From assembly GCA_043803945.1 (NCBI GenBank), contig JAZDJN010000044.1, forward strand, positions 1-37,285: a stretch of DNA of 37,285 bases, read 5' to 3'. Within the stretch, counting starts at the first letter, position 1. Each line of letters begins with the position of its first letter. The notes beneath the pieces were generated by a model. That model saw only the letters and a list, made by a program, of their open reading frames with translations. It had not been told where the DNA came from and searched no databases. The DNA is from a bacterium (lineage in GTDB: Bacteria; Bacteroidota; Ignavibacteria; UBA10030). A program made the translations under genes and the position numbers. Below are positions 1 to 37,285 of the stretch, piece after piece.

Positions 1-150
1 CCATTCTATTGCACAAACTAAATCTCAAACCCCCTTCCAGGCTTGAAATGAAACTCAAATTGTAGTGTAAACTTTTGACACCTTTTGCCTCTTATAGCTC
101 AGAATCATCGTTTTTTCTTCACAACTGTCGAACTTGGGCTAGAGGAAGTT

Positions 151-179
151 CTTGTTCATAAGCTGAGCTTATGAACAAG
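151..179. repeat. Perfect 29-bp palindrome (14-1-14); operator-like or tyrosine-recombinase (dif-like) site
   Basis: cttgttcataagct-g-agcttatgaacaag; the arms are exact reverse complements. Function is inferred. Confidence 0.7.
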
Positions 180-218
180 TATTATTTTGGCGGACTTGGC
201 GGTTCATTTTTTTTTGTC

Positions 219-250
219 AAAAAAAAGGCGCCCATCATCAGGCGCCTCTT
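219..250 (-). terminator. Rho-independent terminator for the minus-strand operon ending at 363
   Basis: Stem aggcgcc/ggcgcct with an 8-nt loop, followed on the minus strand by a T8 run. Confidence 0.7.
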
Positions 251-285
251 TGATAACTCTAAATCAACAGAGTATTAATAAAACT

Positions 286-362
286 GCCTCTGTGATCATC
301 AGTGATTTTTCTACGTTCTCTGTGTAATCTGTGTTATCAGTGTAATCAGTGTAATCAGTGGT
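286..362. repeat. Degenerate ~9-bp-period tandem repeat (aatcagtgt-like) abutting a stop codon
   Basis: tgtgtaatctgtgttatcagtgtaatcagtgtaatcagtggt ends just before the stop at 363. Confidence 0.7.
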
Positions 363-1055
363 CTACTTTTCAGCCTTTAGCCGGTCGAGCGATTCTTGGA
401 TGGCTTTCAGTTTCGCGGGCGGCAGTTGTTCAGCGCTTAAGAGAGAATATTCTTTAATCGCTTCATTTTTCAGTTTCATCTTTTCAAACGCAACGGCAAT
501 AAGTAACCGTGAGTCGTAGTCGAGTTTGAGTTCTGGAAATTTGCGCATCGTCTCTTTTGATTTTAAAATTGATGTGGCAAAAAATGCATTGTCAAAAAGG
601 ACTTTGGTGCCGTGAAGCTGCATCGTTCCTACATGGACATCCGATTTCTGTTCGGAATCGCTCTTCGATTTATCCGTTCCGTGGATAATTGTGGCATTCG
701 GCAGTGTCAGGTTCTGATCTTCCCGGGCCGGAACGGAAAGGATATTCTCCATTGCAAGCTTTAGAAGAAAATCTTCCTGATTCAACTGGCGAAGATCGGA
801 AAGATCAATGAGCGAGAGCTCCGGAACAGCGATCATTTTTTTCTGATCCACAATGAGTGAGGCGGAGGCATTTTTACCGGTACGCATGCTATCCTCCGGT
901 TTGAGGACATCGCCGACCTTTACCCGTTTCCATTCCTCAGTGACACCCCTGCGTACCTCGACAATACCCTTCACTGATTTTACCATGAAGGAATTTGCCA
1001 GTACGATGGTTGTGAAAATGCTTGCAAGCAGGATCACACCAATAATAGTTTTCAT
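363..1055 (-). CDS. Secreted FecR-like beta-domain protein with C-terminal TPR-like helices
   Basis: Signal peptide MKTIIGVILLASIFTTIVLA; VKGxVEV..W..vkvGDvL...D.MRTG..ASA.L pattern of FecR-domain proteins; helical C-terminus; purine-rich RBS before ATG 1055. Confidence 0.7.
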   Translation of the reverse strand: MKTIIGVILLASIFTTIVLANSFMVKSVKGIVEVRRGVTEEWKRVKVGDVLKPEDSMRTGKNASASLIVDQKKMIAVPELSLIDLSDLRQLNQEDFLLKLAMENILSVPAREDQNLTLPNATIIHGTDKSKSDSEQKSDVHVGTMQLHGTKVLFDNAFFATSILKSKETMRKFPELKLDYDSRLLIAVAFEKMKLKNEAIKEYSLLSAEQLPPAKLKAIQESLDRLKAEK

Positions 1056-1072
1056 GACTCTTCCTTTCCTCT

Positions 1073-3112
1073 TCAATTATTCGGAATGACATCAACAACT
1101 CTTACCCAGTTACGGACAATTCCATCGCCGATAACCACGGTATTCAAATACTCTTCTGCTCCTACTTCCCATGCTTTCTGAAAACCTTCGGTGATCGCTG
1201 TCGTCTCCAATGGAATCCAAACTGTTTCCTTGCCTTGCTCGTTTTTTCGGATCACATACCGTTTTGGATTTTCACTGACCCGGTCCGATTCGACAACCGG
1301 TATTCCCGTATCAAACAACAGGAAGATATGGGCATCCTGCGGTTTTCCGGGCGGGACAATATCGACAAATGCCGTGCTGATTCCGACACTGATCAGCAGT
1401 GATGAAAAGCAAACCGTCATATCGTCGCAATCGCCGCCGCGCAGGGCAATTGTCTCAGGTGGAAATTGCACCCGATCCTTGCTCAGCTTGGGGTCGTTCA
1501 CATAAGAGAGCCGGCTCGCAAATTCATCAAATAAGAGCGCCGCGGATGTAATCTTCTCCAGAGCCTTTGGTGTTGCTGCCAATGAATCCTTATACTTGCT
1601 TATGACACCTCGTGTGAACCGCAGCACATCGCGATCTTCCGGTGTGACAAAATTGCGCAGCGTATAGATGTTCCCATCCCATTCATTCCGTCCGCGAAAG
1701 ACCACATTCATCTGGAATCGATCATCGTATCCTTCGGCCGGAGCCGCTGAAACAAATACTTCGCCCGCCTTCAGGATCATACTCGAAATCGATGTCACAG
1801 CTTCATTAAAGACCGCTGTGAATGGGATCTCTGCTTCAGCTTTTGGTTCGATAAAGTATGGGCGCGTGACAGTCGGTTTATCCATAAACCGATCGACATA
1901 AAACGAGACTGTCGCTTCGATGGGAGTTCCGGAGATATTGCGTACAAGCGCTTTCCCAATCGGCCAGGAGGCATAATCCTGATAGGAAGAGGGGTAGACA
2001 TCGCTGATGCGGACATTCTCGATCTTCGCCAGAATATCCCGTGTTCGTCCAAGAGCAACATTCACCGATAAGGTAACCTGGTTGTGGGTGAATTGATTAT
2101 AGCCAAGATCCTTTACTCCCGTTGTGAGAAACTGCTGCACTGTGATACTGTCGCGGGCTTCCTGGTTGAAGAAGTACAGATAACTCAAATCGAACTTTGC
2201 GGAGCCATAACTCCATCCGATCCCTGCGCCAAAGCCGGGAAAGAATGGCTGCAGTTTTGCTCCATAGAGCAGGCTGCCGCGTAAGGCGATTGTCTCACTT
2301 GGCGTCCATTCCATGCCGAGTGCTCCCTGCTTCTCCGTATCGAAGTCGAAGGCAAGCGTCATGTCAGATTGATATTTGTATGCAAGGCCCATACGAAGCG
2401 ATTTGATATTTCGTAATCCATATTCGAGTAAATCCTGCGGCAATTCTGTTTCCGTAAAGCGGAAGAGATTTTTTGCCACTGCACCGACTGTGATCGCCGG
2501 TGAATAATTCCACAGGATTCCAAAGTCAAGGTTCCAGCCGCTTGCCGTGAAATCCTTCGTGAGAATCCGCGCCTGCTCGGTAAAGTACTCCGTATCGGTG
2601 ATGAGTTGCTCTCTGAACCGTGCGGAAATTCCGACACCGACCGAAGGAGCAATTTTATAACCATACCCGAGCGCATATTGCTCGCGGTAGGTGATCCGTT
2701 TTTCAGCAGTCACCCTCGGCCCATCCGGAAATTGCAGCGCACTCGGCACAACGAATTCCATTGAGAGACCGGGTGAATAGCTGCCTGCAATAACATGATG
2801 ATCGAGAAATCGTTTTGCACTGCCGGTCGTAAAAAGAGAAATCCCCTTCAAAGGGATATCCCTTCTCAGGGTAGCAAATGTCGACGCGGTCACTTCCCAG
2901 TCCCTCACAGAATTCAATCCTGCGGGGTTCCATTCGATGCTCGTTATATCATTTGCCAGCGCTGTAAACGCACCAAGCGCGGCACCTCGTGCAGAACTAA
3001 CCTGTTGTGCACTGACAGACGACCACACGAGTAGCATCATGAGTATTGACCGGCGAACAAAGAACAATGTTTGTTTGGTGGGGAACACGCAACAAATGCG
3101 CCGTAATACCAA
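1073..3112 (-). CDS. Outer-membrane PorV/FadL-like beta-barrel fused to a C-terminal transglutaminase-like (papain-fold) domain; start uncertain (3112 to 3040)
   Basis: N-terminal SARGAALGAFTALANDITSIEWNPAGL motif, amphipathic beta strands, then GDCDD, AHIF and IPLETT motifs (putative Cys-His-Glu triad). Confidence 0.7.
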   Translation of the reverse strand: MVLRRICCVFPTKQTLFFVRRSILMMLLVWSSVSAQQVSSARGAALGAFTALANDITSIEWNPAGLNSVRDWEVTASTFATLRRDIPLKGISLFTTGSAKRFLDHHVIAGSYSPGLSMEFVVPSALQFPDGPRVTAEKRITYREQYALGYGYKIAPSVGVGISARFREQLITDTEYFTEQARILTKDFTASGWNLDFGILWNYSPAITVGAVAKNLFRFTETELPQDLLEYGLRNIKSLRMGLAYKYQSDMTLAFDFDTEKQGALGMEWTPSETIALRGSLLYGAKLQPFFPGFGAGIGWSYGSAKFDLSYLYFFNQEARDSITVQQFLTTGVKDLGYNQFTHNQVTLSVNVALGRTRDILAKIENVRISDVYPSSYQDYASWPIGKALVRNISGTPIEATVSFYVDRFMDKPTVTRPYFIEPKAEAEIPFTAVFNEAVTSISSMILKAGEVFVSAAPAEGYDDRFQMNVVFRGRNEWDGNIYTLRNFVTPEDRDVLRFTRGVISKYKDSLAATPKALEKITSAALLFDEFASRLSYVNDPKLSKDRVQFPPETIALRGGDCDDMTVCFSSLLISVGISTAFVDIVPPGKPQDAHIFLLFDTGIPVVESDRVSENPKRYVIRKNEQGKETVWIPLETTAITEGFQKAWEVGAEEYLNTVVIGDGIVRNWVRVVDVIPNN

Positions 3113-3187
3113 AATATTGAACTATGTTTAGTTAATAAGGTTTTTTATCTTCTCTGAGAATTTCTCCTCAAAAAGGCTGACCAGCAA

Positions 3188-4123
3188 TTACTTTAACCAA
3201 AGAATAATGTTGTGAATTGAAGAGGCCTGAATGAGAACCTTTTCCTCCAGACCGCCATCGACAATCCTCTTCACTTTCCTATTCGACGAGATAAAAGACA
3301 GCATATACCGATTATTCGGGCTCTGTTCTAGTGCCTGCAATGCCTTTGATGGAATTGTTATTGAATTTGATCCACTCTGGACCTGAATCTTCATGACCGG
3401 TTTGACAACGAGGTGATTGGTCGGGCTGAAAATACTCATCACCACCTGAAATGATTCCCCGATAGCTCCACTCCAACGCACCGTCAAGTTCTCCTTCTTC
3501 ACGATGACCGAATTTGATTGCGGTTCAGTGACGGTAATATCGGAAGGTGCATCGATTTCCTCAGAGATGGTGACCGTTGAATAGCGGCCTTTTGCCAGAA
3601 AAGAATAGTGACCTTGTGGATTGTATATCTTTTTCTGAGCTCCAATCTTATCATGCCCAATGGAGTCGTATGTTCTGCCACTCGAGATTGGTAGAGGAAG
3701 AGAAAAATGCACTGTTCTATAGGGCCGGGTGACCGCGGGAAGATTGAATGTATCTTCACCGCGTCTCAATTGCGCAATATCCATCGGCATCCCGTTATAG
3801 TCTTTCACCTTCCCTTCATTGACGATGGGTCTGTTTCTCCAATTCATAAATATTCTGGAGAAGGAGAACGTTTCCCTTCCAGTTGATAAATCAGACTTCA
3901 CCCCATTCACCAATAACAATGCACCATACTCTTTCTCTTCGTTGTAGAGCACACCGGTTGTATCGATTGATGAATCCAATATTGCTAAAGAATCAATCTC
4001 AACAATTTGGGATGCCTGGAGGACTTGATCAGGATTGTCGAGTGTCAACTCCACCGGCATCTGTTCCTGACAGCCGACCAGCCACAGGGATGTAACGACA
4101 AGAATAATACTCCATTTACGCAT
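3188..4123 (-). CDS. Hypothetical lipoprotein
   Basis: MRKWSIILVVTSLWLVG-C lipobox; 311 aa; beta-rich C-terminal region. Confidence 0.75.
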   Translation of the reverse strand: MRKWSIILVVTSLWLVGCQEQMPVELTLDNPDQVLQASQIVEIDSLAILDSSIDTTGVLYNEEKEYGALLLVNGVKSDLSTGRETFSFSRIFMNWRNRPIVNEGKVKDYNGMPMDIAQLRRGEDTFNLPAVTRPYRTVHFSLPLPISSGRTYDSIGHDKIGAQKKIYNPQGHYSFLAKGRYSTVTISEEIDAPSDITVTEPQSNSVIVKKENLTVRWSGAIGESFQVVMSIFSPTNHLVVKPVMKIQVQSGSNSITIPSKALQALEQSPNNRYMLSFISSNRKVKRIVDGGLEEKVLIQASSIHNIILWLK

Positions 4124-4287
4124 AGGTTATCGCTCGCTACCAGTTGTAATATACGAAATTGTGGAGGATTCCAAAACGTTTGAAGTCAACTCAGGAGAGA
4201 AAACCAGGAGAGAATTGTCGATTAGCACACCTTGTTCGATTCTTGAAGTCATTGCGAGTACTTACCGCATTTTCAATGAGTTGAGAT

Positions 4288-4327
4288 AAAAAAACTGGCT
4301 CCCGCCGTTCCCCGGAACGGGAGCCAG
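4288..4327 (-). terminator. Rho-independent terminator after the 4344..5159 gene
   Basis: Stem ctggctcccg/cgggagccag followed by T7 on the minus strand. Confidence 0.8.
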
Positions 4328-4343
4328 ATGGGTACCGAAAGAT

Positions 4344-5159
4344 TTACTGCACTACATACGGTAGCCCCAAAAAACTCGTAGAAACAGGTGCATCAGAAAT
4401 ACATAATGTCTCACGCGTGATCGCATCGACAATTGCATGATAGACGCCAGGTTGAGGACGAGTCCAGACACGATCTTCATACGTGTGAAGGTAGTGTCTC
4501 CCCGTTCGATTTTCAGATCGGAATGGCAAAATTCCCCGGTAATTCCACGAACCAAATCCGGAGCGGAGGACCATCATATTCGGTTCCAAACTGCGGGAGT
4601 GAAGTTTCACCGTCACATTCACCATCGACTCTGCGTCGACCGTTGCGATGCGAGGATCATTCTGGCCGAAGGGCCATACCTGCTCTTCAACTCCCTTGAT
4701 GGAAATCTTTTCGCCCGACGAAAGCTCCAGCCTGATTTCATCGATCGACACGTTTTGATCTTCCGTACCTCCCTTGACCACCGAGACAGCGCTGAGTTTC
4801 CAATTCTTCGAAGGGTCTTTCGTTTCAGCAATTCGTCTGAAATGCGCTTTCCGCTTGCTAAATTCAGTGAATGGTTTGGAAAGATTCATCATTCGAACAC
4901 GTGCGCTGACTTGATATGGTGCGCTGCTCCTCAGAATTCCTTTGATGGTTCGCTGTATCGTTGCGATAACGTCGCGATCACCGGTTTCGTCGAACGTGAT
5001 ATTCTTCGAGGCGTTCTGGATTACCCTGCCCCACTTCAAGGGATATCCAAATTCAGAAACCATCTTTACTTCGCCGTCATTCAGAGGCTGAACGTCGCCA
5101 TTCAGCAGGCTGCTGTTTTCGATGAAGGTTTCCAAATATTTTTTGTCTCGAGGATTCAC
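4344..5159 (-). CDS. Hypothetical protein, probable sigma54-controlled monocistronic gene
   Basis: 271-aa ORF with GTG start, bounded by a -24/-12 promoter upstream and an intrinsic terminator downstream. Confidence 0.65.
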   Translation of the reverse strand: MNPRDKKYLETFIENSSLLNGDVQPLNDGEVKMVSEFGYPLKWGRVIQNASKNITFDETGDRDVIATIQRTIKGILRSSAPYQVSARVRMMNLSKPFTEFSKRKAHFRRIAETKDPSKNWKLSAVSVVKGGTEDQNVSIDEIRLELSSGEKISIKGVEEQVWPFGQNDPRIATVDAESMVNVTVKLHSRSLEPNMMVLRSGFGSWNYRGILPFRSENRTGRHYLHTYEDRVWTRPQPGVYHAIVDAITRETLCISDAPVSTSFLGLPYVVQ

Positions 5160-5196
5160 GTTGAACTTTCATTGAATAATTTCTTGAGAATACTTA

Positions 5197-5212
5197 TCCA
5201 ACTACTATGCCA
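5197..5212 (-). promoter_or_regulatory. Sigma54 (-24/-12) promoter
   Basis: Minus strand TGGCATAGTAGTTGGA versus consensus TGGCACG-N4-TTGCW: exact spacing, G in place of the -12 C; next to a bEBP gene. Confidence 0.65.
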
Positions 5213-5250
5213 GAAGGATTAAGGAAACCAACCCGGAAGCCTGGAAAGGA

Positions 5251-5263
5251 TAACACATTGATT
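5251..5263 (-). promoter_or_regulatory. IHF-like binding site
   Basis: Minus strand AATCAATGTGTTA matches WATCAANNNNTTR and lies between the promoter and the putative UAS. Confidence 0.5.
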
Positions 5264-5281
5264 ATTAAGGGATTACCATAT

Positions 5282-5368
5282 CCCGGCAGTATTGCTTAAG
5301 GAAATGCCGGAGAGCATGAAGTGCCGGAATTCTCACATAGAACTGCCGGAATCACTTTCTCCGGCAGT
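5282..5368. promoter_or_regulatory. Putative upstream activator sequences (TGCCGGA repeats)
   Basis: tgccgga at 5305, 5322 and 5344; inverted copies at 5282 and 5360; perfect inverted repeat actgccgga-N9-tccggcagt at 5342-5368. Confidence 0.55.
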
Positions 5369-5394
5369 CAAATCTTGCAGTTTTTACAACATCG

Positions 5395-5545
5395 ACCGCA
5401 GATTACACTGATTACGAAGATTATCACAGATTAGCGTAATCGGCTGTCCACAAATCAGTAAGTATCAATCGAAACAGTTTAATCAGTGTACCACAAATCA
5501 GTGAGTATCGGTCATCAGTGGTCATCTGTGGTCTTCAGTGGTCCA
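5395..5545. repeat. Inverted array of ~9-bp repeats (acactgatt / aatcagtgt) overlapping the 3' end of the bEBP gene
   Basis: Left arm cgcagattacactgattacgaagattatcacagatt; right arm aatcagtgt...gtcatcagtggtcatctgtggtcttcagtgg. Confidence 0.65.
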
Positions 5546-8161
5546 TTGGCGGGAGAGATAGGCCCTGAGGACTTCATCGAGAATGGTGTGATACCGCTGG
5601 GGTAGATTCTTATACTTCGATTTCAGCGTAAGTTTCAATTCCTCAAGGGGAAGGTCAATCGGGATTCCCTCTACGACGTTTGCCAGATACTCTGAGAGTT
5701 TCTTTCTCACACGGTCATTGGTCTCGGCATCTTCAGATTTGGAGATTGCCCGTACGGTACGTTCATGATCCCAGAGGTTTTCAAAGAAAAACTGGAAACA
5801 AAGTCCGCGGAAGTATTCGGCAACCGTTCCGCGGTGCATTCCTCCAAGCTCTTCCGCAGTTTCCGAAATTGAACTCCGGGAGAATTTTTTCACACGGAGG
5901 GATTCCAGAATTTGATCGGCAAGATCGACCTGGCCCTTGATCGCATTGGCGATCTGCTCCGGCAGGTCACGCAGTTGAAGTAGTGTCCGTTTCTCCGACC
6001 TGGCAAAAATAACTGCCCGTTTGATCGTGCTCTCCAGTTCCCGCACATTCCCCGGCCAGCGATATTGAAGAAACGAATCCATCACCGTTGTAGAAAGCGA
6101 CAGTCCTGCAGCTTCTCGCCGGACAAAGAATTCAGCAAGGAGGGAGATGTCGGTTTTTCGATCGCGTAATGGGGGGAGTTCGACGCTGAAGACATTGAGG
6201 CGATAATAGAGATCCTCCCGGAACCGTTTCGCGTCCATGAGTTCTTTTACATTTTTATTGGTCGCCGCGATAATCCGGGTGTTCACCTTTTTTGTAACGT
6301 TCGACCCCACCCGTTCGAACTCTCCATATTGCACCACACGCAGCAGCTTCACCTGAAAGGATTCGCTCGTCTCGGCAATCTCATCAAGAAAAATCGTTCC
6401 CCCGTCTGCCGACTCGAATCGTCCCATCTTGTCTTTTATGGCTCCGGTGAATGAGCCTTTCTCGTGGCCGAAGAGCTCGCTTTCAAGCAATGACTCTGTC
6501 AACGCACCGCAATTCACTGCAATGAAAGCTTTCTGTTTTCGAGTGCTCAGGTTGTGAATGGCGTGAGCGACCAGTTCCTTCCCAGTCCCGCTTTCTCCAA
6601 GAATCAGAACATTCGCATCGCTCGATGAAAGTTTCTGGACGAGTGAGACGATCTCCTTCATCTTGCCGGAAGTGTGATAGATGAGGCCTTCAAACTCCGC
6701 CTTTTCATTCTGCTGCTCTACTTCCACCGCATCGTACTTCACAAGGTCGCTCACCTGTGCAGAGAGCGTCTTAATGTCCTGCTTATAGCGGCGAATCTCA
6801 TCGAGCAGTTCGGTCCCGCGGCCCGATTGATCCGGAGAGGAATGATTGAGAAGTTCTTTTTCGAGCGTTTGCAGCTTCAACTCTCTTGCCCGCAATTCTG
6901 ATTCGATAGAATTCTTTTCATGTTCGAGCAGTGAGACACGGTCGCGGGCACCGATGAAGTAATACGTAAGACCGCCTATCATCACGAACAGAACGACGAA
7001 CATCGGTTGGACCATAGGAAGCACAAGCCACGACGTTGCGAAGGCAGTGTGCGACACTGCAAGGTAAATCAGGACAACAATAACACTCCCCAAAAGTGCG
7101 GTGATCGTTTTCCAGCGAAGGAGAAGAATGGTACAGAGGGATCCCAGAAGGAGTGTAATTATTGATTCCAGCCAGAGAGGAAATCTCTGCAGGAATGATC
7201 CTTGAAGTCCATTATGGACGAATGTCGCATGCAATCCCAGAGAGGGAAATTGTTCGGTGAAGGGGGTGATATAGAATGGAACACCTCTTCCCTTTGCAAT
7301 TACGCCGACCAGAACTATTTTCCCCTGCAGGATCGAGAGATCAATTGTTGGAGTTAAGCCGTACTTCTGCAGCTCATAGGAGCGCATCACTTCAACACAG
7401 CGCAATTTTCGGAAGGAATCCAGAGATCCGGGGATGTTCAACGTAACGGTTCCGGAGTTATCGGGTGAGAGCTTCTTCACACCCTCAGAGGTTCTGATTG
7501 AGAGTATACCATCATCAAGAAAGAGATCGGAGCGCTGAGCTCCAAAGTAGATCCGCAGAACCTCTAATGCAAACGATGGGACCGCACCATTCCCATAGCG
7601 AAGATAAAGAGGGATCCGGTCAGAGCGTTCTTCTGCGAGGTTCACATGACCGATTCCCGCCGCCCTATGGACCAGTGAGTCGAGCGGTTTGAAGAGTGGG
7701 TTTCCCCATCTGCCGCGATCGAGCCCTTTTAAATAGGCCAGGCTCTCCAGTCCATCGGTATTTTTTAATTCCGTATCAGATACTTTTGAAAAATAGCAGG
7801 TTAGAACAGTTTTGCCGGATCGTTCAATCGTCGTTTGGAGAAGGTGATCGTACTCTGGAAACTGGAGGTTCGGTTCTCCGAAGAATGTCTCAATCCCAAT
7901 AGCACGCACATTGTTCTTGGTTAAGACATCGAGCAGCAATGCATAGTACGATCGGGGGAGAGGCCAATTTTTAAGCTTGGCAATATCATCCTCATCGAAA
8001 TAGAGCAGCACGATATTCGAATCGGCCGGTGCCTGACCACGAAGTTCATACCGCAATCCGGTGATTTCGTTTTCCAGCTTTGAGAAGGGGGAAGAGAGAA
8101 CAAGCGAGAGCAGTACAATGCCGATCACGACAGCGAAAGCAACGAAATATTTATGATTCAT
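5522..8161 (-). CDS. Membrane CHASE2-sensor / sigma54-dependent enhancer-binding protein fusion
   Basis: N-terminal TM; CHASE2-like [36 protein letters not shown] motifs; 3 TMs; coiled coil; Walker [24 protein letters not shown], Walker [16 protein letters not shown]. Start set at ATG 8161 because the longer ORF runs through the tRNA. Confidence 0.9.
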
Positions 8162-8179
8162 AAATTCTAGAAAGGTTAC

Positions 8180-8256
8180 TGGTGACCCCACCGTGACTCG
8201 AACACGGAACCTACAGCTTAGAAGGCTGTTGCTCTGTCCACTTGAGCTATGGGGCC
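8180..8256 (-). tRNA. tRNA-Arg (anticodon UCU), 77 nt, CCA encoded
   Basis: ggccccatagctcaagtggacagagcaacagcct-TCT-aagctgtaggttccgtgttcgagtcacggtggggtcacca; cloverleaf with GTTCGA T-loop. Confidence 0.95.
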
Positions 8257-8367
8257 AAACACTGATCTTCAGATCCCGACATCGTTTCACTCGTCGGGAT
8301 GCTCAAAACAACTTCCACTCGTAAACAACACTCGTGGGTTGTTTTGGCACTTGAGCTATGGGGCCAA
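8257..8367 (-). repeat. Duplicated tRNA 5' end followed by two hairpins (pseudo-tRNA or REP-like insertion)
   Basis: 20-bp direct repeat cacttgagctatggggccaa at 8239-8258 and 8348-8367; hairpins at 8273-8300 and 8304-8346. Confidence 0.8.
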
Positions 8368-8670
8368 TGAAATTCTTCCGAAAACAACAAATCCGTGGTT
8401 CTAAATACCCGTCTGAAGTCTCGTTTTGCTTGTGGTCTTAAGGATTTCGTAGATTTAATTGTCAATATAAGCGAACAAAGAGAATTAATCAACGAAGGAA
8501 AGAGTGAAACAATTTCTCAGATTTACGTCTATTTATAACCGAAATCATTAGTACTATTTTACCTTTAGTATATAATCCTTTTAAACCTTGTATCAGATAT
8601 CCCTCTTTGCTAACGGATGAAGCGTGTAGTATTACAAAGGGGCCGAAAATAAGTTTAATAGAAAGTCTCA

Positions 8671-9657
8671 TTATGAATCTTTCCAAAGAAATGGCAAACT
8701 CTTCCTTGTTTCTTTTGAAGCAAATAGCTTATCGTCACCATCCCAAACTAGCCGAACATTCCTGTCCTTCTCAAGGAAGTGCCCCATCTATGTTAGATCT
8801 TGAGGAAGTTTAGTCTCAACTACTAGTACAAGCACAGCATCAGGTGTGTTTTGTAGATAACGATACTCATACAGTTGGCTAATGCCAGTGCGGACTTGCA
8901 AACGAACATTATCAATGGTTGTAGATTTCATTTCAAACAAGTAAGGAACATTCTCTACTCTAGCTGCAAGGTCTATGAGTTGATTACAACGTGGTAGGAT
9001 ACCCATCTTTCTTATTCGATTAGCTACCAGGTTTACTAGCTTCCTATGTTGGTTGCTCGCGCGTTCCATCGCGGCATCGTTTCTCATAATGGAAATATAA
9101 TTTTGAGCTTTACTTGCTCGCATTGCAACCTCTCTGTACTCCTTCAAAGAACCGCTTTTTGGAAAAAGTGGCTCTTCATTCACATCGTACTCTACAGGCT
9201 CGATCAAACTACCAAAGTCTTCTGTAATAAGATAGCGCGGACCTCGTTTTTCAATTAGGTTAAGAGAACCAAGCCAACTCACAACAGTGCTGACACGCCG
9301 ATCCATCATAGATTCACCAACTGGTTGTGTCACTTCAGAAATAAAGCCTTCAAGTATCTCTTTTGTTACACCTCGAGGATGTAACTCAAAAAATGGAACG
9401 ACTCGTCTGAAAAGTCTTGAGTTGATTACAATCTCTTTAAGCATCTTGTTCTGTACAGCAGGGACAGCTGCTAGAAATCTTCTACCGAGGTCCGTCATTT
9501 CAGCATGATTGCGTGAATTAGAAATCAATCCAAGTGTTTCAGCTGCCAATCGATAATATCGCCCTTGACGGTCGACCTCTTTGTAGAGCCACTTAAGTAA
9601 ATAGGGAAGTATGTTGCAGTGTGGTGAAACTAAGGAAGGGCTAATTCTTCTTTCCAA
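8671..9657 (-). pseudogene. Winged-helix plus PD-(D/E)XK (QxxxY-type) restriction-like nuclease with an in-frame TAG and a probable 5' truncation
   Basis: RQGRYYRLAAETLGLI; IDL...LFEMKS...GISQLYEY; TAG at 8788-8790 followed in frame by 38 more codons; no convincing start or RBS. Confidence 0.7.
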
Positions 9658-9884
9658 AACTCTTCAGTGACGTTCAGGAAACGAACACCAATCATGGGAT
9701 CTTCGGGAAATGTCTGACCGCAGCCGCATTCATATTCTAAGTAAACAACTATTCCTTCCCCCTCAAGGAATCTTTCATCTCCTGTTTCATCTACAATCGA
9801 AACAACGCGAACACGCTGCCCGATTCGGAACGGAGCACCAAAAACATCTTTGGTTATACCAATTGAAGTGTCTCCTGTAGACAT
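9630..9884 (-). CDS. CarS-like small acidic SH3-fold protein (putative DNA-mimic antirepressor)
   Basis: DVFGAPFRIGQRVRVV...RFL..EGIVV...FPEDPMIGV...FWKEEL resembles Myxococcus CarS as I recall it; 16 D/E versus 7 K/R in 84 aa. Confidence 0.6.
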   Translation of the reverse strand: MSTGDTSIGITKDVFGAPFRIGQRVRVVSIVDETGDERFLEGEGIVVYLEYECGCGQTFPEDPMIGVRFLNVTEEFWKEELALP

Positions 9885-9891
9885 GGGAAGG

Positions 9892-10605
9892 CTACGTCCA
9901 ACTTTGTTCCAAGGCTTTGCTTTCACTCGCCTTTGAGTGGAGGTCTGACACTAATTCATAGCTCGAGAACTTGATTCTGCTATATATGCTTTTGAAAACT
10001 GATTGACCGGTTTTTGAATCAAATTCTCTCTTGCGGACGGAGAGAGAAACTATTCTAAATACAGAAAAGAACGCCTTGAAGTTTGTAAACTTCAACAAGG
10101 AGTTATTGATGTCCGTGGTGTTCTCAACTTCGATGAATTCCGATGGCATCTTGTTGTCGTCAAACCAGATCACGTCAACGGTTCGTGCTCGACGAACAAT
10201 GTCTTCGTAAGTAAAGGGATAGATCTCATCTACCGTGGTCAGCTCTCCTAGACGTTTGCCAAGAAAAAACTTGTTTCTATCCTGAGCGGGAACAAATGTG
10301 GCTTGGTTTCGAAGATTGCCCAACTCCACAAGCAATCCTTGATAGTAAGTATGGTCGCTTTCCGGTTTCGGTTTTCCACGTAGATCAGACGGCAGTATGT
10401 CTTTTGCTTCATGGAGTGCCCAAAGTCCTGGTCGAATCCTAAAGAAGTATTCTGTATTTTGAACAATTCTGTTTATTGATTTGAACGGAGTTTTGGTTTC
10501 CCACTTGACATCGGCGATCTTCAAAACTTCCTTGTACAGGTAACCCAATGTGGCATAGCCACCATTAGCCCTCATCACATCGATCACAACTTCACGTTGG
10601 TTCAT
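9892..10605 (-). CDS. N-terminal winged-HTH (HARE-HTH-like) plus PD-(D/E)XK restriction-endonuclease-like protein
   Basis: GGYATLGYLY...KTPFKSI...PGLWAL; HTYYQGLL...VDVIWF...IEVENTT; ATGA overlap with the upstream ORF. Confidence 0.7.
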   Translation of the reverse strand: MNQREVVIDVMRANGGYATLGYLYKEVLKIADVKWETKTPFKSINRIVQNTEYFFRIRPGLWALHEAKDILPSDLRGKPKPESDHTYYQGLLVELGNLRNQATFVPAQDRNKFFLGKRLGELTTVDEIYPFTYEDIVRRARTVDVIWFDDNKMPSEFIEVENTTDINNSLLKFTNFKAFFSVFRIVSLSVRKREFDSKTGQSVFKSIYSRIKFSSYELVSDLHSKASESKALEQSWT

Positions 10606-11042
10606 ATTTGAAAACCTTTGGCAGAAAGAAATACTACTTGATTGTTTGGCTTGAGAGCCCGAACCTCGTAATAGAACTTCTCATCATTCACATATCGTCC
10701 AAGTTCACGAATCAACGCATCGACATTATCGCGGACTGCTTTGTAAGCATTTATCAACTCTTCGTTGGAATCACTCAAAACAGCCTCGGGTGGCCGCAAA
10801 TGGAAAAAAAGCGCACCCGCGCCAACAAATGGTTCAATGTATCGGCGATACGTTCCCGGGATATGGCCCATCAACTCAGGCAGAAGTTGTTTCTTTCCCC
10901 CCGCCCACTTCAAGAAGAGGCCACCTTTCACAAGGATTTGCTTAGATGCTTCCACGGGTGAATAGCTCAAAGGAATTTGAGGTTTTACTACATCAGGTGT
11001 AGTCTCAATTTTATTGGAATACTTGTAGTGTGATCTCATCAT
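10602..11042 (-). pseudogene. dam: Truncated Dam-family (D12 class) DNA adenine methyltransferase
   Basis: FLKWAGGK, YIEPFVGAGALFF, SDSNEELINAY present; ends at 146 aa with no DPPY catalytic motif. Confidence 0.8.
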
Positions 11043-11198
11043 GATTCAAATACGGTTACAATAATATAATTGAAATCACCTGATCAAACAAGTCAGTTAA
11101 TATGCAAGCAACGGGAAGCTCCGACCCTCTACCACTTGAGTTCATTTCTGTGTACAATAGAATTGTCCATGCCCTCTCAACCTATGGGAGATGCTGCC

Positions 11199-11882
11199 AT
11201 GAAAATAGAATGCCCTCGCTGTCAAAAAATCCTGCCGGACGGCTTTTATGATCCCGATCGGACAACCATTCTTTGCCCCCATTGCGATTACACGTTTTTC
11301 TTTACCACCAGCGTCGATGTCGACGCTCTGAAAGACTACGAAGGGACATCTCCGCCTGATGGAATCAGCATCCAACGTTCACCTTCTGAATTTATCCTCA
11401 CGGCGTCAGCGCGACCCAAGTCGCTCGGACTTTTCTTGGTATCTCATATCGCATTAATAATCATTGCCGTGGTGTTTTATGACAAATACATGCCGGAAAC
11501 CGATTTGACGGATTCAAGCTGGTGGCTCTCTTTACTATCGTATGTATCCCTTTTATCTGGAACCTCCTTCTATGTTCTCTTCCGTTTCTGGGGTACCTAT
11601 GTATTCACCATTAAGCAGAATATGGCTGTACTGCGTCGGAAGCTGGGATGGTTTGGATACTCAGAAGAATTCCATTGGAGCAGCATTTCTGCAGTGTCAG
11701 AAGTATGGGGATATGATAAGGAATCGAAAGATTCAGATAACATTGTCCATTCTATCATGCTGAAAGGAAGAAAAACAATAACGTTTGGAGATTCTCTTAC
11801 CGAGGCTCAACGGGCATACATCATTATCACATTGCGAAAAATGTTGATACACCAACCTTCCAAAGCTCCTCCCAAACGCTGA
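11199..11882 (+). CDS. Membrane protein with an N-terminal Zn-ribbon
   Basis: CPRC...CPHC, two TM segments; GGAGA RBS before ATG 11199. Confidence 0.7.
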   Translation: MKIECPRCQKILPDGFYDPDRTTILCPHCDYTFFFTTSVDVDALKDYEGTSPPDGISIQRSPSEFILTASARPKSLGLFLVSHIALIIIAVVFYDKYMPETDLTDSSWWLSLLSYVSLLSGTSFYVLFRFWGTYVFTIKQNMAVLRRKLGWFGYSEEFHWSSISAVSEVWGYDKESKDSDNIVHSIMLKGRKTITFGDSLTEAQRAYIIITLRKMLIHQPSKAPPKR

Positions 11883-11968
11883 TACTATTTCTCGTAAAAC
11901 TCTTTCCACACAGCGGCACGCTGGAAGTTATCTTCTCTCCCTCGTATATTGCTCCTGTCATTGAGTAA

Positions 11969-12775
11969 ATGAATTTTTGTGAGGTACTAATGTGTCTCTT
12001 GCTCTTGTGGTTGCTGTTTCAGTCTCTCCAGAGTACACCAATTCAGGATCGGTCATACTATCCATTCCAAATCGTTCAAGGCGGCATCATCAGAACAGAT
12101 CAATCACAGAAACAAATCAATCTTGTCTTCACAGGACATGAGTTTGCCGATGGCGGCGAACATATCCGATCAGTCCTCGCTGCTCATGCTATAAAGGCAT
12201 CGTTCTTCCTTACTGGAGACTTCTATCGAAATACCCGGTTCTCCAAACTGATTCAACTCCTGAAAACCGATGGCCATTACCTTGGCGCTCATTCCGATAA
12301 GCATTTACTTTATGCCTCATGGGAAAAGAGAGATTCCCTGCTTGTAACCAAGAGACAGTTTACAGAAGATCTTCTGGGCAACTATAACGCAATGAAGAAG
12401 TTTGGAATCACAAAGAATGACGCTCCATACTTTCTTCCCCCTTATGAGTGGTATAATGATTCGATCAGTGCCTGGACTCTTCAAATGGGATTCACGCTCG
12501 TAAACTTCACACCCGGTACATATTCCAATGCCGATTGGACACATCCTGCACTTAACAAACAATATCTGAGTTCTGATATGATTCTCACACGAATTTTACG
12601 ATATGAGAAAACTCACCTTCACGGCTTAAACGGATTCATTCTCCTGCTGCATATCGGCACCGACCCGCGCCGGACAGACAAATTCTATTATAGTCTCGAC
12701 ACCCTGCTGACTGAACTGAAGAAGCAGGAGTACCGATTCACTCTCTTTCAACAAACGATCCCGGGAAAAGAATGA
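11969..12775 (+). CDS. Polysaccharide deacetylase (NodB/CE4) family protein
   Basis: Signal-like N-terminus; KASFFLTG, HYLGAHSDKH, YFLPPYE, ILLLH motifs. Confidence 0.85.
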   Translation: MNFCEVLMCLLLLWLLFQSLQSTPIQDRSYYPFQIVQGGIIRTDQSQKQINLVFTGHEFADGGEHIRSVLAAHAIKASFFLTGDFYRNTRFSKLIQLLKTDGHYLGAHSDKHLLYASWEKRDSLLVTKRQFTEDLLGNYNAMKKFGITKNDAPYFLPPYEWYNDSISAWTLQMGFTLVNFTPGTYSNADWTHPALNKQYLSSDMILTRILRYEKTHLHGLNGFILLLHIGTDPRRTDKFYYSLDTLLTELKKQEYRFTLFQQTIPGKE

Positions 12776-13782
12776 CTCTCCCTTCACAAAAAATTCGATA
12801 TGGCATCATCGGCTTCGGCCTGTTCGCCGAACGCGCAATTGCGCCAGCAATCCAGCAATCAAAGAATGCAGAACTCCGCGCTATTCAAAAACGATCACTC
12901 AGTGTTTGTCGTGAGAAAGCGGAACAGTATCATATTCCACTTTCCTTTTCGTCTGTTGCAGAGATGGTGAAGCATCCCGACATCGATGCTGTGTTTATTG
13001 TCTCCGCAAACTCTGCCCACGCACATGGGACCATCCTTGCCGCTGAAGCAGGGAAACATGTGTTGGTTGAAAAACCGATGGCTATGAATGTTCGCGAAGC
13101 TGAACAGATGATCGATGCCTGTTCTCGCAACGGTGTACAGTTGATGATCGGGCATATGATTCGCTTTTCTCCGCTCATTCTTCGAATGAAGGAAATAGTT
13201 CATTCCGGTATGATTGGCAACATCACTTTTGCACGATCGGATTTTTTCTACGACGGACGGTTGACGAAACGTCAATGGTTACAGAACAGAGCGGTAGCCG
13301 GTGGAGGACCCGTCTTCGATATTGGTGTTCATTGCCTCGATACACTGCGATTCATCCTGAATGACAACGTCACCTCCTGCAAGGCACATCTTTCACCTCC
13401 ACCGACAAATCGAGAGACAGAACTCACTGCCGGTATCACAATGCAATTTTTAGGCGGCACCGTGGGATCAATTTATTGTTCATATGATGTGCCATCACGA
13501 CGGTCGTTCATTGAATTGATCGGCACCGAAGGCATTCTCTCGGCAAATGATTTTACACTTGGCGACCGGACAGGCACACTCTCCATCGGGCTTCGTCAGC
13601 CTCCCGCAGAGTATATTGTCAGGACCGAAAAGATCGCTATTCCAAACCTCTACGTTGAGGAGGTAGAACGATTCTCAAAATCAATTATCGAGAAAACCGA
13701 TAGTCCCATCCCCGGATCAGAAGGGCTCGAGAACCAGCGAATCCTGAAGACAATTTTTAGCGGAGACGTAGCCGCCCAATAA
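12772..13782 (+). CDS. Gfo/Idh/MocA family oxidoreductase
   Basis: IRYGIIGFG, GKHVLVEKP, GGGPVFDIGVH. Confidence 0.92.
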   Translation: MTLPSQKIRYGIIGFGLFAERAIAPAIQQSKNAELRAIQKRSLSVCREKAEQYHIPLSFSSVAEMVKHPDIDAVFIVSANSAHAHGTILAAEAGKHVLVEKPMAMNVREAEQMIDACSRNGVQLMIGHMIRFSPLILRMKEIVHSGMIGNITFARSDFFYDGRLTKRQWLQNRAVAGGGPVFDIGVHCLDTLRFILNDNVTSCKAHLSPPPTNRETELTAGITMQFLGGTVGSIYCSYDVPSRRSFIELIGTEGILSANDFTLGDRTGTLSIGLRQPPAEYIVRTEKIAIPNLYVEEVERFSKSIIEKTDSPIPGSEGLENQRILKTIFSGDVAAQ

Positions 13783-13786
13783 GTTC

Positions 13787-13946
13787 TCCACGGATGACAC
13801 ACCGAGATACACAGATAATGTTTTATTGCAATTCCTCGGCCACAGAGGATTACAGCACAGAGAGAAAAGAGAATTACTAGATGTCTATATGCATGGGCAT
13901 ACTTGAATTGAAGAATAAACCTCTGTGTTCTCAGCGGCTCTGTGGC
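13787..13946. repeat. Intergenic inverted short-repeat element (cacagag / ctctgtg)
   Basis: gccacagag at 13839-13847 and ctctgtggc at 13938-13946, with internal cacagag/ctctgtg copies. Confidence 0.6.
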
Positions 13947-14004
13947 AATATCTTGGATACGCTTAGCAGTTCCGTAGAGATCGATAAATTTATTTTCTCC
14001 ATCA

Positions 14005-14031
14005 TGTAACAAAGAGTGCCAATGGCTCGTA
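14005..14031 (+). promoter_or_regulatory. ECF-sigma-type promoter
   Basis: TGTAAC-N17-CGTA about 30 nt upstream of the pspC-like start. Confidence 0.5.
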
Positions 14032-14061
14032 GGTTGTAGGTAACTATGGGGGCATTCGATC

Positions 14062-14508
14062 ATGCATAAACGACTCTATCTCTCGAAAAAAGACAAAGTA
14101 ATTGCAGGTGTTGCCGGTGGTTTGGGTGAATACCTCGACGTCGATCCCGTGTTTATCCGGATCATTTTCGTCGTTGCACTCTTCGCCGGCGGTTTTGGCT
14201 TGCTTGCCTATATCGTTGCCTGGATTATTTTACCCGAGCGGCCAAATGGTGTCAATGCAGCTTCTGCTCCGCAGAGCGAGCCGCAGCCCGGTCAATCAAT
14301 CCCTGCCAGCCCGCCTCCGCCTCCCCCCCAACCCGCACAACAAGGCCGCGGAGGACTTATCTTCGGAAGCATACTTGTCGTTCTAGGTTTGCTTTTCCTT
14401 GCAGAGAATTTCATTGAGAACTTTCACTTTGGCGATTGGTGGCCGCTTATTCTCGTAGCAATGGGTGCAGGTCTCTTGTACAAAGCTTTTCGACCTTCAC
14501 AATCATAA
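14062..14508 (+). CDS. pspC: PspC-domain protein with C-terminal LiaF/DUF5668-like TM segment
   Basis: KRLY.S..DKVIAGVAGGLGEYLDVDP..IRI...AYIVAWIILP; Pro-rich linker; WWPLILV. Confidence 0.85.
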   Translation: MHKRLYLSKKDKVIAGVAGGLGEYLDVDPVFIRIIFVVALFAGGFGLLAYIVAWIILPERPNGVNAASAPQSEPQPGQSIPASPPPPPPQPAQQGRGGLIFGSILVVLGLLFLAENFIENFHFGDWWPLILVAMGAGLLYKAFRPSQS

Positions 14509-14518
14509 TGAGGTGACT

Positions 14519-15421
14519 ATGAAACTCAGCACACTGTTTTGGGGAGTACTTTTTGTTGCGATTGGAGTGCTCTTCTTACTCGATAATCTCGATATTCTCT
14601 ATTTCGACTGGGCCGTTATCCTTAAGCTCTGGCCTTTACTGCTTGTGCTCTGGGGAGCGATGCTTATTATTGGGAAGGAAAAGCCGAAGTGGTATGTGGT
14701 TGTCCTGGTAATTTTCTTTGCTCTCTTCGCTCTTGCGGGTACGGTATTGTATGAGATCACAAATTTCAGAGAGGACTTCGCCTCTCACGATGCTACCACA
14801 CAGACCTTCACTTCACAATTTGGCTCTGATATTGACCATGGCAAATTTTCACTGCGCTCCGGAGCCGGGAAATTCATTCTTGAAGATACCACCGATCAGA
14901 TGATCAACGCCGTCACGGAGACAAGCTTTGGGGAATACCGATTCGATGAGGAACGAGATGGCCGGTCTGTGAATCTTGACCTTTCCCTGGAAGGGAGAGA
15001 GCGTGGATGGGTATTCCGAAAATGGTCTAACCGAGTGAATGTAAAACTGAATCCTTCGCCGGTCTGGGCTTTTGATCTTGAGGTCGGAGCCTCCAGCATC
15101 AATTTCGACCTGCGGCCGTTTGAGGTTGAAGATATAAAAATCGATTGCGGTGCCTCGTCCCTCAACCTGCAGTTAGGCGATCGAGCGAAACAAACCAATG
15201 TCCAAATCCATGGCGGTGCTTCTTCTCTCGATATCACCGTCCCACGCTCCGTTGGTTGTGAGGTGCGGGCGAACACAGCACTCACCAGCAAACGGCTGCA
15301 GGATTTTGAGAAAATCCATGGGAATCTCTTTCAGACAGAAAACTTCGAGGATGCCAAGAAGAAAATCTATATAGAAATAGAAACTGGTGTTTCGAAAATT
15401 CGAATCCGGAGAGAAGGGTAA
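14519..15421 (+). CDS. LiaF-like membrane protein (DUF5668 TMs plus beta-solenoid domain)
   Basis: LFWGVLFVAIGVLFLL...LWPLLLV; repeated GAS/GAG beta motifs; GAGGTG RBS before ATG 14519. Confidence 0.75.
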   Translation: MKLSTLFWGVLFVAIGVLFLLDNLDILYFDWAVILKLWPLLLVLWGAMLIIGKEKPKWYVVVLVIFFALFALAGTVLYEITNFREDFASHDATTQTFTSQFGSDIDHGKFSLRSGAGKFILEDTTDQMINAVTETSFGEYRFDEERDGRSVNLDLSLEGRERGWVFRKWSNRVNVKLNPSPVWAFDLEVGASSINFDLRPFEVEDIKIDCGASSLNLQLGDRAKQTNVQIHGGASSLDITVPRSVGCEVRANTALTSKRLQDFEKIHGNLFQTENFEDAKKKIYIEIETGVSKIRIRREG

Positions 15422-15447
15422 GATCGTACTATAGCAGTCAATCAACG

Positions 15448-15482
15448 AACGCTCCATGCCAGCGAGGATGGAGCGTTTTTTT
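15448..15482 (+). terminator. Rho-independent terminator between convergent genes
   Basis: Stem aacgctccat/atggagcgtt followed by a T run. Confidence 0.8.
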
Positions 15483-16533
15483 ATTCCTGCTCAAGCAATT
15501 CTGCAGCCCGATTAAAGACTTCCTGAGGAGAAATTTCAATCATACATCGAAAGTGCTTTTCTGGGCACACCATTCGCCCCACATGGGAGCATGGGCGGCA
15601 GTATAATCCTTCATGCTGAATCACGACGCTGCCGGAAGAGTACGGAAAAAATCCGAACTCCTCCACCGTTGATCCGAAAATTGCAAGAACCTTTTTCTGC
15701 CTGGCAACGGCGACATGCATCAATCCTGAATCATTCGTAACAAGAAGGTCGCAATACTCCATGGCCGCTGCAGTTTCCAGCAAGTTCAAACTCCCTCCGA
15801 AGGAGAAGGCACGGTTCGCATCGGTCTTCCTGTTAATCTTATCGACAATCGATGATGTGAGCTGAGCATCATCTGGACCGCCGAAGAGAAGTATCTTGGC
15901 ATCCTGTTTCATTGCAAGTTGAGAACCGAGCTCAATGAACCGTTCCACCGGCCAGCGTTTGGTATAATGCCTCGCACCCGGGCAAAGCCCTACGACTTTT
16001 TCATATTGATTGAGACGAAGCCGCCCAACGCTCGCCGAGACTCCAAACGCTGCTTCATCCGGAATATGAATCTCCAATCCCTTACCATCGTTCGTCACGC
16101 CAAGGTCCTTGACCGGTTCGATATAGCGATCGGCAACAGGCACTACTTCACCGTAAAGATTTTTTTTCATCATCAATAAAATCGATCGCTGCATCACCCG
16201 TTTGTTGATCACAGCAATTTTCTTCACGCCCCGGATACTTCTCAAATAGCGGCTCCGCAAGCTGTCATGGATATCAATAATCAGATCGTATCCTTCAGCC
16301 CTGATCTTGGCCTTCAATGCTTTCAATCCCTCAAATCCTTTCGAGGGTTCGAACTCATAGGTGTAATTCAAATTGGGATTGGTTTTGACCAAGTCTGCAA
16401 ATTCTTTCTTTGTAACAAAATCAATCTGACTCGACGGGTACTGCTTCCTCAACACACGGAGAAGCGGTGAGGCCAGAATAACATCGCCGATGGAACTGAA
16501 CCGGATAACGAGTGTTTTATTGATTGAGACCAT
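15481..16533 (-). CDS. waaF: LPS heptosyltransferase II (GT9)
   Basis: LVIRFSSIGDVIL, YDLIIDIH, KRWP, VTNDSGLMH, IFGST, CRPCS. Confidence 0.85.
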   Translation of the reverse strand: MVSINKTLVIRFSSIGDVILASPLLRVLRKQYPSSQIDFVTKKEFADLVKTNPNLNYTYEFEPSKGFEGLKALKAKIRAEGYDLIIDIHDSLRSRYLRSIRGVKKIAVINKRVMQRSILLMMKKNLYGEVVPVADRYIEPVKDLGVTNDGKGLEIHIPDEAAFGVSASVGRLRLNQYEKVVGLCPGARHYTKRWPVERFIELGSQLAMKQDAKILLFGGPDDAQLTSSIVDKINRKTDANRAFSFGGSLNLLETAAAMEYCDLLVTNDSGLMHVAVARQKKVLAIFGSTVEEFGFFPYSSGSVVIQHEGLYCRPCSHVGRMVCPEKHFRCMIEISPQEVFNRAAELLEQE

Positions 16534-16871
16534 GCTGAAGAAAAGTAGTGTTAAAATGACGCAGATTCAACGGTTGGTGTCGAGTCTTAGAGATATCTTG
16601 AAGAACAAATCCGTCCCATATATTCAAAATGGCTGCAATGAAACGTTTTAGACCTGGAGACTTATTCAAGCTATTGGTGAGTCGAGACACAAGTTCAATG
16701 TAGATTACCTCCGCAATTGTCGTGGAAAGCATAGTGCCCGCCTTTAATCCGCAGTACCGATCTCCAGGATCATCCGCACGATTTTCGTAACACCACTTGG
16801 AATTCAGGCATAAGACTTATACATTTTATCAGATCTCTTCGTTGAACCTCTTCGATTGAAAAATCAAACAG

Positions 16872-19800
16872 GTGCAAGTACATATGACCGAGACCAGATG
16901 TGATCAACCTTGGGTGGGCGTACGACTGTTCTCCACCCTCCTGCTGTTTCAACTCATCGTTCCAACTTTTCTTTCAGCACAACTTGATAAACTTAACGAC
17001 TCCTGGCGATGGAGTCACTTTACTACACAAACGAGGCTGCCTTCAAACCGGATCATTGCAATCGAAGAGACAGAAGACAGTACGATTTGGGCGGCTACAA
17101 CAAGGGGAATAGCATGGTATGATGATTATCTGTGGCAGCATATCGGAATAGATCAGGGCTTACCCGATTCTATTCCAAAATTTCTTGTGAAGGTCGGGAG
17201 AGATAAAATCGGTGTTCTTTACGACAACGGTGTGTACATCGGAAACAAAAAAGGATTTTCCCCTTACACAGACTCCACCACGATGATGGATAGTATTAAT
17301 ACCTTTTCCAGCTTTGATGAAAACGATTATCTCGTTATGCGGGATATTAATCTCTATCGAGTAACCAATCGAGTCTTCAAGAAAATCAATACACCTGCTC
17401 AGTGCGTTCGCCACGTCCACTCGGTAGCAATTATTCCACATACCAATCAATTTTTACTGAATACTGTAAAAGGTATCTACCGTTTTGATGGAGAGCAATG
17501 GCATCTTCAGATACCAGTCACGATTTGGGATATTGCATCGTTCCATTTTCGAACAACAGCAAGAGGCGATGGCATCATTGCCGCTATCAATACGATGGGG
17601 TATGAGAGCTTATGGGAAATAAAAAATTGGAACACGCTATCAAAAATCCAGACTGGAATTACTGCTCAGGCCCGGTCGTTAGACATTTCTTCTACAGGAA
17701 ACATCATCGTTGCATACGAGACTGGAGTTGTGCGCATTAGGCAAGAGGGGCTTTGGCAACAAGTATCCGCACTTCCACCCGAATTAATGGCGATTCGCAG
17801 TCTCAAATTTGCTCATAACGACGACCTCTGGGTTGGTACAGAAGATGGATTGTTTCTCTTCCATGCTTCTTCCTCACGCTGGAAGAATTTCAGTTTACCG
17901 GCTCCTAACAGAAAAAATCATGTACATGAAGTATTTAAAGCATCGGATGGAGCAGCATGGCTGGGGACACGTGATGGACTCATCGTACGTGATCAACAGG
18001 GAAATCAACGGTTCATCAACTCCATTAATGGCATAGCACTTAATACTGTTACCGCTATCAATCAGGATCGTCAGGGCAATATCTGGGTAGGCAGCGGCGC
18101 CACTTTTACAGGAACGTATAAGTGGGATGGAAGGACTTGGACGCACCACACGATTCAGGATACGCCGACAAATGTGTATGTCCATAAAATTAGAAAAGGT
18201 CGTGATGGGAGTCTCTGGTTTCTCTGCCTTGGTGCTGAGTATAATGATTCCATACAGCCCGGTGCATATCATTACCAAAATGAACAATTTATTCATTGGG
18301 GAATGGACAAAGATCGTTCTTTGGGAAGAGTGTACAGCTTCGCAGAAGATAGTTCAGGCGGCCTTTGGTTCGGCAGCAATAGTGGAATAACCCGCTTGCG
18401 CGATGGAACATGGAAAAATTGGAACGATGCCGCTGGGTTAAAGGTAACTCGTACCTATGCTATAGTCGCTGATGATTCGGGTCGAATATGGTTTTCCGAT
18501 GAGAAATCCGGCCTCGGCTACATAGACAAAAAGGATCAGCCGCAATATTACGATGAATCCGATGGCTTATTAAGCAAGGAAGTGCGGGATATTCAAGTGG
18601 ACGCATCTGGTCGATTATGGCTCTCGACGAAATTAGGATTAAGTCTTTATGATCATGGTACCTGGTCATCGTTCGGCACAAAATCCGGCCTCGGCACATT
18701 ATGCCTTTGGGAAAACCTTCCATTGAAAGATAGCGTACTGGTTGGGAGTGATGGCGGCGGGCTCAACATTCTCAACCTGGCCGAAGCATCAAAGGCCCCT
18801 CGCATCGAGCGTAATGGGCAGCCAACCATTCATAACAATCTGGCGTTGATCCGGTGGGAGGTCTATTCATACCGCGGTGAACAGGATCAGAATGATATCG
18901 AAATACGATATCATCTCGATGACTCAATCTGGTCCGACTGGACAACACTGCGGGAATGGAAGGGGGACACTCTTAGTGCCGGTGACCATGTTTTTCATCT
19001 TGAAGCAAAGAGCCTGTTTGGAAAAATTACTCCTGAGGAATGCCTGATCCTGTTTTCGATCGAGCCGCCGTTTTACCTCCGAATGCAATTTTTGTTTCCC
19101 GTTGCAACGCTGTCAGGAATGTTGGCGTTTTTCGTTGTTGCTTACAACCGCCGGAGACGATCCCATGGCAGGGAATTACGAACCAGCGACGAGCGATTCC
19201 AGCTCGTCTCACGTGCAACGAATGATACAATCTATGATGCTGACCTTCTGTTAAAGAAGGTTTGGTTTAATATCGGGCTGCAAACGACCTATGGGTATAC
19301 TGAAGCGTTGCAGAAGCTCGATCTTTCCTGGTGGAGAAGTCGGATTCACCCCGATGATCTGAAAAAAACACAAGAAGCGCTTGAGACGACAATACATGAG
19401 CATGGGGCATTCATCCAGCAAGAGTACCGTTTCATGCGTGCCGACGGCCAATATGCTTTTGTCCTCGATCGTAGCTATATCATCTACCATGGGGGAATAG
19501 CGGCCCGTTGGATTGGCTCAATTATGGATATTTCCGACAGGAAAAAAGCCGAAGAGACATTGGAAAAGGAACGTCTATTACTCAGAACTCTCGTTGAAGC
19601 GCTGCCGGATGAATTTGCATTAAAAGATGTCGAAGGTAAGTTTCTTATTGTTAATAAAGAAACTGTCCGTGCGCTCAACAAGGAACGCCCTGAAGAGGTT
19701 CTCGGGAAAACAGATCAGGATTTCGTACGTTCTCCTCTTGCTGAGAGCCAGGCAGAGGATGAGAATACTATTCTTGAAACTGGGCGGCCGATGATAAACC

Positions 19801-21164
19801 GCGAAATGACCAAGATGGATCCATCTACCGGGGAGCTCCTGCGTTGTCTTCTCAGCACAAAGGTTCCATTCCTTGATCCTTCTGGAAAGACCATCGGGTT
19901 GATCATCATTAATCGCGATATCACAAGCCGGAAACAAATTGAAAATCAAGTTGAACAACAAATCGACCAACTCCAGTCACTTTACCAGCTAGCCGATACG
20001 GTCAACAGGGCACAACAAGTGGAAATTATCTGGGGGGCTGCATTCGATACGTTAAAGCGAATTTTAAAAACCAATCGCTCTATGATTCTTCTTGCTGGTT
20101 TAAATGATCAGGTATCATCGGTATCGGGCCAGGGCATTTCAGAATTGTTGAAGAATTGTTTCTTCCGGTGGATCCAGCAGCACCCAGGCTGGTCTGTGCC
20201 ACAACTGCGGTTGGTAGAAGATATCGAATTGGAGGAATCCCTTAACGAGATTGCATCCTCACTGAGAGCGGAACAAATTCGTTCTATCGGAGTGATCCCC
20301 CTTGAACATCAGGGAAAATATTTCGGTACACTTATGATATTCTATGATACTCCGCATCATTTTATTCGGGACGAGATTCAACTTGTGCAGGCGGTATCGT
20401 ATCATGTCGGATTCGCTCTTGAACGCCGTCGGGCCGAGGCTGAGCGCGATCACTTGCTCACTCAATTGAAGCATTCCCACGAACAATTGCGCTCTGTTTC
20501 CCGGCAATTGCTGGAAGTGCAGGAAAGCGAGCGGCGTGTAATTTCACGGGAGCTCCATGATCAGATAGGGCAGGCACTAACGGCATTGAAATTGAACCTT
20601 CAAATGTTCCAGCGCGAGTTTACAGATTCTGAGAGGGCCGTTCCGCTCGACGAAAGTATTACTCTCGTTGAGAAAGTGTTGGAGCAAGTCAGAACACTTT
20701 CATTAAACCTCCACCCATCTATTCTGCATGATCTCGGTTTGGCACCAGCCCTTCGATGGTATGTCGATCAAAATCTGATTAAGCATGGAGTTGCGACACA
20801 TCTCAATCTTCAGTTTGAAGAACAGAAAATGCCGGAAGATATCAAGATGATCTGTTTTCGTGTATTACAGGAAGCGACAACGAATATCATGCGTCACGCC
20901 CAGGCAGGAAATGTCTGGTTGAGGCTCCAGCAGATTGATCGGGGATTTATCTTCAGAGTGCATGATGATGGAAGAGGTTTTAATGTCCCCAGAGCACGCG
21001 CCGACGCGCTCGCCGGAAAGAGTCTCGGATTACTGAGCATGCAGGAACGAGTAGAACTTGTAGGTGGAGATTTCCAAATAACATCATCCGAATCCGATGG
21101 GACAACCATCCAGGCAGAATTTCCACTTCAATTCATTCCTGAGAGAGAGGATTACCGTGAATAA
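16872..21164 (+). CDS. Sensor histidine kinase: beta-propeller/Y_Y_Y-like sensor, TM, PAS-PAS-GAF, HisKA_3, HATPase (start uncertain)
   Basis: D..G.LW.GT propeller repeats; TM FLFPVATLSGMLAFFVVAY; IHPDD and DISDRK/DITSRK PAS-PAC motifs; SRELHDQIGQ; QEATTNIMRHA; DDGRGF. Confidence 0.9.
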   Translation: MQVHMTETRCDQPWVGVRLFSTLLLFQLIVPTFLSAQLDKLNDSWRWSHFTTQTRLPSNRIIAIEETEDSTIWAATTRGIAWYDDYLWQHIGIDQGLPDSIPKFLVKVGRDKIGVLYDNGVYIGNKKGFSPYTDSTTMMDSINTFSSFDENDYLVMRDINLYRVTNRVFKKINTPAQCVRHVHSVAIIPHTNQFLLNTVKGIYRFDGEQWHLQIPVTIWDIASFHFRTTARGDGIIAAINTMGYESLWEIKNWNTLSKIQTGITAQARSLDISSTGNIIVAYETGVVRIRQEGLWQQVSALPPELMAIRSLKFAHNDDLWVGTEDGLFLFHASSSRWKNFSLPAPNRKNHVHEVFKASDGAAWLGTRDGLIVRDQQGNQRFINSINGIALNTVTAINQDRQGNIWVGSGATFTGTYKWDGRTWTHHTIQDTPTNVYVHKIRKGRDGSLWFLCLGAEYNDSIQPGAYHYQNEQFIHWGMDKDRSLGRVYSFAEDSSGGLWFGSNSGITRLRDGTWKNWNDAAGLKVTRTYAIVADDSGRIWFSDEKSGLGYIDKKDQPQYYDESDGLLSKEVRDIQVDASGRLWLSTKLGLSLYDHGTWSSFGTKSGLGTLCLWENLPLKDSVLVGSDGGGLNILNLAEASKAPRIERNGQPTIHNNLALIRWEVYSYRGEQDQNDIEIRYHLDDSIWSDWTTLREWKGDTLSAGDHVFHLEAKSLFGKITPEECLILFSIEPPFYLRMQFLFPVATLSGMLAFFVVAYNRRRRSHGRELRTSDERFQLVSRATNDTIYDADLLLKKVWFNIGLQTTYGYTEALQKLDLSWWRSRIHPDDLKKTQEALETTIHEHGAFIQQEYRFMRADGQYAFVLDRSYIIYHGGIAARWIGSIMDISDRKKAEETLEKERLLLRTLVEALPDEFALKDVEGKFLIVNKETVRALNKERPEEVLGKTDQDFVRSPLAESQAEDENTILETGRPMINREMTKMDPSTGELLRCLLSTKVPFLDPSGKTIGLIIINRDITSRKQIENQVEQQIDQLQSLYQLADTVNRAQQVEIIWGAAFDTLKRILKTNRSMILLAGLNDQVSSVSGQGISELLKNCFFRWIQQHPGWSVPQLRLVEDIELEESLNEIASSLRAEQIRSIGVIPLEHQGKYFGTLMIFYDTPHHFIRDEIQLVQAVSYHVGFALERRRAEAERDHLLTQLKHSHEQLRSVSRQLLEVQESERRVISRELHDQIGQALTALKLNLQMFQREFTDSERAVPLDESITLVEKVLEQVRTLSLNLHPSILHDLGLAPALRWYVDQNLIKHGVATHLNLQFEEQKMPEDIKMICFRVLQEATTNIMRHAQAGNVWLRLQQIDRGFIFRVHDDGRGFNVPRARADALAGKSLGLLSMQERVELVGGDFQITSSESDGTTIQAEFPLQFIPEREDYRE

Positions 21165-21846
21165 TACCGCAACAGAACAACAAACACGCATTGTCCTTGT
21201 CGATGATCATATCCTTGTCCGTGCAGGAATCCGGTCTCTCCTCGAGCAATTGCCCAATATCATCGTGGTCGGTGAAGCGAATGACGGCCGGGAGGCAATT
21301 CGTATTATCCGGGAAAACAATCCCGATATTGTTTTAATGGATATTGCTATGACCGGCTTGAACGGCCTCCAGGCATTGGAGTATATCAACCAGCAATTTC
21401 CCTCAGTGCAGGTCCTTATTCTCTCCATGCATGCGAATGAAGAGTATGTGCTGAAAGCCCTACGATACGGTGCCTCCGGCTACCTTCTCAAAGAATCAGC
21501 GGTGAATGAATTAGAACTTGCACTGACAGCCATCAAGAGAGGGAATAAGTATCTCAGTCCTCCAATTTCACGCCAGGTCATCGATCAGTACACAAAAAGA
21601 CTTGTTGATGTGGAAGAGTCCCCCCAGCCTCCCGTCAATCCGCTCGATCAACTTACTCTTCGTCAGCGCGAAGTACTCCAATTAATCGCAGAAGGTAAAT
21701 CCACCAAGGAAATTGCCACTGCGTTGAATCTCGGAGTGAAGACCGTTGAGACTCACCGTACAGAATTGATGAGGAAGCTCAACATTCATGACGTGACAGG
21801 ATTAGTGCGTTTTGCCATTCAGGTCGGCCTTATTTCGGCTGGATGA
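21157..21846 (+). CDS. NarL/LuxR family response regulator
   Basis: LVDDH, LMDIAM, ILSMH, LTLRQREVLQLIAEGKSTKEIA...KTVETHR; GTG start with AGAGG RBS. Confidence 0.93.
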   Translation: MNNTATEQQTRIVLVDDHILVRAGIRSLLEQLPNIIVVGEANDGREAIRIIRENNPDIVLMDIAMTGLNGLQALEYINQQFPSVQVLILSMHANEEYVLKALRYGASGYLLKESAVNELELALTAIKRGNKYLSPPISRQVIDQYTKRLVDVEESPQPPVNPLDQLTLRQREVLQLIAEGKSTKEIATALNLGVKTVETHRTELMRKLNIHDVTGLVRFAIQVGLISAG

Positions 21847-21934
21847 AAGCCGCAGCGTTTATTGCGTATATATCAACGAATATAATTGTTGTTAGAGAAT
21901 AGTAAGTCGATTTCTTCCTCTTTTTGTCTTCATC

Positions 21935-21972
21935 TCAGGTGTTTTTCTTTCATTTTTCAGGTGTTTACCTGA
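21935..21972 (+). promoter_or_regulatory. Putative NarL-type regulator binding sites
   Basis: Palindrome TCAGGT-gttt-ACCTGA at 21957-21972; tcaggtgttt also present 22 bp upstream. Confidence 0.5.
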
Positions 21973-22049
21973 TACCCAACGCCTCCATTTTTGCCTACCT
22001 TAAATTTGTTGTATCACACTCATGGGGCGGTTCTAACTCAATATAATTA

Positions 22050-22502
22050 TTGGACTCTATGATTTTTCAACGCAATATTTCTCGACCAGCGACAGGCAAC
22101 TCTTCTCCCGCCTCTTTGGTACCGATCAGAGTGCTATTGATAGATGACAATTCTGATTTCCTTTCAACCGCTTCACGGTTTCTGAGGACTCAGGCCGAAA
22201 AGGAAATCGAAGTGATCGGGAGCTCTTCATCGGCAGAAGAGGGGATTGCGTTGACAAGCTTGCTTGATCCCGATGTTGTTATCATGGATTACGGTATGCC
22301 TGGCATGAACGGATTTGAAGCAACACAACAAATTAAGTCATTGCCAAAGCCACCACATGTCATCCTTTTGACGTTGTTCGATTCTCCAGAGTACCGTGAA
22401 AAGGCTCTTCATGCAGGCGCTGACGCGTTTCTGAGTAAGTCTGAATTCGGTGATATGCTCATTTCACTTATTTACCGGGTCTCTTTACACCCACCATCAT
22501 AG
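22050..22502 (+). CDS. Stand-alone receiver-domain response regulator
   Basis: VLLIDD, IMDYGMPGMNG, LLT, GADAFLSK; no output domain. Confidence 0.85.
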   Translation: MDSMIFQRNISRPATGNSSPASLVPIRVLLIDDNSDFLSTASRFLRTQAEKEIEVIGSSSSAEEGIALTSLLDPDVVIMDYGMPGMNGFEATQQIKSLPKPPHVILLTLFDSPEYREKALHAGADAFLSKSEFGDMLISLIYRVSLHPPS

Positions 22503-22803
22503 CCCAACACCCTCTTCTCGAAAGGGTGGATCAGCTTCAGGGAGGGAAAGTCCAGCAACAGGTTTGTTTCTGTGCTTTCGCTGATTCACCCTTCTCGTTT
22601 TTTACGACTCCATAGAGATGCACGTTTGCCTCTGTTTGTTCACCCTCATCATGAGTGGCGAGCTATCGGTATCAATGATCTTTACTTTCCCTCTCGCGAA
22701 GATTCAGAATCCTTTCATTCCCCAAGACATCAGTCAGAGAATTTTGAATTCTTGAATCTGACAATAATTTTGCGCACTTTTCGATGGTCAGACACGCTTT
22801 AAT

Positions 22804-22841
22804 GCCCATCCCACTCATTCAACTTCGGGCTGGGCTTTTTT
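22804..22841 (+). terminator. Possible intrinsic terminator just upstream of the hisA-like gene
   Basis: Imperfect stem gcccatccc/gggctgggc followed by T6. Confidence 0.45.
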
Positions 22842-22868
22842 GATTTTGGGGAGAGGTCATTAACACCT

Positions 22869-23633
22869 ATGATTCTGATTTTTCCATCGATAGAAATTAA
22901 GGAAGGACAGAGCGTTCAATTTGTCCAGGGTGAGTCCGGCTGCGAACGGATATATTCCGTCGATCCCATTCAGCTCGCAGTCCTCTGGCGCGGAGAGAAT
23001 GCAAAAGTACTCTACGTTATTGACCTCGATGGCGTCGTCTCCGGAACCTTGAAAAATCGGCACCTCATCGAGTTGATGGTGAAGACGGTTGATATTCCGA
23101 TTCAGGTCAGCGGCGGCTTACATGATTATCATACCATTGCCTCGTTATTTGAAGCAGATGTATATCGCGTTGTCCTCGGCTCGGCGGCGTTCCATACACC
23201 CGAATTGGTGCAGAAAATCATTCGTGATTTCGGTGCACGAAAAATCGCAGTGGCGATTGAAGCACGGGCTGGGAAATTGCGAACAGATGGTGGAACGGTG
23301 GAACATGATCAATCACCCATCCGGTTTGCAAAACAAATGAAAGATATGGGTGTATGTCGTTTCATCTATTCGGAATATTCCGAAGATGGACAGAAGAAGA
23401 TCCTGAATCTACACTCTCTTCAGGAGTTTGCCGTACAAACGAACGTACGGGTGACCACACAGGGAGGAGTGAACAGTTACCAGGATTTGATCTCCCTGCA
23501 GGCACTCGAACGATTCGGTGTCGATTCTGTTATTATTGGAAAAGCTCTCTACGAAAATAATTTCCCGTGTCAACGGCTCTGGCGAATTAATGAAAACGAC
23601 CTGCAGGACCTCAGTCCTACACGACGATGGTGA
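22869..23633 (+). CDS. HisA/HisF-family (beta/alpha)8-barrel protein, degenerate HisA paralogue
   Basis: Collinear with HisA (DP, IDLDG, PIQV.GG, RVVLGS, VIIGKALYE) but many active-site residues are substituted. Confidence 0.8.
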   Translation: MILIFPSIEIKEGQSVQFVQGESGCERIYSVDPIQLAVLWRGENAKVLYVIDLDGVVSGTLKNRHLIELMVKTVDIPIQVSGGLHDYHTIASLFEADVYRVVLGSAAFHTPELVQKIIRDFGARKIAVAIEARAGKLRTDGGTVEHDQSPIRFAKQMKDMGVCRFIYSEYSEDGQKKILNLHSLQEFAVQTNVRVTTQGGVNSYQDLISLQALERFGVDSVIIGKALYENNFPCQRLWRINENDLQDLSPTRRW

Positions 23634-23692
23634 GCACACACTTCCAACTCATCTGAACTAAACAGGATAACTTTTTCTCATCGAAATCAATT

Positions 23693-24637
23693 ATGAAAAT
23701 ATCAGTTCTCGGACATTACGCAAAAGATTTTTTCCACACCCAACCAGACGGTGAACAGGAAAGCGTCATCGAACACCCGGGTGGTATTCTCTATAGTGTA
23801 CTAACCCTTGCCAACCTGATTTCGGAGAAAGATACTCTCATTCCAATCTTCGGCGTAACGAACTCGGAATACGACGGAGTCATCGAACGGTTGAAGCCGT
23901 TCACCAACATCGAGACGAAAGGGATTTTCACCTACAAGGGAGCGGTGAACCAGGTTCATTATTTTGGGGAGTACGGATCGCATGTAGAATGCTCCAAGGA
24001 AATCGCACCCCCCATCCCCTTCTCAAAAATCAAGCAATTCGTTGATGTGGATGGAATACTGCTCAATATGGTCTCCGGATTCGATATCACGCTGGAGACG
24101 CTCGATCAAATCCGGATTCAGGCACGCGACCTGAAGGTTCATCTGCACTTTGATTTTCACTCGCTGACTCTCGGTATCGATCAGGAACAAAAAAGATTTC
24201 GCCGGCCGCTTTCCGAATGGCGGCGTTGGTGTTTTATGATGAACTCTATCCAGCTCAGCGATACCGAGGCCTCGGAATTGACTCTTGAACAATATAATGA
24301 AGAGAGCCTCATCAACCAGACGATGACATTGATGGTCAATGCTCTGGTTATCACTCGAGGCAAACGGGGAGCAACACTCATTCACCAGGAGCATAAGAAG
24401 CTCTTCCGGCACGACATAGAAGGAATCGAATCAGAGTCTCTCCTTTCCACCTTGGGGTGCGGCGACGTTTTCGGAGCGGCGTTTCTGTATAAATATTTAA
24501 AAACTCAAGATTGGCCCGCCGCAGTACTCTATGCCAACCAGGCCGCTTCAATTAAAACAAGTTTTTTCGGGACTGATGGGCTCCAGGGATTGCGTAAAAA
24601 AATGGAAGCGGACAACGGCGCTCCTTCTCAAAAATAA
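23693..24637 (+). CDS. PfkB family carbohydrate kinase
   Basis: PGG, ITRGKRGA, TLGCGDVFGAAF. Confidence 0.85.
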   Translation: MKISVLGHYAKDFFHTQPDGEQESVIEHPGGILYSVLTLANLISEKDTLIPIFGVTNSEYDGVIERLKPFTNIETKGIFTYKGAVNQVHYFGEYGSHVECSKEIAPPIPFSKIKQFVDVDGILLNMVSGFDITLETLDQIRIQARDLKVHLHFDFHSLTLGIDQEQKRFRRPLSEWRRWCFMMNSIQLSDTEASELTLEQYNEESLINQTMTLMVNALVITRGKRGATLIHQEHKKLFRHDIEGIESESLLSTLGCGDVFGAAFLYKYLKTQDWPAAVLYANQAASIKTSFFGTDGLQGLRKKMEADNGAPSQK

Positions 24638-24657
24638 TCACCAGGTCTGAGAGCTGC

Positions 24658-26046
24658 ATGATCGTTATGAAATTCGGCGGCACGTCGGTAGAAGATGCCC
24701 GTGCCTTGAACAATGTCATTCAAATCGTCGCGCAAGCACAATCCCGCCGGCCAGTTGTAGTCCTCTCTGCCATCGCGGGAGCTACGAATACCTTAATACA
24801 TTCTGCACAGCTTGCAGTACAGGGCCAAACAGGTGAATCTCGCTCTCTGTTGAACAATCTCCTGGAGCGGCACGTCTCTATTATCGATAGCCTCATCGAT
24901 CAACGATCGGCTGTTCAGGAACTGATCTTTGAAATACGCCGCAGATTTGAAGAGTTGAAAAATCTCTGTCAGGGCATTTCGATTCTCGGCGAGCTTACAC
25001 CGCGATCGCTCGACGCCATTGCTTCGGTCGGTGAGCGGCTTTCCTCTTCCATTGTCGCCCGTGCCATGGCGGAGAGGGCGATACCCGTCGAACTGATCGA
25101 TGCCCGTTCGTTCATTATCACGGATTCTGTTTTTACTGCAGCCACTCCGCTCTACGAGATTGTTAATGAAAAGGCAAAGTTAATTCTCGAACCACCGATC
25201 AGCGCCGGAAAGATCGTCGTGACCCAGGGATTTATCGGTTCAACATCCACCGGGATCACCTCGACACTCGGCCGAGGCGGCTCCGATTATTCAGCGGCAA
25301 TAATCGGTTCTGCACTTGAGGCGGAAGAAATCCAGATCTGGACGGATGTGGATGGGGTGCTCACTGCCGATCCTCGCATGGTTCCATCCTCCAAAAAGTT
25401 GAAGATTATCTCATTTCGCGAGGCCTCCGAGCTTGCTTACTTCGGAGCAAAGGTGCTTCATCCCAGCACAATTCTGCCGGCGGTAAAAAAGAATATCCCG
25501 GTTATTGTTCTGAACTCCAAACGTCCTCATTCGACAGGAACCCGGATTGTGGCAACTCCGCAGAAAACGAATGCCGTCGTAAAGTCGATTGCCTCGAAGC
25601 GGGGAATCACCATTATTAATATTCAGTCAACCCGGATGCTGATGGCGTATGGTTTTCTCGAATCGATCTTTTCAATTTTTAGCAACCATAAAACCCCGGT
25701 CGATCTTGTGAGCACATCCGAGGTTGCTGTTTCCCTGACAATCGATAACACAGCAAACCTCGAGTTGATCGTTCGAGACCTTGAACAGTTTGCCGAAGTC
25801 ACCGTCTACACCAACAAAGCGATCGTGTGCATCGTCGGCGAACAGATGCATTCAACCGCGGGTGTCGCCGACCGAGTATTCCGGGCTCTCGCGAATATTA
25901 ATATCATGATGATTTCGCAGGGGGCATCGGAAATCAATATGAGCCTCGTTCTCGATGAGACTCATGTCGCCGAGGCGGTTAACCTCCTCCATAAGGAATT
26001 TTTTGAGCCCATCCCGGCACTCGATCTTTTTGAGGAAATTGTTTAA
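24658..26046 (+). CDS. lysC: Aspartate kinase (lysine-sensitive type)
   Basis: VMKFGGTSV, GERLSS, TLGRGGSDYSA, WTDVDGV, AKVLHP; two ACT domains. Confidence 0.95.
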   Translation: MIVMKFGGTSVEDARALNNVIQIVAQAQSRRPVVVLSAIAGATNTLIHSAQLAVQGQTGESRSLLNNLLERHVSIIDSLIDQRSAVQELIFEIRRRFEELKNLCQGISILGELTPRSLDAIASVGERLSSSIVARAMAERAIPVELIDARSFIITDSVFTAATPLYEIVNEKAKLILEPPISAGKIVVTQGFIGSTSTGITSTLGRGGSDYSAAIIGSALEAEEIQIWTDVDGVLTADPRMVPSSKKLKIISFREASELAYFGAKVLHPSTILPAVKKNIPVIVLNSKRPHSTGTRIVATPQKTNAVVKSIASKRGITIINIQSTRMLMAYGFLESIFSIFSNHKTPVDLVSTSEVAVSLTIDNTANLELIVRDLEQFAEVTVYTNKAIVCIVGEQMHSTAGVADRVFRALANINIMMISQGASEINMSLVLDETHVAEAVNLLHKEFFEPIPALDLFEEIV

Positions 26047-26069
26047 GCAACCCTGAAAGTGTACTTACT

Positions 26070-26837
26070 ATGAACCAAGCACATAACCCAACTGCCCCTC
26101 CTCTCTGCCTTGCACTGATCGGTTACGGCAAAATGGGAAAAGAGATCGAACGATTGGCTCTTGAACGGGGTATCCCGATCGTTGGGAGGTACGATATCGA
26201 TTCACCCAAACCAACCGCCGATGAATTGAAGCAAATTACGGTTGGAATTCACTATGCTACTCCACAGACTGTCGTACCTCATATTGAAGAGTGGAGTTCG
26301 TATGGACAGAACCTTGTCATCGGCACTACCGGATGGCACGAACACATCGAGCGAGTTCGTTCCATTGTGGAAGAACGTCAGATTGGACTTGTTTACGCAT
26401 CCAATTTTTCCATTGGCGTGAATATTCTTCTCCATCTCATTCGCTCGGCCGGCAAACTTTTCAATCGATTCCCGGAGTATGATGTGTCTCTCGAAGAAAT
26501 CCATCATCGGGAAAAATTGGATAGTCCCAGTGGAACTGCCCTTTCCCTCGCGAAGGTTATACTGGAGACCGTTGAACGGAAGAAAGAAATCCTGAACACT
26601 TCCCCAATCGGAAAAATCAAGCAGGAACAACTCCACATCAGCTCATCGCGGGTGGGAACGGTTGTCGGTAAGCACGAAGTGATTTTTGATTCCCTTGCTG
26701 ATACCATTGAGATCTCTCATACCGCGAAGAACCGTTCCGGCTTTGCCTTAGGATCACTGCTCGCAGCTCAATGGATTATTGGAAAACAGGGTCTGTTCAC
26801 GATGGACGACGTTCTCTCTGATATACTCTCTTTGTGA
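26070..26837 (+). CDS. dapB: 4-hydroxy-tetrahydrodipicolinate reductase
   Basis: GYGKMG, VIGTTG, ASNFSIGV, EIHHREKLDSPSGTA, HTAKNRSGFA. Confidence 0.95.
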   Translation: MNQAHNPTAPPLCLALIGYGKMGKEIERLALERGIPIVGRYDIDSPKPTADELKQITVGIHYATPQTVVPHIEEWSSYGQNLVIGTTGWHEHIERVRSIVEERQIGLVYASNFSIGVNILLHLIRSAGKLFNRFPEYDVSLEEIHHREKLDSPSGTALSLAKVILETVERKKEILNTSPIGKIKQEQLHISSSRVGTVVGKHEVIFDSLADTIEISHTAKNRSGFALGSLLAAQWIIGKQGLFTMDDVLSDILSL

Positions 26838-26851
26838 ATGAAGGAATTGAT

Positions 26852-27745
26852 ATGAATAAACAAAAACGTTTCCAGGGTACCGGAACTGCTATTGTCACTC
26901 CTTTTAATGCCGATCGCTCGATCGATGAAAAATCGCTCCGGCGACTGGTCGAGTTCCAAATCAAAGGAGGCGTTGAAGCACTCATCCCTGTCGGGACAAC
27001 CGGCGAAAGTCCAACCCTGAATTTCGATGAGTCTGTAAGGATTTTTAATCTGGTGCTAGAGCAAGCGGACGGTCGTGTTAAAATATTTGCAGGTACTGGA
27101 GGCAACAGCACCGAAAAAGTCATCGAGTTGAGCAAAATGGCAAAACATGCCGGTACCGACGGACTGCTTGTGGTCGGCCCATACTACAATAAACCAACTC
27201 AGGAAGGATACTATCAACATTATCGTACCATTGCAGAGTCAGTCGACCTCCCATTGATCGTCTATAATGTTCCTGGCAGGACGGGAGGAAATATTGAGGC
27301 TGCGACGATTCTCCGGCTTGCCGAAGAAGTGCCGTCAGTGTTTGCGGTTAAGGAAGCCTCTGGAAATATGGGACAAATTATGGAGATCGCCAGAAATCGT
27401 CCATCGACCCTCTCTCTCCTCTCGGGGGACGATGCCTTGACGCTGCCATTAATGTCCGTCGGCGGTGATGGATGCATCTCGGTGGTTGCGAATGAGGTGC
27501 CGCGCGATTTCTCAACGATGGTTCGGTTCTGTCTGCAGAGCAAATGGGAGAAAGCATTGAAATTACATAACAAACTTCTCCCCCTCATGACAGGTAACTT
27601 TCTGGAGTCAAGCCCCATACCGGTCAAATCGGCCCTCGCGATGATGGGCATGATTGAGGAGGTCTATCGGCTGCCCCTGGTGCCTCCTTCCGAAAAAACC
27701 AAAGAGAAACTCAGAGCAATTTTGCAGCAGCTTCATCTCATTTGA
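26852..27745 (+). CDS. dapA: 4-hydroxy-tetrahydrodipicolinate synthase
   Basis: [36 protein letters not shown]; AAGGA RBS before ATG 26852. Confidence 0.96.
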
Positions 27746-27779
27746 AAGACCATCTACTCACCTCTGGACGAACCATTCG

Positions 27780-28628
27780 ATGAAACTTCGTGAACAAATT
27801 GAGTCGTTCTACTCGCAGGATGTTACCTCGCTCAACCGCGAACCTGCTCTGCAGGCATTCAACGATCTAAAATTCTTCCTGAACATCGGCGACATCCGAT
27901 CTGCCCAACCTTCGCATGACTATGGAAACAAAGCAGGATGGATCGTCAACGATTGGGTGAAGAAAGGAATCCTGCTCGGATTCCGGCTTGGGGAACTCGC
28001 CGATCAATCGATTAACGATCAATTCAAATATTTCGACAAACATACGTTTCCTTTGAAAAAAATTTCAATCGAACATCAGGTTCGAATTGTTCCGGGCGGT
28101 ACAACAATTCGTGATGGGTGCTATATCGCAAAGGGTGTTGTGGTCATGCCGCCTGCGTATATTAATGTCGGCGCATTTGTCGATCAAGGGACGATGGTTG
28201 ATTCCCATGCGCTTGTAGGATCGTGTGCTCAAGTCGGAAAGAAAGTGCATATCAGCGCTGCAGCGCAAATCGGTGGAGTGCTGGAGCCGATCAATGCCAT
28301 GCCGGTTATTATCGAAGACGATGTGATGATCGGCGGTAATTGCGGCGTTTATGAAGGCACGATTGTAAAACGACGCTGCGTGCTCGGCACGGGCGTCATC
28401 CTGACCGGCTCAACGCCGGTCTATGATACGGTAAAGGGTACCATCTATCGCAAAACTGCTGATTCGCCTCTCGTCATTCCGGAAGGGGCGGTGGTAGTTC
28501 AGGGTAGCCGTCACCTCAAAGGAGCTTTTGCGGAAGAGCACGCTCTTTCTATGTATACTCCCATCATTATCAAATACCGGGATGAACGAACCGATGCAGC
28601 GACTGCCCTGGAAGAGAGTTTACGATGA
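27780..28628 (+). CDS. dapD: Tetrahydrodipicolinate N-succinyltransferase
   Basis: [32 protein letters not shown]; hexapeptide repeats. Confidence 0.95.
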
Positions 28629-29533
28629 ATCGCATTCTTATCTGCGGCAGTAATGGATTGATCGGCCAGCGGCTTTCCTGGATTCTCAGTGCACAGACAG
28701 AGCATGAGGTTCTCTGCACTTCACATCATCGCTCTTTCGTTTTCGATCACCAGCTTGTCGATTACACCCAGTTGGATATAACGCGCAAGAGCGATGTCAA
28801 AAGCCTGGTATCAAGCTTTCATCCCTCCATTATCATCAATGCTGCCGGTGCCACGAATGTCGACTGGTGTGAATCTCACCGCGAGGAAGCTTGGGGCGCA
28901 AATGTCGTTGGAGTAGAAAACCTGATTGAGGCAGCGCGGAAAGTTGGGGCAAAGGTCATTCACGTTTCAACAGATTATGTCTTTGATGGAAAGAGCGGTC
29001 CCTATAGCGAGAATGACCGGCCCAACCCCATTAGCTATTATGGTAAATCAAAGCTTGCTGCAGAGAATGCACTGCGCATTGCAGATATTCCTTTCGCCAT
29101 TGTTCGCACGATTGTCGTCTATGGCTATGGCATCAACGTCAAACATAATTTCGCTCTCTGGGTTATCCATGCGTTGCGTTCGGATCAGGCAATCCGGTGC
29201 GTCGACGACCAGATCAGCAATCCAACGCATGTGCAGGATCTTGCTTATTCGATCGTCAAGATTTTTGAACTCAACCGGACAGGATTTTATCATGTCTGCG
29301 GCAGCGAGACCATCAGCCGTTTCGATTTTGCAGTGAAAATCGCGGGGATCTTTGACCTCGATCCATCGAGAATCCAACAGATTCATACTTCCGATCTTCA
29401 ACAATTGGCACTCCGACCACTTGTCACCGGATTCATCACACTCAAAGCCGAAACCGAACTGGGGATCAAACCGATGGATGCTACCCAGGGATTGATACTA
29501 CTCAAACGTGAGTTTCAATTGGCAAAGAAATGA
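28625..29533 (+). CDS. rfbD: dTDP-4-dehydrorhamnose reductase
   Basis: [31 protein letters not shown]. Confidence 0.85.
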
Positions 29534-30381
29534 CTCTCAACCTGCGCTTCCAGTTTCCGCGTCTCTCCTTTATGTTCCTGCTGCTCTTTGCATTCCTTCA
29601 ACTCAACTGCTCTGGCTCAAGATATTTTGGGACTGACCAAAGTATTCGGGTACTCACTTACAATATTCACCATGCCGAAGGAGCAGATGGGAAGATCGAT
29701 ATCAAACGTATCGCCCGTGTCATTCTCACATCACAAGCAGATATTGTTGCTCTCCAGGAGGTTGATCGAAACACCAAACGATCGAACAACATCGACCTGC
29801 TGACTGCTCTTGCCGATGAAACCGGAATGACTTATGCATTCGGGAAAACGATTGATTTTCAAGGAGGAGATTATGGAAATGGTATTCTTACAAAATTTCC
29901 GATTCTTGAAGAAAGAAATTATTATCTTAAGAGTGTCGGGAACGGAGAGCAGCGTGCTGCAATGGCCCTGGTACTCGATTGCAAAGGCCAGGACATCCTC
30001 CTGATCAATACCCATCTTGATCATCGCGTGGATGATAGTGAGCGATTCGGCAGTGTACAGGAATTAATCAGGATCAGCAAAACCGACAGCACAAGACCGG
30101 TCATTGTGTGCGGGGACTTTAACGACGTGCCGGCAAGCCGCTCAATCGCCCTTATACACGCTTCATTTGATGATTGCTGGGAAAGGGCTGGAAATGGAAA
30201 TGGGTTTACATTCGCTTCGGATAATCCCCAGCGACGGATCGATTATATCTTTTGTTCGATGAAGCTTCAAGGTCAAAGATTACGAACAACGCTCCTGGAT
30301 CCGCAGAAAGCCACTGTGATTCAGTCAGATGCTTCTGATCATCTCCCCCTCGTTGTCGATTTCCGGATGGGAGCCCAATAA
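29530..30381 (+). CDS. Endonuclease/exonuclease/phosphatase family protein, probably exported
   Basis: TYNIH, LQEVD, NTHL, GDFND, RIDYIF, SDHLP; hydrophobic N-terminus ending LNC. Confidence 0.9.
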   Translation: MTLNLRFQFPRLSFMFLLLFAFLQLNCSGSRYFGTDQSIRVLTYNIHHAEGADGKIDIKRIARVILTSQADIVALQEVDRNTKRSNNIDLLTALADETGMTYAFGKTIDFQGGDYGNGILTKFPILEERNYYLKSVGNGEQRAAMALVLDCKGQDILLINTHLDHRVDDSERFGSVQELIRISKTDSTRPVIVCGDFNDVPASRSIALIHASFDDCWERAGNGNGFTFASDNPQRRIDYIFCSMKLQGQRLRTTLLDPQKATVIQSDASDHLPLVVDFRMGAQ

Positions 30382-30425
30382 CGTAATACTATTATTCAAT
30401 GAATTGTTAAAATGGTGAGATTTCT

Positions 30426-31691
30426 ATGTTAGACATGAAGTTTATTCGAGAAAACACAGAACTCGTTCGTAAAGGTGCCGAGGCAAAAGGAATACCGGTT
30501 AACCTGGATGAATTATTACTGCTGGATGAAACGCGAAGGAAACTTATCCAGGAAGTCGAGACATTGAAGGCCAAACGCAATCAGGTTTCGGCTCAGGTTG
30601 GCAAGATAAAAAAAAGGGGCGGTGATGCAGCAGCTGTTATCGCCGAGATGGATCAGGTCAAGGACCGCATTCAGGCAATTGATCATGAACTAAAGACAAT
30701 TGAGACGAAGCTCTCGGTCCTGATGCTGACCATCCCAAACGTTCCTCATCCTTCCGTGCCCATTGGACGGACGCCCGATGACAATAAGCCGGTATTCCAT
30801 TGGGGCGAGAAACCAAGCGTTGATTTTCCATTGAAGCCGCACTGGGACATTGCCGAAAAGCTCGGCATTATCGATTTTACGCGGGGTGCAAAAGTAACCG
30901 GTGCAGGATTTCCATTCTACCTGGGAAAAGGGGCAACTCTTGAACGCTCGTTGATCAACTTCTTTATCGACCAGGCGTTGCAGCGGGGATACCGGGAAAT
31001 TGCACCGCCCATCGTTGTTAATGAAGAGAGCGCCCGTGGAACGGGCCAGATCCCCGATAAAGAAGACCTCATGTATATTGTTGAACGCGATCAACTCTAT
31101 CTCGTGCCTACTGCAGAGGTGCCCGTTACCAATGTGTTTCGCGACGAGCTCTTATCCGAGCAGGAGCTCCCCATTTGCTTTGTTGCCTATACACCATGTT
31201 TCCGGCGCGAGGCGGGTTCGTACGGAAAAGATGTCCGCGGCCTGAATCGGTTGCATCAATTCGATAAGGTTGAGCTTGTCAAGTTTGTCCATCCATCAAC
31301 ATCGTTCGATGAACTCGAGTCATTACGGCAGGATGCCGAGCACTTGCTCCAGCTCCTCGGGCTTCCTTACCGAACCCTGTTGATGTGTACCGGCGATATG
31401 GGTTTCACGCAATCGAAGAAATACGATCTCGAAGTGTGGGCCCCCGGGCAAGAGAGGTGGCTGGAAGTCTCTTCTTGCAGCAATTTCGAGTCGTTCCAGG
31501 CACGCAGGATGAACATCCGGTTCCGTCCGGCGAACTCCGGGAGGCCGGAAATTGTTCATACTCTCAACGGATCAGGGCTTGCATTACCTCGAGTTGTCGC
31601 GGCATTACTGGAGCACTATCAGACTCCGGAAGACAAAGTGATCATTCCAAAAGTTCTGCATCCCTATACGAAGTTCGAACTCATCGGGTAA
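30426..31691 (+). CDS. serS: Serine--tRNA ligase
   Basis: MLDMKFIREN, coiled-coil arm, PTAEVP, FRREAG, RLHQFDKVE, EVSSCSN, HTLNGSGLA. Confidence 0.98.
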   Translation: MLDMKFIRENTELVRKGAEAKGIPVNLDELLLLDETRRKLIQEVETLKAKRNQVSAQVGKIKKRGGDAAAVIAEMDQVKDRIQAIDHELKTIETKLSVLMLTIPNVPHPSVPIGRTPDDNKPVFHWGEKPSVDFPLKPHWDIAEKLGIIDFTRGAKVTGAGFPFYLGKGATLERSLINFFIDQALQRGYREIAPPIVVNEESARGTGQIPDKEDLMYIVERDQLYLVPTAEVPVTNVFRDELLSEQELPICFVAYTPCFRREAGSYGKDVRGLNRLHQFDKVELVKFVHPSTSFDELESLRQDAEHLLQLLGLPYRTLLMCTGDMGFTQSKKYDLEVWAPGQERWLEVSSCSNFESFQARRMNIRFRPANSGRPEIVHTLNGSGLALPRVVAALLEHYQTPEDKVIIPKVLHPYTKFELIG

Positions 31692-31815
31692 TACCGAAAT
31701 CAACAATACAGGGTACACTATAATGGAGGATGTATAAGGAAAATCAAACGACATCGGAGATATTCACCTCAAGCTCCATCATCGTGTTGTTACAAGAATT
31801 TCCTGCTGACCTGAT

Positions 31816-33576
31816 ATGCGCTCACTGCTCCGGTTGATTCCCTATCTTCGCCGCTACCAAAAGACACTGATGCTGGGTGTTCTCACGATTATTGGAAGTA
31901 ATATCTTTACCGTCGTCCAACCGATGCTGATGGGATTCGCCATCGATGATCTCAAGCGGGCCATCGAACAGCGATCGGTTTCCGGTTCTGACTTTCTGCT
32001 TTGGGCCGGACTGATTATCGGCTTTTCCTTGATTGCCAGCATTTTTACCTTTCTGACACGACAGACCATTATCGTCATCTCCCGGCATATTGAATTTGAT
32101 CTCCGGAATGATTTCCTCGCCCATCTTCAGAAGCTTCCGTATTCCTACTTCCAGAATACTTCCACGGGCGATCTGATGGCCCATGCCACGAACGACATCG
32201 CTTCCGTTCGGAACGTTCTTGGCCCGGGAATCATGTATCCGACAGACACCTTCATGACCTTTACCATGGTATTGACGCTGATGCTCTTGAAGGACTGGCA
32301 ACTGACATTGCTCGCCCTGGTGCCGCTTCCTCTGGTATCGTATGCGGTCTACAGATTGGGAAAAACAATCCATCAAAAATCCATTGAGAAGCAGGAACAG
32401 TTTTCTCTTCTGACAACGCGAGCACAGGAAAATCTTTCGGGCATTCGGGTGATCAAGTCTTACGTCCGTGAAGAGTACGAGATTGAACGATTTGCAAAGC
32501 TCAGTTGGGATTACCTCCAGAAGAATCTCGTCCTTGCACGGCTTCAATCTGTCTTATGGCCGTTATTATTTCTTCTCGTTGGATTCTCCATCATTATTAC
32601 GATGTATGCAGGTGGAGTACAGGTGATCAACGGAACGCTCACCATCGGAGCCCTGATGGCGTTCCTCACCTATTTAACAATGCTGATCTGGCCGGTGATC
32701 GCCTTCGGGTGGGTGACTAATATGCTACAGCAAGGTGCAGCATCGATGGGACGTCTGTGCAAGATTTTTGATACGGTCCCGGATATTCAGGATACCGGGC
32801 AGACAGATCGCACGATCCAAAGCATTCAGGGAGAGATTGAATTCCGCAATGTCAGCTTTACACACAATAATGCTCCAAGACCTGTATTGAATGGTATCAC
32901 TCTAACCATCAAAAAGGGGATGACGCTTGCGATTGTTGGATACACCGGCTCGGGCAAGTCGACACTCGTCAACCTCATACCGCGGTTGTACGATATCAAC
33001 TCCGGCGAATTGTTGATCGATGGTAAACCGATTACGGCCATTCCTGTCGACGTTCTTCGTTCGAATATCGGCTTCGTGCCTCAAGAAACATTCCTTTTTT
33101 CCGACACAATTGCTGAAAACATTCGATACGGAGCAGACGATTGGACAATGGAGAATATCCACGCAGCAGCCGAGATTTCGCAGATTGTGAAAGACGTTCT
33201 GGAATTTCCAAAGCAATTTGATACCATGATCGGTGAACGGGGAATTACATTATCCGGCGGGCAAAAACAGCGTACGAGTATTGCACGGGCTATGATCCGA
33301 AAACCGAACATCCTCATTCTCGATGATTGCCTCTCCGCCGTCGACACCCACACGGAGGAAGAAATTCTCTCACGGCTCCGCCTGTTCATGAAGGACCGCA
33401 CAAGTATCATTATCAGCCACCGCATCTCTACGGTAAAGGAAGCTGATCTGATTATTGTACTCGAGAAAGGTAAAATTGTGGAGAGAGGTACGCATGAAGA
33501 ATTAGTTGCCCGCGGCGGGATCTATACCGATCTGTACGAGAAACAGTTGTTGGAGAAAGAGATTGAAGAACTTTAA
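31816..33576 (+). CDS. ABC exporter TMD+NBD half-transporter with degenerate Walker B (MdlA/BmrC-like)
   Basis: 6 TMs, GYTGSGKS, LSGGQKQR, ILILDD (catalytic Glu replaced by Asp), SHR. Confidence 0.93.
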   Translation: MRSLLRLIPYLRRYQKTLMLGVLTIIGSNIFTVVQPMLMGFAIDDLKRAIEQRSVSGSDFLLWAGLIIGFSLIASIFTFLTRQTIIVISRHIEFDLRNDFLAHLQKLPYSYFQNTSTGDLMAHATNDIASVRNVLGPGIMYPTDTFMTFTMVLTLMLLKDWQLTLLALVPLPLVSYAVYRLGKTIHQKSIEKQEQFSLLTTRAQENLSGIRVIKSYVREEYEIERFAKLSWDYLQKNLVLARLQSVLWPLLFLLVGFSIIITMYAGGVQVINGTLTIGALMAFLTYLTMLIWPVIAFGWVTNMLQQGAASMGRLCKIFDTVPDIQDTGQTDRTIQSIQGEIEFRNVSFTHNNAPRPVLNGITLTIKKGMTLAIVGYTGSGKSTLVNLIPRLYDINSGELLIDGKPITAIPVDVLRSNIGFVPQETFLFSDTIAENIRYGADDWTMENIHAAAEISQIVKDVLEFPKQFDTMIGERGITLSGGQKQRTSIARAMIRKPNILILDDCLSAVDTHTEEEILSRLRLFMKDRTSIIISHRISTVKEADLIIVLEKGKIVERGTHEELVARGGIYTDLYEKQLLEKEIEEL

Positions 33577-33605
33577 TCAATGAAAAATTAAAAGGGAAAA
33601 AATTT
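33577..33605. repeat. A-rich ~7-bp repeat arm upstream of the four-helix-bundle gene
   Basis: tcaatgaaaaattaaaagggaaaaaattt; roughly complementary to 33995-34029. Confidence 0.45.
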
Positions 33606-33619
33606 CAAGGAGGAATTTT

Positions 33620-33976
33620 ATGCCCGGGGACATAAAAGAACGAACCTTAGATTTTGCAATCCGAATTGTTCGGTTGGCAGATAAAATGCCAAATTCTCAA
33701 GCTTCAATGATCATCACAAAACAATTGATTCGTTCGGGAACCTCAATCGGAGCCAACGTCGAGGAGGCAAATGCCGCACCAACGAGAAAAGACTTTGCGT
33801 ATCGATTGAATGTGGCTTTGTGTGAAGCGAGAGAAACCAAATATTGGCTCTCAATTATAAGGGCAGTTGGATACACAGCATCAGTGGAAGTAAACTCACT
33901 CTTCCAAGAATGCGAAGAGCTCTGTAAGATTTTAGGCGCAATTGTCAGTACTGCTCGTGGTAAACGAATACATTGA
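33620..33976 (+). CDS. Four-helix-bundle protein (23S rRNA IVS-like / TIGR02436 type)
   Basis: RTLDFA, KQLIRSGTSIGANVEEA, DF...A..EARETKYWL; strong AGGAGG RBS. Confidence 0.92.
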   Translation: MPGDIKERTLDFAIRIVRLADKMPNSQASMIITKQLIRSGTSIGANVEEANAAPTRKDFAYRLNVALCEARETKYWLSIIRAVGYTASVEVNSLFQECEELCKILGAIVSTARGKRIH

Positions 33977-33994
33977 GATCAGTTGTTTCAATTC

Positions 33995-34029
33995 ACATTT
34001 TTCATTTTTCATTTAAAATTTTTACTTGA
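33995..34029. repeat. T-rich heptamer repeat arm (cattttt) downstream of the four-helix-bundle gene
   Basis: acatttttcatttttcatttaaaatttttacttga. Confidence 0.5.
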
Positions 34030-34032
34030 CTG

Positions 34033-35817
34033 ATGCATGAAGAAGAAGTCCTTGGTAAAGCCTACGATGCCCGCCTGATGGGGCGGCTGCTGAAGTACCT
34101 GAAACCATACCGCTGGTATGTTGTTCTGGGAATTGTTCTCAGTATCCTCACCAGCGCCCTGGAAGCGATCCGTCCGTACTTTACCAAAATCGCCGTCGAT
34201 GTGGACATTGCCAATGGCGATCCGCATGGATTACTCAAGACCGCCGCTCTCTTCTTTGCGGTACTCGTCCTACGCGGATTGATTCAATACGCAACTGCGT
34301 ACCTCACACAATGGATCGGCCAGCGTACTATCTATGATTTACGGATGGAAATCTTCCGGCATCTGCAGCACCTCTCCTTGAAATTCTACGACCGGAATCC
34401 GATCGGCCGGCTGATTACGAGAGTCACGAACGATGTTGAAGTGATGAACGAGATGTTTTCCTCCGGGATTGTTATGGTCTTCAGTGACATTTTCACCATC
34501 GCCGGCATTTTTTATTTCATGTTCTCGATGAACTGGAAGTTATCGATCGTCTCACTGAGTGTCCTTCCCCTCCTTTTCTATGGCACGTTCCTTTTCCGGA
34601 AAAAAGCCCGTGAAGCATACCGGGAAGTACGGACCCACATAGCGCGCATCAATTCGTTCATGCAGGAGCATATCACCGGGATGATGATTGATCAAATCTT
34701 CACCCGGGAAAGAAAATCGTTCGAAAAATTCTCCGAGATCAATGCCGCTCACCGGAACGCCAATATTAAATCCATTCTTTATTATGCACTCTTCTATCCC
34801 GGGGTCGATCTCATCGGAGCCCTTTCCATAGGACTTATTATCTGGTATGCCGGTAGGAACGTTCTTGACGGTGCTGTGACACTTGGAACCGTGATGGCCT
34901 TTGTCCAATTCAACGAAATGTTCTGGCGCCCCATTCGGGACCTTTCAGAGAAGTACAATATTCTTCAGACAGCGATGGCTTCATCCGAGCGGATCTTTCA
35001 ACTTCTCGATGACCAGACCATTCTGCTGTCGCCATCTCATTCCGTTCCCCTGAACCATATCCAGGGCGAGATCGAGTTCCGCAATGTCTGGTTTTCGTAT
35101 GCGCCGCCTACCAACGGAGAGCACTCTCCCGAATGGGTTCTAAAAAATATCTCCTTCCATGTCAAGCCGGGAGAAACTGTGGCGTTTGTCGGTCATACCG
35201 GAGCAGGGAAAACTTCAATAATCAGTTTGCTCAGCCGATTCTATGACATTCAGCAGGGTGAAATATTGATCGATGGGATAAATATCCAGCAGACCCGGCC
35301 GGAGGAGCTTCGCAAACACATAGCCGTTGTGCTTCAAGATATCTTCCTGTTTTCCGGCGATATTAAAGGAAACATTCATCTTGGCAACGAAGCAATCTCC
35401 ATGGACACGGTTCGCGATGCTGCCCGTCATGTCGGGGCCGAGCGATTCATAGAACAACTAACCGGCCAATACGATGCTGAAGTAAAAGAGCGCGGTGCGA
35501 CACTCTCGGTTGGGCAAAAGCAGCTGCTTTCTTTTGCACGGGCTCTGGCTTTCAATCCGCGCATTCTCGTCCTTGATGAGGCCACGTCAAGTGTTGACAC
35601 CGAGACAGAACTGCTCATCCAAGCGGCCATCAGGGAATTATTAAAAGGACGTACCTCTATTGTCATTGCACACCGGCTCTCGACAATCCAAAATGCCGAT
35701 AAAATTATCGTTCTCCATAAAGGAGAAATCCGTGAAGCCGGCACTCACCAGGAGCTGCTTGCTCACGATGGGATCTATAAGAAACTCTATAAACTGCAAT
35801 ATAAAGACCAGGAGTGA
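34033..35817 (+). CDS. ABC exporter TMD+NBD half-transporter with degenerate signature (MdlB/BmrD-like)
   Basis: GKAYD N-terminus, GHTGAGKT, LSVGQKQL, VLDEATS, AHRLST. Confidence 0.93.
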   Translation: MHEEEVLGKAYDARLMGRLLKYLKPYRWYVVLGIVLSILTSALEAIRPYFTKIAVDVDIANGDPHGLLKTAALFFAVLVLRGLIQYATAYLTQWIGQRTIYDLRMEIFRHLQHLSLKFYDRNPIGRLITRVTNDVEVMNEMFSSGIVMVFSDIFTIAGIFYFMFSMNWKLSIVSLSVLPLLFYGTFLFRKKAREAYREVRTHIARINSFMQEHITGMMIDQIFTRERKSFEKFSEINAAHRNANIKSILYYALFYPGVDLIGALSIGLIIWYAGRNVLDGAVTLGTVMAFVQFNEMFWRPIRDLSEKYNILQTAMASSERIFQLLDDQTILLSPSHSVPLNHIQGEIEFRNVWFSYAPPTNGEHSPEWVLKNISFHVKPGETVAFVGHTGAGKTSIISLLSRFYDIQQGEILIDGINIQQTRPEELRKHIAVVLQDIFLFSGDIKGNIHLGNEAISMDTVRDAARHVGAERFIEQLTGQYDAEVKERGATLSVGQKQLLSFARALAFNPRILVLDEATSSVDTETELLIQAAIRELLKGRTSIVIAHRLSTIQNADKIIVLHKGEIREAGTHQELLAHDGIYKKLYKLQYKDQE

Positions 35818-35864
35818 GGTCTTTAATTCAGAGATAACAATCATACCTCCAGGTCACTTCCCTC

Positions 35865-35893
35865 TTGCAAATCTCAGCACCTCTCTCTACATT
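35865..35893 (+). promoter_or_regulatory. Sigma70-like promoter of fbp
   Basis: TTGCAA-N17-TACATT about 33 nt before the ATG. Confidence 0.45.
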
Positions 35894-35926
35894 CGTTTCA
35901 TCAATGAATAGACTGGGAACACCACG

Positions 35927-36934
35927 ATGGGTGACAGCAAAGTTATTACAATTGAACGACACATCATCGAAATGGAGCATGCGCACCCCGGAGCGTCGGG
36001 TCATTTCTCCGGACTTCTGCGCGATCTGACACTTGCCTCTAAAGTGATCTGGCGGGAGGTCAGTAAGGCGGGCCTGGTAAATATTCTTGGGCTTACTGGC
36101 ACCGAAAATATACACGGCGAACAGGTCAAAAAATTGGATGTCTTCGCCGATCAAACCATTTACACTGCAATGGACTATGGGGGACATCTGTGCGTGATGG
36201 CTTCAGAAGAGAATGAAGATGTCATGCATATTCCCGAACATTACCCTACCGGGCGCTACGTCCTCATCTATGACCCACTCGATGGCTCATCAAACATCGA
36301 TGTCAATGTTACGATCGGCAGTATCTTCTCGATCTTCCGGAGAGTGAGCGCAGGAGGGAACGGAACATTAGAAGATTGTCTACAGCCGGGACATCAACAG
36401 GTCGCTGCCGGCTATGTGATTTACGGATCCTCTACGATGATGGTCTATACCACGGGAGACGGCGTGCATGGATTCACGCTCGATCCGAGCATTGGCGAAT
36501 TCCTCCTCTCGCACGAAAATATTCGCATCCCCAAGCGCGGCAAGATCTACAGTGTGAATGAAGGGAATTACCGCTGGTGGTACGATGGCGTAAAAAAGTA
36601 TGTCAAGTATTTGCAGGAGGAAGATGCTGCCACCAGCCGGCCATATTCAGGACGTTATATCGGCTCACTTGTCGGCGATATTCACCGGACACTCTTGTAT
36701 GGTGGAATATTCATGTATCCAAGCGATGCACGAAAACCTGAAGGCAAACTCCGATTAATGTATGAGGGCAACCCGATGGCATTCATTGTGGAGCAGGCCG
36801 GCGGACGGGCAACAGACGGCCAGCGGAGAATCCTCGACATTCAGCCGACGAAGCTTCACCAACGCACGCCACTCTTCATCGGAAGCGAGGAAGATGTCCT
36901 CATCTGTGAAGAATTTCTCCAGGGAAAACGATAA
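35927..36934 (+). CDS. fbp: Class 1 fructose-1,6-bisphosphatase
   Basis: [48 protein letters not shown]. Confidence 0.97.
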
Positions 36935-36953
36935 GGAATTTGGAAGATGATGT

Positions 36954-36978
36954 GCCACCAAGGCACAAGGACACTAAG
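36954..36978. repeat. Short degenerate repeat arm after the fbp stop
   Basis: gccaccaaggcacaaggacactaag; similar period and position to the other intergenic repeats. Confidence 0.4.
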
Positions 36979-37273
36979 ATTTATTCGATATGATCGTAAC
37001 GGTGTGATACTTATGAAATAATTCTTTTATTCCTTTTAATTGCTCAGTATAGTACATCCAAAGGATAATGTGCCTTTTCTTTATTGATAAAAGGGTAAGT
37101 CGGTGAGTAGATTTGTTAATGTATTTTTATTCATATGTGGAAACATTTCCCCCTTTCGTAAAGCTTCTCATTACCCACAATTCGTGAGAAGGGTGAGAGG
37201 ACTTGTACAAGACGTTTATTTTCAATATGTTATTGAGATAAGTATACGATAACATATTGAAAGGAACAATATC

Positions 37274-37285
37274 ATGGAGCGATGG
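37274..37285 (+). CDS. Probable start of a gene running off the window
   Basis: GAAAGGA RBS followed by ATG GAG CGA TGG; only 4 codons visible. Confidence 0.35.

Follow-up and report, generated by a model that had tools for sequence, protein, structure and literature searches.

A membrane protein that joins a periplasmic CHASE2 sensor to a sigma-54 AAA+ activator (CHASE2-bEBP) heads a group of five co-oriented genes in the 37,285-nt stretch of DNA analysed here (the window), and on balance we favour the reading that these genes form an envelope-sensing circuit particular to one lineage, with a one-component sigma-54 activator integral to the membrane at its core. The genes lie on the minus strand at 363..8161, where an earlier note on this DNA had placed them, and encode, in this order, the CHASE2-bEBP, a 271-aa protein, a lipoprotein, an outer-membrane barrel protein and a FecR-like protein. 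Sequence comparison indicates that the arrangement of a CHASE2-bEBP with its own enhancer and promoter and four envelope genes is retained in many Ignavibacteria-like genomes.

The CHASE2-bEBP and the conservation of its locus

The activator is an 879-aa protein encoded at 5522..8161 on the minus strand. A longer, 922-aa reading frame extending to 8290 was rejected as spurious, since a tRNA-Arg(TCT) gene (8180..8256, minus strand; Rfam tRNA 65.6 bits, also called by ARAGORN) occupies this sequence and thereby fixes the true start, and orthologues measure 851-905 aa. The tRNA ends 18 nt upstream of the bEBP start codon, and a tRNA also directly precedes the bEBP gene in 4 of the 43 loci scanned.

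Along the protein, a first transmembrane segment (TM1) is followed by the periplasmic CHASE2 domain, three further transmembrane segments, a cytoplasmic coiled-coil linker, the AAA+ core, its lid and a C-terminal HTH-like domain. CHASE2 sensors have one N-terminal membrane helix, an extracytoplasmic domain and three membrane helices ahead of the output domain; the hydrophobic segments found by hydropathy at residues 6-24, 329-347, 352-370 and 387-405 match this topology and, with Pfam, place the periplasmic domain at residues 25-328, between TM1 and TM2 (7178..8089, minus strand). The proposed fusion of sensor and activator in one polypeptide is borne out by Pfam: CHASE2 (PF05226) scores 122.6 bits (E 2.7e-35; cut-off 26.3) over residues 59-386 of the 922-aa frame and Sigma54_activat (PF00158) 233.1 bits (E 1.8e-69; cut-off 20.2), with AAA_lid_14 at E 1.8e-17. 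The CHASE2 cut-off is also passed in loci L005, L046 and L062.

The sigma-54 interaction AAA+ core (6182..6676, minus strand) carries the Walker A motif GESGTGKE at residue 522, the loop GSFTGA at 569 and the Walker B motif IFLDE at 590; the loop's G, F, T, G and A are the same in all 26 orthologues compared. Searched against the PDB, the family profile matched 38 sequences, all of them bEBP AAA+ domains, NifA being the best (4.7e-113). The last 142 aa matched no Pfam HTH model (HTH_8 or other DNA-binding) at E values up to 10. The 26-sequence alignment displays a conserved HTH-like motif in this region, which, together with the reach of the NCBIfam RtcR alignment (to residue 869 of the 922-aa frame) and the enhancer itself, suggests putative DNA binding. 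Among the matches listed in a search with the CHASE2 region, 27 of 120 proteins carry Sigma54_activat, and the named proteins with both domains all derive from Ignavibacteriales/Bacteroidota MAGs.

Gene order was compared over the best 80 loci kept of 459 relatives (1.23 Mb in total); all 80 represent one broad lineage of Ignavibacteria-like MAGs, and the resulting counts, taken only over loci with enough flank, are not independent. The FecR-like gene was found downstream in 77/77 loci, the family of the 271-aa gene in 63 of 66, the CHASE2-bEBP gene in 47 of 51 and the lipoprotein gene in 56 of 70. The barrel gene invariably has the FecR-like gene as its neighbour (median gap 15 nt, 64 loci), with barrel protein identities down to 38% across the compared loci, and the lipoprotein-to-barrel gap has a median of 21 nt, a tight packing seen in many clades. 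The five genes co-occur in relatives, and the objection foreseen in the earlier note, that they would not, falls away. In L049, L063 and L072 the bEBP gene is not adjacent, yet promoter and enhancer are retained. No kinase, receiver, ECF sigma or anti-sigma gene was found in the five-gene cluster, as had been claimed for a system without phosphorelay, and neither the cluster nor the whole window gave an ECF sigma or TonB receptor match.

In 33 of 42 loci the bEBP gene is bordered by a trio of genes for TPR, LolB1-like and M23-peptidase proteins, in keeping with a role in the envelope.

The sigma-54 promoter, its enhancer and the 271-aa gene

The 271-aa gene (4344..5159, minus strand; GTG start) is the first under a sigma-54 promoter of the form TGGCAT-N5-TTGG (-24/-12). 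The site, TGGCATAGTAGTTGG, lies at 5212..5198 on the minus strand, 39 nt upstream of the GTG, with two mismatches to the consensus. Judged on the window's sequence by itself, the site does not stand out from chance, as 30 matches with at most two mismatches were counted where 28.3 would be expected. TGGCAY-N5-TTG occurs once in the 37-kb window and lies between the bEBP and 271-aa genes in 54/56 loci; it was counted 55 times in 29,740 nt there and 7 times in the remaining sequence, about 1.97 Mb on both strands. This pattern was relaxed after the first matches had been seen and is post hoc, the enrichment being very large nonetheless. The canonical C of the -12 element is absent in 49 of 55 loci. 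Genome comparison shows that the -24/-12 promoter, already assigned to this gene in the earlier note, is real.

Upstream of it lies an enhancer (UAS; 5305..5368, minus strand), in which tandem ATTCC[C/G]GCAcTTC repeats are spaced 21-22 bp apart. The TCCGGCA cores, set in ATTCCGGCAsTTC, form direct copies at 5350, 5328 and 5311 and an inverted copy at 5366..5360 (repeats D3, I3 and I4). At least one core was found in 53 of 55 promoter regions and at least two in 46 of 55, and successive cores are 21-22 bp apart in 42 of 59 cases. The window holds one tandem pair only, and all 48 pairs found in the 1.23 Mb of the 80 loci sit upstream of the 271-aa gene. A -24/-12 promoter with upstream activator sites, a trait of the bEBP class, is therefore present (54/56 loci and 46/55 regions, respectively), and the distance of the sites from the promoter, about 100-140 bp, is like that of classical bEBPs. 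Between enhancer and promoter, the site AATCAATGTGTTA (5251..5263, minus strand) resembles the IHF consensus, a weak assignment; exact WATCAAN4TTR occurs in only 9 of 55 promoter regions.

The 271-aa protein gave no family and no PDB relative. In most clades its family is a lipoprotein; the window's protein carries no signal peptide, the export signal having been lost in the window's clade, and this fits poorly with a role confined to the envelope. Its ESM Atlas model (pTM 0.81) matches, above TM 0.5, only nameless Ignavibacteriota/Bacteroidota clusters. The regulated product is a small, beta-rich envelope (lipo)protein.

Directly after the gene, a hairpin at 4327..4295 (-24.1 kcal/mol) is followed by a T-run (together 4287..4327, minus strand), in agreement with the terminator described earlier. 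Of 50 orthologous gaps, 26 contain a hairpin of -15 kcal/mol or lower with a T-run no more than 35 nt from the stop codon; five shuffles yielded such a structure in 0-2 of 50. Because of this terminator-like hairpin, the last three genes may be off the sigma-54 transcript.

The lipoprotein, the barrel protein and the FecR-like protein

The lipoprotein (311 aa; 3188..4123, minus strand) has the lipobox LVGC, whose Cys is nearly invariant in 28 orthologues; it showed no family beyond weak Ig-like Pfam matches and no PDB relative.

The barrel protein (655-aa form; 1073..3112, minus strand; probable GTG start at 3088) comprises a PorV/FadL-like barrel at about residues 1-320, a middle domain and a C-terminal transglutaminase-like domain. 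The HMM scans proposed in the earlier note, which succeeded for CHASE2 and Sigma54_activat, stayed below cut-off here and for FecR. Every Pfam and NCBIfam match of the barrel protein is below its curated cut-off: PorV_fam at E 2e-15 and 57.2 bits (cut-off 90), PorQ at 18.4 bits (220) and PorV at 17.7 (250), all NCBIfam, and Pfam Transglut_core at 15.6 bits (23; 21.2 bits in the L005 homologue). The family profile matched the PorV chain 6h3i_F in the PDB at E 1.1e-9, which points to a real but distant likeness. No TonB-dependent receptor or signalling-domain match was obtained for the protein.

In the C-terminal domain, G536, D537, C538, D539, D540, H571, D577 and E612 are invariant in 16/16 barrel sequences, including one at 30% identity, so that the conserved Cys-His-acid residues of the transglutaminase-like class are present; from the order of the motifs, we read E612 as the probable third catalytic residue. 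The domain is putatively periplasm-facing. The best non-barrel PDB matches of the profile, 4u65_E ('putative cystine protease', E 0.004) and 4fgo_A ('periplasmic protein', E 0.038), both of which we take to be LapG, align around the invariant GDCDD motif.

The last gene (363..1076, minus strand) encodes a secreted protein of 230-237 aa with a signal peptide, a FecR-like beta region at about residues 24-89 and a helical, TPR-like C-terminal half, in which TPR remained below threshold. The window's protein has no Pfam FecR match at the cut-off of 24 bits (PF04773); this score is reached by 0/34 family members, one of the 34 attaining E 0.27, while three of 37 distant representatives gave E 0.015-0.019 at about 16 bits. 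PF04773 is likewise absent from the best 120 matches of a family-profile search. Compared by hhalign with five CHASE2-adjacent FecR proteins, all five of which match Pfam FecR, the family aligned at 79% (E 1.6e-5, 65 columns) over N-terminal residues 24-89 only; controls had probabilities of 0.13-0.4%, and of the single-sequence FecR comparisons one gave 46% and another nothing. The label FecR-like therefore stands for these 65 residues and fails at the Pfam cut-off, and the homology suggested by the alignment covers only half the domain. The protein's Atlas model reaches only TM 0.41-0.45 against FecR-bearing clusters. With 230 aa, a signal peptide only and neither membrane anchor nor anti-sigma domain, it does not qualify as a FecIRA anti-sigma factor.

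The statement in the earlier note that CHASE2 genes often stand beside FecR-domain genes proved correct: a FecR-domain gene lies directly upstream in 7 of the 8 annotated plasmid CHASE2 loci examined, and the accessible part of PMC5192318 describes a Burkholderia CHASE2 operon that includes one. This adjacency suggests a CHASE2-FecR partnership. The FecR-like gene studied here lies four genes from the sensor, in contrast to its position directly upstream in proteobacteria.

Proposed mechanism and competing readings

In the mechanism we propose, a periplasmic cue perceived by CHASE2 would be passed through the membrane helices and the linker and would permit assembly of the AAA+ ring, the C-terminal domain of the activator binding the enhancer repeats. 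The ring would then open the sigma-54 closed complex. Kinase, second messenger and anti-sigma factor would all be dispensed with, and enhancer and TGGCAY-N5-TTG promoter would drive one gene, that of the 271-aa protein, after which the terminator follows. As predicted from the protein sequence, activation very probably runs directly from CHASE2 to sigma-54, without a phosphorelay. This step survives from the trans-envelope relay drawn in the earlier note, whereas the three other genes assigned to that relay lie downstream of the regulated gene, behind the terminator. Of the candidates for a periplasmic partner of CHASE2, the FecR-like protein would be the strongest, by analogy with other CHASE2-FecR pairs, and its role as a co-sensor is a serious possibility, if a little short of an even chance. 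The barrel and lipoproteins would be partner or output components.

Since their genes are downstream of the regulated gene, the lipoprotein, barrel and FecR-like proteins may instead be outputs. In the strict form of this alternative, which we regard as rather unlikely, all four downstream genes are a regulon, an inducible envelope-remodelling or stress module, and CHASE2 senses something unrelated. It agrees with the position of the four genes on the same strand downstream of enhancer and promoter, with their tight packing in many clades (median gaps of 21 and 15 nt) and with the additional lipoprotein gene behind the sigma-54 promoter in L023, L040 and L070; targets of the S. meliloti CHASE2-cAMP-Clr pathway also include a FecR-domain protein and a TPR protein, according to the available portion of PMC5498481. 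However, 26/50 gaps have a strong hairpin of terminator type behind the first gene, and the general CHASE2-FecR adjacency (7/8) suggests a sensing partnership over a chance target.

A full relay, in which the barrel as outer-membrane receptor signals through the FecR-like protein to CHASE2, as in FecA-FecR-FecI or in NsrA with CHASE2 cyclases, appears improbable. The barrel and FecR-like genes are indeed adjacent and co-occur in 77/77 loci, and on one Paraburkholderia plasmid the order is FecR, then an OmpA-family gene, then CHASE2. An outer-membrane barrel, NsrA, acts upstream of CHASE2 cyclases in Sinorhizobium meliloti, as stated in the part of PMC13001267 at hand; the earlier remark that no characterised example exists has to be qualified to this extent, but the arrangement of a CHASE2-bEBP with envelope genes was itself not described in the literature searched. 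The barrel of the window, on the other hand, is PorV/FadL-like, without a TonB-dependent receptor or signalling-domain match, and its conserved additional domain looks enzymatic, a Cys-His-Glu module that corresponds to no known signalling domain.

This module raises the question of a Lap-like switch, which we consider still less probable, in which a barrel-anchored LapG-type cysteine protease cuts the FecR-like or another envelope protein and CHASE2 reads the resulting state. Besides the 4u65_E and 4fgo_A alignments around GDCDD, the FecR-like protein gives matches to the LapA retention module of NCBIfam (E 0.0027; 17.9 bits, where the cut-off is 50) and to PDB 5ix9 (E 0.87), all of these matches being weak or below cut-off. 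Moreover, the 34-sequence alignment contains no conserved di-alanine site (NATI in the window, NAAV in some orthologues), and the five genes include no LapD-like protein or LapA-type substrate. A type IX accessory role, with the barrel as a PorV/PorQ paralogue bearing its own sortase-like cysteine enzyme, the neighbours as cargo or partners and the regulator incidental, is very improbable: the PorV-type matches, the PorP_SprF annotation precomputed on several barrel homologues and the type IX sorting domains in genes neighbouring L049 are outweighed by scores far under the cut-offs (57 versus 90 and 18 versus 220-250 bits), by the lack of a Por_Secre_tail match in any cluster protein and by a regulator link that is conserved, not incidental.

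Returning to the sensor-activator circuit that we prefer, its parts recur in several known systems. It shares sensor domain and topology with the CHASE2-FecR systems, namely the Burkholderia 'BiofilmReg' operon, the plasmid CHASE2 cyclases/kinases and S. meliloti CyaD1/CyaD2/CyaK with NsrA, as far as the accessible parts of the sources describe them, and likewise a gene for a secreted, putatively FecR-type partner and associated envelope proteins, theirs being a DUF4136 lipoprotein, an OmpA-family protein and the NsrA barrel. Their outputs are histidine kinase, cyclase, Ser/Thr kinase or GGDEF/EAL domains, in contrast to the sigma-54 AAA+ domain found here, and the present FecR-like protein is diverged, has a TPR-like tail and is encoded four genes downstream. 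Classical bEBPs (NtrC, NifA, PspF, FleQ, ZraR) have the same Walker motifs and GAFTGA-type loop in the AAA+ core. The usual input of a bEBP is a soluble receiver, GAF, PAS or V4R domain; here it is a polytopic membrane sensor, and the C-terminal region is unmatched by Pfam HTH_8.

CadC is a membrane-bound one-component activator that combines periplasmic sensing and promoter activation in one protein (PMC5430869, from the part of the text available). ToxR and CadC resemble the CHASE2-bEBP in uniting sensing and activation in a single membrane protein without phosphorelay. They are bitopic and recruit sigma-70 polymerase through an N-terminal winged helix; the CHASE2-bEBP crosses the membrane with four helices, and its C-terminal AAA+ ATPase has to assemble into a ring and work on sigma-54 polymerase. 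Like FecA-FecR-FecI, the locus evokes a path across the envelope to an alternative sigma factor, and it has a putative periplasmic beta domain of FecR type; it differs in having no TonB-dependent transducer, ECF sigma or anti-sigma domain. Its FecR-like protein is also soluble, carrying a cleavable signal peptide but nothing that would anchor it in a membrane. LapD-LapG-LapA is called to mind by the transglutaminase-like domain with its Cys-His-acid residues, which putatively lies on the periplasmic side and is weakly similar around the catalytic Cys; here, however, the domain is fused to an outer-membrane barrel, in a cluster without a LapD-type c-di-GMP receptor or giant adhesin.

The components can be joined into one extended model, which we judge improbable: the barrel with its LapG-like protease would process or hold the FecR-like/TPR-like protein, whose state would act through CHASE2 on the AAA+ activator, and this in turn would assemble on the enhancer repeats beside its own gene and switch on the sigma-54 promoter, with neither phosphorelay nor second messenger nor anti-sigma factor. 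If true, such a protease-barrel circuit would be a new coupling of the cell surface to sigma-54, and the CHASE2-bEBP would be the first demonstrated case of a bEBP working as a membrane-anchored protein.

Architecture of the CHASE2–sigma-54 activator and its conserved cluster

All five co-oriented genes that the earlier note had described are present on the minus strand of the window, within positions 363–8161. The largest (5522..8161, minus strand) encodes an 879-aa activator in which an HMM scan detected Pfam CHASE2 (122.6 bits, cut-off 26.3), Sigma54_activat (233.1 bits, cut-off 20.2) and AAA_lid_14, confirming the proposed fusion of a CHASE2 sensor to a sigma-54 AAA+ activator. The hydropathy profile reveals a helix at residues 6–24, a 300-residue extracytoplasmic stretch and three helices within residues 329–405, followed by a charged, coiled-coil-like linker and an AAA+ core with the residues IFLDE. 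The C-terminal domain has no Pfam match and contains a conserved HTH-like motif. An extension of the reading frame to 8290 was rejected as an artefact, because tRNA-Arg(TCT) occupies 8180..8256 and the activator orthologues measure 851–905 aa (n = 48).

In a search with the CHASE2 region, 27 of the 120 listed proteins carry Sigma54_activat, while the other listed matches carry cyclase, Ser/Thr kinase, histidine kinase, GGDEF/EAL, phosphatase or TIR domains; the CHASE2–sigma-54 fusion thus looks lineage-restricted. It is already labelled automatically by annotation pipelines. Literature searches, with subscription journals outside their scope, found nothing on CHASE2 together with sigma-54 or sigma54, nor on CHASE2 combined with 'enhancer-binding protein' and 'transmembrane'. 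Judged by titles and abstract openings, none of the listed literature matches was a relevant publication on a membrane-anchored bEBP, and the excerpt of a general survey of sigma-54 regulons does not include Ignavibacteria (PMC12316311). By its domains the activator belongs both to the bEBPs, whose way of working it would share, and to the CHASE2 receptors, whose way of sensing it would share. It differs from the described systems of either kind in the direct CHASE2–sigma-54 fusion and the attached envelope module.

To assess the stability of the gene order, we started from the barrel protein. Its family counts 86 relatives in the protein collection, and those with a name all stem from Ignavibacteriales or 'Bacteroidota' MAGs. 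Scanning a single genome for each species yielded 459 loci encoding a barrel relative; the best 80 (L001–L080) were fetched and compared with the window proteins by tblastn at thresholds of our own choosing, counting only loci with sufficient flank. The gene of the secreted FecR-like protein lies directly 3' of the barrel gene in 77/77 loci, the 271-aa gene behind the sigma-54 promoter was found in 63/66, the lipoprotein gene, the most diverged, in 56/70, and the CHASE2-bEBP gene in 47/51. Among these best 80 of 459 loci, strand and order of the matches were identical in every case. Barrel identity descends to 38%, so the gene order has outlasted long divergence; the loci are not independent, being a top-scoring subset from one broad lineage. 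The counts rule out chance adjacency of the five genes, and the linkage that the earlier note had drawn from adjacency is upheld by their co-occurrence in relatives.

Four loci without an adjacent bEBP gene (L026, L049, L063, L072) have unrelated genes upstream. In 33 of the 42 loci with upstream room, the bEBP gene adjoins same-strand TPR, DUF4292 and M23 peptidase genes, and the nine exceptions make up the window's clade. For the DUF4292 protein, NCBIfam LolB1_Flavo is a match below the cut-off (E 2.9e-6). Outside the window's clade (33 of 42 loci, L021–L080; e.g., L046:1367-5097), the activator is the fourth gene after those for the TPR protein, the DUF4292/LolB1-like protein and the M23 peptidase, and the start codons of these genes often overlap.

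In the window, tRNA-Arg(TCT) (minus strand) precedes the activator gene by 18 nt; for the window's clade, a tRNA-Arg is found before this gene in 4 of the 43 loci scanned. The Rfam scan of window positions 1–9000 identified tRNA only, and a miRNA-like match at E 0.45 was rejected as chance. A 20-nt copy of the tRNA-Arg 5' end is found about 100 nt further upstream (8347–8366). Positions 8300–11050 contain an R-M-like remnant with a truncated Dam methylase (146 aa, matching only positions 4–103 of 267), a DUF7226 protein and an SH3_18 protein, which has the look of an island that was inserted next to the tRNA. The genes flanking the island site are contiguous in L005. A pair of PspC-domain and LiaF-like proteins of envelope-stress type in the window (14062–15421, plus strand) is syntenic with the cluster neighbours of that locus. 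Further plus-strand genes encode a 1430-aa sensor kinase (Reg_prop repeats, PAS, GAF, HisKA_3) followed by a LuxR-type response regulator (16872–21846), and a member of the 23S rRNA intervening-sequence protein family (33620–33976), flanked by two ABC exporter genes.

Enhancer, promoter and terminator of the sigma-54 unit

The sigma-54 promoter candidate TGGCATAGTAGTTGG (5212..5198, minus strand) was identified by consensus and by conservation across genomes. Within the window by itself, the consensus gave 30 matches at 2 or fewer mismatches against 28.3 expected, no excess, and the call is upheld by the cross-genome comparison only, not by window statistics. Among other genomes, the spacer between the bEBP gene and the 271-aa gene nearly always has TGGCA[C/T]-N5-TTG as its closest fit to the consensus. 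This pattern, TGGCAY-N5-TTG, fixed post hoc from spacer matches already in view, occurs in the spacer of 54/56 loci, with 55 sites in 29,740 nt of spacer; outside the spacers there are 5 plus-strand and 2 minus-strand sites in roughly 1.97 Mb, and the 37-kb window contains exactly one site. The -24/-12 promoter that the earlier note had read before the 271-aa gene is therefore conserved, though at chance level in the window alone. The base 3' of TGGCAY is a purine in 54/55 promoter sites. The base 3' of TTG is C in only 6/55 and G, A or T in 49/55, which makes the -12 element non-canonical.

Upstream of the promoter, the enhancer motif ATTCC[C/G]GCAcTTC is repeated. At least one core is present in 53 of the 55 promoter regions and two or more in 46; of 59 distances between successive cores, 42 measure 21 or 22 bp, and a median of 103 nt separates the last core from the -24 element. 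Across 1.23 Mb on both strands there are 48 tandem pairs of cores at 21–22 bp, every one of them upstream of the 271-aa gene; the window has one, at 5350. The repeats and the -24/-12 site together are the textbook layout of an enhancer-dependent promoter, and this is the strongest result of the analysis. Promoter and enhancer are kept in L049, L063 and L072, where the bEBP gene is elsewhere. An IHF-like site was given no weight, since the exact consensus is found in just 9/55 promoter regions.

Between the activator stop codon and the enhancer, there is a stretch of about 120 nt peculiar to the window (within 5400–5545), with three 10-bp-spaced copies of GGTCATCAGTGGTC, overlapping the activator gene end, and a 30-nt direct repeat (5437–5466 and 5480–5509).

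The 271-aa gene (4344..5159, minus strand), for which no family was matched, is followed by a -24.1 kcal/mol hairpin and a T-run (4327..4287, minus strand), in agreement with the terminator reported earlier as separating the last three genes. Comparable hairpins (-15 kcal/mol or stronger) with a T-run are present in 26/50 orthologous gaps, all within 35 nt of the stop codon, against 0–2 in five shuffles of the 50 gaps; their sequences vary between clades. The median gap at this junction is 126 nt, versus 21 and 15 nt at the next two. Given the conserved terminator and the long gap, the sigma-54 unit may be largely monocistronic. In three loci (L023:850-1653, L040:7197-7982, L070:8009-8806), an extra gene, encoding a lipoprotein of about 265 aa, separates the promoter from the orthologue of the 271-aa gene. 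A plus-strand ORF opposite the 271-aa gene (4437..5222) was dismissed, since it is the minus-strand frame for which conserved orthologues exist.

In most clades the regulated 271-aa protein has a lipoprotein signal at its N terminus. In the window's clade, the conserved body has the first Met as its start, and a few codons before it there are stop codons. Members of this clade (L001–L019, L051) have lost the entire signal peptide, yet are 48–61% identical to one another. A PDB profile search with the family gave nothing usable, the match to BamM (E 0.072) being confined to the signal-peptide region. The confident ESM Atlas model (pTM 0.81) matches only unnamed Ignavibacteriota/Bacteroidota clusters above TM 0.5, and its named neighbours are beta-sandwich families at TM ~0.4.

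The envelope proteins

The secreted protein (363..1076, minus strand; 230–237 aa) carries a signal peptide and had been described as FecR-like with TPR features. The window protein has no Pfam FecR match, and among family members the best was 1/34 at E 0.27; of 37 distant representatives, three reach E 0.015–0.019 for Pfam FecR and 22 show sub-threshold TPR near residues 185–215. A PDB profile search gave nothing usable (best E 0.45). An exhaustive representative search with the family profile found 581 proteins, of which the 150 listed all belong to the family itself; a second search, started from distant members, added 120 listed proteins, again of this family and without a FecR label on any of them. 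FecR and TPR are the only named families among its Atlas neighbours (feature score 0.86, TM 0.41–0.45), a lead only.

A set of true FecR proteins was obtained by tblastn with the CHASE2 domain on annotated plasmids (39 records, 8 regions read). In seven of the eight annotated regions, the CHASE2 gene is immediately preceded by a 'FecR domain-containing protein' gene, with an OmpA-family gene intervening in one of the seven. Five of these plasmid proteins were used, all matching Pfam FecR (best 7.4e-14). Aligned with them by hhalign, the window family scored 79% (E 1.6e-5) over 65 columns, residues 24–89; in the control comparisons, the 271-aa and lipoprotein families each scored 0.13% against the same five proteins, and the barrel family 0.4% against the window FecR-like family. 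The likeness of the window's LPNATIIHGT to TPSATMAVRGT of the FecR set is by eye only. On sequence grounds, the N-terminal region is thus probably a diverged FecR-type module; the FecR-like description does not extend to a Pfam FecR match, PF04773 membership not being established. A FecR-type anti-sigma factor is certainly excluded as the identity of the protein.

In excerpts of published work, a Burkholderia operon comprises a response regulator, a LysM/FecR protein, a CHASE2 kinase and a DUF4136 protein (PMC5192318), the targets of S. meliloti Clr include a FecR-domain protein and a TPR protein (PMC5498481), and NsrA is a barrel acting upstream of CHASE2 cyclases (PMC13001267).

The barrel protein (1073..3112, minus strand) combines a PorV-like N-terminal half with a Cys-His-Glu C-terminal part. 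Its PorV-like character holds by family profile (PDB 6h3i_F, E 1.1e-9), while NCBIfam PorV_fam stays at 57 bits, below the cut-off of 90. The claimed Cys-His-Glu domain is borne out by GDCDD, H571 and E612, invariant in 16/16 sequences at identities down to 30%. Its best PDB matches are 4u65_E, a 'putative cystine protease' (E 0.004), and 4fgo_A (E 0.038), both of which we take to be LapG. This enzyme-like domain might act on the FecR-like candidate partner or on the wall. The lipoprotein (3188..4123, minus strand) has the lipobox LVGC, and a PDB profile search with its family gave nothing usable (best E 1.2).

Proposed mechanism and meaning

Building on the demonstrated architecture, cluster, enhancer, promoter and terminator, we hypothesize that the C-terminal domain of the activator binds the enhancer repeats. 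A periplasmic cue at CHASE2, for which the FecR-like protein would be the best candidate partner, would be passed through the helices and linker to release or promote assembly of the AAA+ ring, which would then remodel the sigma-54 polymerase at 5212..5198. With the enhancer within a few hundred bases of the activator stop codon, the membrane-inserted protein would, we infer by analogy with ToxR/CadC-type regulators, be kept near its site.

Sigma-54 activators are usually seen as soluble ring ATPases fed by kinases, small ligands or partner proteins. In this system, activator and membrane receptor are a single four-helix protein, conserved across hundreds of genomes together with an enhancer and a promoter located a few hundred bases away. 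It raises the mechanistic question of how a membrane-tethered AAA+ ring assembles on DNA and gains access to polymerase. A single protein, a 200-bp control region and one target gene make up this compact system; as an engineering part, it would amount to a transmembrane switch in one protein that drives a tightly off sigma-54 promoter. It also adds a case to the view of sigma-54 as governor of the cell exterior, an excerpt of earlier work having tied sigma-54 to cell envelope function (PMC4551910). The cluster encodes both the read-out and the candidate partner, the FecR-like protein, and may thereby bear on the long-standing question of which signals CHASE2 domains perceive.

Follow-up and report, generated by a model that had tools for sequence, protein, structure and literature searches.

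The window analysed here, the whole stretch of 37,285 nucleotides, encodes an 84-aa protein that is a genuine homologue of CarS, the DNA-mimic antirepressor of Myxococcus xanthus, and belongs to the SH3_18 family. The recurring adjacency of this small gene and its relatives to restriction-type nucleases suggests that nucleases reading adenine-methylated DNA have a partner protein not described before, which probably acts as a brake on them. We propose, with a probability of roughly 45%, that the 84-aa protein is a CarS-type partner clamping the winged-helix reader of the neighbouring restriction-type nucleases. To our knowledge, no host-encoded partner of this kind has been described for type IIM/IV or Dam-linked restriction enzymes.

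The small gene and its islet in the window

The features of the islet are listed in Table 1. The small gene starts at an ATG (9884-9882) preceded by a spacer reading CCTTCCC on the coding strand, which separates it from the TAG stop codon (9892-9894) of the gene for the 237-aa nuclease, nuc237. An alternative GTG start at 9926 would extend the protein to 98 aa, but the ATG is preferred since the closest homologue (P0002, 81 aa) agrees with it. The acidic 84-aa reading frame placed by the first-pass annotation 7 nt past an intact nuclease gene is thus found both in the minus-strand ORFs and in the sequence itself, and the protein has a pI of 4.23, with 16 D/E against 7 K/R.

Table 1. Features of the islet, with positions in the window
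Feature	Positions	Strand	Evidence
3' remainder of the third nuclease gene, 34 conserved in-frame codons past the TAG	8686..8787	-	tblastn with the L002 and L004 homologues, alignment crosses the stop
Third nuclease gene, 289 aa, DUF7226 winged-helix and PD-ExK domain (D229...E242-M-K244), shortened	8788..9657	-	Pfam DUF7226 E 3.3e-10; alignment
Small gene, 84-aa CarS-family (SH3_18) protein	9630..9884	-	ORF; Pfam SH3_18; 2kss match; AF2 model
7-nt spacer, nuclease stop codon to small-gene ATG	9885..9891	-	Direct sequence reading
nuc237, intact 237-aa restriction-type nuclease with putative HARE-HTH and NmeDI_C (PF27126)	9892..10605	-	ORF, homologues, alignment
Dam-family N6-adenine methyltransferase remnant, 146 aa	10602..11042	-	Pfam PF02086, TIGR00571, alignment with full-length relatives

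The resemblance to CarS noted in the first reading was borne out by sequence and by fold. The SH3_18 model of Pfam (PF18354) matched the small protein with an E of 1.5e-9 and 38.1 bits (cut-off 25), and phmmer aligned query residues 18-97 with the CarS structure in the PDB (2kss_A) at an E of 1.4e-8, which reached 1.3e-11 when a 30-sequence profile was used. The AF2 model (pLDDT 80.5, pTM 0.67) is an all-beta SH3-like barrel, and the Foldseek comparison proposed in the first-pass annotation returned CarS1 (2kss) as the best PDB match (E 5.2e-3, probability 1.00, TM 0.52/0.59, 38% identity over 82 columns). No Foldseek match in the PDB reached an E of 1e-3, and the remaining matches were likewise SH3-like barrels. 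Searches of PADLOC, NCBIfam and PHROGs gave no match for the small protein, and neither a helix-turn-helix nor a metal-binding family was matched in Pfam or NCBIfam.

The neighbouring nuc237 is predicted from its sequence to be a restriction-type nuclease with a PD-(D/E)XK-type domain and conserved acidic catalytic residues. Among the matches listed, all 120 homologues, the window's own protein included, carry a precomputed PF27126 assignment, and the comparison with the NmeDI_C Atlas clusters gave a score of 0.98. In the family alignment D144, E159 and E161 are invariant, and no cysteine is. The HARE-HTH domain scored below the Pfam cut-off in the window's protein itself (E 0.077, 13.8 bits, cut-off 25.9) and was matched in 12 of 17 family members at E values up to 0.1, the best being 3.2e-6; besides, one Atlas cluster of relatives is named HTH HARE-type. 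The AF2 model is of moderate quality (pLDDT 66, with the N-terminal domain mostly below 50). Its top Foldseek matches are mostly PD-(D/E)XK proteins, led by BsaWI at an E of 4e-3, and are weak, none reaching 1e-3 or better. Sequence searches of the PDB with nuc237 and with the 289-aa protein gave nothing significant.

The small gene and nuc237 are the only intact genes of the islet, as had been observed in the first reading of the sequence. The Dam remnant covers positions 1-93 of the 253 positions of the PF02086 profile, keeping the FxGxG region and having lost the DPPY half, and it scores 104 bits against TIGR00571, under the cut-off of 114.85. The third nuclease gene, whose first 28 nt coincide with the end of the small gene and which leads to REase-like clusters in the Atlas, is ended prematurely by an in-frame TAG (8788-8790) in place of a near-invariant Trp. 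Recoding of this stop was considered and rejected, as the TAG replaces Trp and all other ORFs of the window are normal under table 11. The DpnII family (PF04556) had no Pfam match in the window, and scans of the islet for repeats and promoters found no flanking repeats. The absence of carotenoid and CarA/CarH genes also holds: a scan of the window's 32 ORFs that are 90 aa or longer found no carotenoid, MerR/B12-binding, CarA/CarH, carQR, ECF sigma or DUF1109 anti-sigma genes.

Nuclease neighbours of related small genes

Homologues of the small gene were examined at 51 loci drawn from genome contigs, adjacency being defined as within 600 nt, counted from the small-gene side. A nuc237 homologue was found at this distance in 18 loci and a DpnI-family gene in 22, and the loci belong to environmental Verrucomicrobiota, Acidobacteriota, Ignavibacteriota, Bacteroidota and others. 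The DpnI-family neighbours carry both PF06044 and PF17726 (6/6 representatives scanned). A DUF7226 nuclease, i.e., a relative of the third nuclease of the window, was present in 17 of the 51 loci. Judging from their sequences, the three partner families are alike in having a winged-helix-type domain joined to a PD-(D/E)XK domain. The neighbourhood analysis suggested in the first-pass annotation thus revealed a strong enrichment of the small gene beside winged-helix PD-(D/E)XK nucleases. In available sections of the literature, the winged helix of DpnI is established by experiment as an m6A sensor (PMC11037411), and a role in reading modified bases has been proposed for HARE-HTH (PMC4738411).

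The patchiness of the loci, their mobile-looking surroundings and the variable gene orientation might be taken to indicate that an unrelated small gene has hitch-hiked by chance in variable islands. We consider this very unlikely, given that in 40 of the 51 loci, under at least ten phylum-level taxon names, a nuclease of the DpnI family or of the HARE-HTH/NmeDI_C type lies no more than 600 nt away, and that between related loci no DNA but the small gene can still be aligned, yet this gene always lies beside such a nuclease.

Intergenic gaps are mostly below 130 nt and some genes overlap. Of the nuc237 loci, 11 have the small gene downstream of the nuclease gene and on its strand, the other 7 have the two genes converging, and the DpnI loci show four gene arrangements relative to it. 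In 16 loci (10 with nuc237 and 6 with DpnI) the small gene stands between one of these nucleases and the DUF7226 gene. This position, together with the overlap of the small-gene end and the third nuclease start in the window, would suit a non-inhibitory accessory subunit, acting as an adaptor, an activator or a specificity factor, that would link or tune nucleases, e.g., a DUF7226 nuclease with a DpnI-type or HARE-HTH-type one, or that relieves winged-helix autoinhibition, and a shared adaptor would also be expected to present one invariant surface to every partner type. On the other hand, the third nuclease is absent from 16 DpnI-linked and 8 nuc237-linked loci, the occurrence of the domain in polyvalent proteins of mobile elements suits an inhibitor better, and CarS, the only characterised relative, competitively blocks a DNA-binding helix (PMC2926617, available sections). 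We therefore regard an accessory subunit as unlikely.

The small protein did not co-diverge with its partner type. In the small-protein tree, DpnI-linked and nuc237-linked copies are mixed, with 12 changes each, and sister groups with mixed partners are well supported (L002/L003 at 99/96; L015/L018/L023 at 99/98). No column of the small-protein alignment separates the DpnI-linked from the nuc237-linked copies, and co-divergence was therefore rejected. The swapping of partners around closely related small genes, with the same conserved surface whichever nuclease adjoins, could mean that the protein binds a common third party (an anti-restriction protein of an invader, a phage or host Dam, or another DNA-binding protein) as a decoy, sensor or guard for restriction linked to adenine methylation. 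Copies with no nuclease neighbour do exist: in five loci (L001, L035, L036, L038 and L047), where the small gene is complete and has flanking sequence on both sides, no nuclease of these types lies within 600 nt. However, the neighbourhoods offer no recurrent third gene as a candidate, only clusters 1-4 occurring in at least eight loci, and the close spacing or overlap with the nuclease genes points to co-expression. To a third-party target we give little credence.

The remnant in the window is one of five Dam remnants among the loci, which have five different truncation points, whereas nuclease and small gene are whole. The first-pass annotation had the pair kept without a methylase. Its retention despite Dam decay is confirmed, but a remnant is still present in the window and a full-length Dam adjoins the module in three loci (L003, L014 and L030; 235-258 bits). 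The same annotation had offered a toxin-antitoxin interpretation. Were the pair a toxin-antitoxin or abortive-infection module of the classical kind, the nuclease would be a toxin that cuts unmethylated sites of its own host, and the small protein would be a labile antitoxin; the cell would die on losing the latter, e.g., upon phage shut-off. The persistence of nuclease and small gene beyond the methylase would agree with such a module, as would the tight 7-nt coupling in the window and the defence-island-like neighbours of some loci (MazF in L001, Abi_2 in L048 and NERD in L013). Nevertheless, the varying orientation in the nuc237 loci departs from the usual antitoxin-first operon and, as far as the genes alone tell, from the fixed order of two-gene type II toxin-antitoxin operons. 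Besides, 22 loci pair the small gene with DpnI-type enzymes. DpnI cuts methylated DNA only, so that enzymes of this type should be harmless to a host that has no Dam methylation. In L048 an intact nuclease lies beside a small gene cut to its last 31 codons, and the lack of a PADLOC match for the small protein also speaks against the idea. These features weaken the strict form of the toxin-antitoxin idea, which we now regard as quite improbable.

GATC occurs 247 times in the window against 269 expected, and the observed/expected ratio of 0.86-0.92 (window and loci) indicates no depletion and is uninformative on specificity. With GATC not depleted, an unchecked GATC cutter would be intolerable, which fits any brake, or a second Dam elsewhere.

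The docking surface and the proposed clamp

Experiments on CarS have identified L63, L75, F77, the D52/D53 pair and E79/E80 as essential (PMC2926617, available sections). We mapped the pocket residues onto the small protein through the phmmer alignment with 2kss. In the 98-aa numbering, L63 corresponds to M78, F77 to W91 and E79/E80 to E93/E94. M78, W91 and E94 are invariant in the family, E93 is conserved in at least 90% of it, and all are among the most conserved columns, while L75 aligns to a gap beside the invariant F90. The residues that dock the CarA recognition helix in CarS (L63, F77 and E79/E80) therefore have conserved counterparts, which suggests, from the alignment, that the conserved surface of the small protein matches the helix-docking pocket of CarS. 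The likeness extends to the whole domain, both proteins being SH3-like barrels and the window copy small and acidic, and to the candidate partners, which also appear to have winged-helix-type domains. In contrast with CarS, which is encoded in a carQRS operon and acts on the MerR-type repressors of carotenogenesis CarA and CarH, there is no carQRS operon in the window, the neighbours are nucleases and not repressors, and some family members are basic (core pI above 7.5 in 5 of 30).

A further difference concerns the D52/D53 pair, which falls on E66/C67, inside a C-G-C-G-Q loop (C67-G-C69-G-Q71), the acidic pair not being kept in the family. The CGCG motif noticed in the first reading is hence present and nearly invariant, with C67 in 44 and C69 in 46 of the 47 locus-derived sequences. 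This conservation, and the position of the loop at an essential CarS site beside the docking pocket, would be compatible with a metal or redox switch (a bridging metal site or a disulfide) that ties the activity of the protein to the state of the cell, and such a switch could be combined with any other reading. Two cysteines are nevertheless insufficient for a full site on a monomer, and no His is invariant in the family. The partners have no conserved Cys in common, as nuc237 has none that is invariant and the DpnI-like proteins have a Cys4 cluster, and no metal-binding family was matched. Such a switch is in our opinion an outside chance.

Considering the homology, the pocket and the neighbourhoods, we return to the clamp as the preferred reading. 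By analogy with CarS, the partner nucleases, each with a winged-helix reader and a PD-(D/E)XK cleavage domain and linked to Dam-family adenine methylation, probably at GATC, would be bound by the small protein through their winged-helix domain. In the window the partner would be nuc237, whose gene ends 7 nt before the small gene, and perhaps the downstream DUF7226 nuclease as well. The predicted pocket consists of the solvent-exposed hydrophobic residues M78, F90 and W91, flanked by D46, E89, E93 and E94 and by the C-G-C-G-Q loop, and it would dock on the recognition helix of the nuclease winged-helix domain in competition with DNA. The nuclease would thereby be restrained or gated, and released once the small protein is driven off by a high-affinity substrate or by a signal. 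A brake of this sort could be the reason why nuclease and small gene remain intact after the decay of Dam.

Several observations do not sit easily with the clamp. One conserved surface would have to fit two winged-helix domains with no Pfam similarity (the separate models PF05066 and PF17726), and the same surface facing dissimilar partner domains could indicate a common third target. The small protein carries no mark of its partner type, as seen in the mixed tree and the lack of a distinguishing column. Overall acidity is not shared by the whole family, and the D52/D53 pair is replaced. A DpnI-type enzyme would need no brake in a host without Dam methylation. Finally, in L048 the nuclease is intact although the small gene is truncated, and five loci have no nuclease of these types nearby.

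Known systems and the breadth of the SH3_18 family

Ocr and ArdA, which are directed against type I enzymes, imitate B-DNA over long stretches. The logic proposed here, a small acidic protein on the DNA-binding surface of an enzyme, resembles that of these and other restriction-enzyme inhibitors, but there is no relation in sequence or fold to Ocr and ArdA, and most copies of the small gene are host-encoded, next to the nuclease itself. A second parallel is found in the DpnI/DpnII cassettes of Streptococcus pneumoniae. Pneumococcal DpnI is accompanied by dpnD, a small accessory gene of unknown role, to which the small gene can be likened by description only. In these cassettes and in dam/drg of Neisseria, a Dam with its nuclease is exchanged at one locus for a DpnI-family m6A-dependent nuclease, as among our loci, and the replacement of dam by drg is documented (PMC516771 and PMC4269198, available sections). 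The small gene here encodes an SH3_18 protein, and, unlike in the DpnI/DpnII cassettes, the nuclease paired with Dam is of the HARE-HTH/NmeDI_C type and not of the DpnII family. The C proteins of type II restriction-modification systems, which are helix-turn-helix transcription factors binding operators, are likewise encoded by small genes tightly linked to the restriction gene, and the small protein may similarly delay or limit nuclease activity. It differs from them in its modelled SH3-like fold without a helix-turn-helix, so that any control it exerts would be at the level of protein and not of transcription.

The family is broad, with 240 representative clusters at an E of 1e-3 or better in many phyla. 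The same search found the SH3_18 domain inside three giant polyvalent proteins, together with ART-PolyVal, Kinase-PolyVal, InPase, SprT and 2H-phosphoesterase domains, a type of mobile-element protein in which anti-restriction modules also occur; the accessible text of the polyvalent-protein paper (PMC5512222) mentions neither CarS nor SH3 domains ('SH3' with 0 occurrences). A targeted search for longer, fused relatives yielded none, which is weak evidence. Phage-like or integrase contexts surround the small gene in L035, L038 and L047, and this setting, with the polyvalent proteins, is the one expected for inhibitors of host nucleases. In tblastn searches of 50,697 phage and 72,556 plasmid records the small protein had no match, and Foldseek against a viral library returned weak, uncharacterised SH3-like phage proteins, none at an E of 1e-3 or better.

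A wider interpretation can be proposed, to which we attach considerable doubt: SH3_18 might be a widespread, undescribed class of proteins that mimic GATC or m6A-GATC DNA and clamp winged-helix readers. Host copies would gate DpnI-type and HARE-HTH-type enzymes, permitting methylase loss and cassette swaps, the copies in polyvalent proteins and phages would be anti-restriction factors, and CarS would have been exapted from this pool of conflict systems rather than having arisen de novo. If true, this would mean that the type IIM/IV and Dam-linked restriction enzymes have a regulator or inhibitor working at the level of protein, provide a compact inhibitor of DpnI-like m6A readers, and give a handle on bacterial switching between methylating and methyl-restricting states. 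Our literature search for a link between SH3_18 or CarS-like proteins and restriction found nothing relevant. In the available part of PMC9304148, CarS is said to have no homologues beyond the Myxococcales and to look like a de novo gene; the presence of the SH3_18 family across many phyla, set against this published restriction, bears on the origin of CarS.

Composition of the islet

The islet has a GC content of 0.41-0.44, somewhat below most of the window, and lies among ordinary chromosomal genes (sigma-54 activator, seryl-tRNA synthetase, dapB, aspartokinase, and fructose-bisphosphatase). The first-pass annotation described an acidic 84-aa protein starting 7 nt after an intact HTH-PD-(D/E)XK gene, with no other intact gene in the islet, and this was confirmed: the TAG of the upstream gene (nuc237, 237 aa) and the small-gene ATG are exactly 7 nt apart, and the small protein has a pI of 4.23 (16 D/E vs 7 K/R). 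An alternative GTG start at 9926 would give 98 aa, the form by which residues are numbered here. Since the Dam-type methyltransferase fragment keeps its FxGxG region and misses the DPPY half, and a near-invariant Trp codon of the third nuclease gene has become a TAG, only nuc237 and the small gene are intact. This TAG suggests a recent nonsense mutation, because 34 conserved codons run on in frame past it.

A listed ORF overruns the neighbouring tRNA gene, so its true start is probably an internal Met (MNHKYF...). The divergent 270-aa protein beside the methylase remnant has weak zinc-ribbon matches and apparent hydrophobic segments, and no homologue of it was found in the related loci.

Features of the window and of related loci (L numbers)
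Feature	Position	Strand	Remark
Four consecutive ORFs, 237/679/311/271 aa	363-5159	-	no Pfam match at E 1e-5 or better
Listed ORF	5522-8290		spans tRNA-Arg(TCT)
tRNA-Arg(TCT)	8180-8256	-	just downstream of islet, same strand
Perfect 20-nt repeat	8239-8258 and 8348-8367		tRNA-Arg 5' part; 109 nt apart
Islet	8686-11042	-	four genes head to tail
Premature TAG	8788-8790		third nuclease
Third nuclease gene, 289 aa	8788-9657	-	5' start overlaps small-gene end
Small gene, 84 aa	9630-9884	-	ORF call
nuc237, 237 aa	9892-10605	-	ORF call
Dam-type methyltransferase fragment, 146 aa	10602-11042	-	ORF call
270-aa protein	11070-11882	+	
PF05635 '23S rRNA-intervening sequence protein' family gene	33620-33976	+	between two ABC-transporter genes
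Methyltransferase-nuc237 fusion	L014:4190-6016		single 608-aa ORF
Small gene	L023:2146-2394		in-frame stop at Q of CGCGQ
Small gene	L046:6001-6193		frameshifted
Small gene	L048:629-721		last 31 codons only
Phage-like or mobile region	L035:2622-9452		HNH endonuclease, transposase, DNA polymerase exonuclease subunit, phrog_35913, metallophosphoesterase
ORF with SH3_18	L047:165-2558		SH3_18 in C-terminal, phrog_625 in N-terminal part; integrase adjoins

Relationship of the small protein to CarS

The resemblance to the Myxococcus antirepressor CarS, proposed in the first-pass annotation, was borne out. The small protein matches Pfam SH3_18 ('CarS bacterial SH3 domain') with 38.1 bits (cut-off 25), phmmer against all PDB sequences retrieved CarS (2kss, E 1.4e-8) over nearly the whole domain, and a 30-homologue profile reached 2kss at E 1.3e-11. 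A Foldseek search of the AlphaFold2 model (pLDDT 80.5) against the PDB gave CarS1 as best match (E 5.2e-3, TM 0.52/0.59, 38% identity), with none at E 1e-3 and SH3-like barrels as the remaining matches. Both sequence and predicted fold place the small protein in the SH3_18/CarS family.

When the small protein is aligned with 2kss by phmmer, M78, W91, and E93/E94 fall opposite the CarS residues L63, F77, and E79/E80; these positions are invariant or nearly so across the small-protein family. Besides, D52/D53 correspond to E66/C67 within a near-invariant C-G-C-G-Q loop, a feature of the small-protein family that CarS lacks. The cysteines are present in 44/47 (C67) and 46/47 (C69) locus-derived sequences, and a metal or redox switch formed by this loop is one rival explanation for the function of the protein.

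In contrast to CarS, which acts in a setting of carQRS, CarA/CarH, and carotenoid genes, the small protein stands outside that system, since no such context was found among the 32 window ORFs of at least 90 aa; the first-pass annotation likewise noted no carotenoid or CarA/CarH genes. The family is large and extends outside the Myxococcales: 115 other clusters were found at the 90% identity level, and 240 representative clusters matched with E 1e-3 or better, all named only 'hypothetical protein' in their sources. This contrasts with the published account of CarS, passages of which state that homologues beyond the Myxococcales are absent and liken CarS to a de novo gene (PMC9304148). An association of SH3_18, PF18354, or CarS-like proteins with restriction or polyvalent proteins was not found in the literature covered; most subscription journals lay outside it, and absence is unproven.

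Nuclease partners, their exchange and decay

One genome per species was scanned, which gave 51 loci, from Verrucomicrobiota, Acidobacteriota, Ignavibacteriota, Bacteroidota, Lentisphaerota, Planctomycetota, Omnitrophota, Zixibacteria, Chloroflexota, Thermodesulfobacteriota, and others. An association with nucleases was recovered: a nuc237 homologue lies no more than 600 nt from the small gene in 18/51 loci and a DpnI-family gene in 22/51, one locus has the third nuclease alone at this distance, and ten have none of these (including three short, doubtful matches, L049-L051, and two at contig ends). The third nuclease also occurs in 17/51 loci. Distances are short, with overlap in some; nuc237 precedes the small gene on the same strand in 11 loci and is convergent with it in 7, and the DpnI-family genes are convergent in 9 loci, divergent in 8, and co-oriented in 5. 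An IS200-like Y1 transposase (PF01797 in 3/3 scanned) adjoins the small gene in eight loci, mostly of Acidobacteriota (L009, L016, L022, L024, L025, L027, L028, and L030), often between it and a truncated third-nuclease gene.

Each of the three partner families is predicted to join a winged-helix-type DNA reader to a PD-(D/E)XK cutter. The nuc237 N-terminus matches HARE-HTH in 12/17 family members (best E 3.2e-6), the window copy by itself being sub-threshold, and the ESM Atlas, like the protein collection, assigns PF27126 NmeDI_C, a domain of type II restriction enzymes, to the C-terminal part. D144, E159, and E161 are invariant in the family alignment; a D...ExE triad is the BamHI-type form of the PD-(D/E)XK site. 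The structure model is of only moderate quality, and the Foldseek matches to it were weak and mostly PD-(D/E)XK proteins. In the third nuclease, a winged-helix-like domain (DUF7226) accompanies a canonical nuclease motif, D229...E242-M-K244, and PF06044 and PF17726 were found in 6/6 DpnI-family representatives scanned.

A full-length Dam-family methylase adjoins the module in only 3/18 nuc237 loci (L003, L030, and L014), in L014 fused with the HARE-HTH/NmeDI_C nuclease. N-terminally extended nuclease ORFs were also observed in L012 (317 aa) and L017 (350 aa). The five methylase remnants (window, L004, L006, L028, and L033) each end at a different point, so the methylase has been lost several times, with nuc237 and the small gene staying whole. 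In the small-protein tree, DpnI-linked and nuc237-linked copies are interleaved: L002 (DpnI) and L003 (Dam and nuc237) are sisters (support 99/96), and L015 and L018 (DpnI) group with L023 (nuc237; support 99/98). Between such relatives, only the small gene is alignable as DNA. This switching resembles the DpnI/DpnII replacement in pneumococcus and the dam/drg replacement in Neisseria, the latter described in PMC516771 and PMC4269198.

Decay of the small gene and the nuclease is partly coupled. Both are damaged in L023 and L046; L032 and L044 have an intact small gene and a fragmented nuclease, and in L048 the nuclease is intact and adjoins, together with an Abi_2 gene, a remnant of the small gene. 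A strict toxin-antitoxin pair is a rival explanation for the small gene and its nuclease.

A putative clamp on the reader domain

The winged helix of DpnI is established as a sensor of m6A-GATC (PMC11037411), and HARE-HTH is a proposed modified-base reader in N6A restriction-modification systems (PMC4738411). CarS accommodates a recognition helix in a pocket that is hydrophobic and lined with acidic residues (PMC2926617). Considering that the partners have winged-helix readers, that CarS seats such a helix, and that the region matching the CarS docking pocket is the most conserved part of the small-protein family, we infer as the likeliest mechanism that the small protein clamps the reader domain of the adjoining nuclease, whose cutting would thereby be limited or gated. 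A CarS-type helix clamp may have been reused in restriction systems.

The main difficulties are that a single invariant surface must fit two reader domains of different Pfam models, that 5/30 family members have a core pI > 7.5, and that L048 keeps the nuclease although its small gene is not intact. Moreover, a brake should be needless for DpnI-type enzymes in unmethylated hosts. A rival explanation is that the small protein serves as an adaptor or activator.

No alignment column distinguishes DpnI-linked from nuc237-linked small proteins, and both groups conserve the same surface. Action on a common third-party target is a further alternative to the clamp. The SH3_18 domain lies inside three giant polyvalent-type proteins, with ART-PolyVal and InPase (P0146, 1320 aa), SprT and 2H-phosphoesterase/Acb1-like (P0200, 1078 aa), or Kinase-PolyVal (P0229, 1954 aa). 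Small-gene copies without a nuclease neighbour also occur in phage-like or mobile/integrase-bearing regions (L035, L038, and L047), in L038 with a pyrophosphatase and DUF1848.
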